A stretch of 64,000 nucleotides of DNA from NCBI GenBank assembly GCA_934757825.1, contig CAKVLP010000001.1, positions 183,267 to 247,266 of the forward strand, given 5' to 3'. The notes beneath the pieces were generated by a model. The model was given only the letters and a program-made list of their open reading frames with translations, did not search any database and was not told where the DNA came from. The position numbers were made by a program, and so were the translations under genes. Positions 1 through 64,000 of the stretch are shown one piece after another. Each line of letters opens with the position of its first letter. Within the stretch, counting starts at the first letter, position 1. This stretch comes from an uncultured Clostridia bacterium. Lineage in GTDB: Bacteria > Bacillota > Clostridia > Christensenellales > UBA1242.

Positions 1-1
1 A

Positions 2-3000
2 AGATGTGCCGTTGTAATTTAGATAATAAGTATTTCCGCCGTAAACGTAGTACCAACCTTTAAACTCAAAACCTTCCCTACTAGGAATCGACGCAAGCGA
101 AACTGTGTCACTTAATTTAACGTCGTTAAGGTTGTTTGGCATATTTGTAGCGGTGCCATTTGATGTAAACGCTACATTATATAGGTCGTCCCACACGCCA
201 AACAAGTGCAGATTGCCGTTATCTTTGTTAAATGTGTAATTTAAGTCGGATATTTCAGTTAGGTTTGCCATATTAACTACACCATTTAAAACATCCGCCT
301 CGTAATCACCCTTGTAATACAACCATTTTGTGAATTCATAATTTCGTCCCGAGATTGTAACTGTGTTTTCAACAATAGCAAAATCCGATGTATTAAATGT
401 GGCAGAATCGTTGTAATTGTAACTTGCGCTAGGGTTTATGCCTGTGCTACTCAATTCGCCCGCGTCAAACTCGCTAGCGTCAGGTCTATGGAACACAACG
501 CTGAATGTCTTAAACTTAACACCAACAGAAATCACAAGATTTTCGCCTTTTCCGCCAGAATATAGTGTTAACTCGTTGGTCATAACATTGAAGTTAGCAT
601 AGTCTAACTGCCCTTCTGGGAACACACTCACGCCGTTTACAAGGATTTTGTTTAGTTCAAAATAATCGGAATTAGGAGAAATGTTGAATTTCAAAACTTT
701 TCTATATAGTTGTTCGGTCGAGACAGAACTTTGATCTGTTTTTATTTCAGTTTCGCCTATTGTAGCAATTGTTACTGAGTCTTTTAAATTATCAAACAAC
801 TCATTAAGCGCGCCGCTTGCTTGCTCAGTAGGGATTAGCACAACGCTCACACCAAACGACTGTCTTTCAACAACCACTTTTATGTCAATGTTGTAGATTG
901 CTTCCCAAATAACAAGTTTTGTGCCGTTTTGCGTAATAACTATTCCGCACGCATCCGCAAACTTGCTAAGGTCAGAGTAGGTTTCACTAGAAATGTCGTT
1001 GTAGGTTAGGATAATCTTATTTAAACTAAATCCTTTTGCAAGCGTGTAATCAAACTCGACTTTTGCGCCAGTTGTGAACGTAGAAGAATAGGAGGCGTTT
1101 TTAAGGGTTGGATCATAATAAGTAGTAAACGTGTCGGATTTGCTTGTAAGGGCTGAAATCGTGACAACATTAACATCTTGAAGATTACAACCGCTTGTTT
1201 CGCTCAAATCTTCAACGTTAATCTTTAATGTGCTATTGCCAGTGACTGCTACGCCTTGAATGGTGGCGTTTTGGGTCACTATAAATTCGCTAAATTCACT
1301 GCCATCTTTTAGCCATTTGCTAAACTCATAACTGCCTAGCATAGTCAAAGTGATAGTCGTGCTTGTTACACCCACAAGGTCACCATTATCGTCAAGTGCG
1401 TATCTGCCAGTTAACATACTTAGTGTGTTTCCATTTGCGGTCACCGTACTTCCAATTGGCACATAGAACACTTTGCTATCTTGCCCTTCGACTTGCGATT
1501 TTTTATCCTCGCCAGCCACTGTGATTTGCACCGAGTTTACATAGCAAATGCCGTTAAGTTTTATAACAGTATTTTTACTTGTAACGTTGGATGTGTTTTT
1601 GATAAGGTCAGATATATTAAATGTAACACTATTTCCAACAGTCGTTGAAACAAATCTTAGTAGCACCTCCTGCCCTGCACTATTTTGCCCAATTATCTTG
1701 TATCCGCCAAAAGTTTTGCCGGTTGGAGTAGTATAGGTTTTTAGTACAATTTCGTTTGTTTCGGCTAGTTCGGTCGGAGTGGAACTCTCCATAAGCGTGC
1801 CATCAAAATAGTAATCAACACTAAATGTCCTAGCGTCTAGTACAATATTGATTACTGGTGCTAGCGAAACATTATATCCCTCCAAAACACTAGCGTTAAT
1901 GGTTTGCGTTCCGTTAGATGTTCCGCTTAAAATTAGGGATTTTACATAATAATATGCACTGTTTAGATTTACAACCACTTTTATTTTAGCACCGCTTGGG
2001 ATAGTTCCGCTTGTTGTGGCAAGCCCAGTTTTTAGCACTTTAAAGGTCACTGTTTCCAGTAGTGTATATTGATAATTGTTTTCATAGTAAACATCAACGC
2101 TAACATCGTTAATTTTGTCAACAAGCGATGTGGCAAGTTGAAGTTTTAGCCTTACTTCGCTACAAGGTTTTAGCATAAAGTAAATTGTAGCATTTTTGTT
2201 TGCCCGATACGTAATCGAAACTTCGCCGTTGTTAATGCTAACCGAGAAGTTTAGGTCACTTGTGATGTCATGCATCATCTCGTTTAGAACGATTACTTCG
2301 GAAGAGGCATTTCTGCCAAGTTCGTAGCCGTCAACCAAGTACAATTTAATGATGATTGCCTTGCCTGCTGTATCGTTGATACTAACTCTACTTACTTGGT
2401 TTTCATCTACTATAAAGTAGCCCCTAGATGTGTCAGCGATTTGATTTTTATACTCGTCCGCTAGTCCAATAGTAGTAGTTACGACACTTGCAGAAGGCTC
2501 GTTGGCTGTAACTGAAATGTATTCGGTCAAATTAGAAGATGCTGGCAATGCACTGCCCTTAGTATACTTACCAGTTGTTGTATCGTACACGCATCTATAC
2601 CAGCCGTCAGTCAACTTGAACGCTTCATAGCCTTGTTTTATCTTTCTCTCGATTGTGACAACTGCTTTAACTGGGTCGTAACCGTCGTAAGTAATCCCGC
2701 CATTGCCAAGTAAATATGCCTCAAACCTTAGTTGGTTGTTTTTGGTCTCAATTTTAGAGTTTTTAAGAACGCTAAATTCATAAATGCCCGAAACTATGTT
2801 GTAATAAACCTTGCCGTCCTCTGCGGTAATTTTGTATTCAATTGCGTCGTAAAGATTTACGAGTTTTATTCCAAGAAGCGTGTAGTCAAATATAGGAACT
2901 AGACCATATGTATAAGTACTACTGCTTAGCCCCATACCAATTAGGTCAGCCTTAATTTTGATAACCTCGCCAAAGTTAAATACTTTTCTCTTGCCATTTT

Positions 3001-6000
3001 CCATAACAAAGTTGCCACTCGCAACATCTTTGATGTACCAGCCAGTAAGTTTTAGACCACCGCCATTTTCAACTTTGTCGTAGATTACTTTGCTATTATC
3101 GACTGGAATAGTAATTGGCTCGGTAGGTGTAAGTGGTTTGAACACTAGGCTACTATCTACCCTATTCTCAGGGTCAGCCATCTGAATGGTGTAATATGGC
3201 AACGACATAGCAAGCAATGTTGTTGGCTTGTTGATAGGTTCGTCGTTGTAATCCACATAATTTTCGCCATCAAAATACTGCCAATTGCCAAGATAATAAT
3301 CCTCATCGCTCAAAACATAGTCGATTGCTTGCGCCTTACCGCCCATTACTACAAACAATTGTTTTACAATGTTGGTAATTTGATTAAGCGCATAACTTAC
3401 TTTAACCCCTACAACTGGATACAAATAGTTTTTATCCGCTGTAACAGTTACGTTTGTTGTTAGATTGGTTGCATCTTTATTGTATTTGTAATTTGCATTG
3501 TCGCTAACAACCCAGCCCATTGTTGAATAGTCGTCTGTTAATTTGTAGCCATTTAGGTCAACTGTGTCGCCCTCAACAAGGTTTTCTAGTGTAACCTTTG
3601 AGGTTTCATCAAATGTGTAAGTTCCGTCAGCGTTGTAGTTAAGTTCTGTATAGATTTGAAGTGTAACAGTGTCAACTATTACAGCGTCAAATGTCATTGA
3701 AGCGGTCACATTTACATAACGCGACCAGTTCCTTGTATAATTGTAGCCATTCTCGTCGGCCCCTAAGTGCGAATAGTAATTTCCGTCGCTAGTCCACCCT
3801 ACAATCTTTTTGCCAACAAGAGTTTGCTGTGTTATCGCATTTAGCAATCCCGCGTCGGTCATACTAAAACGTGTTGCGCTTGCCACATCGGGCGAATAAA
3901 TCTCAGTTCCTTGCACCTTAAACACTAGCGCAATAACCTTACCATACACTGGTGTAAACGTGTAGTTTTTCACAAATGTAATAGTAACTTCTTGCGACTC
4001 AGATATGTCGTAAGTGTTGCCCAACTCGTCAACCCAAACACCTGTAAACTTGTAGGTGTCGGCGCCGTAGGTGTAAAATTGGGCGGTACTTGGGAAGTTG
4101 AAATATTGTTTTGTTTCGCTATACAAATAACTCTGTTCGGTTTCGACTAGCGTATTAGGATTGTCCACTTTCGCATAATATGTGGTTGTATTTCCTTGGT
4201 CGTCGCGCACATCAAATGTTGCGGAATAGTACAAGTCTTCCCAATATGCATAAAGTTTTAAAATATAGTCATCTTCACTATCAAGAGTAACTGTCCAAGT
4301 GCCCAAGTTTAGGCTTCGCCCATCTCTTGAATTGATGACCAAACTGCCGTTAACAAACGCCTTAGCATTTTTTTCAAACGACCAATCCTTAAACATAGCG
4401 CCAGTTTTTGCGCTCATTTCTGTGCGGTCAAATGACCTTGGCGTAAATTCTTCGCCCGTGATTATGGTCTCGCCAAATGTTTTAAAATCGTCGAGATTGT
4501 TGTAATAATATATTGTGTAATATCTTTCTCTTACTGCATAAAAACTTATGTCAGTTTCGCCCAAAGTGAACTCAGACCATGGTTTGAAAATTTCGGTGCT
4601 ATCACTGCCTTTGATTTTCCAACCAAGCATTCTATATCCATCAACCACAGTATCGCCTAGAAGTGTGATTGTAGAACCCCAATCATAACTTTCTGTTTGA
4701 GATGGGGACTCATCGTTAAGGTTGTTGAAATACCAAACATTAACCTTGTTGGTCTCCCACACTGGATACAATTTTACAAACATATCACTACTATAAGAGT
4801 CGATTCGATAACCGTTAATAAAATCAACATTTGTGGAATTTAGTGATGTCGACCAGCCTTTAAAGGTGTATTTATCTTTTGTTGGAACTATGTCGGCTTC
4901 GCTTAAACCAGTCGCCGATGTGCCCACAGTGTATGTCGCGCCCTCAACAAGTTTTACCACCCTGGTCGAAGCACTATTGCTTCTCTCCATATAATATGTG
5001 ACGCTAGTGGTTTTTTTCAAATCCAAATATATCTTGAAAGTGTTGTCTTGCGCTTGGTCAAAGTATTTTTGAACATTTACAAAGTCAAACTCTGCACCCA
5101 TTTCAAGTTTTAGATTTTCGTCCTTAGACTCATAGGCAATTTGTCCCAAATAAAATGCAATACAATCGTATTCGCTAAGCGCCTGAGTCTTAGATAGATA
5201 TTCAGTAATTTTGTCGTGCGATAGCAAGTTGATAGGTGTCGAATAGTCGTATGGGTATTTTTGGCTTGCCCCGCTTAGATTGTAATATTTATTGGAATAC
5301 TTGTAGTAATACTCTATGGTGTAAGACACCGATTCAAATACTGGTTTAAGTTCTTTGTGTTTGTCCATTACGATATATGTGCCGTCCACATATGCGTCGT
5401 ACTCAATGCCGTCTTGGTCTGCCCATCTGCCAGTAAACACGGATTTGCTGTCCTTGTAAACTTGGTCGGTTCTAATGGTGTTAAGACCGATTTCGCTTAG
5501 ATACAATCTAGTGCCCTTAGCGACAACTATGTCGTTAAGAATAATGCCGTAAATGGTCACTCCGTCTGTATCAAATGTCAGCTTTACCGCATCACTCCAA
5601 TCAGCATACAAATTAAGGATATAAGATTTTTCTGTCCCTTCAATCTGCTCTATTAAATAATCTTTAAGTGTGCCCGATAGCACCGATAGTTTTTCGCCAT
5701 CGGCGTAAACTTTACCGCCGTTCGCTAGTTTCCAGCCATTTAAGATGCTGTCGTTTTTAACAGGGGAAACTGTGAAATTGCTTGCTGTGATGGTATATAG
5801 ATTTCCGATATAAATCTCATCTACGTAAGTTTCCATTTTGTCATCATTGTCTGACATCTCGCTATAATAATTGTAAGTAACCTTAACTTTTGCTGGGTTG
5901 TAAATTGGGTAAATGTCAAGTGGGCTAAAAATCGTCATTCCTTCTAGGTGATAATATGTAGCACTATTTCCGCCACCAGAAACACGCCAATTACTGAAAT

Positions 6001-9000
6001 TGTAACCCAAGTATTGTCTATCTGCGCTTTCAAGTTCGTTATAGACTTCTGGCAAAATGCTATCAATAACATCATCGTACTCGATAAGATAATTTTTGAT
6101 AATTACAGTTTGGCCTGTGATAGGATTATTGAAAATAAACCTTACGTTAAACGTTTGTTTTGACGCAACAAGTGTTAGCATTAAGTCGGATTTAACAATT
6201 AAGTTTCCGCTCTTAACATCAAGCGTGTAGTCGGGTTTAATTGTGCCGTCGTTGCCTGTGTCGCCACTTATTAGCCAGCCCGAATATTCGTAACCTGAAA
6301 GATAGTGTGGCATTGTAAAGTTGTTAAGAAGTGTTTTTACATTTACTCCGTATTTAATATCGGTTTCAATGTGGTCTGGCGTGCCGGCTTCAATTCCCTC
6401 TCCGCCAAATTTAAATGTAACCTTAAATTTCAAATCTTCAAAAATAGGATAAATATTGATGTAGTAATCGTTGCTGGAAGATGGATACAATGCAAACAAA
6501 TTATTTTCGTCGTTCTTAACCGAAATCACATATCCAATTTCGCCTTTTACAAGTTCAATTCCGCGATTGTTGTTCCAGCCAGCGAAGCCTTTGCCAACCA
6601 CCGCGCTGGTGTTAAGAATAATGTTTTTCTCTTCGCCGTCTGCGGTGTAATATTTAACCGCGTTCCCCGCAAACAAAATCTCGTCTGTCACGTCTCTTCT
6701 GCCATCGGTGAACTTTTCTTTGGAAATATAAACTAGCCCTGCGCTATAATTCACAGCGCTACTAAATGCAAGTTGGTTTATGTTTATAGTGTAAATTACA
6801 GGCTTCCACAAAGCATAAAGCAAAGTATCTTTTTTAAACGATTGATATTTTTGTGTAGCGTAATAAATGTCGTCGGAATGATTTGCAACAAAGTCGCTAT
6901 AACTTAATCCTTCGCCTTCCCTATCAATGTCTGTCCACCCTACAAACTCGTATCCCGGTCTGCGTGCGGTGGTTTTTGGAAGTGCTGGCATTGTGATGTA
7001 CAAGTTTCCAGCACCAAGCATTGTAAAGTCGTCGGCGCTTTTGCCGTCTAGCCACTCAACATCATCGGCACCGTCATTGAATGTGATAACAACGTTTTCA
7101 ATCCATTTTGCCGTAAATGTTAGGAGTTTCGCTGGCATTTTTAGATACAATGTAGAAATATCGTCTGTTTTGTTGTACACGGTGTAATAGGTCGGAGTAT
7201 CAAGCACAATTTTGCCATCAAAGTAGATAAGCGTGTTGTAGCCGGTGTATTTTTCGGTGTATGTTTCGGAGTTGTAAATGTATTTTGAGTATTCACTATT
7301 AAACCTTATTGGGTTTGACCTGCCAGCGCCGTCAATTTCGGTGCCGTCTTTTAGTGTCCAGCCCCACAAGATATAATCTTTGTGGCCGTCGGTTTTGGTT
7401 ATTAGATATTTCTCGTCGTTAACTGTGCTTATTATGTATGCCGACTGAGTTGTGGTGTATCGATACACCACCGATTTCCCGTTTTCGTCAACCAACTGAT
7501 TTTTTAAGTCCGCACTGCCCGAATACGACACAACATCGTTTTGCGAGGTGTTAAGGTCGTAGGTAAAGTAGTTGTCATTTTCTATAAACACAGCATACAA
7601 GTTTTTCTCTGCCGAGTTTAAGTAAATTCCGTTTTCTTCCCTCACGTGGTTTCCAACATCGTAGTTGTAGCCCGCGATGTAAATTGGAGTTGCGCCGATA
7701 ATCAAATCCGAACTACTTGCCCAACCTATAAACGACTTATTTAGTGGAACCGTGTATGTTGTGCGCAAGTTGTTAATCCTAGTTTGATACTCGGTGAATT
7801 CGATTAGTCCCGTCGAAGAAATGCTCTTAACTAGGTCATTAAATGGATATAGACTTATTGTATTTTTCTCAACATTGACAGTGCCTAGTCTAATGTTTTT
7901 ATAACCCGTACTTCCATAGGCGCTGTAATAGTAGTTAATTCTATAATAACTCTTCCACTGTGCATAAATAGTGATTGTGTCATCCACGATGTTAAAGTTT
8001 GATTTATCAAAATAAGTCTGACTGCCGTAGCCGATGTTATATCCTGTGCCGTCGCGCGCCGTGTTCCACGAAAGCAAGGTGTAAAGTGGAAGTCCTGTCT
8101 CGTCGTTTTCGCGATACACAACATCTTTAAAGTAGTTAATGTCGTGCAAAACACCAATCTCTGTTTCGTCACGCAAAATTTTCCAGCCTTGCGATGCAAC
8201 GCTTGTTTTAACAGTCGACCCGTCGTCGCTTGTGATTTTGGAATTATAGTTTTTAGTGATGACCGCGGTCATTGTAGAAGTATCTATGTAGTTTTGACCA
8301 AACGGCAAATTCAAATCAAACTTTATGGTGTATTTTATTGGCGTCCACTTTGCAAACAATGTAATATATGCGTTTTTCTCATCTGTGGACGAATAACTCC
8401 TAATTGTTTCGCGGTGCTCGTCTGTTATGGAATTTACATCGAAGTATAGCGGATCGTTAATTATGTTTATGTCACGGGTTTGGGTCATCGTGAAATATCC
8501 ACTCTTAACGTACAATTGGCTTAGTTTTAGCGGAACCAAAAACTCCGGATCCAAATACCAGCCAGCAAATTCCAAGTTGCCATAACTATCTATTGGCGCT
8601 TGGATTGCCTTAACACTATCGTTAAACTGCGTGTAGATTGTGTTGAAAGTTGTGTATTGACCAATATATGTTAGTCCCCCCGTAACCTCGTCTATTCTAG
8701 GTTTAAGGTTGGCAATTTTAGAACCCGTAAAGTCCAAATCTTGCGACATATATCTAAGTTCTACTTGCACTGGTCGCCAAACCGCATAGAATGTAAGGTT
8801 TTGCGCGCGCATAGGATAATCGTCAGTGTAAGTGGTGGCAGCGCCTGACGACATTCCCCACCCTTCAAAGGTGTAGCCGTATTTATGTTCCGCCTTATAA
8901 TCGGAAATTTTAATTTCGCTTCCGTCCGAAATCGTAATTAAATCGTTGTCCCTAGGAAATAAAATAATGTCCTCAATTGTGTATGGGACAGTGTAGTCGC

Positions 9001-9430
9001 GACTTCTTGTTGTGTTGTATGTAACCTTAACATCATCGTCCAAAACAAGTTCGATGTTGTATTCTATAAGTTCAAATTTGCCATAGACTTGCATATGCGA
9101 ATTAAGTTGTTCGTTGTAATCAAATGGCTTTTTATATTCGATATCCTTATACCAACCCTCAAAGGTGTAGCCCTCCATAAATGGCGCTGGCAAATTAGAC
9201 AAGTTTCTGCCCTTTTTGACATCAATAACATCGTACTCGGTCACGTTTTTGATTTCACCGGTCTTGTATCTACTAACAGTGGTCAAAACCAGCCTAACCC
9301 TAGTATAATAGTTTATGTAAACAAGTATGGAAAGCAGACAAAAAACAACCGCTATACTTACAAGCAGTATGTTTAAAAGGAGCTTATTTCGTTTGCTCAT
9401 TTTTACATTTTCTACTTTCCCAGATTTCAT
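2..9430 (-). CDS. giant membrane-anchored cell-surface protein, C-terminus beyond window edge (>3,140 aa in window); tandem Listeria-Bacteroides / InlB B-repeat-like modules
   Basis: Not in the ORF track because there is no stop in the window. The minus-strand frame (plus-strand triplets starting at positions = 2 mod 3) was spot-checked at 2-60, 1502-1560 and 4262-4320 with no tta/cta/tca. ATG at 9430 follows AAAGGG-7nt (in-frame alternative ATG at 9400). N-terminus MKSGKVENVKMSKRNKLLLNILLVSIAVVFCLLSILVYI is a basic stretch plus one TM. The repeat-end motif recurs about 20+ times, e.g. GYTFEGW (nt ~9165-9185 and ~8860-8885), PGYEFVGW (~6940-6965), EGFEFKGWY (~30-60). Only short shadow ORFs occur in other frames. 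Confidence 0.85.
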   Translation of the reverse strand, partial: MKSGKVENVKMSKRNKLLLNILLVSIAVVFCLLSILVYINYYTRVRLVLTTVSRYKTGEIKNVTEYDVIDVKKGRNLSNLPAPFMEGYTFEGWYKDIEYKKPFDYNEQLNSHMQVYGKFELIEYNIELVLDDDVKVTYNTTRSRDYTVPYTIEDIILFPRDNDLITISDGSEIKISDYKAEHKYGYTFEGWGMSSGAATTYTDDYPMRAQNLTFYAVWRPVQVELRYMSQDLDFTGSKIANLKPRIDEVTGGLTYIGQYTTFNTIYTQFNDSVKAIQAPIDSYGNLEFAGWYLDPEFLVPLKLSQLYVKSGYFTMTQTRDINIINDPLYFDVNSITDEHRETIRSYSSTDEKNAYITLFAKWTPIKYTIKFDLNLPFGQNYIDTSTMTAVITKNYNSKITSDDGSTVKTSVASQGWKILRDETEIGVLHDINYFKDVVYRENDETGLPLYTLLSWNTARDGTGYNIGYGSQTYFDKSNFNIVDDTITIYAQWKSYYRINYYYSAYGSTGYKNIRLGTVNVEKNTISLYPFNDLVKSISSTGLIEFTEYQTRINNLRTTYTVPLNKSFIGWASSSDLIIGATPIYIAGYNYDVGNHVREENGIYLNSAEKNLYAVFIENDNYFTYDLNTSQNDVVSYSGSADLKNQLVDENGKSVVYRYTTTQSAYIISTVNDEKYLITKTDGHKDYILWGWTLKDGTEIDGAGRSNPIRFNSEYSKYIYNSETYTEKYTGYNTLIYFDGKIVLDTPTYYTVYNKTDDISTLYLKMPAKLLTFTAKWIENVVITFNDGADDVEWLDGKSADDFTMLGAGNLYITMPALPKTTARRPGYEFVGWTDIDREGEGLSYSDFVANHSDDIYYATQKYQSFKKDTLLYALWKPVIYTININQLAFSSAVNYSAGLVYISKEKFTDGRRDVTDEILFAGNAVKYYTADGEEKNIILNTSAVVGKGFAGWNNNRGIELVKGEIGYVISVKNDENNLFALYPSSSNDYYINIYPIFEDLKFKVTFKFGGEGIEAGTPDHIETDIKYGVNVKTLLNNFTMPHYLSGYEYSGWLISGDTGNDGTIKPDYTLDVKSGNLIVKSDLMLTLVASKQTFNVRFIFNNPITGQTVIIKNYLIEYDDVIDSILPEVYNELESADRQYLGYNFSNWRVSGGGNSATYYHLEGMTIFSPLDIYPIYNPAKVKVTYNYYSEMSDNDDKMETYVDEIYIGNLYTITASNFTVSPVKNDSILNGWKLANGGKVYADGEKLSVLSGTLKDYLIEQIEGTEKSYILNLYADWSDAVKLTFDTDGVTIYGIILNDIVVAKGTRLYLSEIGLNTIRTDQVYKDSKSVFTGRWADQDGIEYDAYVDGTYIVMDKHKELKPVFESVSYTIEYYYKYSNKYYNLSGASQKYPYDYSTPINLLSHDKITEYLSKTQALSEYDCIAFYLGQIAYESKDENLKLEMGAEFDFVNVQKYFDQAQDNTFKIYLDLKKTTSVTYYMERSNSASTRVVKLVEGATYTVGTSATGLSEADIVPTKDKYTFKGWSTSLNSTNVDFINGYRIDSYSSDMFVKLYPVWETNKVNVWYFNNLNDESPSQTESYDWGSTITLLGDTVVDGYRMLGWKIKGSDSTEIFKPWSEFTLGETDISFYAVRERYYTIYYYNNLDDFKTFGETIITGEEFTPRSFDRTEMSAKTGAMFKDWSFEKNAKAFVNGSLVINSRDGRSLNLGTWTVTLDSEDDYILKLYAYWEDLYYSATFDVRDDQGNTTTYYAKVDNPNTLVETEQSYLYSETKQYFNFPSTAQFYTYGADTYKFTGVWVDELGNTYDISESQEVTITFVKNYTFTPVYGKVIALVFKVQGTEIYSPDVASATRFSMTDAGLLNAITQQTLVGKKIVGWTSDGNYYSHLGADENGYNYTRNWSRYVNVTASMTFDAVIVDTVTLQIYTELNYNADGTYTFDETSKVTLENLVEGDTVDLNGYKLTDDYSTMGWVVSDNANYKYNKDATNLTTNVTVTADKNYLYPVVGVKVSYALNQITNIVKQLFVVMGGKAQAIDYVLSDEDYYLGNWQYFDGENYVDYNDEPINKPTTLLAMSLPYYTIQMADPENRVDSSLVFKPLTPTEPITIPVDNSKVIYDKVENGGGLKLTGWYIKDVASGNFVMENGKRKVFNFGEVIKIKADLIGMGLSSSTYTYGLVPIFDYTLLGIKLVNLYDAIEYKITAEDGKVYYNIVSGIYEFSVLKNSKIETKNNQLRFEAYLLGNGGITYDGYDPVKAVVTIERKIKQGYEAFKLTDGWYRCVYDTTTGKYTKGSALPASSNLTEYISVTANEPSASVVTTTIGLADEYKNQIADTSRGYFIVDENQVSRVSINDTAGKAIIIKLYLVDGYELGRNASSEVIVLNEMMHDITSDLNFSVSINNGEVSITYRANKNATIYFMLKPCSEVRLKLQLATSLVDKINDVSVDVYYENNYQYTLLETVTFKVLKTGLATTSGTIPSGAKIKVVVNLNSAYYYVKSLILSGTSNGTQTINASVLEGYNVSLAPVINIVLDARTFSVDYYFDGTLMESSTPTELAETNEIVLKTYTTPTGKTFGGYKIIGQNSAGQEVLLRFVSTTVGNSVTFNISDLIKNTSNVTSKNTVIKLNGICYVNSVQITVAGEDKKSQVEGQDSKVFYVPIGSTVTANGNTLSMLTGRYALDDNGDLVGVTSTTITLTMLGSYEFSKWLKDGSEFSEFIVTQNATIQGVAVTGNSTLKINVEDLSETSGCNLQDVNVVTISALTSKSDTFTTYYDPTLKNASYSSTFTTGAKVEFDYTLAKGFSLNKIILTYNDISSETYSDLSKFADACGIVITQNGTKLVIWEAIYNIDIKVVVERQSFGVSVVLIPTEQASGALNELFDNLKDSVTIATIGETEIKTDQSSVSTEQLYRKVLKFNISPNSDYFELNKILVNGVSVFPEGQLDYANFNVMTNELTLYSGGKGENLVISVGVKFKTFSVVFHRPDASEFDAGELSSTGINPSASYNYNDSATFNTSDFAIVENTVTISGRNYEFTKWLYYKGDYEADVLNGVVNMANLTEISDLNYTFNKDNGNLHLFGVWDDLYNVAFTSNGTATNMPNNLNDVKLSDTVSLASIPSREGFEFKGWYYVYGGNTYYLNYNGTS

Positions 9431-9454
9431 TCGTTTACCCTTTTTATATATATT

Positions 9455-9483
9455 ATTATAATATATATAAGCAAATCCGACAA
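9455..9483 (-). promoter_or_regulatory. candidate sigma-A-type promoter for the giant surface-protein gene
   Basis: Minus strand reads TTGTCG-17nt-TATAAT, 25 nt upstream of the ATG at 9430. No hairpin or terminator lies between the GerC stop (9518) and this site. Confidence 0.4.
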
Positions 9484-9517
9484 ACAAAAATCAAATGTTC
9501 AAAAAATATTTTTAACC

Positions 9518-10783
9518 TTAAAGTTTTGGCTGAACGTCAACGTGCAAATTTACTACAACGTTCTCAATATAGTTGTTTTCTCGCTCCTCAGGAGAAACAA
9601 ACTTCATATAGTTTTTGTTTTGGAATTTATAAAGTCTATCGTTTATAGCCAATATGTCCACCTTTTTTTCTTTGGTTTTTTCAATGACTTTGTTTAGGTT
9701 TTCGGTCATTTTGTCGGTTATCGCCTTCTTAACATTTTCGCCAATATGCGTTCTCGTTACGTCTATTGTTTTTAGGCTTGGGGTGGCAGTGTGCAGTTCT
9801 ACAAGTTCGACGTACATCTTAAAGTTTATGTCAAGCGATGCCACGCCGTCCTTAAAATAATACTTCAATCCCGTGTTCTTTTTGACCACGTGTAGCCCTA
9901 TACTTTCCTTCAACTCGCCCTCGTCGTAAACATTGTCGATTGTCAAAAAACCTTTTTGGGTGTAAGGATTTAGTAGGTTAATTACATTCGCCTCATCGCC
10001 TTCTAAGGTGAAGGCCTTTTTGCCTTTTTTGTACATCGCAAAACTGCCGTCGCATTTGATTTTTTTCATAGGAGGTTGGCTTTGTTCGCCACCCGAAGAA
10101 CCCTGCTGGCTAGAACCGCCTTGCGACGAAAAGCTCGATTGACCTCCACCCGACTCTTGCGAGCCCGAATCCAACTGTTCCTCTTCCACCATTACGCGGG
10201 TCATCCACGCAACGGGGCTTTTTGTGAAATATCGTGCGTAAAAATCTTCAATATTCATCTCGACAATCGCCAAATAATCACTTCCAGTGCTCACAAGTTT
10301 TGCAAAAGTTATGCCATTTTCGTCCTTGTTTTCGGTGTTAACTTGAAGTAGTTCCTTAGCGCTTCCAGGGCAAGAAATAAGGTTGGTGTTTTTAGTCAAA
10401 TTGCTTGTGCGGATAAAATAGTCGAGAATATCGGCAAGGTTTTCGTCGTCTAGTCCCTCACCCACAACAATCGAGTCGCAGTGCGCCAGCCCAATCTCTT
10501 TGCCAAGCGTGATGGAGAGTTTGTATACCGCTTCGGAAATATTTTCGCCCTCACTACTCACAAGTTTTACGTTGCTTGATATTTTCATAGGGGCCTCTTC
10601 GACCACAACAAGACCACTAAACTCGTATTTGCCGTCGATTTTGTCGATACCAATTGAGGTCAAAATTGCACGCTTTTCAAACTCCGATTTTTGATAAATC
10701 GCAGTAGGAAATGTGATTATAAAAAATATTAAAAACAAAGTGAGGGTTTTGTTGACCCACATTTTTTTAAGCAAATTTTTCAT
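9518..10783 (-). CDS. spore germination protein, Ger(x)C subunit family
   Basis: Third gene of an A-B-C germinant receptor operon. The ILTSIGIDK...GLVVV N-terminal pattern is typical of GerxC. ATG at 10783 has GGAG-8nt; the track start at 10804 is TTG. It overlaps the B-subunit stop. Confidence 0.75.
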   Translation of the reverse strand: MKNLLKKMWVNKTLTLFLIFFIITFPTAIYQKSEFEKRAILTSIGIDKIDGKYEFSGLVVVEEAPMKISSNVKLVSSEGENISEAVYKLSITLGKEIGLAHCDSIVVGEGLDDENLADILDYFIRTSNLTKNTNLISCPGSAKELLQVNTENKDENGITFAKLVSTGSDYLAIVEMNIEDFYARYFTKSPVAWMTRVMVEEEQLDSGSQESGGGQSSFSSQGGSSQQGSSGGEQSQPPMKKIKCDGSFAMYKKGKKAFTLEGDEANVINLLNPYTQKGFLTIDNVYDEGELKESIGLHVVKKNTGLKYYFKDGVASLDINFKMYVELVELHTATPSLKTIDVTRTHIGENVKKAITDKMTENLNKVIEKTKEKKVDILAINDRLYKFQNKNYMKFVSPEERENNYIENVVVNLHVDVQPKL

Positions 10784-11858
10784 CTTTTCTTCTCCACGAC
10801 GCAATTAAAAGCATCAAAACAACAAGCAGTTTAAACGAGAAAATTGTGGACGCAAAAGCCACCGAACACACAATTTTTAGAGCGTCGGCAAGGTTTAGAT
10901 ACAGCACAATTAGGAATGCAAAAACGATTGCCATAATAATGACTGACACCCAAAATCTTTGTTTAATCTCAGTGACATATTGTAGCATCTCACACGCGCA
11001 AAGTAACATAATCCCCGCTTGAAAAATTAGCACAATTGTCCATATAATAATGCTTATCCATTCAAGGCGCCCGTTGTTGTACGCCATATTGGAGTAAAGC
11101 GGAACATCGCTCACTGCCAAAATCTGATTAAGCACAGTGTCGCCGAATAGCGCCACAAAAATAAGGAAGAAAAACACAATAACCATATCGGTTAGCAGTG
11201 TAAATCGAATAATTGTGTGAGCGGATTTCTTGGAATAATTAAATCGCCCCATGCAAAGAAGCAACACTAAAAAATCGCCAAACTGAAAAGTCGTTAAAAA
11301 CGAGCCTTTCACGATAGGTTTTAGCCCGTCCGCCATAAATGGAAGCAAGTTGAAGATTTTAAAATCTCTAAGTGGAACAATAACCGAAATAATTGCGCCC
11401 GCAATAACAACATAATAGAAAAATTCCGCTGACCTAGCAAATGTGCGAAAACTCTTATTCATTATATATAATAGTAGCGCCACAAGCGGAAACACAAAAA
11501 GCGCCCAGTCAATGTCTTGAAACAAAAGTTGGACAAAGTAATTTTGAAGTTCTTTAATGGCGATAACCGCTTTTAAAATGTAAAAGACGGTCAGTAGCGT
11601 GCAAATAATTTTGCTAACAACCTTGCCAAACGATTTTTCTAGCACCTCGTAGAATGTGAGGCCTTGGTTTTTCTTCATAACATAAATAATCGCAAGGATA
11701 AATCCAAAGTCGACAAGTAGCGAAAGTATAACCGAAATATAACAGTTGTTGAGAGCATATCGCCCAATAACTGCGGGGAAAATTAAAACTTTAAGCGAAA
11801 TAATGGACAGACTTAACACCACGCCCATTTGGTGATTTGTTATTTCTTTTCCTTTCAT
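10767..11858 (-). CDS. spore germination protein, Ger(x)B subunit (APC-type permease-like, ~10 TM)
   Basis: 363 aa and highly hydrophobic with multiple TM segments. It sits between the A and C subunits. AGGAGG-5nt-ATG. Its start overlaps the A-subunit stop by 4 nt. Confidence 0.8.
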   Translation of the reverse strand: MKGKEITNHQMGVVLSLSIISLKVLIFPAVIGRYALNNCYISVILSLLVDFGFILAIIYVMKKNQGLTFYEVLEKSFGKVVSKIICTLLTVFYILKAVIAIKELQNYFVQLLFQDIDWALFVFPLVALLLYIMNKSFRTFARSAEFFYYVVIAGAIISVIVPLRDFKIFNLLPFMADGLKPIVKGSFLTTFQFGDFLVLLLCMGRFNYSKKSAHTIIRFTLLTDMVIVFFFLIFVALFGDTVLNQILAVSDVPLYSNMAYNNGRLEWISIIIWTIVLIFQAGIMLLCACEMLQYVTEIKQRFWVSVIIMAIVFAFLIVLYLNLADALKIVCSVAFASTIFSFKLLVVLMLLIASWRRKDEKFA

Positions 11859-13300
11859 TTTTGCCTCCTACTCTTAATGTTTTTGATACTTTTAGGTCTA
11901 GTTTTTAAATTGATAAGGTCTTTTTTAAACATAGCGTCTTGCAAATCATTAGGAACAAGCGGAGAAAATGGTGCCAAGTACGCACTGCCATAACTATCAA
12001 AATCGTTAAGATAAAATATAATAAAGATTGAGAGTCCCACTATTCCATAAAAGCCGAGCAACCCTCCGATAATTGTAAATGCAAACCTTAGGGTTATAAA
12101 CTGCGGTGCTTGGTCGGGAATTGTGTACAGAGTAATTCCACTAAGCGCCACAATCATAACAGCGGGCGGAGAGATTATTCCCGCCGACACAGCCGTTTCG
12201 CCCAAGATGAGCGCACCCACAATTGAGAGCGCAATGCCCAGATACTTAGGCATTCGAATGCTCGCCTCATAAAGTATCTCAAAAAGTACCAGCACAAACA
12301 AGGTCTCCGCAAACGGCGAGAGCGGAAGCCCAAGAGTTGTGTTGACTATGGTTATTATAAACGTGAGCGGAATTATCTTGTAATGATAAAGTTGAACCGC
12401 CACATACATTCCAGGGAGTAACAGCGTAATGAAAATACTTGCAACTCTGATAAGTCTAATAATTGAAGCACGCTTATTATCGGAATAATAATCCTCAGGA
12501 CTTTGGATATCTTCAAGCAAAATAAAAGGTAGTGTCAAAACAATTGGCGAGCCGTTTACAATTATCGCAACCCTACCCTCCAAAAGTTTTGCACAAATAA
12601 CATCTGGCTTTTCCGAACTACCCACTTGTTTAAAAATACTATATGGTCGGTTTTCCAAAAATTCACTAATGTAATAAGAGTCAATTACGCCATCAATCTC
12701 AATTTTTTCCAACTTCTTTTTTATTTCAAGTGGTAGTTTTTTGTCACAAACATTATCCAAATAGACAATAACTATATCTGTATTGCTAATTTCCCCGACT
12801 TTTAAGTTGATGGTCTTTAAGTTGGGTGTCGCCAAAATTTCCTTAACAAGAGCCAAGTTGGTTTTATAATTTTCCACAAATCCACGACGTGGTCCTTTCA
12901 AAACCGCGCTTGTAGGAGGCTCTGCAATGGCGCGCTGTTGAAACTGGTCTACACCTAGCACTAGCGCCTCTTTTTGTCCCTCAACCATCACAACCGCCTT
13001 GCCCTTGGTCACATATCCAATAAGTTCGGACACATCGCCCGACTTCTCACTATCGGCAAAAAACAAAACTTCCTCATCTAAGTACTTTATAGTATCCTCA
13101 TCAGGAATATTCTCCGCCAAAATAAGCGGTTCCAACACCGATTGGCTTATAAGTTCTAGATTTACAAGTCCGCTAGAAAAAATGACGCACGCACCCTTTC
13201 CACTTGTTTCAAACCGTCTAACAACAAAGTCGTCGTTATTGTTAAATTTTGTTTTAAAAAATTCTATTTGACTATCCAATTTCCCAGTAAGTTTTTTCAT
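11855..13300 (-). CDS. spore germination protein, Ger(x)A subunit
   Basis: Soluble N-domain plus C-terminal TM bundle (…IRLIRVASIFITLLLPGMYVAV…PFAETLFVLVLFEILYEASIRMPK…), typical of GerAA/GerKA. ATG at 13300 is preceded by AAGGTGA; the track start at 13309 is GTG. Confidence 0.85.
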   Translation of the reverse strand: MKKLTGKLDSQIEFFKTKFNNNDDFVVRRFETSGKGACVIFSSGLVNLELISQSVLEPLILAENIPDEDTIKYLDEEVLFFADSEKSGDVSELIGYVTKGKAVVMVEGQKEALVLGVDQFQQRAIAEPPTSAVLKGPRRGFVENYKTNLALVKEILATPNLKTINLKVGEISNTDIVIVYLDNVCDKKLPLEIKKKLEKIEIDGVIDSYYISEFLENRPYSIFKQVGSSEKPDVICAKLLEGRVAIIVNGSPIVLTLPFILLEDIQSPEDYYSDNKRASIIRLIRVASIFITLLLPGMYVAVQLYHYKIIPLTFIITIVNTTLGLPLSPFAETLFVLVLFEILYEASIRMPKYLGIALSIVGALILGETAVSAGIISPPAVMIVALSGITLYTIPDQAPQFITLRFAFTIIGGLLGFYGIVGLSIFIIFYLNDFDSYGSAYLAPFSPLVPNDLQDAMFKKDLINLKTRPKSIKNIKSRRQK

Positions 13301-13455
13301 AATTTTCACCTTTTACATATTTTGCGTGAAAAGAGTTACTATTATGCAGTGGTAAACATTCAATTTTCTTATTTTTTTAAGCATTAAGTGTTTACTTTTT
13401 TTTATTTTGTGATACAATACTTATACCAAATAAAAACAAAAGAGGAAAATTGAAA

Positions 13456-14061
13456 ATGCGAAAATATACCGACCGAATTGACATCTTCGAAGAAATTCAG
13501 ACACCAGCACAAGCAGAGCGCGTAGCCGCTATTGGCGCTTCATATTACACCGAAGCCCCTGTTGGATATGGCAAATATCACGTTACTGATATGTCTAAAT
13601 ATGAAGAATTTGAAGACGAAAACAAAAGATTACAAGCATATATGAAAATTGCCGGTCAAATTTGCGAACTTAAAAAGGATTACAACAAAAAAGATGGCTA
13701 TCCAGAAGGATATGTTCAAACTTTTATAAACTACTTTGATACTAGCACTCTTGACAAAAAGGAAACCAAGTTATTTCACAAGGCAGCCAAATTGGTAGTT
13801 AAAAATAGTGCTGAGGAAAAAGCAAGAGCACAAGCAGAACGCGTAAAAATAGCAAAGGAAAGGAGGCAGGCCAGACAAGCCCAATATGCAAAACAAAGAA
13901 GAGCAGATAAAAAGGCTGGCATTACTCGCGAAGCCAAACCAACTGTGCCTCCTACTGCTAGTAAGAAAATTAGTTCTTTGGAAGAATTCCGCAAAGTTAT
14001 TCAAGACTCACGCGAAAGAAAAAACGAATTTAAAAATCGCGAAACAACAAAAACTAGATAG
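13456..14061 (+). CDS. hypothetical protein with strongly basic K/R/Q-rich C-terminal half
   Basis: AGAGGA-9nt-ATG at 13456 (the track start at 13450 is TTG). Followed by the bidirectional terminator at 14105-14142. No family recognised. Confidence 0.55.
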   Translation: MRKYTDRIDIFEEIQTPAQAERVAAIGASYYTEAPVGYGKYHVTDMSKYEEFEDENKRLQAYMKIAGQICELKKDYNKKDGYPEGYVQTFINYFDTSTLDKKETKLFHKAAKLVVKNSAEEKARAQAERVKIAKERRQARQAQYAKQRRADKKAGITREAKPTVPPTASKKISSLEEFRKVIQDSRERKNEFKNRETTKTR

Positions 14062-14104
14062 GTTTTTTATTATTTAATAACAACACTATTATAAAAATTA
14101 AAGT

Positions 14105-14142
14105 TAAAAAAAGATTAAGTAATCTCTACTTAATCTTTTTTT
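14105..14142. terminator. bidirectional intrinsic terminator
   Basis: 11-bp perfect stem aagattaagta/tacttaatctt with a 5-nt loop, A-run on the left and T-run on the right. It lies between convergent genes ending at 14061(+) and 14205(-). Confidence 0.8.
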
Positions 14143-14204
14143 GTTATTAAATTCTTAGTTGGCTTAAAACGCAATACTTTTATATTGTATTATTACAATA
14201 AATA

Positions 14205-16859
14205 CTATTCCCCTTCCCCGCTTTGAACGGTCTCAAAAGTTATGTTAAACTTGCCTACTGTTTGTTCCATCTCCTTGTAAGTTCCGTCATCTTGTTGGAC
14301 AAGTGAATTTTCAGTTTCGTCAGTTGTATTTTCAACTCGGGTTATTGTAACTTGTTTTTTTGCGCCAGTCTTTGCAATCATAGCGCTAAGAATCTCGGCA
14401 AACTTTGTAATTCTTTGTTCGTCGGTCATTTCAGATAGTTCGCTTTCGGTAACACCGTTTGCGGTCAATGTGCCGTCAATTAGTTCCTTAGCAATAGAAA
14501 CATTGCTTGACCTTGTAACACCATTGGAAAGCGCGTATTCAAGGTATTTTTGAAGCCTTAAATTCGATAGCAAACTTACATTTGTTCCGATTACCACAAA
14601 CACACCCTTATCGCCATTAGCATTGTATTCAAATTGTAGTAAGCTCTCTGGCAAGTAATAGTACACAGTTTTGGTTGTTGTCGCACCCGCAGAATCAGTT
14701 AAAGTCACTTTAATACCCTCTTTATCATTGACGATATGCGACATACTGTATGTTTGCGCTTGATAGATTGTAAACGATTGCGACCCAAACAAATATTTTA
14801 CTTGTTCGCCATTGTCAAGAGTGGACATAAAGCATTTCTGAACAGATCCATTTACATCAACAAAAGATTTTTTAAATACAAGTTCTACTTTCTGAGCATC
14901 ATTTCTTAGCATATAATCTATAGCATCTCTTAGTTCTTCGCTCGACCCAACCACTCTTGTTGTGGTGCCAGTAAGTGGTTTTTCATAAAAACTATAATAT
15001 TCTGTGGTGTTCATCATTTTGTATAGTGGTTCGTTTTCAAAAGCGATGTGGTCGTCCTCAATATACTCATCGTCAACCAAGAAATATTTGTGACAAGATA
15101 GTTCGTGAGTGTCTTCGTGGTAGTATATTAAATATGGATGAATCCAATCGGTAGCATAAACCATTTTTTGGTCACCCGTGCTAAGTTCTGTCCACGTAAT
15201 GTCAACAACGTACCACTTATTGTCAATATATACCTTGTTCCAGGCGTGACCGCCTTCTCCCGAATCGGTCTTAGCGTTTCCCACAACCCTAACCGCGTCC
15301 ACTCCTTCCATATTGCAAAGAAGTGCAAATGATTTGCTCATTGCGTCGCACACAACAACGTGTGAGTCAGATAAAAACATTCCTTCCAAATAGTAGCATG
15401 CCCTATCCATAGGGTTGATGTTGTTGTTTTTATTAAGCGAAAGGCGATAAGTTTTCCAGTCGTAGGTGCTATTATTCATGATATAATCAAATATTGAAAG
15501 TGCTTTTTCGTAGTCGGTCATTCCGTCGTAGATAATAGTGCACAAAATTCGTTTTGCCTCGGCGTATATTAGTCCCGCGCGACTTGTCTTATCTGTGATA
15601 ATTGGCGTAACATGATTTGTAACTGCCCACAAAAGTTCCTCACTTGTTGCGACTTCTGTGCTTAACATCCAGCCATCGGAAACGAACTGGTGGGTGTTAA
15701 TATCACGTTTTTTGTAAATACTAGACTCGGAAATTGTTTCGTAATATGGTGTTGAAATTGCTTGTTTTAGTTCGGGGTCATTCTTAGTAGCATCGGCATA
15801 ATCTGGCTCTTTAACGCTATACTTACACGATAGATTGAATACCTTATCATCGGTCTTAGTGCTCTTTTTGCTAAGTGTAGGCATTGATGCAAAGCCATAA
15901 GTTTCGTAGTAGGAATATAACAATATATAGTCGTCGGCAGTGCCGGTCATTGTGTCAAAATATGTATCGGAATAGTTGTTGTAAAACTCCTTGCTTACCA
16001 TAAAGTCAAGGGTTTCTAGTCGATAAATAAATGCGTAATAGTATATGTTTTTAAGTTCGTCTAAATTTTCGATGTAATAATCGTACACACCGCCTTTAAA
16101 GATGTAATAATTATCGGTGTAAATGCCACGCTCTGCTATATCCATAGGGTTGTAAAACAATAGATTTGAAGCATACACTGTGCCGTCGTTATATTTAGCC
16201 CCAATCCTTACAACCACCACATCGTGCGAATATGTGTCACTACTTAAAAGTGTGTATTCTTTTAATTCTGTTTCAATGTTTTTAACTCCCAGCGTATTGG
16301 AGTAAATAGAGATTACAAATGTTTCAAAATTCGTGCTATCACTAGGGTCAGACCAAGTGATTCTTTTGCCCGAAATGTTGACCGATGTAGGATTAAAATT
16401 GCTATCCGACTTGTAATACACTTCGCTTGAATTTAAGATAGACAAATTATTGTCAAGCACATCAGTCGCGTCGCCATAAATCACCGAAGTTGTAATCGTC
16501 TTTTTACCGTCGATATAATCCCCACCGCCAATGGCTTTAAGTTGGAATCTATACTCACCCGCTTTCACTTCACCTGCGTTTGTTTTAGGCAAATAGTCGT
16601 AGTAATTGAAAACGTGCTGGCTAGACGATGTATTCTCTTTAATGGTGGTTATGACGTTTTCGTTTAGATAAACTTCATAACTCGATGCGGAATAATTTGC
16701 GTCAAATGTGATGGTGTAGGCTTCTTTGTTGACGGTTATTGCGGGAGTGGAAAGTTTCGAACTACTAAAAAAGTCGCAACCACCAAGTATTCCAGCGCAA
16801 AGCACCAAAACTACTAAGCCACAAATTATTCTTCGTGAAATTTTTTTAAATTTGTTCAT
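14205..16859 (-). CDS. lipoprotein with transglutaminase-like (Cys-His-Asp) core domain
   Basis: Lipobox LCAGILGG-C at residues ~20-28. Core motif VCDAMSKSFALLCNMEGVDAVRVVGN…GGHAWNKVYIDNKWYVVDITW matches the transglutaminase-like/BTLCP pattern C…H.W…D. AAAGGAT SD. Last gene of the 20950-14205 operon. Confidence 0.75.
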   Translation of the reverse strand: MNKFKKISRRIICGLVVLVLCAGILGGCDFFSSSKLSTPAITVNKEAYTITFDANYSASSYEVYLNENVITTIKENTSSSQHVFNYYDYLPKTNAGEVKAGEYRFQLKAIGGGDYIDGKKTITTSVIYGDATDVLDNNLSILNSSEVYYKSDSNFNPTSVNISGKRITWSDPSDSTNFETFVISIYSNTLGVKNIETELKEYTLLSSDTYSHDVVVVRIGAKYNDGTVYASNLLFYNPMDIAERGIYTDNYYIFKGGVYDYYIENLDELKNIYYYAFIYRLETLDFMVSKEFYNNYSDTYFDTMTGTADDYILLYSYYETYGFASMPTLSKKSTKTDDKVFNLSCKYSVKEPDYADATKNDPELKQAISTPYYETISESSIYKKRDINTHQFVSDGWMLSTEVATSEELLWAVTNHVTPIITDKTSRAGLIYAEAKRILCTIIYDGMTDYEKALSIFDYIMNNSTYDWKTYRLSLNKNNNINPMDRACYYLEGMFLSDSHVVVCDAMSKSFALLCNMEGVDAVRVVGNAKTDSGEGGHAWNKVYIDNKWYVVDITWTELSTGDQKMVYATDWIHPYLIYYHEDTHELSCHKYFLVDDEYIEDDHIAFENEPLYKMMNTTEYYSFYEKPLTGTTTRVVGSSEELRDAIDYMLRNDAQKVELVFKKSFVDVNGSVQKCFMSTLDNGEQVKYLFGSQSFTIYQAQTYSMSHIVNDKEGIKVTLTDSAGATTTKTVYYYLPESLLQFEYNANGDKGVFVVIGTNVSLLSNLRLQKYLEYALSNGVTRSSNVSIAKELIDGTLTANGVTESELSEMTDEQRITKFAEILSAMIAKTGAKKQVTITRVENTTDETENSLVQQDDGTYKEMEQTVGKFNITFETVQSGEGE

Positions 16860-16886
16860 AATAATATCCTTTAAAAAGTAAATGTA

Positions 16887-17726
16887 CTAATTATTTATTC
16901 TATTACCCTGATTGTTGATTCCCTTTTTCATATTGTTTATCCAGCGTCTTGGTGCGGTGTTCCACGCATTGGACTCGTCGACACCCAAGTTTGCCACATC
17001 GGCTTGAACAGCCTCAATGTTAACAATGATTTCCGCTTTTTTGCCACCAAAATTGTTGGTGGTCTTAACGTAGTCAAACTGAATTTCGTTGAAAAGTGTC
17101 AAGCTTTGCTGTGGTTTTAGCGAACCATAATGATAATAGTAGCCGTCCCATTTATAACTTTCTATTTCTTCTGTCGGATTGTAAATGTGCCAGTTTTCGG
17201 CGTCAATGTCGCTTATAACTGGAACAATAACGTCGGTGTATTCCACCCCGTCTAACATAAGCGAAATTTTGTAGCGGACATAAATGTTTGCCCCCTCTTC
17301 GTTTTCGTCACCACTAAAATTGTCGGAGTTTCTAACAGCCACCACAACGGCAAATTTGTCACCAGGGTAAATCTGCTTGTATCTAATACTTTGATCGGTG
17401 GAAGAACCCTGCTCAGGGTCGAGGTTTTCGGTAAGTTGGGTACTAAGTTTTATTTGTGCGCCACCTGTAATGTCGGCTTTGTTTCGCGTGAAGAAATACA
17501 CCGCAACCCCAATGCCTCCAAGCAAAATCAAAACAAGCAGTATTATGCCAATTCGCTTAAACCAAAGCCAAAACGCGCCTTTTCTATCGTCGTCATCGTC
17601 GTCTCTTCGGTTAAGTTGGTCATTAAGTTTTTTAATGTTTTGGTCTCTTTCCGCATTTGGCTTTGGCGAAGAAGAACCCGGCGCAGACGTGTTTTGTCTA
17701 TTAAAATCGTTATCTTTTGATGCCAT
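16887..17726 (-). CDS. TasA/CalY-like domain protein with N-terminal cytoplasmic extension and TM anchor
   Basis: About 55 aa of polar N-terminus including RRDDDDDDRK, then TM IGIILLVLILLGGIGVAVYFFTRNKADITGGAQIKL, a PGD strand (YPGDKFAVVVAVRN), and the terminal strand IIVNIEAVQADV shared with the three upstream paralogues. GGAG SD. Confidence 0.6.
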   Translation of the reverse strand: MASKDNDFNRQNTSAPGSSSPKPNAERDQNIKKLNDQLNRRDDDDDDRKGAFWLWFKRIGIILLVLILLGGIGVAVYFFTRNKADITGGAQIKLSTQLTENLDPEQGSSTDQSIRYKQIYPGDKFAVVVAVRNSDNFSGDENEEGANIYVRYKISLMLDGVEYTDVIVPVISDIDAENWHIYNPTEEIESYKWDGYYYHYGSLKPQQSLTLFNEIQFDYVKTTNNFGGKKAEIIVNIEAVQADVANLGVDESNAWNTAPRRWINNMKKGINNQGNRINN

Positions 17727-17863
17727 ATCCTTCTCCTTTTAAGTTTTTTTTAACCTTGTACTTTATCCTTATATTGTTTTCTTAATGTTGTTTTTTATAT
17801 TGCTTTTGTTATTATTTTCTTTATTATATAACTTTTTTTTGATGATTTATTTTGTCAACTATT

Positions 17864-18556
17864 TTAGTCGTGTCCCCAAACTTCGTGATATTTAGCGTTA
17901 GTAACACCCGCTGCAAGTGGGTCTGAAACACCCTCTACTTGTAATGTGTCTACTGTAAATAGGAAAGACAATTTTTTAGATGCAAATCTATTGTCAAGCG
18001 CTAGCGAAACCTTAATTCCGCCATTGATAAATGTAACCACTTGACCTGGATTTAACTCACGCGCAATGTTGGTCGAACCGCGAAGTTTTAACACGTACCA
18101 GTAGTCGTGCTCAACGCCCCTACTAAAATCAACCAAAACCCAGTCCTCTGGCAAAACGTCTTTGTCCACAAATCCCTCTGTGAAGCCCTCAATCATTCCT
18201 TCCCAACTAACTGGCTGGTTGTTTTTGTCGTACACGTCTTCAAAGTCGACGATAAGTTTTGCTCTTACATAAGCCGTTGACGAGTCGTCTGCCATCTGAA
18301 CACCGATGTTGATTTGAAGTTCATCGCCCGGCATAACCGCGTCTGGCGTGCCTATTGACACATCGCTCATTGTAATGTCGCTGGTCATATTAACCACAAT
18401 TGGCTTTGCAAATGTGATGTTTAAGTGTTGGGTACTTGTCTTAATGTACCACGCAAATGTAAACGAGAAAACAGACAACACGCACACAAAAATTGCAACA
18501 ACTATGTACAATGTCGACAACATATTAAGTTTTGATTTCTTGCGTTTTTTGTTCAT
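17864..18556 (-). CDS. TasA/CalY/camelysin-like secreted protein (SipW-type signal-anchor motif)
   Basis: N-terminus KKRKKSK plus hydrophobic segment ending FTFAWYIKTS (compare GTFAYFSD of CalY/TasA). MPGDELQINIGV strand. Terminal strand FLFTVDTLQVEG. GGAGG-7nt-ATG. Confidence 0.6.
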   Translation of the reverse strand: MNKKRKKSKLNMLSTLYIVVAIFVCVLSVFSFTFAWYIKTSTQHLNITFAKPIVVNMTSDITMSDVSIGTPDAVMPGDELQINIGVQMADDSSTAYVRAKLIVDFEDVYDKNNQPVSWEGMIEGFTEGFVDKDVLPEDWVLVDFSRGVEHDYWYVLKLRGSTNIARELNPGQVVTFINGGIKVSLALDNRFASKKLSFLFTVDTLQVEGVSDPLAAGVTNAKYHEVWGHD

Positions 18557-18611
18557 CTATTTCCTCCTTATTATTGTAAATTGATTAGTAATTTGGGCTT
18601 AAATATTGCTC

Positions 18612-19211
18612 TTATGCACCCACAAAGGTTTTAAATGCCGATGGAGCGTTTGCCCAGCCTTCGACTCCGCCTTGGATAAGCGCCTTACAAGCACCCGCTT
18701 GTGCTTGAACCGCGCCCACTGTCACTTTTAGCGTAACCGATTGTCCCGCATCGGGATTTCCAAAATCAAGCGTCCTAAAAGCGTCGCAGAATGTAAGAGT
18801 CGTGTTTTGTGTAACTTTGCCTTTGTAGAAAAAGTATCCTTTTGTGTCGTTAGTGTCGCCACCAAGCCACAAATTGCTTTTGGGAACTGGTTTAATTATA
18901 TCGCTTGCCTCAACGTAAACATACAAATAAATATCGCCACTTGTGGACTTATTTGTAATCGTTAGGGTGTAATCGGTGCCTGTGTATGTGGTGTTTGGGC
19001 TAAGCACTTCGGCAAACTTAATTTTGCCGTCCGAATTAGGGCCTCCGCCAATCGTAAACAACACTTGTCCAGCAGTGATAGCACCGCTTACGCTATGCGT
19101 ATCAAATAGATACGATAAGGTTATGGAGGAAACAAATGTTATGGTTAGCACAATTGCCATTGTAAAAATAATAATGCACGCTACTCTGTCTTTTTTAGTC
19201 CAACTACTCAC
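18612..19211 (-). CDS. TasA/CalY/camelysin-like secreted protein (SipW-type signal-anchor motif)
   Basis: GTG start with GGAGG-6nt. Hydrophobic segment ending ITLSYLFDTHSVSGAITAGQV, closely parallel to CalY FAYFSDKEVSNNTFAAGTL. Terminal strand LKVTVGAVQAQA. Confidence 0.65.
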   Translation of the reverse strand: MSSWTKKDRVACIIIFTMAIVLTITFVSSITLSYLFDTHSVSGAITAGQVLFTIGGGPNSDGKIKFAEVLSPNTTYTGTDYTLTITNKSTSGDIYLYVYVEASDIIKPVPKSNLWLGGDTNDTKGYFFYKGKVTQNTTLTFCDAFRTLDFGNPDAGQSVTLKVTVGAVQAQAGACKALIQGGVEGWANAPSAFKTFVGA

Positions 19212-19366
19212 TTTCTTCCTCCTTTTTTAGTTTGTTTAATTTTGTAAATCTATTTTAAACTGCTTTGCTTATTTTCTCTATTTTTTGCTTACTTTTTCTC
19301 AATTTGCAGTAATTGTAGTTTGTTTAACTTTTGTATTATTTAATGGTCTATTTTACCCCTACAACA

Positions 19367-20950
19367 TTAGACTTCTTCTATATAATAGGCGTCGATAAAC
19401 ACGTCGTAGTTTACGGGCACGTGTACAAAACAATACATTGTTGTGTCGCTTGTCAAAACTGGCGTGGTCAAGGTCATTATTTCCCATTGACCGCTTCCAC
19501 TATATGTACCCGACGAATTACTTGGTCTTACCGCCGTCCAACTGTAATTGCCACCTTGCAACTCAACTTTTGCAACAACATAATTGCCGTCTGCAGTTTG
19601 TCCCGTACTTGTACCAGTAGGCATTGCGCTCTTATAAGCAAAACTAAACCTATACGCTTTGCCCTTTTTGCCTACTACTGTTTTGAATACTCGATAATTA
19701 TTTGCAGTGCCAGATGCCGAAACTTTTAGGCATTTTGCTCCGTCATAAGAATCGGTGTCGATAATAGACAATGTACCATTTGTTTGGTTTGACAAAATGG
19801 TTGTTTCGCCTGTGGCATATGACTCAAATGAGCCATCGATTGGTTCTAAGTGTTTACTTGCGCCATAGACTGTGCTAGACGTCGAACTAGTTGCTCCGTT
19901 CCAAGAATACATTGGAAGTATCGCCTTGCTTACTCTATCGTAAAACTTGCCAGATTTGTCAGGAGTAAGATAGCACAAATAATCGCCGTTTTTATCGTAG
20001 ATTTTGATACTGGCATATTTTACGTCTTTGCTCCACGTTTCGTCCCAGATAAGACCTATGTACGATTGGTTTTGGGCGGTGCTATCCACACTTTTTATTG
20101 TGAAAGTAACAGTGTGCATTGCACCATTTGTGAATGTGGATTCTGGAAGGTCTGTCTCGACGTCAAGTTTGTTAAACTGCCACTTTCCAGATGCATTGAT
20201 GCCAATCCAAGCGTTGTTGTAAGTGCAGAAGAAAATGTTTTGAGACGCGCTTGTTGTGCTAGCGGTCATTTCAATTTTGCTAATGTTTTCCCATTTGATT
20301 GCTAGTTTTGGGCCTACAACTTCCGTCGCTGCTTTTGATATTGTAAAATTGTTGGCAAACCAGCCAGCTGGAGTGTTGTCCCAAGGATCTCGAGAGCCCA
20401 AGTGATACACTCCGCCTGTGTAATCCACCATTTCGGCGATTATGCGGATTTTAACTTTTTTATTGGCGCCCTCAGCTGTAGGGGTGATGTTGTTTATAAG
20501 CGAAACGCTGGCGTTTGGAGCCAATACCGAATTGTAATAGTAATAACCCGAATAGGTGTTTTCTATGTTTTCATCGCTTGCAAGGAAGCCATTGTTTATG
20601 GTAACCGATTGCAAGTGTCTTGTTGTAGCGATTTGTTTTGTGCTTTCGTCCATAATGATTGCATAATAGCATCTTAGGATTGCATTGGTTGTGCCCTTGT
20701 TGGTAACTGTGGAATTAGTAGTTGTGGTCAATGTGGAACCCGTAGCACCAAGCGTAACCTCGAAGGTTGAAGATGTGGTGCCAAGCCCTGCCGACGCAGA
20801 AGCCGTTTTGGACGAGCCCGTATTTTGAACCGTGCTATTGGCATACAACCACGACAAAGTAAAGTCGCAAACAAAATAAAAAAGGGTTAGCATGATAAGA
20901 ATGCTAGCAAGCAAGATTATTGAAGTCTTTTTTGTTTCCCACTTTTTCAT
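19367..20950 (-). CDS. multidomain secreted protein: TasA/CalY-like N-domain + LamG/ConA-like middle region + C-terminal CBM_4_9-like jelly-roll
   Basis: Signal-anchor ending FTLSWLYANS. Strand KVKIRIIAEMVDY closes the first domain. C-terminal LEPIDGSFESYATGE…KCLKVSASG…YDVFIDAYYIEEV resembles carbohydrate-binding modules (NGxFE…iDdv). First gene of the operon. Confidence 0.6.
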   Translation of the reverse strand: MKKWETKKTSIILLASILIMLTLFYFVCDFTLSWLYANSTVQNTGSSKTASASAGLGTTSSTFEVTLGATGSTLTTTTNSTVTNKGTTNAILRCYYAIIMDESTKQIATTRHLQSVTINNGFLASDENIENTYSGYYYYNSVLAPNASVSLINNITPTAEGANKKVKIRIIAEMVDYTGGVYHLGSRDPWDNTPAGWFANNFTISKAATEVVGPKLAIKWENISKIEMTASTTSASQNIFFCTYNNAWIGINASGKWQFNKLDVETDLPESTFTNGAMHTVTFTIKSVDSTAQNQSYIGLIWDETWSKDVKYASIKIYDKNGDYLCYLTPDKSGKFYDRVSKAILPMYSWNGATSSTSSTVYGASKHLEPIDGSFESYATGETTILSNQTNGTLSIIDTDSYDGAKCLKVSASGTANNYRVFKTVVGKKGKAYRFSFAYKSAMPTGTSTGQTADGNYVVAKVELQGGNYSWTAVRPSNSSGTYSGSGQWEIMTLTTPVLTSDTTMYCFVHVPVNYDVFIDAYYIEEV

Positions 20951-21088
20951 TGTCTACCCTAAATATAATTCTGGAATTATTTTATAATAATTCGCATTTT
21001 TAGTAAAGCAAATTTAGTTAATATTATATATATAATTTATTATGTGCCAAAATTTTGTCACAATTCAGTCAGCCCTCCTTTTCACGGC

Positions 21089-21120
21089 AAAAAACAAAAA
21101 ACACCCGATTCCACGAGTGT
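21089..21120 (-). terminator. intrinsic terminator downstream of degV paralogue 1
   Basis: On minus-strand RNA: acactcg-tggaat-cgggtgt (7 bp including one G-U) followed by TTTTTTGTTTTTT. Confidence 0.65.
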
Positions 21121-21155
21121 TTTAAGGTGTGTTTTGTGTATTTTCCCATTTACAA

Positions 21156-22052
21156 CTAAGGTAGAAGGCGTTTTTCGTTGCTGATAAATGTCCAAGCAAC
21201 TGCGTTTGGCCCAACGTGCGCACCAATTATTGGCCCCATTATTCTGATTTCTGACTCAACTCCAAATGCCGACTTTATCTCTGCTTGCATTGCTTTTGCG
21301 GCGTCCAAGTTGTCGGTGTGAACAATTGCCGATTTGAAGTGGTCGTCGTTAAAGGTGAAGTTTTGTTTAACTTCGTCAATAATGCTTTTGAAAGCCTTTT
21401 TCTGACCCATTTCTTTTCTTACAATTTCAAGTTTGCCCGCTTGGGTGAACTCAATTACGGGTTTTAGTCTTAGCATTGTGCCAATTGCGGCTTTTACTCC
21501 GCCTATTCTGCCACCGCGTTTTAGGTACATAAGGTCGTCCACAACGATAAAGTGCTGGATAAGACCTTTTTGTTTTTCAATTAAAGCCACCGCCTCGTCT
21601 AGGGTTTTGCCCTCGTCTCTTAATTCAACAGCGTTTCGCACCAAAAATCCTTCCGCAGCGGTTGTTGTGGTGCTTTCAAGTGCAACATAGTTAATGTCAG
21701 GATATTTTTCTTTTACGATTTCAATTGCTTTAAGCGCATTGTCAATGGTTGGACTTAGCCCTTTTCCTTGCGAAATATGAATAGCGTTTTTAATGCCTTT
21801 CTCGGCCATTTCGGTGAAAAGGTCAATGTGCGATTGCAAGTTTAGGATAGAAGTTTTTGCAACGCCTCCTTTTCTAAGCTTATTGTAAAAGTCAACATAT
21901 TCTTGCTGGGTTTGAAAATTGTCCAAATACTCGCCTAGTTTGCCATTTTCGTCGATTGTGAAAGTTAGTGGCGACACAAAAACTTCCAGTTTTTTAATCT
22001 CATCGGCGTACAACTCGCAAGTACTATCCGAACTAACCTCAAAATTTCTCAT
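21156..22052 (-). CDS. DegV family fatty-acid-binding protein
   Basis: …MYLKRGGRIGGVKAAIGTMLRLKPVIEF… is the typical DegV motif. The start abuts the MFS stop. Confidence 0.85.
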   Translation of the reverse strand: MRNFEVSSDSTCELYADEIKKLEVFVSPLTFTIDENGKLGEYLDNFQTQQEYVDFYNKLRKGGVAKTSILNLQSHIDLFTEMAEKGIKNAIHISQGKGLSPTIDNALKAIEIVKEKYPDINYVALESTTTTAAEGFLVRNAVELRDEGKTLDEAVALIEKQKGLIQHFIVVDDLMYLKRGGRIGGVKAAIGTMLRLKPVIEFTQAGKLEIVRKEMGQKKAFKSIIDEVKQNFTFNDDHFKSAIVHTDNLDAAKAMQAEIKSAFGVESEIRIMGPIIGAHVGPNAVAWTFISNEKRLLP

Positions 22053-23324
22053 TTATTTCTCCTTTATACTTTTTAATTTTTTTGTAGTTTTTTTGTTATT
22101 TTCACGAGCCGACATTGCGTCTTCGTGTTTTTGTAAAAAGTCGATAAGGAGGCGTCTGCTTCGCTCCTCATTTGCCGGAATTAGGTATGCGCTGGCACCA
22201 ATCCCCGCCGACACAAGTACAAGCACGGGAATCATTGAACCCACAGCGCCAAGTAACATTGGTACAATAACTGCCATATTTGAGGCAATTTCCCTTACAT
22301 AAAGCGATTCGTTCGAAATGCCCATAATGCGCGACTTTGGCAATAGCCTGCGCAAACAGAATGTTGAAATACAACCATAGAAAAGCCCCGTCAATCCCGT
22401 CACAACAAACAGTAGCGCCGTGTTTGTGACAAATATTAGACACGCAACTCCTATCATACAAACAATACAAGCAACTATTAGCACAGGTGTGGTTTCTTTT
22501 TTGTTGTCAAGTAGCCCGAATAGAAAACAGCCTATGCCAAACATAGCGTTAAAGAGTGCATTTACGTATCCCGCCATTCCAAACGACGGAAACGTAAGGT
22601 ACAAGTGAATTACAAATGCTGTGTTAATGATGTCCATAAAACTGAATATGAAATAAACAAACCAGTATCCTAAAAGCATTTTTTTGGAAATTTGTCTTGC
22701 GTTTTCAATCATTTCTGGGTCTTTGGAAAATGTGATAACCGCATTGGAAACCGCGTCGGTGTTGAAGCCTTTGAGTTTTCTGCCCTTGATGTAGTATATC
22801 AAAAGCGGAACCACCGAAATCAAATACAATACGACCGAAATTATTAGGATTAAGTTTTTGTTAACGTCAAGCATCACTCCGCCCACTACAAGGGCGATTA
22901 AAACGCCCGCTTGTTCTAGTAGTCTTGTAACGCCAAGTGAATTGCCCGACTCTTCTGTCGTCGAGGCATAGTTGTAAAGTATCTCAATAGGCATACACTT
23001 AAACGACTCGCTTATGCCATAGAATAGCACAACTCCAATAATGCCAAGCCACAAGTTGGTCTCCATTAGGAAAATGCTAAGCGTGTAAAGTACAAATGGC
23101 GCAAGCCTTATAAGCAAAATAAGTTGGGGGCAATGTTCGTAAAGTTTTTTAAAACAAACGCTAAAGGCAAGTCTTATTAAATACGATGCCACTACCGATA
23201 TACACGCTAGCGCCACCGAACCAGTAGCATCAAGTATTATAATCGGGATAAATGCACCAACAAGTTTTGTCGCCACATTCGAAAGCAACTTATAGAAATT
23301 TAGTAAGAATAATTGATTTTGCAT
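22053..23324 (-). CDS. MFS-type transporter (about 12 TM) with basic C-terminal tail
   Basis: Hydrophobic throughout. I place the start at MQNQLFLLNF (23324), because the longer track ORF (to 23444) would run through an intrinsic terminator at 23412-23441. Confidence 0.65.
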   Translation of the reverse strand: MQNQLFLLNFYKLLSNVATKLVGAFIPIIILDATGSVALACISVVASYLIRLAFSVCFKKLYEHCPQLILLIRLAPFVLYTLSIFLMETNLWLGIIGVVLFYGISESFKCMPIEILYNYASTTEESGNSLGVTRLLEQAGVLIALVVGGVMLDVNKNLILIISVVLYLISVVPLLIYYIKGRKLKGFNTDAVSNAVITFSKDPEMIENARQISKKMLLGYWFVYFIFSFMDIINTAFVIHLYLTFPSFGMAGYVNALFNAMFGIGCFLFGLLDNKKETTPVLIVACIVCMIGVACLIFVTNTALLFVVTGLTGLFYGCISTFCLRRLLPKSRIMGISNESLYVREIASNMAVIVPMLLGAVGSMIPVLVLVSAGIGASAYLIPANEERSRRLLIDFLQKHEDAMSARENNKKTTKKLKSIKEK

Positions 23325-23411
23325 TCCTTTTTTAATAACCTTAACCTTTGTAAACAACTTAATGATAGCATAAATCCTATTTAAACTAAAAATAAATTTT
23401 AGTAAGTTTAC

Positions 23412-23441
23412 AAAAAAATCCCGAAAGATTAACTCTCGGGA
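23412..23441 (-). terminator. intrinsic terminator T2 (second of a tandem pair)
   Basis: Minus RNA: ucccgaga-guuaauc-uuucggga (8 bp including a G-U) followed by UUUUUUU. Confidence 0.6.
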
Positions 23442-23442
23442 C

Positions 23443-23470
23443 AAAAAAAACGAGAGGCGGGTACCTCTCG
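23443..23470 (-). terminator. intrinsic terminator T1 (first of a tandem pair)
   Basis: Minus RNA: cgagagg-uacccg-ccucucg (7 bp, GC-rich) followed by UUUUUUUU. Confidence 0.8.
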
Positions 23471-23546
23471 CTACCTAAATATGTGTATGTAAATAGGTAG
23501 AATGAAAAATGGAAAAACATTTTATTTGTTTATAAAATGCACTATT

Positions 23547-23575
23547 ATAATAGCACTAAAGGAAAGTGTTGTCAA
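23547..23575 (-). promoter_or_regulatory. near-consensus sigma-A promoter with no ORF before the tandem terminators
   Basis: Minus strand reads TTGACA-17nt(acactttcctttagtgc)-TATTAT, 22 nt after the stop of the 23598-24494 gene and ~75 nt upstream of T1. Confidence 0.5.
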
Positions 23576-23597
23576 TACCCAAAATTCAAAAAAATTG

Positions 23598-24494
23598 TTA
23601 TTTTTTGAGGGTTTTTAAAAGTTTTAAAAGTCCTAGGTCATTTACCAACCCTATCCTTTGGCCATTACTAAACAAAACCATTGTGCACTTGCCTACCTCG
23701 CCTACACTTTGAAAAGCGGAAAACTTTAAGATAATTTTGTTTTTATCCCAATAGCACACGCCAAAATCCGCTTTGCCATAAGGCACCACAATCTTTACTT
23801 TTGGATTATAAAAACCCTCGCCATATATCACCAAAGTATCCTTATATTTTGGGACACAACCATAACAACTAAGCGTCTGGCTCGGCAAGTTTGACCTATC
23901 CGAAAATGTTTTATACTGAATGCTGTTTCTACACGACACAACAAAATTAGCGGGGATTTCTTCCCTTACTCTACACCCCTCCATTATGTGGCAATTATCG
24001 CCGACACTAGCATACACCTTTACATTATTATCAAAAACAACATTATTGCCAATAATCGTTTTTTTGACATTATCTACTATGTTATTGTCACAAAGTTCTA
24101 CATAATTGTCAATAGATATATTATTACCGAGTTTGTATCCGCCTCCGATATAGTTATAGTTTCCATATATGTATAGCGGGAAATAGACATCGGCATATGG
24201 ACTAATATAATTTGAACACAAGCACAACGTAATGTTTTTGGCGCGTGCCAAGTCATCGAGTGAAACGTCAACATTGTGTGCAATTATGTCCTTAGTAATT
24301 ACATATGTCACTATCGCAAATAGCCCGTTTGCACATTTTATTTCGAGCCTCTTTTCAACATAGTCTTTGGTTAGTGTTTTGCAAGTTTTTAGCACCTGGT
24401 TCTCGTCGTACATATAGTTTTTGAAAATATTGTTTTTTATTTTTCTCAAAGCTCTAAGAGAAAACTTTGAGAAATCTATGTTTAATTTATCCAT
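23598..24494 (-). CDS. hypothetical protein with hexapeptide-like (left-handed beta-helix) repeats and a beta-rich C-terminal domain
   Basis: Central NISIDNYVELCDNNIVDNVKKTIIGNNVVFDNNVKVYASVGDNCHIMEGCRV resembles LbH acyltransferase repeats. No catalytic assignment is possible by eye. Confidence 0.45.
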   Translation of the reverse strand: MDKLNIDFSKFSLRALRKIKNNIFKNYMYDENQVLKTCKTLTKDYVEKRLEIKCANGLFAIVTYVITKDIIAHNVDVSLDDLARAKNITLCLCSNYISPYADVYFPLYIYGNYNYIGGGYKLGNNISIDNYVELCDNNIVDNVKKTIIGNNVVFDNNVKVYASVGDNCHIMEGCRVREEIPANFVVSCRNSIQYKTFSDRSNLPSQTLSCYGCVPKYKDTLVIYGEGFYNPKVKIVVPYGKADFGVCYWDKNKIILKFSAFQSVGEVGKCTMVLFSNGQRIGLVNDLGLLKLLKTLKK

Positions 24495-24650
24495 AGTATT
24501 CTATATGATAAATTCTACTTTTTAGACAATGTTAAAATCAAAATTTTACAGTGGCAAAAAACAATTTGTAATAATTCACAAAATTAAAAAGTGTATATTA
24601 TTTTACTTTTTTTTAGTTTAGTGACATAATGGGTTAAAAAGGGGTGACAT

Positions 24651-25271
24651 ATGAAGAAAGGAATTTTTATCACACTTGAAGGCGGAGAAGGCACCGGCAA
24701 AACGGAGCAAATGAACTTTATAAAACGCTGGCTAGAACACCATAACATTCCATACATTGCAACACACGAGCCAGGCGGAACAGAACTAGGCGAAGCGCTT
24801 AGACCTATTATAAAATACGCCGATTACCCTATTGGCGACAGGGCAGAACTGCTATTGTTTAACGCAAGCCGTGCCCAACTTATCGACCAAGTAATTGTGC
24901 CCAATCTAAACAAAGGCGTATCAATTATTTGCGACAGATTTATGGATTCAACATACGCATATCAATGCTGGGGACGCGGTCTTAATGCAGATGATGTTAT
25001 GAATATTGTGTACTTTGCCACCGATAATCGTGAGCCAGATGTGACCTTTTGGCTTGACCTAAACCCTAAGGACGCATTCATTAGGAAAAACGGCGCCGAC
25101 GAAAGCGACCGATTTGAACAAGCAAGCGAAATTCACGAAAGAGTGTACAATGCATACAAGGCACTTAATGAAAAACTCGACAGATTTGTGCGAATTGACG
25201 CCTCCAAAAACATAGCCGAAGTGAGCAAACAAATTGCCGAACACCTCGAAAAAATTTTTGAAATAGATTAA
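24651..25271 (+). CDS. tmk: thymidylate kinase
   Basis: FITLEGGEGTGKTEQ P-loop, …THEPGGT…, and 206 aa length. GGGGTG SD. Confidence 0.9.
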   Translation: MKKGIFITLEGGEGTGKTEQMNFIKRWLEHHNIPYIATHEPGGTELGEALRPIIKYADYPIGDRAELLLFNASRAQLIDQVIVPNLNKGVSIICDRFMDSTYAYQCWGRGLNADDVMNIVYFATDNREPDVTFWLDLNPKDAFIRKNGADESDRFEQASEIHERVYNAYKALNEKLDRFVRIDASKNIAEVSKQIAEHLEKIFEID

Positions 25272-25290
25272 AATTGTTAAGATTTTATAA

Positions 25291-25316
25291 AAAAAAGCCA
25301 CATAATGTGGCTTTTT
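25291..25316. terminator. bidirectional intrinsic terminator (tmk / whiA)
   Basis: agccac-ataat-gtggct stem flanked by AAAAAA and TTTTT. It lies between the convergent tmk(+) and whiA(-). Confidence 0.7.
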
Positions 25317-25475
25317 ATTCTTTATATGGATTTATTTTGTAATTTCACTCTTTATAAGCATTAAATAAAACTGATTAAAAACATAAATTTGTTTTCATTT
25401 ATGTCATTGAATTATGTTTAATTTAAAACCCCTTAAAACTGTTATTTTTTATTGGCTGGGGTTTTGCAAATATTA

Positions 25476-26477
25476 CTACAATGTGTTAATTTTAAACCTA
25501 TTTTTTTGGATATCGTCGGCTATTTTAACAATTTTTTCAAGTCTATGATTTATCCCGCTTTTTGAAATTTTATAACTATACAGTTCGCGCAATTTGTCAA
25601 GCGACTCGTCGGGATTTGCCAGTCTAATAAGGCAAAGTTCCATAAGAGGTTCTTCCAAATTTTCTAGCCCCATATTATCTTGAATTATTTTGATTGCCTT
25701 CATCTGCCTAACCGACGCGCTTACAGTCTTGTTTAGATTGGCATTAAAACAATTAGTTTGCCTATTTACATTATTTCTAACTTCCCTAATCGCTGCCTCA
25801 TTTTGAAGTGTAAGCACGGCGTGCGACGCCCCAACAAGCGCAAGCATATCGCAAATAAGTTGATACTCCTTAATGTACACAATCGGCGAATTTTTCCTAA
25901 TTGTGACCTTGCTAGGAATGTTAAACATCGCAAGTAATTTTACAAAATCGTCTGCTAGATTTTCGAAGTTAAACACAAATTCTAAGTGATATCCACTGCT
26001 ATTGTTTCGCTGTTTGTTTTCGTAATTTTTAATAACAATGTTGCTTGTGGCACAACTTACAAACGCGCCCATAATATAACTACGTTTACAGCAATCGTCG
26101 GCAATCAAAAAGTTGGAAATGCCGTTGTTGATTGTCTTAAAGCCCTCTTCGTTAAGGGTCATAATACCCATATCAACCAGCAACTGCTCGGTCACTTCGT
26201 GCGGAAGGGTTATGCGATAACGCGTGTTTTTGGAAATACTGGCGTTGTCATCAGATATTTCTAGGTCGCAATCGTAGCCGTAATATTGTTTTATAATCGA
26301 ATTAACCTTAGGATAAAGTTCTTCTATTTCAGTGAAAATCTCAACCACATAGTTTTTGTTCGTGATGTTTAATTGCCCACTGCATTTAATTACAGCGCTC
26401 AAAAAAGCAATAGCACAACAATCGTTTGTGATATCCTGTTTTAACACCTCTAATTTCGCTTCATAAGCAAAAGACAT
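25476..26477 (-). CDS. whiA: DNA-binding protein WhiA
   Basis: N-terminal MSFAYEAKLEV…, LAGLIDADG-derived middle region, and C-terminal HTH …ISKSGINHRLEKIVKIA. 333 aa. Confidence 0.85.
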   Translation of the reverse strand: MSFAYEAKLEVLKQDITNDCCAIAFLSAVIKCSGQLNITNKNYVVEIFTEIEELYPKVNSIIKQYYGYDCDLEISDDNASISKNTRYRITLPHEVTEQLLVDMGIMTLNEEGFKTINNGISNFLIADDCCKRSYIMGAFVSCATSNIVIKNYENKQRNNSSGYHLEFVFNFENLADDFVKLLAMFNIPSKVTIRKNSPIVYIKEYQLICDMLALVGASHAVLTLQNEAAIREVRNNVNRQTNCFNANLNKTVSASVRQMKAIKIIQDNMGLENLEEPLMELCLIRLANPDESLDKLRELYSYKISKSGINHRLEKIVKIADDIQKNRFKINTL

Positions 26478-26506
26478 ATCCTATCTCCCAAGTTGGTTTT
26501 ATTATA

Positions 26507-26540
26507 TCAAAAAAACAACTAAAAATCTAGTTGTTTTATT
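26507..26540. terminator. intrinsic terminator after the uvrC-murB-PHP-phosphorylase gene string
   Basis: aacaacta-aaaatc-tagttgtt, 8-bp stem, with A-run on the left (a T-run on the minus RNA) and T-rich sequence on the right. Confidence 0.6.
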
Positions 26541-26670
26541 ATTTTATTTTTTCTCATTACAATTTCTTCAACAATAGGAACAAAATAAATCAAATTTAGA
26601 TTTAATTGCTTTACAAAATTATTGTTTTAAGCAATTGACTATTGAATTATTGAAACCATTTTAAGCCTAT

Positions 26671-27471
26671 TTATTTTTCTTTTTCAAATATTTTTGCCGA
26701 TTCGTAAGCGATTTCGGTCATAATCATTTTAAGATTTTTACGATACTTTTCTGGAAAAAACGACCAGTCATCAACGCCATTTACAGCATCAGAAAAGAAC
26801 AAAAATTGTGCAAATCTTAGCCCCAACTTTTTAGCGACTACACACCAAGTTGCGCATTCCATCTCGACTGCAACGCACTTTTGTTTTAGTCTTAACTTTA
26901 TAAGTTTTTCGGTCTCTCTATATATTGCATCGGTTGTCCACGCTCTTCCCACTTCATAATTCATATTATGGGTTTTCATCGCCTGCTCTATACATTTTGT
27001 CAAAAACTTATCAGTTTCTGCCAAAACGTCAGCTTCTGCGTAATGATAACTTGTTCCCTCGTCTCGCACCGCACTTTCTACAACAAGCATTTTTTTGCCG
27101 TCAAAAGTATGGTCAATTAGCCCAGCCGAACCGCAAGCAATAAAGTTTTTTACGCCTAGCGCAGCAAGTTCTTCCATTGACCCCGCAGCGTTTGGACTTC
27201 CCACAAATGGAACCACAAACAATAGTCCGTTTGAGGCATATATTGGGTGCTCATCTTCCCCGCCAGGAAGCACACCTATTATCTCGTAATCGCCAATAGT
27301 TTTTAGCCATTTTTCCAAATCTGCAAAAAATGTCATTACAACGGTGGTGGTTTTGTGCTCTTTAATATACTTGATTGTGTCCTCATACATCCCCGCACCA
27401 TCAATCAATTTTTTGGCAGTTAGGAAAGGCTTGTCATCGTAAAATTTTTCATCAATAAGTGGATTTTTCAT
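26671..27471 (-). CDS. nucleoside phosphorylase family protein (PNP_UDP_1-like)
   Basis: …FIACGSAGLI…, …RDEGTSYHY…, and …VAVEMECATW… resemble uridine/purine nucleoside phosphorylase motifs. Confidence 0.65.
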   Translation of the reverse strand: MKNPLIDEKFYDDKPFLTAKKLIDGAGMYEDTIKYIKEHKTTTVVMTFFADLEKWLKTIGDYEIIGVLPGGEDEHPIYASNGLLFVVPFVGSPNAAGSMEELAALGVKNFIACGSAGLIDHTFDGKKMLVVESAVRDEGTSYHYAEADVLAETDKFLTKCIEQAMKTHNMNYEVGRAWTTDAIYRETEKLIKLRLKQKCVAVEMECATWCVVAKKLGLRFAQFLFFSDAVNGVDDWSFFPEKYRKNLKMIMTEIAYESAKIFEKEK

Positions 27472-27474
27472 TTG

Positions 27475-28242
27475 CTACTCCTTGTCCAAATTAAAGGTTT
27501 TGAATTTTGGGATTTTGCCAAGATTTACGAGTTGTTCAGGCGGAATATTGTAGCGCTCCACAAAGTTTAAGCCACGATGATTTTTTCCCACTCTATCGGG
27601 GAAATGCGCGTCGCTATCAATTATAAACTTAACACCCAAGTCAATCATTTCTTTCATATCTTCGTCACTAAAATTGATGACTTTGCCGTTAAGTTCTATG
27701 TAAGTTCCTGTTTCAACTGCAACTTTTGCAACCTCAACTGGATTAACCAAACAGCCGTGAGTATTGAGATGTGCAATAATGTCTATTTTGTTTTTCTTTA
27801 GTGCCTTAATATACGCTTGTGTGTTTCTCTCAATTTGTTTTTTGCTATGCCTGCCTATGCCAAGTGCATTTGGCACCCAAAAGTTAAAAAACGATTTAAT
27901 GGATTTTGGTCTTTCCATTTGATGAAAACCCACCACCAAAATGTCGACCATTTTGCGGTTTTCGGGTGGCAAATCAATATTGCCGTCAAGGTCTAGCAGA
28001 TTGCTTTCAAGACCACACAATATGTCAATTTGCCCTTTATACTTTCTTCTAAGCGACTCAATTTCAACACGCATTTCGTTGTACTCTTTTTTGGATATAC
28101 CATAGAAAGATTGCGAAAAAGAATGCTCGGCGATTGCAATTTGTTTTAGCCCGCGCTTAATCGCGCTCTTAACATTGTCCTCAACCGTGCCGTGTCCGTG
28201 CGTATAAACCGTATGTGTATGATAGTCCCCAAATAATACCAT
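27475..28242 (-). CDS. PHP-domain phosphoesterase (histidinol-phosphatase family)
   Basis: N-terminal DYHTHTVYTHGHG…AIAEHS is the PHP metal-binding signature; C-terminal DSDAH. Confidence 0.75.
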   Translation of the reverse strand: MVLFGDYHTHTVYTHGHGTVEDNVKSAIKRGLKQIAIAEHSFSQSFYGISKKEYNEMRVEIESLRRKYKGQIDILCGLESNLLDLDGNIDLPPENRKMVDILVVGFHQMERPKSIKSFFNFWVPNALGIGRHSKKQIERNTQAYIKALKKNKIDIIAHLNTHGCLVNPVEVAKVAVETGTYIELNGKVINFSDEDMKEMIDLGVKFIIDSDAHFPDRVGKNHRGLNFVERYNIPPEQLVNLGKIPKFKTFNLDKE

Positions 28243-28253
28243 TTTTCTTCCCC

Positions 28254-29159
28254 CTATGTAACGTGAATAATTTCAGTCTCCAAAGTTATGTTGTATTTTT
28301 TTAATATTACATTTTTTATGTGTTCTACAAGCCTCAAAACATCTTGCGATGAAGCGTGGCCTGTGTTTACTATAAAATTACTATGTTTTGTGCTAACCAT
28401 TGCTCCGCCAATTGCAAAGCCTTTAAGTCCTTGTTCCTCGATTAGTTTTGCGACACTTATGCCGTCAGGATTTTTAAAAACACTGCCCGCACTTGCCTGC
28501 CCAATCGGTTGGCTTAATAGCCTTTTCGCGTTTGTTTCGGCGCGCCTATTTTCAAGGTCAACCTTGCGTGATTTTTTAAGCTTTAATTCCACTCTTAGGA
28601 TAATTGCGTCGTAACCTTTAAACACGCTCTGTCTATATCCAAACTTACACTCAGTGCCACTTAAAAGTGTGATTTTGCCGTTCACTATCGCAAGCACCGA
28701 TGTCACAAGTTGTTCCATCTTAAAGCCGAAAGCGCCCGCGTTCATTGTGACCGCACCGCCAAGCGTGCCAGGGATTCCAAAGGCATCTTCAAGCCCGCCA
28801 AGTCCGCGCTGGCAAGCAAGCACCGCTAGCCCGGATAGACTTACGCCTGCATCTGCCACCACCGTTGTTCCGCGAAACTCCACGCATCCAAACTTGCTGG
28901 AAATTTTAACAATTACACCCGCATACACGCTGTCGTCAAACAGCAAGTTGGTGCAATTACCGACAACAAAATGTTTAATTTTGTGTGTGTTTAGATAATC
29001 AAAAACTCTGATAATCTCCTCGACGCTACTCGGCTCAACAACCACTTTTGCCGTTCCGCCAATCTTAAACGAACTAAGAGTAGCCAGCGACACGTTTTTA
29101 GAAGTTGTGGCACATATTTTTTTAAGCGCCTTGAAAATTAAACCAAAATTCTTACTCAT
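28254..29159 (-). CDS. murB: UDP-N-acetylenolpyruvoylglucosamine reductase
   Basis: FKIGGTAKVVVEP…VGNCTNLLFDD…GLEDAFGIPGTLGGAVTMNAGAFG…SAGSVFKNP. Confidence 0.9.
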   Translation of the reverse strand: MSKNFGLIFKALKKICATTSKNVSLATLSSFKIGGTAKVVVEPSSVEEIIRVFDYLNTHKIKHFVVGNCTNLLFDDSVYAGVIVKISSKFGCVEFRGTTVVADAGVSLSGLAVLACQRGLGGLEDAFGIPGTLGGAVTMNAGAFGFKMEQLVTSVLAIVNGKITLLSGTECKFGYRQSVFKGYDAIILRVELKLKKSRKVDLENRRAETNAKRLLSQPIGQASAGSVFKNPDGISVAKLIEEQGLKGFAIGGAMVSTKHSNFIVNTGHASSQDVLRLVEHIKNVILKKYNITLETEIIHVT

Positions 29160-29227
29160 ATTCTACCTTAAAACAAATATTTTTTCAAATCAATTTAATA
29201 ATCTATATTCATTTTAAGGCAAATAGT

Positions 29228-31027
29228 TTAAAGGTTTTCGAAATATTCCTTAATGTTGAGTGCTTGTTTTTTAGTAATTCCGTTGATGCTAGATAGTTCT
29301 AACAGACCCGCGCTGGCGATTTTGTCGAAACTCTTGAAGTGCTCGTACAAGGTCTTAACAGTCGCTTCTCCCACGCCGTCTATGCTTAAAAGCCTAGATT
29401 TTAGAGTGTTTTTGTCACGCGTTTTTCTATGGAAGGTTATTGCAAAACGATGGCTTTCGTCACGCACATTTTGCAAAAGTTTTAGCGCATAGTTGTTTCG
29501 CGACAAAATCCTAGGTTCGCTTTCGCCTGGTTTAAAAATCTCCTCTTCGCGCTTTGCAAGCGACACCATATCAACGTCAAATCCCATATTTGTAATAACC
29601 TCGTAGGCGTAGGACAATTGTCCCTTGCCACCGTCGATAAGCATTAGGTCGGGCTTTTGCGAAAAACTAACGTCTCCACCCTCTTCAAACTCCTTGACCC
29701 TACGCGCCAAAACCTCGCGCATACACTCAAAGTCGTTGGGCTTATCTATATCAATCTTAAACTTACGATAGTGCGCTTTCAAAGGCTCGCCATTTACAAA
29801 AACAACCATACTTGCCACGGTGTTTGTCCCGCTTATATGCGAAATGTCGTAGCCTTCAATTCGATATGGAAGATGTCTAAGTCCTAGCGACGACTGCAAG
29901 GTTTTCATGGCGCCCATTGTTTTCAGTTCGTGAAGTTTGTCGCTAGATATGCTCTTTTCTAGGTCTTGACGCGCGTTTAGATTTGCTAGGTCAAGCAGTT
30001 TTCTAAACTTTCCTTTTTGCGCGAAAATATAGTCCACTTTTTGTCCCGCGTTTTCGTTTAGCCAGTTTTTAAGCCCTTCGCTTTCAAAGAACGTAACCAC
30101 GGTTTTTGGGATAACGTTGGACGAATAGTATTGCGGAACAAAGGTCTCAATCGACGCCTCGCCGTCCTCGATGTTTATAACGTTGTAATTGTTAAGACCC
30201 ACCATTTTGCCCGCACGAACAACCAACACTGATATGACCGCACTGCTCCCATTTGTGGCAAATCCAAACACGTCCACATCAATTACACTGTTAAGGTTTG
30301 TTACTTGATGTGCGTTTATGTTTTCTATAAGTTTTAAGTACTGCTTGTACTGCATCGCACGTTCAAACTGCTCGTACTCGGCGCACTTGTACATTCGCTC
30401 GGTCAAAATTTGTTTTGCCAGCGTCAAATCGCCTTTTAAAAAATTGATAACCTTCCTTACCTCTTCGTTATACTCCTCTTCGGTCACCTTGTTGGTGCAA
30501 GGGGCTAAGCACGTGCCCATCTCGTAGTTTAAACATTCGCGCTTTGCTTTTAATGTGTTGCAATCTCTAAGTTTAAAGGTGCTATTGATAATATTGTACA
30601 AATCGGTCGCCTTAATATTGTTGAAAAACGGCCCAAAATACAAGCATTTATCTTTTTTAACACGCCTTGTGATTTCAATTTTGGGGAATTTTTGTTTTGG
30701 GTTTATCTTAATGTATGGAAAAGCCTTGCCATCTTTTAGCAAAATATTGTAAAAGGGCTGATGATAGTGAATGAGGTTGCTTTCCAAATTAAGCGCTTCA
30801 AACTCGCTTGTGACAACAATGTAGTCAAAATCATAAATGTTTTTGACCATCTGCATAACTTTTTCGGGTTTTGCGGTGTTGACAAAATAACTACTAACCC
30901 TATTTTTAAGGTTTTTCGCTTTGCCGATATATATTATGTTTCCTTGCGCGTCAAACATTTTGTACACGCCGGGTTTTAGCGGTAATTTTTTTACTTTATC
31001 TTTTAAATAATCAATACGTGTGTTCAT
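29228..31027 (-). CDS. uvrC: excinuclease ABC subunit C
   Basis: GIY-YIG N-terminus LPLKPGVYKMFDAQGNIIYIGKAKNLKNRVSSYF and a C-terminal HhH. Start placed at MNTRIDYL (31027); the 31-codon upstream extension in the track has no UvrC counterpart. Confidence 0.9.
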   Translation of the reverse strand: MNTRIDYLKDKVKKLPLKPGVYKMFDAQGNIIYIGKAKNLKNRVSSYFVNTAKPEKVMQMVKNIYDFDYIVVTSEFEALNLESNLIHYHQPFYNILLKDGKAFPYIKINPKQKFPKIEITRRVKKDKCLYFGPFFNNIKATDLYNIINSTFKLRDCNTLKAKRECLNYEMGTCLAPCTNKVTEEEYNEEVRKVINFLKGDLTLAKQILTERMYKCAEYEQFERAMQYKQYLKLIENINAHQVTNLNSVIDVDVFGFATNGSSAVISVLVVRAGKMVGLNNYNVINIEDGEASIETFVPQYYSSNVIPKTVVTFFESEGLKNWLNENAGQKVDYIFAQKGKFRKLLDLANLNARQDLEKSISSDKLHELKTMGAMKTLQSSLGLRHLPYRIEGYDISHISGTNTVASMVVFVNGEPLKAHYRKFKIDIDKPNDFECMREVLARRVKEFEEGGDVSFSQKPDLMLIDGGKGQLSYAYEVITNMGFDVDMVSLAKREEEIFKPGESEPRILSRNNYALKLLQNVRDESHRFAITFHRKTRDKNTLKSRLLSIDGVGEATVKTLYEHFKSFDKIASAGLLELSSINGITKKQALNIKEYFENL

Positions 31028-31083
31028 ACTTAAATTATAATGCAAAATTAGCAAATTTAAAAGGATTTTAACAAATTTACCTA

Positions 31084-31112
31084 TTGAAGTGTGGTTTTTT
31101 ATGTGATATACT
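31084..31112 (+). promoter_or_regulatory. sigma-A-type promoter (extended -10) for the 405-aa gene
   Basis: TTGAAG-17nt-TATACT with TG one base upstream of the -10. An AAGAGGGG SD follows. Confidence 0.55.
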
Positions 31113-31135
31113 AAAATCATAAAGAGGGGAAAATT

Positions 31136-32353
31136 ATGGGTGAAATTATTGATGTAACATTAGCGAGAGCAGAACAACTTGCAGATATGTTTTTGGACGA
31201 CAATGTCGAACACGAATACGCAAGGCTAATGTCGATACTTAAAAACGACGACGTAAATCTTTTAACCTTAGAACTAATGAACTTGAAAACAAAAATTAAC
31301 GAACTTAGCCTTCGTCGTCAGGTTATGGAACTAGGCAAACTAAGCAAGATAATGTCGGTTTGTCGCAGTGCCTCAAAACAGTTTGACGAGGAAGAACAAC
31401 TTAACACAATCAAGAAGTTTTTGGAACTAACAACTATCATGGGCGAATATGTTTCGCTTGAAATGGAACATATTGCAATGGTCCAATCAAAAGTAGACTT
31501 TGCTGTAAAGTATTTGATAGGGAAAACTCCCGAACAACTTGAAAAGAACATTGCTATTAACCGCAATGTAGAAAAGGCATATTTGTCTCTTAAAAACAGC
31601 AGAAACTACGATGAGGCACTTCGTCAACTTATTGTTGACCCGCTTCTATACAACCAAGAACTTTTGCCAAGCCAAGACTTTGAGGAACTTATTGAAAACA
31701 ACTCAAAGTTTATACAAAGCACAGTTCCAGAAAATAATTTGTCGCTTGTGGAATCGCTACTTGTATATGACAAAGTTTTGCTAAGAACTTTTGGCACGCT
31801 ATCTAAGGCATTAAGGTTTTTATCCGAAGTGTGCGACTCGGGCATTAACGCAGAGCAAAACGAACACACTTTGTGGTGCTTTTCGACCGAAAACCTTAAC
31901 GAATTATTCAAAAAGTTTGACGAAAACGATTTGAAAAACAATACCGATTTGAAGAAGTGGCAAACATTTAGCCATATTGAACTTAGAAGCATTAGAAACC
32001 GCGTACAAAGTGCGTCAGGCTATTTGGATAACACCAAAGAGACACTTGTAGATAGTTCGGAACTTGAAGAAGACTTTTTGATGAACATAATTACAAAAGC
32101 CCCACACCAACTAAAAACATTTGTTGATTTTCTAGTAAAAGAAAAAGCGCGCGTTCCACTTGCGCAAGATAGGCTTCCATTTTATCTAAACGAACTTGTT
32201 AAGGTCGCAGACAACAAGACAATTAAAAACACCTTTATCGTAGAACACGGAAGCGAGATAAATCACATTGACAAATATCGCAAAGACGAAAAGCCCAAAA
32301 GCACTACTCCTCGCGTTTATACAAGAGTGAGAACAAAAAATAAAGACAAATAA
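31136..32353 (+). CDS. hypothetical protein (predicted all-helical, basic C-terminal tail)
   Basis: Good promoter, SD and terminator. 405 aa. No motif recognised. Confidence 0.6.
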   Translation: MGEIIDVTLARAEQLADMFLDDNVEHEYARLMSILKNDDVNLLTLELMNLKTKINELSLRRQVMELGKLSKIMSVCRSASKQFDEEEQLNTIKKFLELTTIMGEYVSLEMEHIAMVQSKVDFAVKYLIGKTPEQLEKNIAINRNVEKAYLSLKNSRNYDEALRQLIVDPLLYNQELLPSQDFEELIENNSKFIQSTVPENNLSLVESLLVYDKVLLRTFGTLSKALRFLSEVCDSGINAEQNEHTLWCFSTENLNELFKKFDENDLKNNTDLKKWQTFSHIELRSIRNRVQSASGYLDNTKETLVDSSELEEDFLMNIITKAPHQLKTFVDFLVKEKARVPLAQDRLPFYLNELVKVADNKTIKNTFIVEHGSEINHIDKYRKDEKPKSTTPRVYTRVRTKNKDK

Positions 32354-32381
32354 AAAATATGCCGTTTGGCATATTTTTTTT
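32352..32381. terminator. bidirectional intrinsic terminator
   Basis: aatatgcc-gttt-ggcatatt (8 bp) flanked by AAAAAA and TTTTTTTT, between convergent genes. Confidence 0.8.
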
Positions 32382-32718
32382 ATCCCAACAGATAATCGAC
32401 GCCGTCTAGCATAATGTCGTTGATGGCTGGGCACGCAAGGCTATAATACATTATTTTGCCCACTCTATTATAACTCACCGCGCCACACTGTCTTAGCAGT
32501 TTTAACTGGTGGCTAACGGTGGTCTGGTTTAAGTTAAGCATAACCGACAAATCATTAACGCACATACTTGTAATGCAAAGTGCGGTCAAAATTTTTACAC
32601 GTGTAATATCCGAAAAAATATCAAAAAAATTTGCAAGGCGTTGAAGCGTTGTGTCGTTTGGCATATAGTTTAGAATGTCGTCTTGCGTTTTTCTTGGAAG
32701 CACCAAAATTTTTGCCAT
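32380..32718 (-). CDS. ArsR/SmtB family transcriptional regulator
   Basis: …FSDITRVKILTALCITSMCVNDLSVMLNLNQTTVSHQLKLLRQCGAVSYNRVGKIMYYSL… is a winged HTH. It retains CVxDL at the position of the ELCVCDL thiolate site. Confidence 0.85.
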   Translation of the reverse strand: MAKILVLPRKTQDDILNYMPNDTTLQRLANFFDIFSDITRVKILTALCITSMCVNDLSVMLNLNQTTVSHQLKLLRQCGAVSYNRVGKIMYYSLACPAINDIMLDGVDYLLG

Positions 32719-32831
32719 TTCCCCACTCCTTAATCTATCAATATTTTAGCAGATTTGGGACGTTTTTAACAAAAAGTATTTTTGTTGCATATTGATTAGT
32801 AATATATATTTTTGTAAATTTAGGGGGGATT

Positions 32832-33029
32832 ATGACATTTACAAACGATGTTTTGCTAGTGCTACTGCTTTCAATTCTGACCAGCACAGACGGCGAACTA
32901 GCAAACAATCAAAACTTTTTGCTGTTGCTACTACTTGTGCTATCCACCGACCAAAACAGAAACAACAACAATAATTCGTGCTGTTGCGGGTCGATAAGTA
33001 GTTGCAGGTGCCGAGGTCTACTAGGCTAA
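32832..33029 (+). CDS. candidate small protein: two Leu-rich hydrophobic repeats + Asn-run + Cys-rich tail (SCCCGSISSCRCRG)
   Basis: Divergent from the ArsR gene. Candidate promoter TTGTTG-17-TATATT. AGGGGGG SD, but only 3 nt from the ATG. Terminator at 33032-33066. Coding status is unproven, and the same stretch could fold as RNA. Confidence 0.35.
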   Translation: MTFTNDVLLVLLLSILTSTDGELANNQNFLLLLLLVLSTDQNRNNNNNSCCCGSISSCRCRGLLG

Positions 33030-33031
33030 AC

Positions 33032-33066
33032 AAAAAAGGCATTACAAAATAATGCCTCTTTTTTTT
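33032..33066. terminator. bidirectional intrinsic terminator
   Basis: aggcatt-acaaaat-aatgcct flanked by AAAAAA and CTTTTTTTT, between the small ORF(+) and prfA(-). Confidence 0.7.
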
Positions 33067-34141
33067 AATCTTGCTTGTTTTCTTCCAAAAGTTCCTTTTG
33101 ATGCGCGATTGTAAGGTTGTCGATTAAATCGTCCAAATCGCCATTTAGGAAGCCTTCAAGGTTGTAAACCGTGTAGTTTATGCGGTGGTCAGTTAGACGA
33201 CTTTGAGGATAATTGTATGTCCTTATTCGCTCGCTTCGGTCGCCTGTACCTACTTGGTTTCGGCGATTTTTAGCATACTCTTCGTCTGCCTGCATTTTAA
33301 AGTGGTCGTAAAGTTTGCTCTTTAAAATAACCATCGCTTTTTCTTTGTTTTTAAGTTGGCTACGTTCGTCTTGGCACGCAACAACAATGCCAGTAGGCAA
33401 GTGCGTAATTCTAACCGCACTATCGGTGGTGTTAACGTGTTGTCCGCCCGCTCCGCCACTACGATAAACGTCGACTTTAAGGTCTTTATCGTTGATTTCG
33501 ATGTCAACATCTACTTGCTCTGGCAACACCGCCACAGTAGCTGTGCTAGTGTGAATTCGTCCGCTCGCTTCGGTCTCAGGTACACGCTGAACGCGATGTA
33601 CTCCGCTCTCGTATTTTAGCCTTGAATACACGCCTTTGCCTTTAATTAAAAACGAACATTCCTTAATTCCGCCAAGTTCGGTTTCATTCAACTCCAAAAC
33701 TTCCACTTTCCAGCGATTGCGGTCGGCGTACATATTGTACATTCTAAATAGCACCGCGCCAAACAAGCACGACTCCTCGCCACCTGCTCCGCCACGGATT
33801 TCCATAATAACGTTTTTGTCGTCGTTTTCGTCCTTAGGCAAAAGCATAACTTTAAGTTCTTCTTCGGCCTTGGCAAGTTTTTCGGTATTGTCCTCAATGT
33901 CAAGTTGGGCAAGTTCCTTTAATTCCGCGTCGGTTTCGGTCGCCAAAATCGCCTTGCTATCGTCAAGGTTTTTCTTAACAGCCAAATACTTGTCGTACGC
34001 TTCCACAACCGGTTGAAGATTGCTATATTCCTTGGTTAGTTCGCGATAAAGTTTGTTATCCGCGATGACATCAGGATCCATAATACGCGCCGAAACTTCG
34101 ATATATTTCTCTTTAATTTTGTCTAATTTATCTACTAACAT
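33065..34141 (-). CDS. prfA: peptide chain release factor 1
   Basis: GGQ motif SGGAGGQHVNTTDSAVRITHLPTG and a PET-type recognition region (RVQRVPETEASGRIHTS). Confidence 0.95.
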   Translation of the reverse strand: MLVDKLDKIKEKYIEVSARIMDPDVIADNKLYRELTKEYSNLQPVVEAYDKYLAVKKNLDDSKAILATETDAELKELAQLDIEDNTEKLAKAEEELKVMLLPKDENDDKNVIMEIRGGAGGEESCLFGAVLFRMYNMYADRNRWKVEVLELNETELGGIKECSFLIKGKGVYSRLKYESGVHRVQRVPETEASGRIHTSTATVAVLPEQVDVDIEINDKDLKVDVYRSGGAGGQHVNTTDSAVRITHLPTGIVVACQDERSQLKNKEKAMVILKSKLYDHFKMQADEEYAKNRRNQVGTGDRSERIRTYNYPQSRLTDHRINYTVYNLEGFLNGDLDDLIDNLTIAHQKELLEENKQD

Positions 34142-34953
34142 TTTTCCGCCCTTATAAATCTATTTATTCCATTTAAGTCTTTAATTATTGTAATATTTTT
34201 AAAGTTTTTTTCCAACAGTTTTTTTATACTATTTTCTTGGTTTATGCCAAATTCAAGATAAAGCACTCCGCCGTCATTTAGAAAGTTTGCACCCTCACTC
34301 GCGATAACCTTGTAATAATCCAGCCCATTTAGTCCCCCGTCTAGTGCTAGGCGCGGGTCGTATTTTTTTACTTCCACTTGAAGCGTTTTTATGTCGCGCG
34401 ACTCAATGTATGGCGGATTGCTCACAATTAGGTCAAACTTTTCCTTGATGCTACAAAACATATTGCTTTTTATAATATCCACATTCGAAAGGTTTTGTTT
34501 TGCGTTAAGCCTTGCTTGGCGCAATGCTTTTGGGCTAATATCGCTAAGCACAACGTTATCAAAGCCGTTTTTATTTAATGCAATGCCTATGCACCCCGAC
34601 CCACAACATAGGTCGAGAACTCTCCGACACTTATCCTCGTGGTTAATGACATAATCGGTCAAAAACTCGGTTTCGGGGCGAGGAGTAAGAGTGTGTCTGC
34701 TCTCCTTAATTTTAATATTTAAAAAGTCGCTAGTGCCAATAATAAGTTGAAGCGGAACACCCTTAATACGCTTATTCACCGCCCTTTCAAGCGTCCTATA
34801 TTCCCTATCGGATATTTCCTTATTTAGAACAATGTCGCTTCGAGTAATTCCAAGTAGCCCTTCACATAAAAAAATACACTCATTGTTATGATTTAAGCAG
34901 TGAGTGGATAATTTCTTATTAAGTTTTGCTACAACATCTTGAATTTTGTACAT
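34135..34953 (-). CDS. prmC: release-factor glutamine N5-methyltransferase
   Basis: VLDLCCGSGCIG SAM motif and IVSNPPYI. It overlaps the prfA start. Confidence 0.9.
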   Translation of the reverse strand: MYKIQDVVAKLNKKLSTHCLNHNNECIFLCEGLLGITRSDIVLNKEISDREYRTLERAVNKRIKGVPLQLIIGTSDFLNIKIKESRHTLTPRPETEFLTDYVINHEDKCRRVLDLCCGSGCIGIALNKNGFDNVVLSDISPKALRQARLNAKQNLSNVDIIKSNMFCSIKEKFDLIVSNPPYIESRDIKTLQVEVKKYDPRLALDGGLNGLDYYKVIASEGANFLNDGGVLYLEFGINQENSIKKLLEKNFKNITIIKDLNGINRFIRAEKC

Positions 34954-34990
34954 AGTTACTCAATAAAAAATGGACATTACGCCCATTTAA

Positions 34991-35197
34991 TTAGTCTAAA
35001 TTGTATTTCTTCTTGAATTTCTCAACACGACCAGCTGTATCAACCATTTTCTTTTTGCCACTATAAAAAGGGTGACATTTGTCACAAACTTCAATTCTAA
35101 TTGTGTCGCCAGCGATTGTAGATTTCGTTTTAAATTTAGAACCACAACCACAAATAACTTCTACTTCGTGATAGTCAGGATGGATATTTTGTTTCAT
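34991..35197 (-). CDS. rpmE: 50S ribosomal protein L31 (Zn-ribbon type)
   Basis: MKQNIHPDY…CGCG…[17 protein letters not shown]-6nt-ATG at 35197; the track start at 35206 is GTG. Confidence 0.9.
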
Positions 35198-35286
35198 ACC
35201 GTTCACCTCATATATTTTTTTGCTTAATTATTGTATAACAAAATTCCCCAGTAGTCAACACTTTTTGAAAAATAAAGCATATATTT

Positions 35287-36645
35287 TTAAGTTTTTGAGA
35301 GTGCTTTGAGCGCTTTTAAAACGCGGTCGTATATATCGCCTGCACCAAGCACAAGCACAACATCGTATTTCGATGCGGTTTTTAGTTGGGCTCGCAAATT
35401 TTTGCCAGTATCACAATAAGTCTTGTTTTTTAGTTTTATATCATTATACAACTCGCGTGCGCTTCCGCCAATTATGTACTTTTCACGCGCAGGATATGTC
35501 TTGTAAATTACCAGTTTGTCGACCTTATCAAAGCATTTAACAAACTGGTCTTTAAGCCCAATTGTTCGGCTGAAAGTGTGCGGTTGGAAAATGCAAAGTA
35601 CGCGCTTATAATTATCCTTAATTGCGCTAATACTGCTTTTTATCTCTGTCGGGTGATGTGCATAGTCGCAAAACACCGGCACTCCGTCCACTTCTCCCAC
35701 GCGCTCCATTCGGCGTTTTACCCCCTTAAACGATAGTAGCGCAGTGTAAATTACGCTCGACTTTACACCCAAAAGCAAGCCCACAGCAATTGCGGTCAAG
35801 CAGTTTTTCGCATTGTACACGCCCGGCAATTTTGACCTAAACCTGCCTATATAATCTCCATAGTGCACGTCAAACGACAGGCTTCCGTCCGGCTCGCGTC
35901 TTAGCCCACTTCCCACTATGTCGTAGTCGCCGCCAAACCCAACTGTAACGATGTGTTTCTTTATATTTAGCGACCTTACAAAGTCGTTGTTTTCAAATAC
36001 AACGAGGGTGTCTTTTACGTTTTCCGCGAAGTGTGAAAAGGCGGATTTTATTTCGGATAAATCCTTGTAAAAGTCGGTGTGGTCGAGTTCGATATTAGTA
36101 ATCACGCCGATGTTTGGGCGCAAAAACCTTATGCTATTTCGATACTCGCACCCCTCGGTCACAAATACCTTTTTGTTGCCGATTTTCGCGTTTCCAAACG
36201 ACGCTTCCCCTCCCAAATGCACGCTAGGATTTTGCTGGTCGCGAATAAGGATTTCGCCAACGAGTGCGGTGGTGGTGGTTTTGCCGTGAGTCCCCGTCAC
36301 AACAACGCTACTCTCGTACATTCCGCAAAGTTCGCCCAAAAACTCGGAGCGCTCCATAATATTTAACCCTTTGAGCCTTGCGTATTTTAGTTCTACATTG
36401 TCCTCGTGAATCGCTCCCGAAAACACCACATAATCGTAATTTTTTGTGAGGTTTTTCTCGCTATGTCCGTGAAAAACTGGCACACCGAGTCGGCTAAGCG
36501 CGCGGGTTTCGAAATTGATTTGCATATCCGAGCCCTCCACTTGCGCCCCGAGTGCCATACAAAACCTCGCAATTGCGCTCATACTTATCCCGCCAATGCC
36601 TATAAAATAGATGTTTAAATCGTTAATTTTCCGTATTTTTTCCAT
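35287..36645 (-). CDS. murC: UDP-N-acetylmuramate--L-alanine ligase
   Basis: IYFIGIGGISMSAIA…VTGTHGKTTTTAL…DYAHHPTEI. Confidence 0.9.
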   Translation of the reverse strand: MEKIRKINDLNIYFIGIGGISMSAIARFCMALGAQVEGSDMQINFETRALSRLGVPVFHGHSEKNLTKNYDYVVFSGAIHEDNVELKYARLKGLNIMERSEFLGELCGMYESSVVVTGTHGKTTTTALVGEILIRDQQNPSVHLGGEASFGNAKIGNKKVFVTEGCEYRNSIRFLRPNIGVITNIELDHTDFYKDLSEIKSAFSHFAENVKDTLVVFENNDFVRSLNIKKHIVTVGFGGDYDIVGSGLRREPDGSLSFDVHYGDYIGRFRSKLPGVYNAKNCLTAIAVGLLLGVKSSVIYTALLSFKGVKRRMERVGEVDGVPVFCDYAHHPTEIKSSISAIKDNYKRVLCIFQPHTFSRTIGLKDQFVKCFDKVDKLVIYKTYPAREKYIIGGSARELYNDIKLKNKTYCDTGKNLRAQLKTASKYDVVLVLGAGDIYDRVLKALKALSKT

Positions 36646-36675
36646 AAAAATATATATGAAATAGCATTAAAAAAG

Positions 36676-36705
36676 TTGTAACACCTCGTTTTTTTATGAT
36701 ATACT
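36676..36705 (+). promoter_or_regulatory. candidate promoter for spoVG
   Basis: TTGTAA-18nt-TATACT with a TGn extended -10, 43 nt upstream of the ATG. Confidence 0.45.
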
Positions 36706-36747
36706 TATGACAAGTAAAAAATTTGCTTATATAAAGGAAGGTACAAA

Positions 36748-37020
36748 ATGAAAATTTCAGACGTACGCATTAGACTAATGCAAAATGATGACACAAAATT
36801 AAAGGCCGTAGCATCTATCACAATTGATGATTGTTTTGTTGTTCACGACATCAAAGTATTGGAAGGGAATCAAGGTTTCTTCGTTAGTATGCCTAGCAGA
36901 AAAACACCAGACGGACAATACAAAGATGTTGCTCACCCAATCAATACTGATACAAGAGAACAATTAAACAAGGTTGTTTTGGAAGCCTTTGAAGCAGAAA
37001 AAGCAAAACCAAGAGATTAG
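36748..37020 (+). CDS. spoVG: septation/sporulation protein SpoVG
   Basis: MKISDVRIRL…KLKAVASITIDDCFVVHDIKVLEGNQGFFVSMPSRKTPDGQYKDVAHPIN. Confidence 0.95.
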   Translation: MKISDVRIRLMQNDDTKLKAVASITIDDCFVVHDIKVLEGNQGFFVSMPSRKTPDGQYKDVAHPINTDTREQLNKVVLEAFEAEKAKPRD

Positions 37021-37028
37021 TAATTTCT

Positions 37029-37066
37029 AAAAAGCCCTACGTAAGTTTGGGCTTTTTATTTTTTTA
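37029..37066 (+). terminator. candidate intrinsic terminator of spoVG
   Basis: aaagccc…gggcttt with an 11-nt loop, followed by TTTTATTTTTTT. Confidence 0.5.
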
Positions 37067-37246
37067 TTAAGATTATATAAAATATATGAAAAGATATAAA
37101 ACACAAAAATATCAAACTAAATGTATATATTACCCATATACATAATAACAACATACAATACAAAATGTATATTACAAAATACTAAAATTTATAAACGAAA
37201 TAAAATAGATAAAACAAAAAAGCAACGCAAAGTGTATATAACAAAA

Positions 37247-37283
37247 CAAAAAAAGACTACTTCTAAAAAGTAGTCTTTTTATT
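37247..37283. terminator. bidirectional intrinsic terminator (serves the GLUG-repeat gene)
   Basis: aaaagactact-tctaaaa-agtagtctttt, 11-bp stem, with A-run and T-run flanks. Confidence 0.75.
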
Positions 37284-37322
37284 TCAATTAGCCTTAAAAC
37301 CTTAATTAGTAATTAGCCTTAA

Positions 37323-40300
37323 TTAAAATTTAAGATTAAGTGTAGGAATATTGTTATCATTAACAGCCCAAAGACCTGTGTTTAGGAATCCCCAGTTAGA
37401 CGCTTTCTTCATATCTTTAGCATTAAGTGCTCTTGACCAGAATACTCCACAGAAGGTTTGATCTTCCGCACCAGACATAGATTGACAGTGATAATCTACA
37501 ACAAATCCGCACTGACGTTTGTTGATGTCAGGTTGTCTATGGATTGTAGTAGTAGCGGATGTTGTATAACTCTTTCCACTTGTAAATTTCGAAAGTGCAA
37601 CAACATAGCGAATTACACCACCTTGTTTTTCCTTTCTATTATACTGTGACGAAGTAACTATACCTGAGTTTTCAGAACCACACATTGTAGCGCTAATGTA
37701 CATATTTCTAGCAACACCACCATCGTGGTCACAGATAGCACCAGCAGTATATTTTCCACCAAGTGTTGTGTTTGTGATTTCAAACATAGTAATGTTTACA
37801 ACATCATCTTTGCCGGCCTTAATATCGCGAACTGTTGTTCTTTCTTCGTATGTAATTCCTTTGAAGAAATTACCTATTTGCTCCCAAACTCCACTACCGT
37901 CGTCAGCGTTAATTGTGTACTCATACGTAACGTTAAGAGTAGCAACCGCGCCACCAACTTTATAACCGCTTAGGCTAGAATCTGTAACTCTGACTTCCTC
38001 AATACGTTTTGTGTTGCTATCAAACAATGCTTGACCAGCGATACCACCTACGAAGTTGCCTTCGCTAGTAGAAGCAGTGATATTTACCATAACCCAAACT
38101 TTCCTGATTGGACCAGATGTATAACCAGCAGCACCACCAATACTTACGTTGCCTTTCTTTTCGTTTGTAACAGCAGTAAATTGTTTCTCTGGTGTGCCAA
38201 TTTTTACATAAGAAATTGTGCCTTCATTGTAACCAGTTACGCCACCAACATAAAGTTTTGAAAAATCAACTTCTGGGGTTACGCTAACATTTTGTAATTT
38301 AATGTAGTCATCGTTACCTGTAATGATAGCGTCTTTTCCATTGTGACCAGCAACGCCACCAAGCTTAATATTGTCAGAAGTTCCCACAATGGAAACATTG
38401 TTGATGTCACCACTTATAGACTTTGAAATATGATATGTTTTATCTGAGAAAAAGCCTAAAATTCTACCATTGTTGTAACCAGCAACTGCACCACCTGCAA
38501 CTTTTGCCTTTACAACACATTTTTGCCCGCCACCAATCTCAAAGTTAAGAATTGTACCATCGTTGTATCCAGCGATAATACCAGCGTACTCGCCTTCAAC
38601 TTGTGCATTCTCCACTTTAACACCTTCGATAACTGCGTTCTCTCCAACGTAGCCGAAGATACCAGCATATTTGTGGGTGCCACTTACAACGATGTTTTTG
38701 AATACACCATTTAGAACGTAAAGTTTTCCTTCAAAATGTTTCTCCTCAGTTCCGATAGGCTCCCAAGGAATATTTTGGAAATCAATGTCGCCGTCAACAA
38801 GAATAACTTTATCCAAATCAGTAAGGGCATCTTTTAATTCTTGTGCGTTTGTGATTTTCTTAATTTCGCCATTGTTTGAATCAAGAGAAGGTAAAACGTT
38901 TTGTTCTGCCATATTTAGAACAGGATAGCCACTATTTTCGCCAACTCTGATTTCCCAAACGTTGGTGTTCCAGTAGTATATTGTGCCATCTTTCTCAATA
39001 AGTTTGTATCCGTCGCCATCTTTAACATATTCTTTTGTGCCAACCATAGCCGACTTTAACGAACTTAGGTCTTTAAGGTTTCCGCCATTTCCTTCTGTCT
39101 CAGTAGAAAGCATTGCTTCAAATTTTCGGCTTGTCTCTGTACCAGTATTACCAGTCCTATTTGCAACACCGCCAATTCCTTCAACAGTAGAAATGTAATA
39201 GTTACCAGAAATTACGTTAAGAGCATTTTCAGCAGTTGTGTCAATTGTTTGACCAATAACATAACCTACTTTATTGTCAATTTTGTTTGTAATATTAACA
39301 TTTGTATAGCATTCTTGGATAGAAGCACCAAGACTCTTTGTGTAGTTTTTGTTTATGCCGTCAGAATCTATTTTGGCAAATTTGTTTTCACCAACAAGTC
39401 CGCCAACCAATGTGATTTTTTCAGCAGCACTTGTGTCGATTTTACCTGTGGCATAACTAAAATATACTCTGCCACCATAGTTTTTACCAGCAACACCACC
39501 GAAAGTACCTTGAACAGACTCGCTACTTACGCCTTTATCAAGTTTGCCACCAGCGGTTACGCTTGCACTAACTCTGTCAAGTTTTGCAATTGTCTGAGTT
39601 CTGCCGTTGTTAACAGAAAGGTTTGCGCCAACAACACCACCGACAACCGCGTTAGGGTTGGTGCTAACAATGTTTGCTTTTTTTACTTCTACTCTCTCAA
39701 CAGTACCATAGTTTTCACCAGCAACTGTACCAGCATTAACTGCTGTGTTGCCAGAAACCAACATAGTTACGCCATCAAATTTAACATTGTAAACTTTTGC
39801 TGTGCTAGAAAGTTTTGAGAACAATCCCGTACTCTGAGTAGTAGCAGAAAGTTTCAAGTTTTCAATTGTATAACCCTTACCGTCAAGTCTGCCATTGAAT
39901 GGAGTTACTGTGTTGTTAACAAAACCAATAGGTGCCCAAGATGCATTAGTATTTAGGTCAATCATTTTACCAATATCAATATTGTTTGTAAGTTCATAAC
40001 AAGCATTGATAGAATACAAATCGGTTTTGCCGATGTTTGCAAGGTCTTGTGGAGTACTAATTCTAAATGGATAAGACTGCGAACCATCGCAAACGATAAC
40101 GTCGCAACTTACGTTTCTAAACTTTGCGTTGTTTGTCTTAAACACGATTTTAGCAACACCACCTTGAAGTGCTTTAAACTCACCAACTGCGGTTTTGCCA
40201 ACGATTTTGATATCTTTATTTGTTACTTCAATAACCTTTTCGTCGGTGCTATAAACTTCAACTTTTGTGTAAGAATTTGGATCTTCTAGATCAAGACCAA

Positions 40301-40442
40301 GTTCAAACTTTTCGTTAACGTTTTTGTATAGAGACGCGGTCTTTAATGAGATAACCTCGTTATCTCGCACAAGATAGAACACGCCGAACCCCAACGAAAC
40401 TGCTACGATAATTACTAAAACAGTTGTTAAAAATTTTTTCAT
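37323..40442 (-). CDS. large membrane-anchored surface protein with GLUG-type repeats
   Basis: N-terminal TM LTTVLVIIVAVSLGFGVFYLV. An Ig-like segment follows, then more than 8 copies of GG[VAL][VA]G.N.G.I (VGGVVGANLS, FGGVAGKNYGGRV, VGGLVGENKF, AGIIAGYNDGTI, AGGAVAGYNNGRI, LGGVAGHNGKDAI, VGGVTGYNEGTI, IGGAAGYTSGPI, VGGIAGQALF). Confidence 0.75.
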   Translation of the reverse strand: MKKFLTTVLVIIVAVSLGFGVFYLVRDNEVISLKTASLYKNVNEKFELGLDLEDPNSYTKVEVYSTDEKVIEVTNKDIKIVGKTAVGEFKALQGGVAKIVFKTNNAKFRNVSCDVIVCDGSQSYPFRISTPQDLANIGKTDLYSINACYELTNNIDIGKMIDLNTNASWAPIGFVNNTVTPFNGRLDGKGYTIENLKLSATTQSTGLFSKLSSTAKVYNVKFDGVTMLVSGNTAVNAGTVAGENYGTVERVEVKKANIVSTNPNAVVGGVVGANLSVNNGRTQTIAKLDRVSASVTAGGKLDKGVSSESVQGTFGGVAGKNYGGRVYFSYATGKIDTSAAEKITLVGGLVGENKFAKIDSDGINKNYTKSLGASIQECYTNVNITNKIDNKVGYVIGQTIDTTAENALNVISGNYYISTVEGIGGVANRTGNTGTETSRKFEAMLSTETEGNGGNLKDLSSLKSAMVGTKEYVKDGDGYKLIEKDGTIYYWNTNVWEIRVGENSGYPVLNMAEQNVLPSLDSNNGEIKKITNAQELKDALTDLDKVILVDGDIDFQNIPWEPIGTEEKHFEGKLYVLNGVFKNIVVSGTHKYAGIFGYVGENAVIEGVKVENAQVEGEYAGIIAGYNDGTILNFEIGGGQKCVVKAKVAGGAVAGYNNGRILGFFSDKTYHISKSISGDINNVSIVGTSDNIKLGGVAGHNGKDAIITGNDDYIKLQNVSVTPEVDFSKLYVGGVTGYNEGTISYVKIGTPEKQFTAVTNEKKGNVSIGGAAGYTSGPIRKVWVMVNITASTSEGNFVGGIAGQALFDSNTKRIEEVRVTDSSLSGYKVGGAVATLNVTYEYTINADDGSGVWEQIGNFFKGITYEERTTVRDIKAGKDDVVNITMFEITNTTLGGKYTAGAICDHDGGVARNMYISATMCGSENSGIVTSSQYNRKEKQGGVIRYVVALSKFTSGKSYTTSATTTIHRQPDINKRQCGFVVDYHCQSMSGAEDQTFCGVFWSRALNAKDMKKASNWGFLNTGLWAVNDNNIPTLNLKF

Positions 40443-40586
40443 AAGATTTTCAATCCCCCTTTGTTTTTAGGTCGGTCTTTAATTGTTTAATATATTATAT
40501 ATTACTTGCCACCACTTGTCAATACCCAAACCAACTTTTTTAAAGCAAAAAGCAACAGGTAAAACCCGTTGCTTTTAGTATGTGTA

Positions 40587-41933
40587 TTATCGCTCAATTG
40601 TAAGCAAAATTTCCCTTATTCTGTTGTCCTCAACGCACGTGATTTTGAAGTTCATTTTGATAGCGTGTTGCACCAAATTTGCGTTTTCGTCAATCACATC
40701 GTCTATGGTTTCAAATGTAAGTTCTTGCCCTTCATATGGCATACTTTCGGCAAGTTCGAATATAAACCCGCCAATTGTGGAATATTGAGTGTCTGGCAAG
40801 TGCTCAATTTCAAGTTTTTCAAACAAATCCTTAATGTCCATTTCGGCATCAACCTTATACTGATTGTCGGAAATTTTTACAATATCTTCCTTTTCCTCAA
40901 CCTCGTCGTGCTCGTCGTAGATTTCGCCAAACATCTCCTCAATTGCGTCCTCTAATGTTATAATTCCGCTGGTTCCGCCGTGCTCGTCGGCAATTACCGC
41001 CATATGCTTTTTCTCTTTTTGCATTTTCCTAATCACATCGTCAAGTTTCATATTTTCATTTAAAAACATTGGCTTAACCATAATTTTTTGAACGTCAACT
41101 TTGTCTTTTCTAAGGAGTGCTGTAAAGAAATCCTTTTGGCTCAAAATGCCCACAATGTGGTCAACGTCCTCCGAATAAACTGGCATTCTGGAATACTGGG
41201 TATCAATAAAGACATCTCTAATTTTATCCAAATCGTCGCTCTCGTCTACTGCAATCACGTCAACACGTGGAGTCATAACATCATAAGCGGTCTTTTCGCC
41301 CAAATCAAACACACCTTGGAAAAGTTCGGCGTTTTGCTTGTCGATAACCCCCTCTTCCTGCATTGTATCAATAATACTTTCTAGTTCCGTCTCAGTCACG
41401 GTAGGAAGTTTTTGACCCGATTTTGCCTTTTTAAGCAAGCAATTTTGAAGTTTTTGAAACAAAAACGTTAGCGGTGTCATTACTTTCATTAGGAAAAACA
41501 ACAGATTTGCGTATCGAAGTGCGGTTTTTTCCGGGTTTTGTTTTGCGATACATTTTGGAGTAATCTCCCCGCAAATTAGTACGATAAGCGTCATTCCGAT
41601 TGTGTTTACAAGGTTTGCAAGCGTCGCATTGTATATAATGGTCGAAAGCATATATGCACATAGGGTTGTGCTTGCGATATTAACCAAGTTGTTGCCCACC
41701 AAGATTGTAATAAGCGCCTTTTCATAGTGCTCACATATGTACAGCCCTTTAAGCGCGCCACGCCTTTTTTCTTCGGCGTAGGTCTTCATCCTAAGTATGT
41801 TTATCGATGAAAATGACATCTCTGCACCCGAAAAGAATGCCGAGCATGCTAGTAAAAAAATGATTACAAACGACAAGATAATGTTAACTTGTACTACGTT
41901 TGAATTTGCCCCTAAAAACGGGAGTGGTTCCAC
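40587..41933 (-). CDS. CNNM/HlyC/CorC family transporter (DUF21 + CBS pair + CorC_HlyC)
   Basis: GTG start with AAGGAG-8nt. Four N-terminal TM segments, a CBS-pair region (…VMTPRVDVIAVD…, …MAVIADEHGGTSGIITLEDAIEE…), and a C-terminal transporter-associated domain. Confidence 0.85.
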   Translation of the reverse strand: MEPLPFLGANSNVVQVNIILSFVIIFLLACSAFFSGAEMSFSSINILRMKTYAEEKRRGALKGLYICEHYEKALITILVGNNLVNIASTTLCAYMLSTIIYNATLANLVNTIGMTLIVLICGEITPKCIAKQNPEKTALRYANLLFFLMKVMTPLTFLFQKLQNCLLKKAKSGQKLPTVTETELESIIDTMQEEGVIDKQNAELFQGVFDLGEKTAYDVMTPRVDVIAVDESDDLDKIRDVFIDTQYSRMPVYSEDVDHIVGILSQKDFFTALLRKDKVDVQKIMVKPMFLNENMKLDDVIRKMQKEKKHMAVIADEHGGTSGIITLEDAIEEMFGEIYDEHDEVEEKEDIVKISDNQYKVDAEMDIKDLFEKLEIEHLPDTQYSTIGGFIFELAESMPYEGQELTFETIDDVIDENANLVQHAIKMNFKITCVEDNRIREILLTIER

Positions 41934-42167
41934 GAATTCTGTCTCCTTGAATATTTATAATGATGATTTATAATAACATAAACCTATTAAAAAGTAAAGA
42001 TGTTTTGACAAATTTGCTTTGCGCTTTACGTTGGTGCCCTTAATAAGGTTTTACCCTAAGCAAGGACAAACGCGAGCAAAATATATGACATATCTGCACT
42101 TTTAAGATTTTTATTATCCCCATCGCAAAAATGTTAATCAAAAGTGGGCACTTAATCAAAAACTTTA

Positions 42168-42196
42168 TTTACAAGTCGGTCAAAATAAGTTATAAT
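42168..42196 (+). promoter_or_regulatory. sigma-A promoter for the dnaD-like/dnaI-like operon
   Basis: TTTACA-17nt-TATAAT, 24 nt upstream of the ATG, with a GCAGGAG SD. Confidence 0.65.
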
Positions 42197-42220
42197 AGCA
42201 AAAAATAGCAGGAGATAAAA

Positions 42221-43660
42221 ATGGCTTTTTGTAATTTTTCGGGCGAATTTGTAAAACACAGCACTATCCAAATTGACAGTGATTTTTTTACGCAGTTTTT
42301 GCCATATGTGAGCGACGCTAGCCTAAAAGTGTATATGTTTGGACTATATTGTTGCAACAATTCTAATTCCAAGGACAATTCGCTTAGCAGATTTAGCACA
42401 ATTTTAAACCTTAGCGAAGATGACGTTATAAGTTGTTTTTATGAATGGGAAGAACTTGGCCTTGTCACAATTGTACAAAAAAATCCTTTTGAAGTGCGAT
42501 ATCTTCCTATCTCCAACGGCTCCATCAGGCTTAAAAAACACAACACCAAAAAATACACCGCGTTTAACACTGGGATGCTAGAACTTTTGTCGCGCGACAT
42601 AACTCCGCTTGAATTCGACGAGTACTACTCCACAATTGAGAGTTTGCATATCGAGCCCGACGCGCTACTAATGATTGCAAAATACTGCGTTGACATTAAA
42701 GGAAGCGACGTAGGATATCCATATATCCTAAACGTTGCAAAAAAATGGATTTACGACGGAATAAGAACTTGCGAAGATGTAGAACTAAGACTTAAAGAAC
42801 AAGAGAAAAACACAAGTGGTCTTAACGACATTTTGAAAGTTATGGGAATAAAGCGAAACCCAAGCGCCGACGAATATCAAAGTTATCTAACTTGGGTCAA
42901 CAAACTAGACCTTAGCCAGGAACTTATAACTTTCGTTGCAAGCAAGGTCGGCAAAAAAGGCGGATTTTCAAAACTTGAAAATATGCTAGAAAAATGTTAT
43001 GCCAAAAAACTTTTTAGCATTAAAGAAATAAGTGACTATATGGCAATAGAAGATGATTATTTTGACACAGCCAAAAAAGTCTGCAAAAACTTAGGCGTAT
43101 ACTACTCCAATCTAGAACCCGTTGTGGAAAACTACATCACAAAATGGACAGCAATGGGATTTGATAAGGACACAATTTTAAAACTTTCCAACTACTGCTT
43201 CAAGATATGCATCTACACACTTGACGGAATGAACACAAAAATTGTGGGACTAGCGGACAAAAATCTATTCTCCATATGCGACATCGACAACTCAATTGCC
43301 GAACTTATAAAAAAGGATAGCGAAATCAAAAACATACTTACAAAACTTGGCATTGAGCGAAACGTGATTGCTAGCGACCGTCAGTTATTTAAAATATGGA
43401 CAATCGACTGGCAGATGCCAAGCGATGTGATTGAATATGCCACTACACTTGCTAGCGACAAGTATATGCCAATGCAATATTTACATAGAATACTAAGCCA
43501 ATATCACAGCCAGAATGTAAAGACCGTGGACGATGCTAAAAAGATAAAGTCTTTTGAAACCACAACCCCAAAAACTAGCACCAAAAAAGTGGAAGCCCGC
43601 GACTACTCGCAAAAGGAACTTAATTCGCTATTCGACAACATAACGGAGGTGGAACTATAA
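42221..43660 (+). CDS. DnaD-domain replication initiation / membrane attachment protein (Bacillus DnaB-like)
   Basis: 479 aa. N-terminal …LPYVSDASLKVYMFGLY… and repeated DnaD-like helical modules. It is translationally coupled (ATAATG) to the DnaI-like loader, matching the dnaB-dnaI arrangement. Confidence 0.6.
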   Translation: MAFCNFSGEFVKHSTIQIDSDFFTQFLPYVSDASLKVYMFGLYCCNNSNSKDNSLSRFSTILNLSEDDVISCFYEWEELGLVTIVQKNPFEVRYLPISNGSIRLKKHNTKKYTAFNTGMLELLSRDITPLEFDEYYSTIESLHIEPDALLMIAKYCVDIKGSDVGYPYILNVAKKWIYDGIRTCEDVELRLKEQEKNTSGLNDILKVMGIKRNPSADEYQSYLTWVNKLDLSQELITFVASKVGKKGGFSKLENMLEKCYAKKLFSIKEISDYMAIEDDYFDTAKKVCKNLGVYYSNLEPVVENYITKWTAMGFDKDTILKLSNYCFKICIYTLDGMNTKIVGLADKNLFSICDIDNSIAELIKKDSEIKNILTKLGIERNVIASDRQLFKIWTIDWQMPSDVIEYATTLASDKYMPMQYLHRILSQYHSQNVKTVDDAKKIKSFETTTPKTSTKKVEARDYSQKELNSLFDNITEVEL

Positions 43661-44598
43661 TGGACGCAGTAGAAATTGTACAAGAAAAATTTAGGCAGAA
43701 AAAAATTGACGCCGAATATCAGGCAAACCTAAACAAATTTAAGGTGCTAGAAAATCCAGAATTCAAAGACCTTTACAACACCTGCAAAACCTTATCGCTG
43801 GAAGTAGCAAAAGCAGAATATAGTGGATCCGACGCTAGCAAAATTCGAAGCAAATTTAAAAACACAAAAAAAGAACTTTACTCCCAACTTAAAAAAGCGG
43901 GAGTTGATATCCAAAGCCTTTACCCGAAATACGAGTGTCCAAAATGCAAAGACACTGGAAACATAAACGGCGAATATTGTGAATGTTTTAAAAAGGCATT
44001 ATCACAAGAACTAATTAAGGAAAGTGGACTTTCTGACACAAACCTACCAGATTTTGACAAAATATCGTATGATATTGTTAAAAACAAGCAACAAAAGGAA
44101 AGTTATATTACAATCTGTAAATTACTTAAAGACTATATAAATATAATTCCAAACAACACAAAACATATAGTAACCCTTTCTGGGCAAGTGGGCGTAGGCA
44201 AAACGTATTTACTAAATGCGTGCGTAAACGAAGCAATTAAGCGCAACCTATATTGCGTGTATACCACCGCATTTAACCTAAATCAAGATATGCTAAAATA
44301 TCACAACGCCAGCATAACCAACAAAGAGCAGATTTTAGAAAAATATCTTACTTGCGAACTTCTTTGCATTGACGACCTTGGCACCGAAAACATCTTAAAG
44401 AATGTGACGCTTGAATACTTATATCTAATCATAAACGAAAGACTTATCGCACACAAAAACACAATCATCACAACCAACCTAACACCCGAGCAAATTATGC
44501 AAGTGTACGATGAGAGAATTCTAAGCAGAATAGCAAACAAGCGCGATTGTATACTTATTGGAATGACTGGCGATGACCTAAGATTAAGCGGAAAATAA
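43660..44598 (+). CDS. dnaI: helicase loader, DnaI/DnaC (IstB-like AAA+) family
   Basis: N-terminal Zn-module CPKCKDTGNINGEYCEC, Walker A LSGQVGVGKTYLL, and Walker B LLCIDDLGTE. Confidence 0.75.
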   Translation: MDAVEIVQEKFRQKKIDAEYQANLNKFKVLENPEFKDLYNTCKTLSLEVAKAEYSGSDASKIRSKFKNTKKELYSQLKKAGVDIQSLYPKYECPKCKDTGNINGEYCECFKKALSQELIKESGLSDTNLPDFDKISYDIVKNKQQKESYITICKLLKDYINIIPNNTKHIVTLSGQVGVGKTYLLNACVNEAIKRNLYCVYTTAFNLNQDMLKYHNASITNKEQILEKYLTCELLCIDDLGTENILKNVTLEYLYLIINERLIAHKNTIITTNLTPEQIMQVYDERILSRIANKRDCILIGMTGDDLRLSGK

Positions 44599-44652
44599 AC
44601 GTTTACAACGTAAATGATTCCCACATTAAAATTTAATTATAAAATAGTTAAC

Positions 44653-44687
44653 AAAAAACACCTTATCGAAATGATAAGGTGTTTTTA
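44653..44687. terminator. bidirectional intrinsic terminator
   Basis: acaccttatc-gaaat-gataaggtgt, 10-bp stem, flanked by AAAAAA and TTTTT. Confidence 0.8.
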
Positions 44688-44834
44688 TATTTTTAGCAAT
44701 CGCCATAACCGACAATTATTCTTACAAGTCATATTTAAAGTTCGTCGCAATTTTTAAGTCTGCTTTTTAAACAATACACTTATCGTCACAAAGTCGGCAC
44801 AAACTGTCTAAATCATTAAACATAAAGACAATTA

Positions 44835-46214
44835 TTAGAATTCGCAGTTGTTAGGAGTACGAGGGAATGGAAGGACGTCTCGAATGTTGCCCATACCAGT
44901 AACATACATTATAAATCTATCAAAGCCCATTCCAAAGCCACTGTGTTTTACCGTGCCGTACTTTCTAAGGTTTAGATACCACCAATAATCTTGTTCGTTT
45001 AGACCAAGTTCGTGGATTCTATTTAATAGCACGTCATAACGCTCTTCTCTTTCGCTCGCGCCACATAGTTCGCCACAGCCAGGAACAAGCAAGTCGGTCG
45101 CTTTTACAGTTTTTCCGTCGTCGTTAAGTTTCATATAGAACGCCTTAATTTCTTTTGGATAGTTGTACACAAATACTGGCCCCTTGTAAATTACGTCAGT
45201 TAAATATTTTTCATGTTCAGTCTGGATATCACAACCCCACTCTACTTTGTACTCAAACTTATCGTTGTGTTTTTTAAGGATTTCAATTGCTTCGTCGTAG
45301 GTCACACGTTTAAAATCGCTACTCTCTACGTGTTTTAATTTATCTAGCAATCCTTTTTCAACGAACGAATCAAAGAATTTAAGTTCTTCTGAGCACTTCT
45401 CAAACAAATACTTAATTACGTACTTTATCATACTTTCCATAACGTCCATGTCATCTTCTAGTTCGTAGAATGCCATTTCTGGCTCAATATGCCAAAACTC
45501 ATTTGCATGTTTGATAGTGTTGCTTTTTTCTGCTCTAAATGATGGGCCAAAAGTATAGATATTGCCCATTGAACAAGCAAACGCCTCGCCTTCCAACTGA
45601 CACGATGGGGACAAAAATACTTTTTTACCAAAAAGTTCGTCTTCTGGTTTAAGCTTTTTACCATCATAAATTCCTTGCGTACTTACTCTAAATAGTTCGC
45701 CAGCACCTTCACAGTCGGAAGATGTAAGAATAGGTGCTTGAAGATATACAAATCCTTGTTCGTTAAAGAATTTATGAAGTGCAAAACAAGCCTCACTTCT
45801 CACTCTATACACGGCATTGAACAAGTTTGTACGAGGTCTAAGATATGCTTGTTCTCTCAAAAATTCTAGGCCATGCCCTTTCTTTTGAAGTGGATATGCG
45901 CTATCTGTTGCACCCACAACCTCCACATCGGTTGCGTGAAGTTCGAATGGTTGTTTTGCGTTAGGAGTAACTACAAGTTTTCCCTTGCAAATTACAGACG
46001 AGCCCGCATTTAACTTGGATACCTCGGCATAGTTTTTAAGGTCGGTTGTATTAAGTACAACTTGAAGTCCTTTAAATGATGTGCCGTCGTTAAGATCCAT
46101 AAATCCGAAAGTTTTTAGATCTCTAACCGATCTTACCCAACCGCCAACAGTTATCTGTTTTTCAGAAAGCGCGCTTGGGTCTTTGTAAATTACTCGAATA
46201 TCTGTTTTTTTCAT
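44835..46214 (-). CDS. asnS: asparagine--tRNA ligase
   Basis: …ITVGGWVRSVRDLKTFGFMDLNDGTS… and C-terminal …RDVLPFPRTPNNCEF. AAGGAG-8nt-ATG at 46214. Confidence 0.9.
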   Translation of the reverse strand: MKKTDIRVIYKDPSALSEKQITVGGWVRSVRDLKTFGFMDLNDGTSFKGLQVVLNTTDLKNYAEVSKLNAGSSVICKGKLVVTPNAKQPFELHATDVEVVGATDSAYPLQKKGHGLEFLREQAYLRPRTNLFNAVYRVRSEACFALHKFFNEQGFVYLQAPILTSSDCEGAGELFRVSTQGIYDGKKLKPEDELFGKKVFLSPSCQLEGEAFACSMGNIYTFGPSFRAEKSNTIKHANEFWHIEPEMAFYELEDDMDVMESMIKYVIKYLFEKCSEELKFFDSFVEKGLLDKLKHVESSDFKRVTYDEAIEILKKHNDKFEYKVEWGCDIQTEHEKYLTDVIYKGPVFVYNYPKEIKAFYMKLNDDGKTVKATDLLVPGCGELCGASEREERYDVLLNRIHELGLNEQDYWWYLNLRKYGTVKHSGFGMGFDRFIMYVTGMGNIRDVLPFPRTPNNCEF

Positions 46215-46218
46215 TGTA

Positions 46219-47961
46219 TTACTCCTTTTCAATTAGTTTTAATCCAACATCTTTTAGTTGTTGTTCGGTCACCTTACTAGGTGCACCCATCATTAAGTCT
46301 TTTGCATTTTTGTTTAGTGGGAACGCAATTACGTCTCGGATAAGCTCGTTGTCGGTCATTATCATAAGAAGTCGTTCCAAGCCAAACGCCCCACCAGCAT
46401 GGGGAGGTGCGCCGTATTGGAACGCGTTGTATAGCGCGCCAAACTTTGTCTCAACATCTTCTTTTTTGTATCCCGCCATTTCAAACGCCTTAACCATAAG
46501 GTCGGTCTGGTGATTTCTAACCGCACCACTCAATGTCTCGTAGCCGTTGCAGACAAGGTCGTACTGATATGCCAAAATGTCAAAAGGATTTTTGGTTTCT
46601 AGACTTTCTAGTCCGCCTTGTGGCATACTAAATGGATTGTGTGCAAAATCAACTGCGCCAGTTTCCTCGTTTTCTTCAAAGAATGGGAAGTCGCAAATCC
46701 AACAAAATACAACTTTATTTTTGTCGATTAAGTCAAGTTGTTTGCCAAGTTCTATTCTAAGCACATTAGCAAGTTTGATAGCCATTTTCTTTTCGTCGGC
46801 GATTATGAATATGCTCTCGCCACCTACTAGACCAAATTCCTTAACTAAATCCGCTTTGTTTTCATCGGTCAAGAATTTTACAATGCTTCCGCTAAACTCA
46901 CCGCTGTTGTATTTTAACCAAGCCAAACCTTTGCCCTCATAGGCGACAATTGTTTTGCCTAGGTCATCATAGAAACGGCGTGGTTTTTCGCCAGCGTTTG
47001 CGCAAATTGCTTTGATTGTTTTACCCTTAAATGCGTTAAACTCGGTGTTTTCAAACATTTTGGATAGGTCGTACACAATAAGCGGATTTCTTAGATCTGG
47101 CTTGTCGCTACAATATTTTTCGATTGCTTCTCTATATGGAATTCTTACAAAAGGCGCTTCCATAACATCTTTATCCGTAAACTCTTTAAACAACCCCGTA
47201 ACAAACTCTTCACAATTAGCCATAACATCGTCTTGGGTCGCGAAACTCATTTCAAGGTCGATTTGATAGAATTCTCCTGGGCTACGGTCAGCACGCGCTG
47301 CTTCGTTACGGAAACAAGGCGCAACTTGGAAATATTTATCAAAACCCGAAATCATAAGAAGTTGTTTAAACTGTTGTGGTGCTTGTGGCAAAGCATAAAA
47401 CTCGCCTGGCGCATTTATTGTAGGCACAATATAGTCACGCGCACCCTCTGGGCTAGACGAAGTAAGGATTGGGGTCTGAACTTCCAAAAATCCCATTTCG
47501 GTAAGTTTGTTTCGCACCCAATTTAACACGTTTGCCCTTAGCACAATTGTTTTGTGAGTGTCTGGATTTCGCAAATCTAGATATCTATATTTTAGTCTTA
47601 ATTCTTCCTTAGTATTAGGCGCTTCGGCAATTTCAAATGGCAAAACATTTAGGCTTTTGCCCAAAACATTAAGCGTCTTAACGTCGATTTCAATGTCGCC
47701 TGTTTCCATTTTAGGGTTTTTGCTTTCCCTCTCCAAAACACTTCCCGAAACGCTAACAGTACTTTCTTTTGTAACGCCGTTTAGCAAAGTCTCGTCTCTA
47801 AACACCAACTGTGTTACGCCGAAGTGGTCGCGAAGGGTCACAAATGTAAGACCGCCAAGTTTTCTAATGCTATTCACCCAGCCTGCTAGTCTTACTTCTT
47901 TGCCGACATCTTTAAGTCTTAGTTCTCCACAATTATTTGTTCTGTAAATATTCTCTCTCAT
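46219..47961 (-). CDS. aspS: aspartate--tRNA ligase (bacterial type, 580 aa)
   Basis: …RLAGWVNSIRKLGGLTFVTLRDHFG…, FYALPQAPQQFKQLLM, class II motifs, and a GAD insertion. Confidence 0.95.
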   Translation of the reverse strand: MRENIYRTNNCGELRLKDVGKEVRLAGWVNSIRKLGGLTFVTLRDHFGVTQLVFRDETLLNGVTKESTVSVSGSVLERESKNPKMETGDIEIDVKTLNVLGKSLNVLPFEIAEAPNTKEELRLKYRYLDLRNPDTHKTIVLRANVLNWVRNKLTEMGFLEVQTPILTSSSPEGARDYIVPTINAPGEFYALPQAPQQFKQLLMISGFDKYFQVAPCFRNEAARADRSPGEFYQIDLEMSFATQDDVMANCEEFVTGLFKEFTDKDVMEAPFVRIPYREAIEKYCSDKPDLRNPLIVYDLSKMFENTEFNAFKGKTIKAICANAGEKPRRFYDDLGKTIVAYEGKGLAWLKYNSGEFSGSIVKFLTDENKADLVKEFGLVGGESIFIIADEKKMAIKLANVLRIELGKQLDLIDKNKVVFCWICDFPFFEENEETGAVDFAHNPFSMPQGGLESLETKNPFDILAYQYDLVCNGYETLSGAVRNHQTDLMVKAFEMAGYKKEDVETKFGALYNAFQYGAPPHAGGAFGLERLLMIMTDNELIRDVIAFPLNKNAKDLMMGAPSKVTEQQLKDVGLKLIEKE

Positions 47962-47980
47962 AACCTTTCCCTTTTTTTAA

Positions 47981-48011
47981 TAAAAATACCCTTGATTTTT
48001 TTCAAGGGTAT
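47981..48011 (-). terminator. intrinsic terminator between the SDR gene and aspS
   Basis: Minus RNA: auacccuuga-aaaaaa-ucaaggguau (10 bp) followed by UUUUUAUU. It ends only ~20 nt before the aspS ATG. Confidence 0.6.
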
Positions 48012-48184
48012 AAGTTTTAATATATTAAATATCAATTGCACTAAAAATTGTACCCATTATTAAAATGTGTAAAAACCATTATTGCAATTGTCATTCAATT
48101 TTAATCTTAGCATAGATTTTTCCTTTAAATTACAATAAAAGTTTACACCCAATGTATAAGACTTGTCAATATTTTTTGTTATAA

Positions 48185-48973
48185 TTATTTGCTTGTAGTC
48201 TTATAAATCGCGTTAATTAAGCAACTTGTAGGCAAAAATCTGCTAACAAAATGAAGAAGTTTCATTTTTCCGCTAATTATGTACATAGGTTTTGTGCGTT
48301 TTTTATAACCAACTTTTAGGGCGCATTGAGCAACCTTAATTGGATCCATTCGCTTTTTGTCAGCCTCTTCGCTATCAAAACGCGCTTGCGCCGAAAGTGG
48401 TCTATCGCCGTAGCGCTCGTTTGTTTCAAGCACAACAGTTTTGTTTTTAGTAAAGTTGGTGCGAATATTTCCAGGGCAAAGTGCCACAACGTCTATTCCA
48501 TAATCTTTAAGTTCGTTTCGCTGTGCATAACTTAGTGTCAAAACTGCCGATTTCGATGCACCATACATACTGCGATATGGCATTGGGAATAGCGCCATAC
48601 AACTGCTAATGTTTATAATTCTCCCGCCTTTTTGCATAAGTGGAAGCGCATATCTTGTGCAATTGATAACCCCATAAACGTTTACGGCAAATTGCTTTTC
48701 GATTGCTTTGGTTGGAATTAGTTCCAACACGCCATTAAGCCCGTAGCCCGCGTTGTTTATCAATATATCCACTCTGCCAAATTTCTCTTTTATCTTCTCA
48801 AAACAGTCCTTAATGTTTTCCTCGTCGGTCACATCGCAATAGTAAAAGTTTTCTATTCCCTCTCCGCCCATATTGGCAAGCGTAACCACAGTGTCGCCTT
48901 TTGCCTTGTATAGTTCGGCGGTTTTTAATCCTATTCCACTAGTCGCGCCAGTAATAACCACAACTTTATTCAT
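48185..48973 (-). CDS. SDR family oxidoreductase
   Basis: VVVITGATSGIG Rossmann motif, NNAG, and S…YGASK catalytic pattern. Confidence 0.85.
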   Translation of the reverse strand: MNKVVVITGATSGIGLKTAELYKAKGDTVVTLANMGGEGIENFYYCDVTDEENIKDCFEKIKEKFGRVDILINNAGYGLNGVLELIPTKAIEKQFAVNVYGVINCTRYALPLMQKGGRIINISSCMALFPMPYRSMYGASKSAVLTLSYAQRNELKDYGIDVVALCPGNIRTNFTKNKTVVLETNERYGDRPLSAQARFDSEEADKKRMDPIKVAQCALKVGYKKRTKPMYIISGKMKLLHFVSRFLPTSCLINAIYKTTSK

Positions 48974-49050
48974 TTTTTACCTTCCATAATTTTAAAGATA
49001 ATATATTATATAATATAGGTATTTAAAAAACAAACAAATTGAATATTTTT

Positions 49051-49399
49051 TTATTCACAAAAACCGCACGCTACACATACTATGAAGTGTATATAAATTG
49101 TATATCACATTCAATTTATATACCCTCCCCTTCTTCCAACTTTTTAAGTTGTTTATATAAAACCCCCTATTTACTTGTCTAAATAGGGGGTTTTTATTGA
49201 AAAGTATAAGTTATCCACAAAATCACAGTGGAATTTTTATAAATTTTGATGAATAAATATAAATTATTGAATAAAAACACAATTTTTTGAATTTTTACAC
49301 ACTTTTTCACCGAAGTTATCCACTTATCCACATTGAAAAGTGGAATTATCCACAAAAAGTTTTCTAAATTTGTTCTAATTTACCCAAAAATGTGAATAA
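49051..49399. promoter_or_regulatory. DnaA-box cluster
   Basis: Plus strand: TTATTCACA 49051-49059, TTATCCACA 49211-49219, TTATCCACT 49316-49324, TTATCCACA 49324-49332, TTATCCACA 49346-49354. Inverted: TGTGAATAA 49391-49399. A very AT-rich stretch (49235-49310) lies between them. Confidence 0.7.
49159..49196. terminator. strong bidirectional intrinsic terminator
   Basis: ccccctattt-acttgtct-aaataggggg, 10-bp stem, flanked by A-rich and TTTTT sequence. Confidence 0.8.
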
Positions 49400-49450
49400 G
49401 TGTGCCAAATTTTTTGAGTTATACACAATAAATTTGATATTTATGCCACA

Positions 49451-50977
49451 CTATGGACAAAATGCGGTTGGAACCACGCCTTGCATATTATCCGAATTTA
49501 TGCACTCGTTTGTATCTTGTATAAGTTCCACATCGCTCTCAATTGCCTCCATTCCAGCAGGTGGAGTTTTGGCGCCCTCTATCACTATGCCGTTTTGAGG
49601 TCGGTAGGTTTCGTGGCGAAGCTCACGCTCTTCCACAAGTTTGCCGTCCTTATATGTTTGCAAATATGATATTGCCTCGTAGCCCTCGCGTGGATATGAC
49701 AATCTATAATACTCGCCCCTAAACAAAACCTTGTCGCTATATTCGCCTTTTTCGTCCACTTTGACCACGTCGCCACTATGTGCGATTACTTGCACGGTTT
49801 CACTACGCGTATCGTAAGTAACACCCTCAGCATTTAAAGCGCTATATAGTTCCACCGAGACCGATTTAGCGTCGGAGAAAGTGTGGATATATATGTCTTT
49901 TCCAGTGTTATTTGTAAATTTTAAATCAGACAAATATTCTGCTACCATAGCGTCAAGCGCAAGAGGCACATATTTGACTGGGAGCGTATGTTTGTGGACT
50001 TCGTCGATTGTAACTCCCGCACGAAGAAGCGCGTTATATAGTGTTGTGCTTGCTTGGCATATTCCGCCACCAACGCCATCGACAAATCGGCTATTGTAAA
50101 TTACGGTTGCTGTTTTGTAGCCCGCTTCCAAGGTGTGCGGTCCAGTAATTTTGTTAAACGACACAGTTTCGCCATTTTTCAAAATGTAGCCATCAAACTT
50201 TTCAAGTGCAAGTTTAACGTTGTGTTTTCTATTTCCAGTGCTATCCGCAACATTTGTGCTAAACTTTGCTACAAGTTTTGTGCTATTTATGTTGTCCTCC
50301 TTGGTGCAATCGGCAGGTTGTTCGAATGTTGGCACCTCCACGACAACTTTGTTGTTTTTAAGGAATTGGTTGTTTATCATCTCGTAAAGAAGTGACTTAT
50401 CCGCCCTTAGTCCCGACTTACTTTCGCTTATTTCAAACATTTTGTCTGCTTGCGGGTCAAACTTTATTTCGCTATTTACAGGTTCAACCTCAATCTCGCT
50501 AATAACTTCCTCGATTTTTTCGTCAAGTCCAACAAATAGGTAGTTAAAGGCGATGTTTAGGTTTTTGCCGTCCATACTATTTAGATAATCCACTTGGCTT
50601 TCGTACGAGCCCACTTCGCTTTCGCGGTTTTGCGCCATATCGAGGATTGTGTGAATGTCGCTATTGACCTCAAAATCCTTCTTTGTAAAGTTCCAATTTC
50701 TATCATTATAACTTAGTGTCAAATCAAACTCTTTTGCGTTTTCACTAAACACTTGCGTCAGATATTCCACCGCGCGTTCGTTGTTCATTCCAGCGATATT
50801 GTAGCCGTTTATGGTTGTGCCGTTGCCAAAGGTTTTTTCACTTTTACCTTGCAGAATGTAAAACTGCCCGACCACCACCATAACCATCACAAACGCCAAA
50901 AGCGTCAGCGCCATAAAGACCCTGGTTGTATTGTCGCTCGTTTTTTTAACCGCTTTTTTCGCTCTACCCTTAGACAT
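49451..50977 (-). CDS. VanW family protein (N-terminal TM, C-terminal G5-like region)
   Basis: …ATVIYNSRFVDGVGGGICQASTTLYNALLRAGV… is the VanW core. Start placed at MSKGRAKK (GAGG-6nt-ATG). Confidence 0.8.
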   Translation of the reverse strand: MSKGRAKKAVKKTSDNTTRVFMALTLLAFVMVMVVVGQFYILQGKSEKTFGNGTTINGYNIAGMNNERAVEYLTQVFSENAKEFDLTLSYNDRNWNFTKKDFEVNSDIHTILDMAQNRESEVGSYESQVDYLNSMDGKNLNIAFNYLFVGLDEKIEEVISEIEVEPVNSEIKFDPQADKMFEISESKSGLRADKSLLYEMINNQFLKNNKVVVEVPTFEQPADCTKEDNINSTKLVAKFSTNVADSTGNRKHNVKLALEKFDGYILKNGETVSFNKITGPHTLEAGYKTATVIYNSRFVDGVGGGICQASTTLYNALLRAGVTIDEVHKHTLPVKYVPLALDAMVAEYLSDLKFTNNTGKDIYIHTFSDAKSVSVELYSALNAEGVTYDTRSETVQVIAHSGDVVKVDEKGEYSDKVLFRGEYYRLSYPREGYEAISYLQTYKDGKLVEERELRHETYRPQNGIVIEGAKTPPAGMEAIESDVELIQDTNECINSDNMQGVVPTAFCP

Positions 50978-51033
50978 AAAAAACCTCACACTTTTTTATT
51001 TTAGTATGAGGTATTTTTTATTATATATTCACT

Positions 51034-52284
51034 TTATTTGCTCGTTTTTATTGTCGCAAGCACCTTTTTAAGTTCGGCATTTTCGTTTTTCACTTTTCCC
51101 ATAAGACACATATCAAACAACAGTTTTTGGATTTGCGAAATCTTGTTTTGTGGCACAAATGTGGCAATCTCTTCCGCCGTAATTTGCAACTGGCTTATGT
51201 TTAGCGGAACCCCACCAAGTTTTAGTTCCAACACCTTTTCGCTCACTGGCTTAACGTCGCAAAACACATTAACCGCCGACCTTTGCACATCGGTCAAATT
51301 GTGATAGTTTATGGCGACCAACTCATTAAGAGGCTTAAACCTAATTTGCTGAAAAACAAGATATGCGCGAGTTAAATTACACGCCAAATCGCGGGGAAGT
51401 CTAAGCACATTGCTTAGCATCATCACATCGCAATTTATTTGCCCCTCTTGCATATATCTAAACTCATATTTGTTGGCAAGATACAACATTAAAAACGCTA
51501 GGAATTTAGACTCTTTTGGAGATTTTAAGAATCTTTTGTAGTCATCGGATTTAATGTTAATTTGAAAGCCCTCGTTAAGATTTCCAAAAAGATATTTGTA
51601 CAACTTTAATCCATTAAAATATATTAAAAACTCGTTTTTCTGAGCACCATATTTAAACTCGGACAGCACAATTTTTTTAAGTTCGGCATATTTTCGTTCG
51701 GGCGAAATGCAGTCCAATTGATACACCATTTCGCACGCTGTTTTAAAGGTTTTTGCGTCGATTTTAAAGCCGAGTTCGCAAGCAAATCGCACAAGCCTTA
51801 GTATTCTAAGCCCGTCAGAAGAAAACACAAAAAGCGGTGTTTCAATACATTTGACCACCTTGTTTTGTATGTCGCCGGCACCGTTGTATGGGTCAAAAAT
51901 TTTACCCGTAGAGATGTTAAAATATATGACGTTGCAAGTAAAGTCTCTACGCCTTGCGTCGACCATAATGTCATCAACAAACTCCACGCTTTCTGGCGAG
52001 TGGTTGCCACGCACGTAGTTTTCACGGCGAAAAGGCGTGTATTCGTATTGCTCGTCACCGATAGTTATTAGTAACGTGCCAAGTTTTTCGTTAACTCTTT
52101 TTACTTTATAGCCCGCGTCAATGCAAATCTTTTCGACCATGTTGCTTCCAAGTGGTGAGCAAATGTCAATATCGAAACACGGAATATTTAGTATCGCATT
52201 ACGCACATATCCGCCCACTATATACAACTTGCCGTCGCATAGTTCCGCCAATCTTTTTAAATTGTCACTAACCTTTATTTCCAT
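51034..52284 (-). CDS. cca: CCA-adding tRNA nucleotidyltransferase / poly(A) polymerase family
   Basis: LYIVGGYVRNAILNIPCFDIDICS (GG.vRd…D.D motif) and RRDFTCN. Confidence 0.8.
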   Translation of the reverse strand: MEIKVSDNLKRLAELCDGKLYIVGGYVRNAILNIPCFDIDICSPLGSNMVEKICIDAGYKVKRVNEKLGTLLITIGDEQYEYTPFRRENYVRGNHSPESVEFVDDIMVDARRRDFTCNVIYFNISTGKIFDPYNGAGDIQNKVVKCIETPLFVFSSDGLRILRLVRFACELGFKIDAKTFKTACEMVYQLDCISPERKYAELKKIVLSEFKYGAQKNEFLIYFNGLKLYKYLFGNLNEGFQINIKSDDYKRFLKSPKESKFLAFLMLYLANKYEFRYMQEGQINCDVMMLSNVLRLPRDLACNLTRAYLVFQQIRFKPLNELVAINYHNLTDVQRSAVNVFCDVKPVSEKVLELKLGGVPLNISQLQITAEEIATFVPQNKISQIQKLLFDMCLMGKVKNENAELKKVLATIKTSK

Positions 52285-52317
52285 ATGTTTATTATATCAA
52301 CAAATCCGCATTTATTC

Positions 52318-52364
52318 AAAACAAAACACCCTTTATTTTAACAAATCCACTAAAATAAAGGGCG
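52318..52364 (-). terminator. candidate intrinsic terminator after degV paralogue 2
   Basis: 11-bp stem ccctttatttt/aaaataaaggg with a 12-nt loop. On the minus RNA it is followed by UGUUUUGUUUUG. Confidence 0.45.
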
Positions 52365-52474
52365 TAAATATAATGTATATAAATTTATATTTTTTACGTT
52401 AGGAATTAGTCGTGCTGTTTCAAAATTCTGTTTATGCTCTTCTAAAAAACGTGTTTCGACAGCCTTTCGGTTTA

Positions 52475-53344
52475 CTATTTAATCCTTTTATCCTCAGTGT
52501 AAAATAGTGCAAGTGAGTCGGGTCCGCCGTGGCTTGCAACGCACGCATTCAATGGGACAATAACCACATCAACATCAAGTTTTTCCGTGATTAGGTTTTT
52601 AAGTTCTAGGGCGTCATTTTCACAATCGGCGTGAGTGATTATTACTCGCTTGCTTTGGTGGTTGTAGTTTTGTACCATTATGTCGGCTAGTTCTTTAATT
52701 GCCTTTTTTCTGCCCATAACTTTTCTAAACGGTACAATTATTCCGTCGTCGCCCACCCTTAAAACCGGCTTAATTTGTAGCAGGTTTCCGATAAACGCCG
52801 TAACCGCTTTAATTCTGCCACCGCGCGCCAAAAATTTTAGCGAGTCAAGCGTAAAACTGTGCGCAATGTTAAGTTTTACACTCTCCACAAACTCTTTTGC
52901 CTCTTCCACATTAGATATTTTGCCCGCGCACACTTCGTCCAAAAGCATTTTAACCAAAACACCCACACCACCCGACTGGCAAAGGGAGTCCACCACAACA
53001 ACTTTATTTTTGTGTTTTGCATTTACTTCTTCCGACGCTCTTTGGAAGTTGTTAAATGTGTTGCTCATTCCGCTTGAAAAACTTATGTGAATTACGTCCT
53101 TCCCCGTTTCAAGGAGTTTTTCCAAATATTTGGTTGCCTCGTATTCGTTTACTTGCGAGGTTTTGATAATCGTGCCCGCTCTTAACAGCCTCGCAATTTC
53201 CTGCCTTGTGTGTTTTTTCTCATCGGTCTTAAAAGTTTCGCCGTTAATGTTGTATTCCATTGGGCACACGCAAACTCCATATTTTTCCACAGTTAATTCG
53301 TCTATATCGCAAGCGTCCTCCACGCTTATCAAAAACTTTTCCAT
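52475..53344 (-). CDS. DegV family fatty-acid-binding protein
   Basis: …LKFLARGGRIKAVTAFIGNLLQIKPVLRV…. Confidence 0.85.
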   Translation of the reverse strand: MEKFLISVEDACDIDELTVEKYGVCVCPMEYNINGETFKTDEKKHTRQEIARLLRAGTIIKTSQVNEYEATKYLEKLLETGKDVIHISFSSGMSNTFNNFQRASEEVNAKHKNKVVVVDSLCQSGGVGVLVKMLLDEVCAGKISNVEEAKEFVESVKLNIAHSFTLDSLKFLARGGRIKAVTAFIGNLLQIKPVLRVGDDGIIVPFRKVMGRKKAIKELADIMVQNYNHQSKRVIITHADCENDALELKNLITEKLDVDVVIVPLNACVASHGGPDSLALFYTEDKRIK

Positions 53345-53508
53345 ATCTCCTCCGCTAGTAGTAATATTATATGCTTAGTATACAAAGTAAGTATTTTTCT
53401 ATCAATCTACTTTGATATTAGGCTATTATACTTTTTGTTTTTGAGCCAATAGACTTTAAAATTATAACTCTACTCACAGTAGAATTGTGCCAAACCGCGT
53501 GTAATTGC

Positions 53509-53537
53509 TTGCAATTTTGGCAAAAAAACTGTATTAT
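53509..53537 (+). promoter_or_regulatory. sigma-A promoter positioned for a leaderless XRE mRNA
   Basis: TTGCAA-17nt-TATTAT. The ATG at 53544 begins 7 nt after the -10, and there is no SD. Confidence 0.5.
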
Positions 53538-53543
53538 GTAAAT

Positions 53544-54143
53544 ATGGACGAATTAAAAAATACAATTGCTAAAAACTTAATATACTATCGCACCCAAGCG
53601 AAACTTACGCAATTCGAACTAGCGACCAAACTCAATTATTCGGATAAATCCATATCTAAATGGGAGCGTGGCGCGGGAATTCCCGATGTGGTTATTTTAA
53701 AACAACTTGCCGATTTGTACGGCATAAAGGTGGACGACTTTTTCTCGGAAGAAAACCCAGAGGTTGAACCTGAAAACAAAACACAAAACCTTAACATAAA
53801 GCACTTGTTTATAATGCTACTATCGGTCGGACTTGTTTGGGTTTTGGCGAGCGTGGTGTTTGTGGCGCTTCTTTGGCTAAACATTCCAAAGTCGTGGCTA
53901 TCTTTTATCACGGCAATTCCAGTAACTATGATTGTGCTTGTTGTGCTTAGCCGAATTTGGTACAAACCATATATTGTTTGCGTCTTCGTGTCGCTTCTAA
54001 TCTGGACACTAGCCCTAACAATCTATCTTTTCACAATAAAAACTCACAGTTATTATTTGTTTATAATTTGCATTCCACTTCAAGTTTTGGTTGCGCTATG
54101 GTTTGTGTTTAGAAGCAAAATATTAAAACAACTTTCAAAATAA
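53544..54143 (+). CDS. XRE-family HTH regulator fused to a 4-TM membrane domain
   Basis: …LIYYRTQAKLTQFELATKLNYSDKSISKWERGAGIPDVVILKQLADLYG… followed by four hydrophobic helices. The track start (TTG at 53505) lies inside the promoter. Confidence 0.75.
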   Translation: MDELKNTIAKNLIYYRTQAKLTQFELATKLNYSDKSISKWERGAGIPDVVILKQLADLYGIKVDDFFSEENPEVEPENKTQNLNIKHLFIMLLSVGLVWVLASVVFVALLWLNIPKSWLSFITAIPVTMIVLVVLSRIWYKPYIVCVFVSLLIWTLALTIYLFTIKTHSYYLFIICIPLQVLVALWFVFRSKILKQLSK

Positions 54144-54306
54144 GATTTCTAAAGCTGTAAACAAATAATAAAAGGCAAATGTTACACCTTCCCAACCCAA
54201 TCAAGCTCCAACAATCCAAAAATTATTTACAAATCTAAATAAAAAAAGCCCCAAATTACTCTGAGGCTTCATATAATATCCGCTAATATTACAAGAAATT
54301 ATAATT

Positions 54307-54334
54307 AAAAACTCCCACATTCGGGAGTTTTTTT
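54307..54334. terminator. bidirectional intrinsic terminator
   Basis: aactccc-acattc-gggagtt flanked by AAAA and TTTTTTT. It abuts the tilS stop. Confidence 0.7.
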
Positions 54335-55670
54335 AAAATGTTATAAAGTTTACGCCGTACACTTGGGTTGTGGACTTATCCACTCTTACTTTGTCGCTAA
54401 TCTCAACACCTGCAACAACTAAAATTTCATTTCCAAGCGCCAAAACTGGAAGCACGTCTCTAAATCTAGCGGGAACTTTTCGGTCAATGAAGAATTCGTT
54501 AAGCGACTTTTTCCCTCCGCCAAATTTTTCAAAAACGTCGCCGTTTTTCCTAAAACGCCAAACAGCGTTTTTGTCCACTTTTTTTGCGTCAAACACGTTT
54601 TGATATGCGTTTATGTCGACATTGTTTGAAATATACACTTCAAGCACGCCCACTCCTGGCACATTAAATTTGCCACGTTTTAATCTAATAGGTTTTATAT
54701 CGGCTTTAAGTTTTTTGTTTGTAAATGTTATAAATCCATATTCCTTAATAGCCACAACTCCGTTTGGCAAGTTTATTTTTGCACCATTGTCGCCATTGAT
54801 TGCCAAGTCACACACCATATTAAGGTGCTTTTTCTCCACGTCAACACTTGCGCCAATAAGTTTTAGGCACTTAAATATCAATCGACTTGTAAGAGAAGGG
54901 TTGTTAAGAAAATAACTTGAATACGCCTTAACCGTGTTGGCACTTTCTCTAACAATTGCGTTTTTACTAATAAGCGAATTTATAAACTCGTTATCTTGCC
55001 TACATAGTTTTCCAAATTCGCAAATAGTCGAATCAGCATTTTGCCACCTATTTCTAATAAGGGGCATAATCATATTGCGGATAAAATTGCGAGAGTAATC
55101 ATTTTGAAGATTGGTCTCATCTTCCACAAACGGAATATCGTTTGCATGGACATATGCTTGGATTTCGGTCTTAGGAGTATAAAGTAGCGGTCTAATAAAA
55201 CGATCGTCGCGGTTTATTTCCATTCCGCACGCACCGGCAACACCCGCGCCTCTAAATATGTTTAACAAAATTGTTTCCGCTTGGTCTTGCATATGATGAC
55301 CAAGCGCAATCTTGTCAACAACGCCGTCGTCAAGAAGTTTGTTAAACACTTGATAGCGCCCCTCTCTCGCACCCTGCTCAACGCCAAGTTTTTTGTTGCT
55401 ACAAAGTTTGTTTATGTCAAGCACGAAACTATATAGTTTAATTCCGTTTTTCTCGCAGTAGTTTTTGACAAACAAACTATCATTGGCGCTCGTTTTGCGA
55501 AGGGAATGATCGACATTGATTGCTACCAAATTAAACTTTAACTTGTGAGTCAAATGCATCAAAACATTAAGCAGACACATACTATCCTGTCCGCCCGAGC
55601 ACGCAACAGCAATTGTTTCGCCTTCTTTAATTAGTTTGTTATTAACAACAAATTGTTCAATCTTATTCAT
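54333..55670 (-). CDS. tilS: tRNA(Ile)-lysidine synthase
   Basis: PP-loop IAVACSGGQDSMCLL; 445 aa. GAGG-5nt-ATG at 55670; the first track codon is TTG. Confidence 0.9.
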   Translation of the reverse strand: MNKIEQFVVNNKLIKEGETIAVACSGGQDSMCLLNVLMHLTHKLKFNLVAINVDHSLRKTSANDSLFVKNYCEKNGIKLYSFVLDINKLCSNKKLGVEQGAREGRYQVFNKLLDDGVVDKIALGHHMQDQAETILLNIFRGAGVAGACGMEINRDDRFIRPLLYTPKTEIQAYVHANDIPFVEDETNLQNDYSRNFIRNMIMPLIRNRWQNADSTICEFGKLCRQDNEFINSLISKNAIVRESANTVKAYSSYFLNNPSLTSRLIFKCLKLIGASVDVEKKHLNMVCDLAINGDNGAKINLPNGVVAIKEYGFITFTNKKLKADIKPIRLKRGKFNVPGVGVLEVYISNNVDINAYQNVFDAKKVDKNAVWRFRKNGDVFEKFGGGKKSLNEFFIDRKVPARFRDVLPVLALGNEILVVAGVEISDKVRVDKSTTQVYGVNFITF

Positions 55671-55765
55671 CAAAACCTCAATAATTTGTTAATTTTTATA
55701 TAAAAATGCTAATTTTTAAGCAATTTTTATAATTATATAACAAAAAACTAAAATTTTCAAGGTTT

Positions 55766-58039
55766 TTATACTGGAAATACTCTAACCGCCAAAACTGTCA
55801 TATCGTCCTTTATTCTGCCGTCATTTAAGTCCACCGCGCGGTCAAGTATTTCTTCGGAAATTGTCTGCGGATTAGTAGAATTTATATTATACACAAATTC
55901 TTGCAAATCCTCTTTTGTGTCAAAAGCATCACTTATTCCGTCAGAAAGTAGTATGATAATGTCAAAAGGTTGGATTGTTCGTTTTGTAATATGTGGTTTC
56001 ATTTCCTCTAATACGCCTATTGGAAGCCCACTACTTTCTATGACATCTGTCTTATTTGCATTTTTTACAAAGCCATATGTTGCACCAAGTTTTATAAAAT
56101 CACAAAGATTATTATTGAAATCCAGCACACACAAATCAACCGAAGAAAAGTTTTCCTCGTTGTTAAGGCTAAGCAGTCTATTGATGCTACTAAGGATTGT
56201 ATCGTTTTCAAAACCCGCTTTGTAAAAGTTTTCAATAAGCGTAATTGAAAGGTTGGAAATTCGTTGTGCTTTTTCTCCGCTTCCCACTCCGTCACACAAT
56301 GCCACCATATATCTGCCGTTATCGAGTTTTACTACACTATGCGCGTCGCCGTTTTTAAGCACGCCATTTTTGCTTATCGAACTACACCCAAACACTATGT
56401 CAAAGTTTCCTTTGTTTTTAAGGTTGACAACAATAGAATTTGGGATTTGATTTGCATCGGTGTTTGATATCATCATTTTAACACCACACACTTTTGACAC
56501 AACCTTTTCCAAAATCGCCTCGTTTACAACTCCCGGTCGCAAAACAAGCGACACGCTCTTGGACGACATATGTTCCTCGTAGACAATTGCTTCGTAGCAC
56601 ACAATGCCACGATAACTAAGTTCTTCAACCAGCCGTTTTTCCTTTTCGACATCAAAAGTTATATTGAGCCTAACCTCATTGGAAAGTTTGTTAAGCATTT
56701 CCTTAACGCCTAACAATTGGTCGGCTATCAAAATTCGGCTTGCGTCCATATTGTCCACTAACTGTGTGTAATTTCTATAACTTTTCAACATTTGATTGAG
56801 CGTGTTAATCATAAAGTTGACCCGACCGCATTTGGAAGTGACATATTGCGGAACATCAAGCAAATTTACTCGTCCCCGCTCCAATCCGCCGTCAATCAGC
56901 ATAGAAAACACATCTCTAATATTGCTATTTCTACTACAATTATGTTTTTCCGGACAATTACCACAAACCTTACTAAGCAGTTCGTCGGTCAATACTTCTC
57001 GACTTTCGCTTTGTGGCAAAACCCCCTTTATCATTCCGCGATAAACAACGTTCATTTCGTCAAAAACCTGCGCTAGTTCGTTCATTCGCTTGCATATCCC
57101 GCTTTTAGTGCGATTAACAAGGCTCCTTATGGCGAGATTTTCGCGTTTTGCACCAATAAGGTCTTTAATTTTTAAAAACACACGTTTTGGCGTAAACAGG
57201 AATATTAGCCCGGCACCACCCACTGAGAGCAAACTAAACCAAGTAAAGTGAGGATATGCCTTGAAGTACACTCCCATTAAAATTTCTGTAAGTACAACCG
57301 CCACAATACTGAATATTTTGTAATTGGTTTTGAATGCAAGTGCGGACAAGGAATAACCCACAAACACCGCGACGTACAAAATGTTAAGGCTATTAAGCGC
57401 GCATCCTAGCCCGAGCAAACTCGCTATCAAAAATGTGTTTTGCGGAGCGACCATAGAGCAAAGAAGGATAAAATACACACCCACAAATTTTGAAAATTCG
57501 AAAAAGTAAATGTTTATATTCGCTAGTCCCATTCCGAGCACAACAAGCATAAGCGAGCCACAAATTTTCTCGTCCAAGTTTAGTGTCAAATTAAAATCGC
57601 GTGCCACAGCGCCGAAGAAACAAATAGCAACGTATGTAAATATTAGTCCTAGCACCACAGCAAAAGTAAGCATCAGGTTTTGCCTAGCAACCCCAATATT
57701 TAGGTAACAAAAACTCACCATTGATAGTAGATAAGGGATAATTATTGTATAGTGATTTGGTTTTTTCTTAAACTTTTTTGCAACCAGCCAAGAAAGTATT
57801 ACTACGCCAAAAACATTTAGTGATATGTAAAGCGAGTTTAGCCCAAATCCAGCAAAAGTGTTGCCCACCACAAAGCAAATGGCGTGAAGAGGTGTATGTC
57901 GCAAAAAGTACAGCAACGCAATCATCACCGATATGCCAAATGGAGCCAGTCCAAGCCCGCAAGTCGCCCGAGCCAAAACAAAAAACACCAGCACTTCTGC
58001 CACGAGTTTTGATACTTTAACCACCCTATTTTTCCACAT
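55766..58039 (-). CDS. spoIIE: stage II sporulation protein E (membrane PP2C phosphatase)
   Basis: About 10 N-terminal TM segments and a C-terminal PP2C domain (…VALCDGVGSGEKA…, …IIILLSDGISDAF…, …DDMTVLAVRV). Confidence 0.9.
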   Translation of the reverse strand: MWKNRVVKVSKLVAEVLVFFVLARATCGLGLAPFGISVMIALLYFLRHTPLHAICFVVGNTFAGFGLNSLYISLNVFGVVILSWLVAKKFKKKPNHYTIIIPYLLSMVSFCYLNIGVARQNLMLTFAVVLGLIFTYVAICFFGAVARDFNLTLNLDEKICGSLMLVVLGMGLANINIYFFEFSKFVGVYFILLCSMVAPQNTFLIASLLGLGCALNSLNILYVAVFVGYSLSALAFKTNYKIFSIVAVVLTEILMGVYFKAYPHFTWFSLLSVGGAGLIFLFTPKRVFLKIKDLIGAKRENLAIRSLVNRTKSGICKRMNELAQVFDEMNVVYRGMIKGVLPQSESREVLTDELLSKVCGNCPEKHNCSRNSNIRDVFSMLIDGGLERGRVNLLDVPQYVTSKCGRVNFMINTLNQMLKSYRNYTQLVDNMDASRILIADQLLGVKEMLNKLSNEVRLNITFDVEKEKRLVEELSYRGIVCYEAIVYEEHMSSKSVSLVLRPGVVNEAILEKVVSKVCGVKMMISNTDANQIPNSIVVNLKNKGNFDIVFGCSSISKNGVLKNGDAHSVVKLDNGRYMVALCDGVGSGEKAQRISNLSITLIENFYKAGFENDTILSSINRLLSLNNEENFSSVDLCVLDFNNNLCDFIKLGATYGFVKNANKTDVIESSGLPIGVLEEMKPHITKRTIQPFDIIILLSDGISDAFDTKEDLQEFVYNINSTNPQTISEEILDRAVDLNDGRIKDDMTVLAVRVFPV

Positions 58040-58212
58040 AATCTTTTCTCCTATGTCGATAGTTTAGAACACATAAGAAAATCGGACAATTGATTATTAA
58101 AACTTATTTTGTAGATAATGTGCTAAATTTGTAGATTTAAAAAAAATGATATAATTTTTCGATTTTATTTATCATATACATGTTTTACAATAACAAGGAG
58201 AAATCAAAACAA

Positions 58213-58488
58213 ATGGAAAATGTTACAATAAAACAGACGGAAGTCGTTAACAACAAAATCACGCTTGACAACCGTAATAAACTCGCAATAACTGGCGTTA
58301 GCAAAATGGTGAGTAGCAACGAGACCCTACTTGTAATGCAAGTAAAATCTACAAAGTTGACCGTATCTGGCAAAGCAATTAAAATCGAAAAACTTGACAT
58401 CGAAAACGGTTTGCTAGAAGCGAGCGGAGAGTTTGACAGCATTAAGTACAACGACAACGGGGGCATTTTTAAAAGGATATTCAAATGA
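58213..58488 (+). CDS. yabP: sporulation protein YabP
   Basis: …ITLDNRNKLAITGVSKMVSSNETLLVMQ…KLTVSGKAIKIEKLDIENGLLEASGEFDSIKY. The start is uncertain: 58213 follows AAGGAG by 12 nt, and the upstream ATG at 58180 has no SD. Confidence 0.8.
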   Translation: MENVTIKQTEVVNNKITLDNRNKLAITGVSKMVSSNETLLVMQVKSTKLTVSGKAIKIEKLDIENGLLEASGEFDSIKYNDNGGIFKRIFK

Positions 58489-58823
58489 TTTTCAATTATA
58501 TTTTAGGCGGGCTACTTTGCGGAGCGGTTTACGGAATTTTAAAGGGAATAGTATATGTTTTCAAAAAACACTTTATCGCCCAACTTTTAGCCGACTTTAT
58601 TTTTTCCGCATTTTTGGGGCTGACCTTTATTTTCATAACGACAGTTTGTAATTCTGGACAGTTTAGGCTATATCTAGGTGGTGCTTTTGTGCTAAGTTTT
58701 TTCTTGGAGCGAAAAACTCTTGGAAAATTATTTGCCAAACTTGGGCTTATGGTTTATAATTATTTAAGTAATAAGGCGACCGCTTTTAGATCGACCAAAG
58801 TGGGGAGAGTGTTGTTTAAATAA
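58485..58823 (+). CDS. yabQ: spore cortex biosynthesis protein YabQ
   Basis: Small 3-4 TM protein directly after yabP with an ATGA overlap. …GIVYVFKK…ADFIFSAFLGLTFIF…RLYLGGAFVLSFF. Confidence 0.8.
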   Translation: MIFNYILGGLLCGAVYGILKGIVYVFKKHFIAQLLADFIFSAFLGLTFIFITTVCNSGQFRLYLGGAFVLSFFLERKTLGKLFAKLGLMVYNYLSNKATAFRSTKVGRVLFK

Positions 58824-59116
58824 TGAAAAACAGCAAGCAAACAGTTAAGTTAATAAGCATAATTTCAATCTGCCTAACAGCGATTTTGTTTGTTGTGCTT
58901 TTGTTTCAGTTTGCTAAAATCGTGACGCTTAAAAACAGGCAAAAGGCACTTCGCTCGACCATTTCGCAAAAACAAACCGAGATTGTCGAATATGACGAAC
59001 TTCTTGACTACATCGGCTACGAAGACGGCGAATACAACCAAGAGTTTTTGGAAAACTACGCCCGCGAAGTTTACGGCTGGGGCAAGCCTGGTAGAAAATA
59101 TTATACAAGTAAATAA
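58823..59116 (+). CDS. divIC: septum formation initiator (DivIC/FtsB family)
   Basis: Single TM plus a coiled coil (…LKNRQKALRSTISQKQTEIVEYDEL…). Conserved position after yabQ, with an ATGA overlap. Confidence 0.75.
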   Translation: MKNSKQTVKLISIISICLTAILFVVLLFQFAKIVTLKNRQKALRSTISQKQTEIVEYDELLDYIGYEDGEYNQEFLENYAREVYGWGKPGRKYYTSK

Positions 59117-59183
59117 AAAACACCTTTATCAATCAAGGTCTTAACTTTATGGCGCCTTGAAAAATAAGGTGTTTTTTTAAAAC

Positions 59184-59212
59184 AAAAAAGCATCTTTTAG
59201 AAGATGTTTTTT
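59184..59212. terminator. bidirectional intrinsic terminator
   Basis: catctt-ttag-aagatg flanked by AAAAAA and TTTTTT, between divIC(+) and the minus-strand tRNA. Confidence 0.65.
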
Positions 59213-59218
59213 CTTAAA

Positions 59219-59296
<78 letters not shown>

Positions 59297-59316
59297 ATAT
59301 TCATTTTACAAAGTAA

Positions 59317-59345
59317 AGTATATTACAAATTTTTATATTTGTCAA
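59317..59345 (-). promoter_or_regulatory. sigma-A promoter for the initiator tRNA
   Basis: Minus strand reads TTGACA-17nt-TATACT, about 20 nt upstream of the tRNA 5' end. Confidence 0.65.
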
Positions 59346-59483
59346 TAGTTTTTAGTGATTTTACTGCTGTCTTTATTATTATATGCCAAAAAGGCAGATT
59401 AAAATTACTCCAACGCACTTATTTTTGCCACCCAACATCATCGCAAATATTATCAAATTTTGTAAAGAAATTCTAAAATACCC

Positions 59484-59512
59484 TTGACATAAAATACAAA
59501 GTATTGTATTAT
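59484..59512 (+). promoter_or_regulatory. sigma-A promoter for tRNA-Met/tRNA-Glu
   Basis: TTGACA-17nt-TATTAT, about 20 nt upstream of tRNA-Met. Confidence 0.65.
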
Positions 59513-59532
59513 TACATTGTCTAAAATTTCGT

Positions 59533-59609
59533 GGCGGCGTAGCTTAGTTGGTTATAGCATTCGGTTCATACCCGAAAGGTCGTAGGTTCGAATCCCACCG
59601 CCGCTACCA
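59533..59609 (+). tRNA. elongator tRNA-Met (anticodon CAT)
   Basis: GGCGGCGTAGCTTAGTTGGTTATAGCATTCGGTTCATACCCGAAAGGTCGTAGGTTCGAATCCCACCGCCGCTACCA. The anticodon arm CGGTTCATACCCG matches Firmicute elongator Met. A tRNA-Ile2 (lysidine) identity is not formally excluded. Confidence 0.8.
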
Positions 59610-59625
59610 AATTACATCTGAATAT

Positions 59626-59700
59626 GGTCCCATGGTCAAGCGGTTAAGACACCACCCTTTCACGGTGGTATCAGGGGTTCGAGTCCCCTTGGGACTACCA
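59626..59700 (+). tRNA. tRNA-Glu (anticodon TTC)
   Basis: GGTCCCATGGTCAAGCGGTTAAGACACCACCCTTTCACGGTGGTATCAGGGGTTCGAGTCCCCTTGGGACTACCA, with the typical Glu D-arm GTCAAGCGGTTAAGAC. Confidence 0.9.
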
Positions 59701-59754
59701 ATTATACTATATATTGTATTGTTTTTATGGGTTAACATACAATGTAATGTGGTT

Positions 59755-59784
59755 AAGATAGTGCTTTTGCACTATCTTTTTTTA
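59755..59784 (+). terminator. intrinsic terminator of the tRNA operon
   Basis: aagatagtgc-tttt-gcactatctt, 10-bp stem, followed by TTTTTTT. Confidence 0.8.
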
Positions 59785-59839
59785 TTCGTGAGTAGAATTC
59801 GAGTAGAATTTTGTTTAAAATCTAAAAGTTAATAAACCT

Positions 59840-60874
59840 TTAAAAAGAAAATTTAATAATGCTCTTATTAGGTTCTATTTTCTTAAATTCGTAATCGGCT
59901 TTGTTTAGGGAATACTCTATCTTTGAGTAGCCCCTCTCTCCCGTTTCGCTTAGGTAGTTTGGTTTAAAGCCCGCAATTGTTAGGCTTGAATTAACCGCGC
60001 TATACGACATCTCAACATTGTCGTTAAAACAAACAAGTTTGCTAACGCCCAAATTTTCAAACGCGTAAATGGAAATATACTCAACCACATTTTTAAAGTC
60101 AAGGTCGTAGTGCTCGCTGTTGCACAAGATATTAAGCTTGTGCAATTTTTCGTCGGGCACAATGTTTGCAAACGCCACAATCACCCCGTTATATGAAATA
60201 CACCAAGTCTTTAGTGCACCAGTGCCTATAAAGTCGGTCATAATCTTGTTGCGCGCTAGTTTTACATTTTTGTAGTTTGGATTTACTATAAAAAGTGGGT
60301 CGCCCACGTATTTTACGCCCTTAAATATGCTCGAAAGTGTAGCCAAATCCTCATCAACCAAGGGCTCAACAACATACTTTTTCAAGTACTGATATCCGTC
60401 GAGTTTTTGTTCTAGATAATCAAAAAACGGCAAAGTATACGGCTTGTCGTCAACCTCGCCAAACGCAAAAATCACAGGCTTTTCTGGGTCATTTACTTGA
60501 AGAGAAGGTTGAAGCGCTTTTAGTATTTTAAAAAGCGCCAAGTTGTTTTTGACCGACATACTTATGCCCACCATTGTGCGGTTGTTGTAAAAAACGTGGT
60601 GTTTTTCTAAGTACTTAGCAAACTGCTCTATCACGCTATAATAATTGTCAATCCTAAACATATTGATTTGATAATTGCGGACAATAAACTTGCAATAATC
60701 CTCAAAATAACACTGCGCTTCTTCCCTATCAAAGTAGAAATAATGCGTGTAATCCTTGCCCGAAAAATCGTATTCGTCCTCGGGGAAAATGTCAAAGAAA
60801 TTGTGCTTAGTGGCACAATAGTTTTTAAGTTCTATTTTGGTTTTTTCCAAAGTTTTTTTAATAATTGGTTCCAT
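59840..60874 (-). CDS. hypothetical protein with C-terminal GNAT-like acetyltransferase fold
   Basis: 344 aa. The C-terminal ~140 aa (…VIVAFANIVPDE…ISIYAFENLGVSKLVCFNDNVEMSYSAVNSSLTIAGFKP…) resembles RimJ/RimL-type GNATs. The N-terminal 200 aa is unassigned. Confidence 0.45.
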   Translation of the reverse strand: MEPIIKKTLEKTKIELKNYCATKHNFFDIFPEDEYDFSGKDYTHYFYFDREEAQCYFEDYCKFIVRNYQINMFRIDNYYSVIEQFAKYLEKHHVFYNNRTMVGISMSVKNNLALFKILKALQPSLQVNDPEKPVIFAFGEVDDKPYTLPFFDYLEQKLDGYQYLKKYVVEPLVDEDLATLSSIFKGVKYVGDPLFIVNPNYKNVKLARNKIMTDFIGTGALKTWCISYNGVIVAFANIVPDEKLHKLNILCNSEHYDLDFKNVVEYISIYAFENLGVSKLVCFNDNVEMSYSAVNSSLTIAGFKPNYLSETGERGYSKIEYSLNKADYEFKKIEPNKSIIKFSF

Positions 60875-60916
60875 ATAATTATATTATCACATTTTTACTT
60901 CGCTTGCAACCATAAC

Positions 60917-61621
60917 CTACATAACTTTGTCTGAGGTTATGCTATACACGCCGTACGACGCAAGTTTTAACGCAGTAGAATAACCCTTAACGCCCCACAC
61001 AGACACTTGAAGCCCTGCGTCGTGAAACTTCTTAAACGTGTCTCGGCGCGCAAGTCTCCAATGTAATGAAACCCCAACGCGATTGGACACGCAAAAGTTA
61101 AAGTATCTTTTCATAGGGTTGGTCACAAGTAGTTGAAGGTCTTGTTTAGGAAGAAGTTTTCTAAGCCTACTAAGCACGCTGGTACTAAACGAAATAAGCA
61201 AACATTTTTTCAAATATCTATGCCATTTTAGGGTTTTGATGACCCGCATAATCTGTTTGTCAGAAAAGTCGTATTTAAACTCAATAACGCAGACCTTGTT
61301 ATATTTTTTGCACAATTTCACATACTTTTTAAAAGGACAAATATCGGCAGTAATTGTGTTGTCGGAATTTACAAGCGTAAGCCTATTAAGTTCTTCAAAA
61401 CCAAAATCGTGAATGAGTTTTTTAACACCCATAAGGCGCTTGCCATTTTTGTCGTGAAAACACACACATTTGCCGTCTTTCGTAAACTGAATGTCGGTTT
61501 CGATGCCCCAAACATCGCGTTGAAGGCACGCTTCTTTAAAGGCTTTATAGGAGTTTTCGACCGCATTATCGCAAAGACCGCGGTGCAAAACAAGTTTGGT
61601 TAAATCGCTTATTTTTTCCAT
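60917..61621 (-). CDS. glycerophosphodiester phosphodiesterase family protein
   Basis: LVLHRGLCDNAVENSYKAFKEA…WGIETDIQFTKDGKCVCFHD is the GDPD signature HRG…ENS…E.D…DG…HD. Start placed at MEKISDL (61621). Confidence 0.75.
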   Translation of the reverse strand: MEKISDLTKLVLHRGLCDNAVENSYKAFKEACLQRDVWGIETDIQFTKDGKCVCFHDKNGKRLMGVKKLIHDFGFEELNRLTLVNSDNTITADICPFKKYVKLCKKYNKVCVIEFKYDFSDKQIMRVIKTLKWHRYLKKCLLISFSTSVLSRLRKLLPKQDLQLLVTNPMKRYFNFCVSNRVGVSLHWRLARRDTFKKFHDAGLQVSVWGVKGYSTALKLASYGVYSITSDKVM

Positions 61622-61740
61622 ATTTACAAAACTTCCTCCTATAATTACTTTATTTATATATTGTTTATATTTGACAAAATTAACCCAATATTTTATAATC
61701 GTACTGAAAAGTGATATTCTCAACTTCAAAAGGGATTTTT

Positions 61741-62460
61741 ATGACACAGGTGAAGCACAAATTGAGATTTTTAATAGCGTCGTTGTTGTTGGCAATAATT
61801 GCCGTTGTGTTTTTGCCAGCCACTAGCCACAACGTTTTTGCCGACACAGAGCCGATTAAACACACCGTGACATTTACCTACAATGGTCAGACCCTTCGCA
61901 CTATGCAAGTTGAGGACGGCGGTAACATTAAAAAGAGCGATTTCCCACTTTCCGAGTTGCCAGAAATCGGCGAAAACGATATGTGGGTTTGGATGTACAC
62001 CTCGGGCGAAAACCTTATTTCCATAAGTTATAGTGCATTCAATGGCGAGGACGACCGTGTTTTGGTGTCCAACATCACTCAGGACATAAATTTGTACCCT
62101 ACTGTTTTCAAAAACCCAGACAAAACTCACAAGGTTATATTCCGCCTACCTGACAAAACCGAAGTAATACTTACAGTTTACAATGGCGAAGATTGCCCAG
62201 AACCAGACATTCCACTAGGATTTTGCGAGCGCGCTAGTTATAGCAGTTCGCTAAAAAACATTCGCGAAGATATGACGATCGACGTTACAATCGACCGCAC
62301 AATGAAATACATTTTCCTTATTGGTTGTGGCACAGCACTTCTTGCTAGTATCGTAGTAATTGTAGTTGTTATTTTAAAAGTTGTCAACGCTCCAGAGGAC
62401 GACGATGACGAAAATGAAGAAGAAATCGTTGATTCGACCGATTCTTCCAACAACGAATAG
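61741..62460 (+). CDS. type I membrane protein: signal peptide, two beta-rich repeats, C-terminal TM and acidic tail
   Basis: Signal LIASLLLAIIAVVFLPATSHNVFA-D. Repeats begin HTVTFTYNGQ… and HKVIFRLPDK…. TM YIFLIGCGTALLASIVVIVVVIL. Tail EDDDDENEEE. Confidence 0.6.
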   Translation: MTQVKHKLRFLIASLLLAIIAVVFLPATSHNVFADTEPIKHTVTFTYNGQTLRTMQVEDGGNIKKSDFPLSELPEIGENDMWVWMYTSGENLISISYSAFNGEDDRVLVSNITQDINLYPTVFKNPDKTHKVIFRLPDKTEVILTVYNGEDCPEPDIPLGFCERASYSSSLKNIREDMTIDVTIDRTMKYIFLIGCGTALLASIVVIVVVILKVVNAPEDDDDENEEEIVDSTDSSNNE

Positions 62461-62503
62461 TTGGTTTTACAAAAATCAAATTATTTGTTCATTTAAGATT
62501 AAG

Positions 62504-62535
62504 TAAAAAAACACCAGTAAGTCTGGTGTTTTTTA
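62504..62535. terminator. bidirectional intrinsic terminator
   Basis: acaccag-taagt-ctggtgt flanked by AAAAAA and TTTTT. Confidence 0.75.
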
Positions 62536-62946
62536 TTCGTGATTATCAAAATCTTCAACGTCGGGCAACATCTCGTCCATAGTTTTGACTACAAACTCGC
62601 CCTTTTCGTCTCTTAGGATTATTTTAATTTCAGGCTGAAGATTGTTAAACATTTCTCTACAAATTCCACAAGGCGACAAACATTCAATGTCGTTTGTACG
62701 CATATTGTATTTCACGGCGATAACATACTGCATTTCGCGCTCTCCTGCCATCCACGCATTGCTAAGCGCAACTGGCTCGGCGCACACGCTGTGCCACCAG
62801 CCAATGTTAAGACCGTAATATATTTTTCCACTTTTCGCCATAACAGCCGCCGCAACTTGGCTACGCCCAGTACGCTCGTGCAAGTCTCTATTTTGCTTGG
62901 CAAGTTTTACGCAGGTGTCATACATTTTTTTAAATGTTTTGTTCAT
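62533..62946 (-). CDS. cytidine deaminase-fold zinc enzyme (cdd / blasticidin-S-deaminase-like)
   Basis: HSVCAEPVA (C/H-A-E) plus SPCGICRE (PCxxC). 137 aa. Confidence 0.7.
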   Translation of the reverse strand: MNKTFKKMYDTCVKLAKQNRDLHERTGRSQVAAAVMAKSGKIYYGLNIGWWHSVCAEPVALSNAWMAGEREMQYVIAVKYNMRTNDIECLSPCGICREMFNNLQPEIKIILRDEKGEFVVKTMDEMLPDVEDFDNHE

Positions 62947-62952
62947 TCGCTA

Positions 62953-63909
62953 TTACGCTGCCTTTGCTTCTTTTTTCTCTTTCTTCTCTTTTTTCTTTTC
63001 AAGTTTCAAGGCTTTTTTCTCGGCTTTGGCAATCTTTTTAAGGCGTTTCTTTCTTTCCTTTTTGCTCTCAACAGGTTCTGTGTCAAGTTCTTCTTCAAGC
63101 ACTCTTGGGTCTAGCATCCACTTTTTAAACATTCTAACAGATTTAACCATATAGAAGCCGTCGCAATAACGCTCTTCGGTGGTCATACCCATTTTAAGTA
63201 CCTTCCCTGGCACAACCTTGTCGTCCTCAACAACAGGTTCCATTTTTTCTTTGCCTATGCTATAAAACATTCCAGTTGTTCCGAAGTTGTACAAGTGGTG
63301 ATGAATGTAATCGCCGTGAATTGATTTAAGGTTTGTGAAATAAAAACTTGTGTGGAATGGCGACACCTCGATAATCTTTTTAGGCATAATTCCAAAGTGG
63401 TCAAGCACACGCAAGAAATTAACAGCAAGTTTTACAAGACAATTTGGGATAAATCTAAAAAATCTTGCAGTCTTCTCGGTGCTATTTTTAGTCTCCATTG
63501 CAGCCTTAATATTGGCGTCAAGTTTTTCCTTAACTTGATAAATATTTTCTCTGCCAGTAAACCTTATTTTCATAGTAGCGTCTGGGCTTTCGTCGTTAAG
63601 ACCCTTCTTAACCGTAAAGGAAGCGTAAATGCCGTTCCTTTGATACACTCTGCCCGCAACAGCAAATCTATTTAGGTGCGGACGAGTAGCGTACAACCTA
63701 ACAGCACCCGCTAGCAAAATATCCATATACGAAAAGTTAATTCCTTCCTTTTCGCGTTTTTCCCTAATCCACTCATCAAAAGGTTCACAACGAAGTTCAA
63801 CAAGGTTAAAGTTCATTGCATCGTTTCTTGTCTTCATCAAAATTGGGACAAGCATTGTTTCAGGGTCAATATCTTTTACTCTAACCCCATCACTTCTAAA
63901 TCCAAACAT
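62953..63909 (-). CDS. 2-oxoacid dehydrogenase E2 catalytic-domain-like (CAT-fold) acyltransferase with Lys-rich tail
   Basis: …MGMTTEERYCDGFY… sits at the position of the E2/CAT DHRxxDG active-site motif. No lipoyl domain is present. C-terminal KKERKKRLKKIAKAEKKALKLEKKKEKKEKKEAKAA. Confidence 0.5.
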   Translation of the reverse strand: MFGFRSDGVRVKDIDPETMLVPILMKTRNDAMNFNLVELRCEPFDEWIREKREKEGINFSYMDILLAGAVRLYATRPHLNRFAVAGRVYQRNGIYASFTVKKGLNDESPDATMKIRFTGRENIYQVKEKLDANIKAAMETKNSTEKTARFFRFIPNCLVKLAVNFLRVLDHFGIMPKKIIEVSPFHTSFYFTNLKSIHGDYIHHHLYNFGTTGMFYSIGKEKMEPVVEDDKVVPGKVLKMGMTTEERYCDGFYMVKSVRMFKKWMLDPRVLEEELDTEPVESKKERKKRLKKIAKAEKKALKLEKKKEKKEKKEAKAA

Positions 63910-64000
63910 AATTTTCTCCTAATCTAAACTAAACTTATTATATAAAATTATGACGATTTTGAAAAGAAAAATCGGGCAATTTAGACAACTTTACAAAAAA

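What the first reader, a model, noticed from the sequence alone, without database searches (positions are those of the whole stretch)
14205..20950. Five-gene operon: four TasA/CalY-like paralogues plus a transglutaminase-core lipoprotein, with no sipW in view
Five co-directional minus-strand genes each have a Shine-Dalgarno site. I see no internal hairpin terminators. The set is bracketed by intrinsic terminators at 21089-21120 and 14105-14142. Four products share an architecture I can read directly from the translations. (1) Each has one N-terminal hydrophobic segment ending in a small-aromatic-aromatic motif: FTFAWYIKTS, ITLSYLFDTHSVSGAITAGQV, FTLSWLYANS, VAVYFFTRNKADITGGAQIKL. These parallel the GTFAYFSDKEVSNNTFAAGTL region of SipW-processed CalY/TasA. 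(2) A PGD-type strand follows in two of them (MPGDELQINIGV, YPGDKFAVVVAVRN). (3) A closing strand recurs: VTVGAVQAQA, VNIEAVQADV, FTVDTLQVEG, IRIIAEMVDY. The paralogues have diverged into a minimal subunit (199 aa), a longer one (230 aa), a membrane-tethered one (279 aa) and a lectin-tipped one (527 aa). The fifth gene is an 884-aa lipoprotein with a Cys-His-Asp transglutaminase-like core. I do not know of this pairing of TasA-like subunits with a transglutaminase/protease-fold lipoprotein being described. No SipW-type signal peptidase, sortase or secretion ATPase is in the window. The operon sits beside a germinant-receptor operon in a spore former, so the product could be a biofilm-matrix fibre or a spore-surface appendage.
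Basis: partly seen in the sequence, partly recalled or inferred. Interest (0 to 1): 0.72.

Follow-up and report, generated by a model that had tools for sequence, protein, structure and literature searches.

The report
TasA-like fibre operon with transglutaminase partner
An uncultured human-gut spore-former carries a conserved five-gene operon encoding four very divergent relatives of the TasA/BsaA biofilm-fibre protein plus a membrane-tethered transglutaminase-type enzyme, a pairing I could not find described and one that hints at an enzyme-assisted way of building or anchoring such fibres.

Summary
Five co-directional minus-strand genes (14205-20950) lie between a terminator and promoter at 20979-21123 and an AT-rich terminator at 14106-14142.

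No curated model recognises the four small proteins. A profile of the 199-aa protein's family, searched against 1.84 billion proteins, recovers proteins that do match the BsaA, SipW-signal, TasA and Peptidase_M73 models. All four window proteins match a profile of those distant hits (hhalign 97-99.7%). In the window that profile hits exactly these four ORFs.

The fifth protein is a lipoprotein with two FN3 domains and a transglutaminase core. Its Cys504-His538-Asp553 triad is invariant in 30 homologues.

The ordered cassette A-B-C-D-transglutaminase recurs in more than 15 loci. Lineages with different flanks start it with a SipW-type signal peptidase. The window has no sipW.

A, B and C keep the SipW-type T-x-[AS]-[WY] site. 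D lacks it and looks like an uncleaved membrane anchor.

Best reading: a SipW-dependent, donor-strand TasA/BsaA-type heteropolymeric surface fibre with a dedicated Cys-His-Asp enzyme. Whether that enzyme cross-links, cleaves or remodels the cell wall is unresolved. This is a new variant of a known kind.

The parts
21098..21123 (-). Intrinsic terminator of the upstream DegV gene; upstream boundary of the operon
   Evidence: Terminator scan; RNA fold dG -11.0
21021..21036 (-). AT-rich palindrome ATTATATATATAATAT; candidate operator
   Evidence: Similar AT-rich palindromes lie upstream of gene A in L001, L004, L005, L007, L011 and L018; coordinates. The operator role is inferred.
20979..21012 (-). 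Conserved sigma-A-like promoter candidate: TTTGCTTTAC (-35-like TTTACT), 17 nt, TAAAAT
   Evidence: Listed (21007-20979). The TTTGCTTTAC[AT]...TA(T/A)AAT footprint recurs in most type-I loci checked. A better consensus match, TTGGCA-16-TATAAT, lies at 21050-21023 but is less conserved.
19367..20950 (-). Gene A (527 aa). TasA/BsaA-like N-domain (aa 1-215, nt 20306-20950) with signal segment ending FTLS|WLY; lineage-specific C-terminal extension (aa 216-527, nt 19370-20305) of unknown fold
   Evidence: hhalign to the distant TasA/BsaA profile 97.2%, P 3.5e-11; to the gene B family 95%, P 2e-8; HMM E 1.6e-13. Relatives with other flanks have short A proteins of 211-288 aa. No family match for the C-terminal part.
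18612..19211 (-). Gene B (199 aa). Minimal TasA/BsaA-like subunit and candidate major subunit; signal segment ending ITLS|YLFDTHS, closing strand VTVGAVQAQ, C-terminal W..AP..F helix motif
   Evidence: Deep profile search and curated-model hits of the retrieved proteins; hhalign 99.7%, P 2.8e-26. AF2 model has a beta-rich core with pLDDT about 85 and a disordered N-terminus, residues 1-47. Weak Foldseek hits to 7ueg and 8aur. 'Major subunit' is an inference.
17864..18556 (-). Gene C (230 aa). TasA/BsaA-like subunit with FTFA|WYIKTS, a PGD strand, the closing strand FTVDTLQ and an invariant D-P after it
   Evidence: hhalign 98.8%, P 5.8e-17; HMM E 2e-20; T-x-A-W-[YF] in 13 of 13 orthologues; D212-P213 conserved
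16887..17726 (-). Gene D (279 aa). TasA/BsaA-like domain behind a roughly 54-aa cytoplasmic tail (nt 17565-17726) and one TM helix (nt 17481-17564); no SipW-type site; probable uncleaved membrane anchor
   Evidence: hhalign 98.3%, P 1.5e-14 over the C-terminal domain; HMM E 7e-23; motif absent in 12 of 12 orthologues and long tails conserved; W..AP..W in 12 of 12. The anchor role is inferred.
14205..16859 (-). Gene T (884 aa). Lipoprotein (lipobox ILGGC, nt 16776-16787), two FN3 domains (aa 40-236, nt 16152-16742), transglutaminase-like core (aa 446-558, nt 15186-15524) with Cys504, His538 and Asp553, and further C-terminal domains
   Evidence: PF01841 E 6.7e-10, above cut-off. Triad invariant in 30 homologues. 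AF2 pLDDT 87.5 with Cys504 at a helix start and His538 on the next strand; Asp553 directly follows the strand after that. Foldseek top hit S. pyogenes TglA 9crn, E 6e-8, then tandem FN3 hits. Lipobox conserved in most orthologues.
14106..14142 (-). AT-rich intrinsic terminator (16-bp stem followed by a T-run); downstream boundary
   Evidence: Sequence read; fold dG -14.7 and coordinates

Best explanation
**What it is.** The five genes are one conserved cassette that builds a TasA/BsaA-class surface fibre made of several different subunits.

**Secretion (inferred).**
- A, B and C are exported with a SipW-type signal peptide. It is probably cut after the small residue in T-x-[AS]|[WY].
- That exposes an N-terminal donor strand, which inserts into the beta-sandwich of the next subunit, as in TasA, BsaA and the archaeal bundling pilus.

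**Subunit roles (inferred).**
- B, the minimal subunit, is the likely shaft.
- A is the first gene and carries a lineage-variable C-terminal extension. It is the likely distal or adhesive subunit.
- C is a second structural or adaptor subunit.
- D keeps its N-terminal cytoplasmic tail and TM helix and holds the fibre at the membrane.

**The enzyme.**
- T sits on the outer face of the membrane as a lipoprotein, with FN3 spacer domains.
- It uses an invariant Cys-His-Asp centre to mature the fibre covalently.
- My preferred guess, at about one chance in three, is transamidation that locks subunits to each other or to the anchor or wall. This would be an enzymatic counterpart of the spontaneous isopeptide lock of BsaA.

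**sipW in this lineage.** It is not linked to the cassette and is presumed to lie elsewhere in the genome.

**Shown versus inferred.**
- Shown: homology, the ordered co-conservation, the motif pattern and the intact catalytic triad.
- Inferred: polymerisation, the subunit roles, the cleavage site and the chemistry of T.
For: **Homology**
- The B-family profile retrieves 56 proteins at E <= 1e-3 from 1.84 billion.
- Of 50 aligned proteins (the window's B, 8 close relatives and 41 distant hits), 26 match TIGR04090 (BsaA family), 20 match TIGR04088 (SipW-type signal), 7 match the TasA model and 23 match Peptidase_M73.
- A, B, C and D match the profile of the distant hits at 97.2, 99.7, 98.8 and 98.3%.
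- That profile hits exactly four ORFs in the window.

**Fold**
- The AF2 model of B has a confident beta core and a disordered N-terminus, residues 1-47. BsaA monomers are described the same way.
- The bundling pilus 7ueg and the TasA fibre 8aur are ranks 2 and 6 in Foldseek, with near-full-length alignments.

**Motifs**
- T-x-[AS]-[WY]-[FLY] occurs in A (12/13, or 13/13 counting a looser SLSFL match), B (12/13) and C (13/13), but in D 0/12.
- TasA is cleaved by the dedicated peptidase SipW and carries an aromatic residue just after its cleavage site (abstract of PMC10269814, seen).

**Co-conservation**
- The order A-B-C-D-T is kept down to about 30% identity.
- It is also kept in loci with unrelated flanks, where it starts with a SipW-type peptidase: L014, L015, L017, L019, L020, L021 and L022.
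- L016 starts the same way, but its contig ends before D and T.
- L014's peptidase scores 56 bits on TIGR02228, above the cut-off of 51.85.

**Enzyme**
- The catalytic triad is invariant in 30 sequences.
- The model is confident and has canonical geometry.

**Precedent**
- Multi-paralogue BsaA/TasA operons have been suggested to make heteropolymers.
- BsaA oligomers are membrane-anchored and locked by isopeptide bonds.
Against: - No curated TasA, SipW-signal or M73 model hits the four window proteins directly.
- Structural matches to TasA-class fibres are weak (E about 1e-2, TM about 0.25-0.30).
- No fibre, cleavage or cross-link has been observed. Everything beyond homology is inference.
- No Lys is conserved in any subunit group. 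The only conserved Gln is the superfamily-wide A-x-Q strand residue, which is Q or E in D. Sequence therefore gives no fixed Gln-Lys pair for a transglutaminase.
- The enzyme family is not exclusive to the cassette. One close relative (L032) and a large sister family stand alone in a housekeeping context.
- sipW is absent from the window and from +-10 kb in all type-I relatives. A search for it elsewhere in the genome was inconclusive.
Confidence: 0.55

Rival explanations
1. Same fibre, but T is a cysteine protease rather than a cross-linker. It would trim a propeptide, for example at the conserved C-terminal W..AP..[WF] or D-P motifs, or release the fibre or a giant neighbouring adhesin from the cell. 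This is comparable to the transglutaminase-like protease LapG acting on LapA (LapG recalled from my own knowledge).
For: - Bacterial PF01841 members have long been predicted to be mostly proteases (own knowledge).
- No conserved Gln-Lys pair exists in the subunits.
- Conserved Pro-containing motifs follow the last strand in B, D and C.
- A giant surface protein of 3,100-6,400 aa lies beside the cassette in nearly every locus type.
Against: - No cleavage product is known.
- The giant proteins of the two locus types are not detectably homologous.
- T coexists with SipW, so it does not replace the signal peptidase.
Confidence: 0.25
2. T is a cell-wall remodelling enzyme. A membrane-tethered papain/transglutaminase-fold peptidase would open the peptidoglycan locally so that the folded fibre can cross the wall. 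It would have no chemistry on the subunits themselves.
For: - The peptidoglycan barrier to folded proteins above 25 kDa is the problem raised for BsaA/BsaC secretion (abstract read).
- T-family members also occur alone in housekeeping contexts, which suggests a general envelope role.
- T is a lipoprotein with FN3 spacer domains.
Against: - No recognised peptidoglycan-binding domain (LysM, SH3b, SPOR) was detected.
- The best structural match is a transglutaminase-like protein, not an NlpC/P60 hydrolase.
- The tight 1:1 ordering with A-D argues for a specific partner.
Confidence: 0.12
3. The product is a spore-associated structure (an appendage, or a coat- or exosporium-linked layer) rather than a vegetative biofilm fibre, with T cross-linking it as Tgl does for spore-coat proteins. 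This concerns where and when the structure is made, so it can combine with any of the enzyme models and its confidence is independent of theirs.
For: - An orthologous GerA germinant-receptor operon (42-51% identity) lies next to the cassette in three different layouts: type I loci, L019, L021, L022 and L023, and L041, which is rearranged.
- It is absent from the 74 sister-family loci that have no TasA-like gene.
- The PDB names TasA chain 5of1 'Spore coat-associated protein N'.
Against: - L014, L015 and L020 have the full cassette with no GerA operon nearby.
- A terminator and an opposite-strand gene separate T from GerA in the window.
- The conserved upstream footprint looks sigma-A-like, and I saw no sporulation-sigma consensus by eye.
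- The adjacency may be ancestral synteny.
Confidence: 0.25
4. The four proteins do not polymerise. They would be monomeric or membrane-proximal surface proteins with a TasA-like fold, forming an envelope complex with T.
For: - All four have conserved N-terminal regions. In B the pre-TM WTKKD motif is invariant in the close family, which is unusual for a discarded signal peptide.
- sipW is not linked in this lineage.
- BsaB, a BsaA paralogue, forms only dimers (section title seen).
Against: - The donor-strand and cleavage motif is conserved in A-C exactly as in polymerising relatives.
- SipW heads the cassette in other lineages.
Confidence: 0.12

Closest known systems
Clostridium perfringens sipW-bsaA-bsaB-bsaC operon (BsaA family, TIGR04090)
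   Same: - It belongs to the same superfamily. The curated model that most of the retrieved relatives match is the BsaA family model (26 of 50).
- It is clostridial, has several paralogues in one operon and depends on SipW.
- Its oligomers are membrane-anchored, and covalent isopeptide locking is part of the mechanism.
   Different: - BsaA locks spontaneously through an N-E-K triad and has no enzyme. Here no Lys or Glu is conserved, and a Cys-His-Asp transglutaminase-like lipoprotein is always present.
- There is no von Willebrand A protein such as BsaC.
- There are four ordered ortholog groups, including a dedicated TM-anchored subunit.
- The window proteins fall below every curated cut-off.
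Bacillus subtilis tapA-sipW-tasA (TasA fibre, PDB 8aur) and B. cereus sipW-tasA-calY
   Same: - Donor-strand beta-sandwich subunits are exported through a SipW-type site with an aromatic residue right after the cut.
- The closing A-x-Q strand and the PGD strand are shared.
- An accessory TasA-like protein (TapA) starts or anchors the fibre (title of PMC10151520, seen).
   Different: - Sequence similarity is undetectable pairwise.
- There is no TapA or CapP homologue.
- The anchor here is an integral-membrane TasA-like subunit.
- A transglutaminase-like enzyme is part of the operon.
- sipW is unlinked in the window's lineage.
Archaeal bundling pilus AbpA (PDB 7ueg)
   Same: It is the second-best PDB structural match to the gene B model, aligned over 191 columns, and it is a TasA-like donor-strand filament (PMC9245690, seen).
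   Different: - It is an archaeal homopolymer.
- The match is weak (E 7.6e-3, TM 0.25).
- It has no associated enzyme.
Streptococcus pyogenes TglA (PDB 9crn) and the PF01841 transglutaminase-like superfamily
   Same: It is the best sequence and structure match for the catalytic core of T (E 4.9e-7; E 6.2e-8), with the same Cys-His-Asp arrangement.
   Different: - TglA is 361-379 aa; T is 884 aa, with a lipobox, two FN3 domains and extra C-terminal domains.
- No publication on TglA function was found in the library, so it gives no functional transfer.
Sortase-assembled Gram-positive pili (own knowledge of the system)
   Same: - It is a working analogy only: an ordered operon of tip, shaft and base subunits plus a membrane-bound cysteine enzyme that links them covalently.
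- Sortase-built pilins contain autocatalytic Asn-Lys isopeptide bonds.
   Different: - The five proteins have no LPXTG-type motif and no C-terminal sorting signal.
- None of the five is a sortase by family scan; a sortase elsewhere in the window was not ruled out, because only 21 window ORFs were family-scanned.
- The subunits have a different fold family and assemble by donor-strand exchange.
- The enzyme has a transglutaminase fold.

Membership tests
TasA/CalY/BsaA superfamily (Pfam PF12389 Peptidase_M73; NCBIfam TIGR04090, NF046066) | Direct match to a curated family model above its cut-off | tested here: not met
   No Peptidase_M73 hit at E <= 1. The only trace is TIGR04090 at E 0.49, 10 bits against a cut-off of 60, for the 199-aa protein.
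TasA/CalY/BsaA superfamily | Statistically supported homology to recognised members (profile or transitive) | tested here: met
   The B-family profile gives 56 hits at E <= 1e-3 in 1.84 billion proteins. Of 50 aligned, 26 match TIGR04090, 23 PF12389 and 7 TasA. hhalign of A, B, C and D against the distant-hit profile gives 97.2, 99.7, 98.8 and 98.3%. HMM E-values are 1.6e-13 to 2e-35, with the next window ORF at 0.22.
TasA/CalY/BsaA superfamily | SipW-dependent-type signal peptide (TIGR04088): hydrophobic segment ending in T-x-A-[YW]-F and followed by the donor strand | tested here: inconclusive
   TIGR04088 does not hit the window proteins directly. The motif T-x-[AS]-[WY]-[FLY] is conserved and aligns in register with canonical members in A (12/13; 13/13 with a looser match), B (12/13) and C (13/13). 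It is absent from D (0/12).
TasA/CalY/BsaA superfamily | Beta-sandwich (jelly-roll/Ig-like) fold with a free N-terminal donor strand | tested here: inconclusive
   The AF2 model of B has a beta-rich core with pLDDT about 85 and residues 1-47 disordered. In Foldseek, 7ueg is rank 2 and 8aur rank 6, but at E about 1e-2 and low TM, among generic Ig-like folds.
TasA/CalY/BsaA superfamily | Cognate SipW-type (ER/archaeal-type) signal peptidase encoded alongside | tested here: not met
   Not in the window or in type-I relatives within +-10 kb. Met in relatives: a SipW-type peptidase is the first cassette gene in L014-L017 and L019-L022. Its presence elsewhere in the window's genome is undetermined.
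TasA/CalY/BsaA superfamily | Polymerisation by donor-strand exchange | not testable with these tools
   Needs multimer modelling, biochemistry or cryo-EM.
BsaA 'exchange-and-lock' subset | Conserved N-E-K triad for a spontaneous intermolecular isopeptide bond | tested here: not met
   No near-invariant Lys or Glu in any of the four ortholog groups, and no conserved Asn in the donor-strand region of B. The register relative to BsaA itself was not checked, because I had no BsaA sequence.
Transglutaminase-like superfamily (Pfam PF01841) | Match above the gathering score | tested here: met
   E 6.7e-10, 39.6 bits against 23, residues 446-553. All 31 database homologues carry PF01841.
Transglutaminase-like superfamily (Pfam PF01841) | Cys-His-Asp catalytic triad present and in canonical geometry | tested here: met
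   C504, H538 and D553 are invariant in 30 sequences. In the AF2 model (pLDDT 87.5) Cys504 starts helix 504-517, His538 lies on strand 534-545, and Asp553 directly follows strand 548-552.
Transglutaminase-like superfamily (Pfam PF01841) | Demonstrated transamidase or protease activity | not testable with these tools
   Needs an enzyme assay.
MAG6410 family transglutaminase-related lipoprotein (NF045980) | Score above the equivalog cut-off (450 bits) | tested here: not met
   44.5 bits, partial match over residues 433-723. Not a member.
Sortase-dependent pilus operon | LPXTG sorting signals on the subunits and a sortase gene | tested here: not met
   No LPXTG-like C-terminal signal in any of the five proteins, and no sortase family among their Pfam or NCBIfam hits. 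The remaining window ORFs were only partly scanned.
Type IV pilins | Class III signal peptide (G|F-x-x-x-E) | tested here: not met
   No such motif in the first 60 residues of any of the five proteins.

The most novel reading that the evidence does not exclude
The transglutaminase-fold lipoprotein is a dedicated assembly enzyme for TasA/BsaA-type fibres. It would work like a sortase but be evolutionarily unrelated: a cysteine transamidase that covalently locks donor-strand-exchanged subunits to one another, or couples the fibre to its membrane anchor, to the cell wall or to the neighbouring giant adhesin. The conserved C-terminal W..AP..[WF] and D-P motifs might be its recognition sites. The product might be a spore-associated fibre, given the recurrent GerA neighbourhood. 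That would be a third covalent route to Gram-positive surface fibres, beside sortases and spontaneous isopeptide bonds.
Probability: 0.25. Interest if true: 0.8.

Novelty: new variant of a known kind. Interest (0 to 1): 0.6.

Why it matters
- **A new kind of partner.** TasA-class fibres are a main protein scaffold of Gram-positive and archaeal biofilms. As described so far they assemble without enzymes, by donor-strand exchange, and some are locked by spontaneous isopeptide bonds. A conserved cassette that adds an intact Cys-His-Asp transglutaminase-fold lipoprotein and a dedicated membrane-anchored subunit would extend that picture if the enzyme acts on the fibre. Assembly, locking or anchoring would then be enzyme-catalysed.
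- **Hidden family members.** Members of this superfamily can sit below every curated model, so current annotation misses them.
- **Ecology.** The carriers are uncultured spore-forming Clostridia that recur in human-gut metagenomes. The structure could matter for adhesion, aggregation or spore persistence in the gut.
- **Practical use.** A fibre-specific transamidase with a defined substrate set would interest protein engineers.

Tried and rejected
- **Direct family scans of the four proteins.** Nothing in Pfam or NCBIfam.
- **PDB sequence searches.** Searches with gene B alone and with its family profile gave only noise.
- **Family profile against TasA alone.** The hhalign result was insignificant (P 0.32). 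The single local alignment did fall on the shared last strand.
- **Foldseek with the gene B model.** No PDB hit at E <= 1e-3; TasA-class fibres appear only as weak hits. The viral library gave nothing.
- **Riboswitch or leader upstream.** Rfam finds only three tRNAs in the window.
- **Finding sipW elsewhere in the same genome.**
  - I compared the 'longest contig' lengths of SipW hits with those of the window lineage's contigs (706,845; 274,989; 910,347 and others).
  - None matched among the 120 listed of 4,735 hits, so the result is inconclusive.
- **Function of S. pyogenes TglA.** No paper in the library. The 'TglA' text hits refer to an unrelated Pseudomonas peptide.
- **The 'lectin' identity of gene A's C-terminal 312 residues.** No Pfam match and no significant PDB sequence match.
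- **A conserved Gln-Lys pair as transglutaminase substrate.** None found.
- **Homology between the giant neighbouring proteins of the two locus types.** None by tblastn.
- **T as a substitute for SipW.** Rejected, because T and SipW coexist in the same cassette.
- **Horizontal transfer or prophage origin.** Base composition does not stand out (operon 0.398 GC against 0.384 for the window).
- **Source names for family members.** None given.

Full report
**1. The observation**

The five ORFs are present as described, all on the minus strand:
- A: 19367-20950, 527 aa.
- B: 18612-19211, 199 aa, GTG start.
- C: 17864-18556, 230 aa.
- D: 16887-17726, 279 aa.
- T: 14205-16859, 884 aa.

Ribosome-binding sites are strong for B, C and D, moderate for T and weak for A.

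The unit is bounded on both sides:
- Upstream lies the terminator of the DegV gene (21123-21098), followed by promoter-like sites.
- Downstream lies an AT-rich hairpin with a T-run at 14142-14106 (dG -14.7).
- The 155-nt and 137-nt internal gaps contain no terminator-like structure.

Each protein has a single N-terminal hydrophobic segment. Base composition is unremarkable: 0.398 GC for the operon against 0.384 for the window.

The flanks are a DegV gene and an MFS transporter on one side. On the other side are an unassigned 203-aa ORF on the opposite strand, a GerA/GerAB/GerAC germinant-receptor operon, and a surface protein of at least 3,162 aa with Listeria-Bacteroides repeats that runs off the window.

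**2. What the four small proteins are**

Direct scans fail. Pfam and NCBIfam give no credible hit for A-D, and PDB sequence searches give noise. B has only eight homologue clusters among 5.8 billion proteins.

A profile of that small family (alignment A1) was searched exhaustively against 1.84 billion representatives.
- It returned 56 proteins at E <= 1e-3, mostly 190-220 aa and matched over their full length.
- I aligned 50 of them (A2) and scanned every member.
- 26 match TIGR04090 (BsaA family SipW-dependent biofilm matrix protein).
- 20 match TIGR04088 (SipW-dependent-type signal peptide).
- 7 match the TasA model, and 23 match Pfam Peptidase_M73.

I then built a profile from the distant hits only, leaving out the window's clade.
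- All four window families match it. B scores 99.7% (P 3e-26), C 98.8% (P 6e-17), D 98.3% (P 1.5e-14, C-terminal domain only) and the N-domain of A 97.2% (P 3.5e-11).
- As a plain HMM it hits exactly these four ORFs among all window ORFs of at least 60 aa. The next best scores E 0.22.
- Direct paralogy among the four is firm only for A(N) and B (95%, P 2e-8). It is weaker along the chain A-D (65%) and D-C (45%).

- The motif at the end of the hydrophobic segment aligns with the canonical G-T-L-A-Y-F-T-D.
- The closing strand aligns with the TasA strand GNSIKLQFSFEATQ. I had verified the TasA sequence against PDB 8aur.

The AF2 model of B has a confident beta core and a disordered N-terminus, residues 1-47. 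Foldseek gives no significant hit. It does place the archaeal bundling pilus 7ueg at rank 2 and the TasA fibre 8aur at rank 6, both with near-full-length alignments. I count that as weak support.

**3. The fifth protein**

T matches Transglut_core above the Pfam cut-off. It matches the Mycoplasma MAG6410 lipoprotein model only partially (44.5 bits against a cut-off of 450).

Its family is small: 31 clusters, all carrying PF01841 and none named by any source. Cys504, His538 and Asp553 are invariant in 30 sequences.

The AF2 model is confident (pLDDT 87.5, pTM 0.87). Its parts are:
- a signal peptide and lipobox;
- two FN3 domains;
- an alpha/beta domain;
- the catalytic core, with Cys504 at a helix N-terminus, His538 on the next strand and Asp553 directly after the strand that follows;
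- further C-terminal domains.

The best PDB match by sequence and by structure is S. pyogenes TglA, 9crn. I found no publication on it. The other matches are tandem FN3 domains. The lipobox is conserved in most orthologues.

**4. Co-conservation**

The same block of DegV, A, B, C, D, T and the GerA operon is present in relatives down to about 30% identity for B. Some of them have a dCMP-deaminase gene inserted before T. Taken alone this could be inherited synteny.

The decisive loci are those with different flanks.
- L014, L015, L017, L019, L020, L021 and L022 carry a giant protein (seen in L014, L015, L017 and L019), then a SipW-type peptidase, then A-B-C-D and T in the same order. L019, L021 and L022 have extra C/D-type copies.
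- L016 starts the same way but its contig ends after C.
- Each gene matches its window ortholog group at 92-100%, except L015's A gene, which scores low against every profile.
- L014's first gene passes the curated cut-off of TIGR02228, the archaeal/ER-type signal peptidase I model (56 bits against 51.85), and matches the SipW model at E 1e-13.
- The five aligned peptidases keep the Ser-His signature, SGSMEP and THR.

I also tested the link from the enzyme side, with a metagenome scan seeded on the T alignment.
- Five close relatives scored above 500 bits. Four sit in the cassette. One, L032, stands alone.
- By my reading of the translations, L032 lies beside what look like sigH, rlmB and mini-RNase III genes. 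No family scan was run on them.
- 75 members of a lower-scoring sister family (176-240 bits) mostly come from one abundant gut taxon in that same housekeeping context. 74 of them have no TasA-like neighbour.

So the association is specific to one subfamily of the enzyme, and the enzyme family also has stand-alone members.

**5. Anatomy that bears on mechanism**

- The ortholog groups A, B and C keep T-x-[AS]-[WY]-[FLY] at the end of the hydrophobic segment (12/13, 12/13 and 13/13; the thirteenth A member has a looser SLSFL). D has it in 0 of 12.
- D instead has a 50-100 aa cytoplasmic tail followed by a TM helix.
- TasA has an aromatic residue just after its cleavage site and needs the dedicated peptidase SipW (abstract of PMC10269814).
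- I therefore infer that A-C are cleaved by a SipW-type enzyme and that D stays in the membrane.
- A has a long C-terminal extension only in the window's lineage, 370-544 aa against 211-288 aa elsewhere. It has no recognisable family, so 'lectin' is unverified.
- The C-terminal motif W..AP..[WF] follows the last strand in D (12/12), in most B proteins and in the window-clade A proteins. C has an invariant D-P at that place.
- No Lys is conserved in any group, and the only conserved Gln is the superfamily-wide strand residue. Neither a BsaA-type N-E-K lock nor a fixed Gln-Lys pair is evident.
- The five proteins have no LPXTG signal and no type IV pilin motif.

**6. Regulation and setting**

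- Upstream of A, most type-I loci share an AT-rich palindrome and a TTTGCTTTAC[AT]-17-TA(T/A)AAT element that looks sigma-A-like. No riboswitch is present.
- An orthologous GerA operon neighbours the cassette in three different layouts: type I loci; L019, L021, L022 and L023; and the rearranged L041. It is missing beside L014, L015 and L020.
- This may be old synteny or a hint of a spore connection.
- The carriers are uncultured Clostridia MAGs from human gut samples.
- Sources label close relatives of the cassette-linked SipW as Christensenellales or Clostridiales.

**7. Interpretation**

- The best-supported reading is a SipW-dependent, donor-strand, heteropolymeric TasA/BsaA-type surface fibre. 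The proposed roles are A distal, B shaft, C adaptor and D membrane anchor.
- T would be a dedicated extracytoplasmic Cys-His-Asp enzyme.
- Homology, ordered co-conservation, the motif pattern and the intact active site are shown. Polymerisation, the subunit roles and the chemistry of T are inferred.
- For T, I rank cross-linking or anchoring first, at about one in three. Proteolytic processing or release comes next, then wall remodelling.

**8. Comparison and novelty**

- The closest systems are C. perfringens sipW-bsaABC, Bacillus tapA-sipW-tasA and sipW-tasA-calY, and the archaeal bundling pilus.
- The BsaA preprint already notes multi-paralogue operons and lists signal peptidase, sortase, LPXTG, fibronectin, SpaA and choice-of-anchor neighbours. 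It does not mention transglutaminase or lipoprotein.
- Two searches for SipW and TasA together with transglutaminase or 'transglutaminase-like' found no paper that describes such a pairing.
- I therefore rate this a new variant of a known kind: a divergent TasA/BsaA clade with a fixed four-subunit order, a TM-anchored subunit and a transglutaminase-fold partner.

Noticed in passing
window 2-9487 (minus strand, runs off the window start): A giant surface protein of at least 3,162 aa, with an N-terminal TM anchor and Listeria-Bacteroides (Flg_new) repeats. A giant protein of 3,100-6,400 aa lies beside the cassette in both locus types: after the GerA operon in type I, and directly before sipW in L014, L015, L017 and L019. 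The two kinds are not detectably homologous.
   Followed up: partly
window 20979-21036 (minus strand): A conserved upstream footprint: the AT-rich palindrome ATTATATATATAATAT followed by TTTGCTTTAC[AT], about 17 nt, then TA(T/A)AAT. It recurs upstream of gene A in L001, L004, L005, L007, L011 and L018. It is a candidate operator plus sigma-A-type promoter for an unknown regulator.
   Followed up: partly
window 13450-14061 (plus strand): A 203-aa charged ORF with no family match, on the opposite strand between the transglutaminase gene and the GerA operon. An unannotated gene of 164-221 aa occupies the same position and orientation in L001, L004 and L005.
   Followed up: no
L009 12109-12507, L011 7245-7688, L018 9515-9922; window 62533-62946: In three relatives a small dCMP/cytidine-deaminase-family gene is inserted between gene D and the transglutaminase gene. 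In the window a deaminase-family gene lies about 45 kb away instead. The reason for this insertion is unknown.
   Followed up: no
C-termini of genes B, D and A (N-domain), e.g. window gene D aa 255-262 (WNTAPRRW) and gene B aa 186-193 (WANAPSAF): A W-x-x-[AST]-P-x-x-[WF] motif directly after the last beta-strand. It is present in 12/12 D, 10/13 B and the window-clade A orthologues, and also in several distant TasA-like hits (P0021, P0023, P0028, P0047, P0062). Gene C has an invariant D-P at the same place. It might be a docking or processing site.
   Followed up: partly
L024-L099 (75 metagenome loci): A sister family of roughly 840-860-aa transglutaminase-core proteins is abundant in human-gut metagenomes. 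It sits in a conserved housekeeping context with no TasA-like genes: by my reading of the translations, sigH-like, rlmB-like and mini-RNase-III-like genes on one side, and Ppx/GppA-like and AlaRS-like genes on the other. L032, a close relative of the window's enzyme, lies beside the same sigH-like, rlmB-like and mini-RNase-III-like genes.
   Followed up: partly
L041 2181-10885: A third arrangement: a sister-family transglutaminase gene sits divergently next to a GerA operon, and that operon is followed by two TasA-like genes. It is the only sister-family locus with either a GerA operon or TasA-like genes.
   Followed up: partly
window gene B aa 4-16 (WTKKDRVACIIIF): The pre-TM N-terminus of gene B is invariant (W-T-K-K-D) across its close family. 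That is unusual for a signal peptide that is supposedly discarded.
   Followed up: no
window 59222-59697: Three tRNA genes, two on the plus strand and one on the minus strand. They are the only Rfam matches in the window.
   Followed up: no
window 23598-24494 (minus strand): A 298-aa protein with a weak hexapeptide-repeat match lies upstream of the MFS and DegV genes. A gene at the same position is seen in L001 (no Pfam hit) and in L009/L010 (weak Hexapep and GMPPB_C hits).
   Followed up: no
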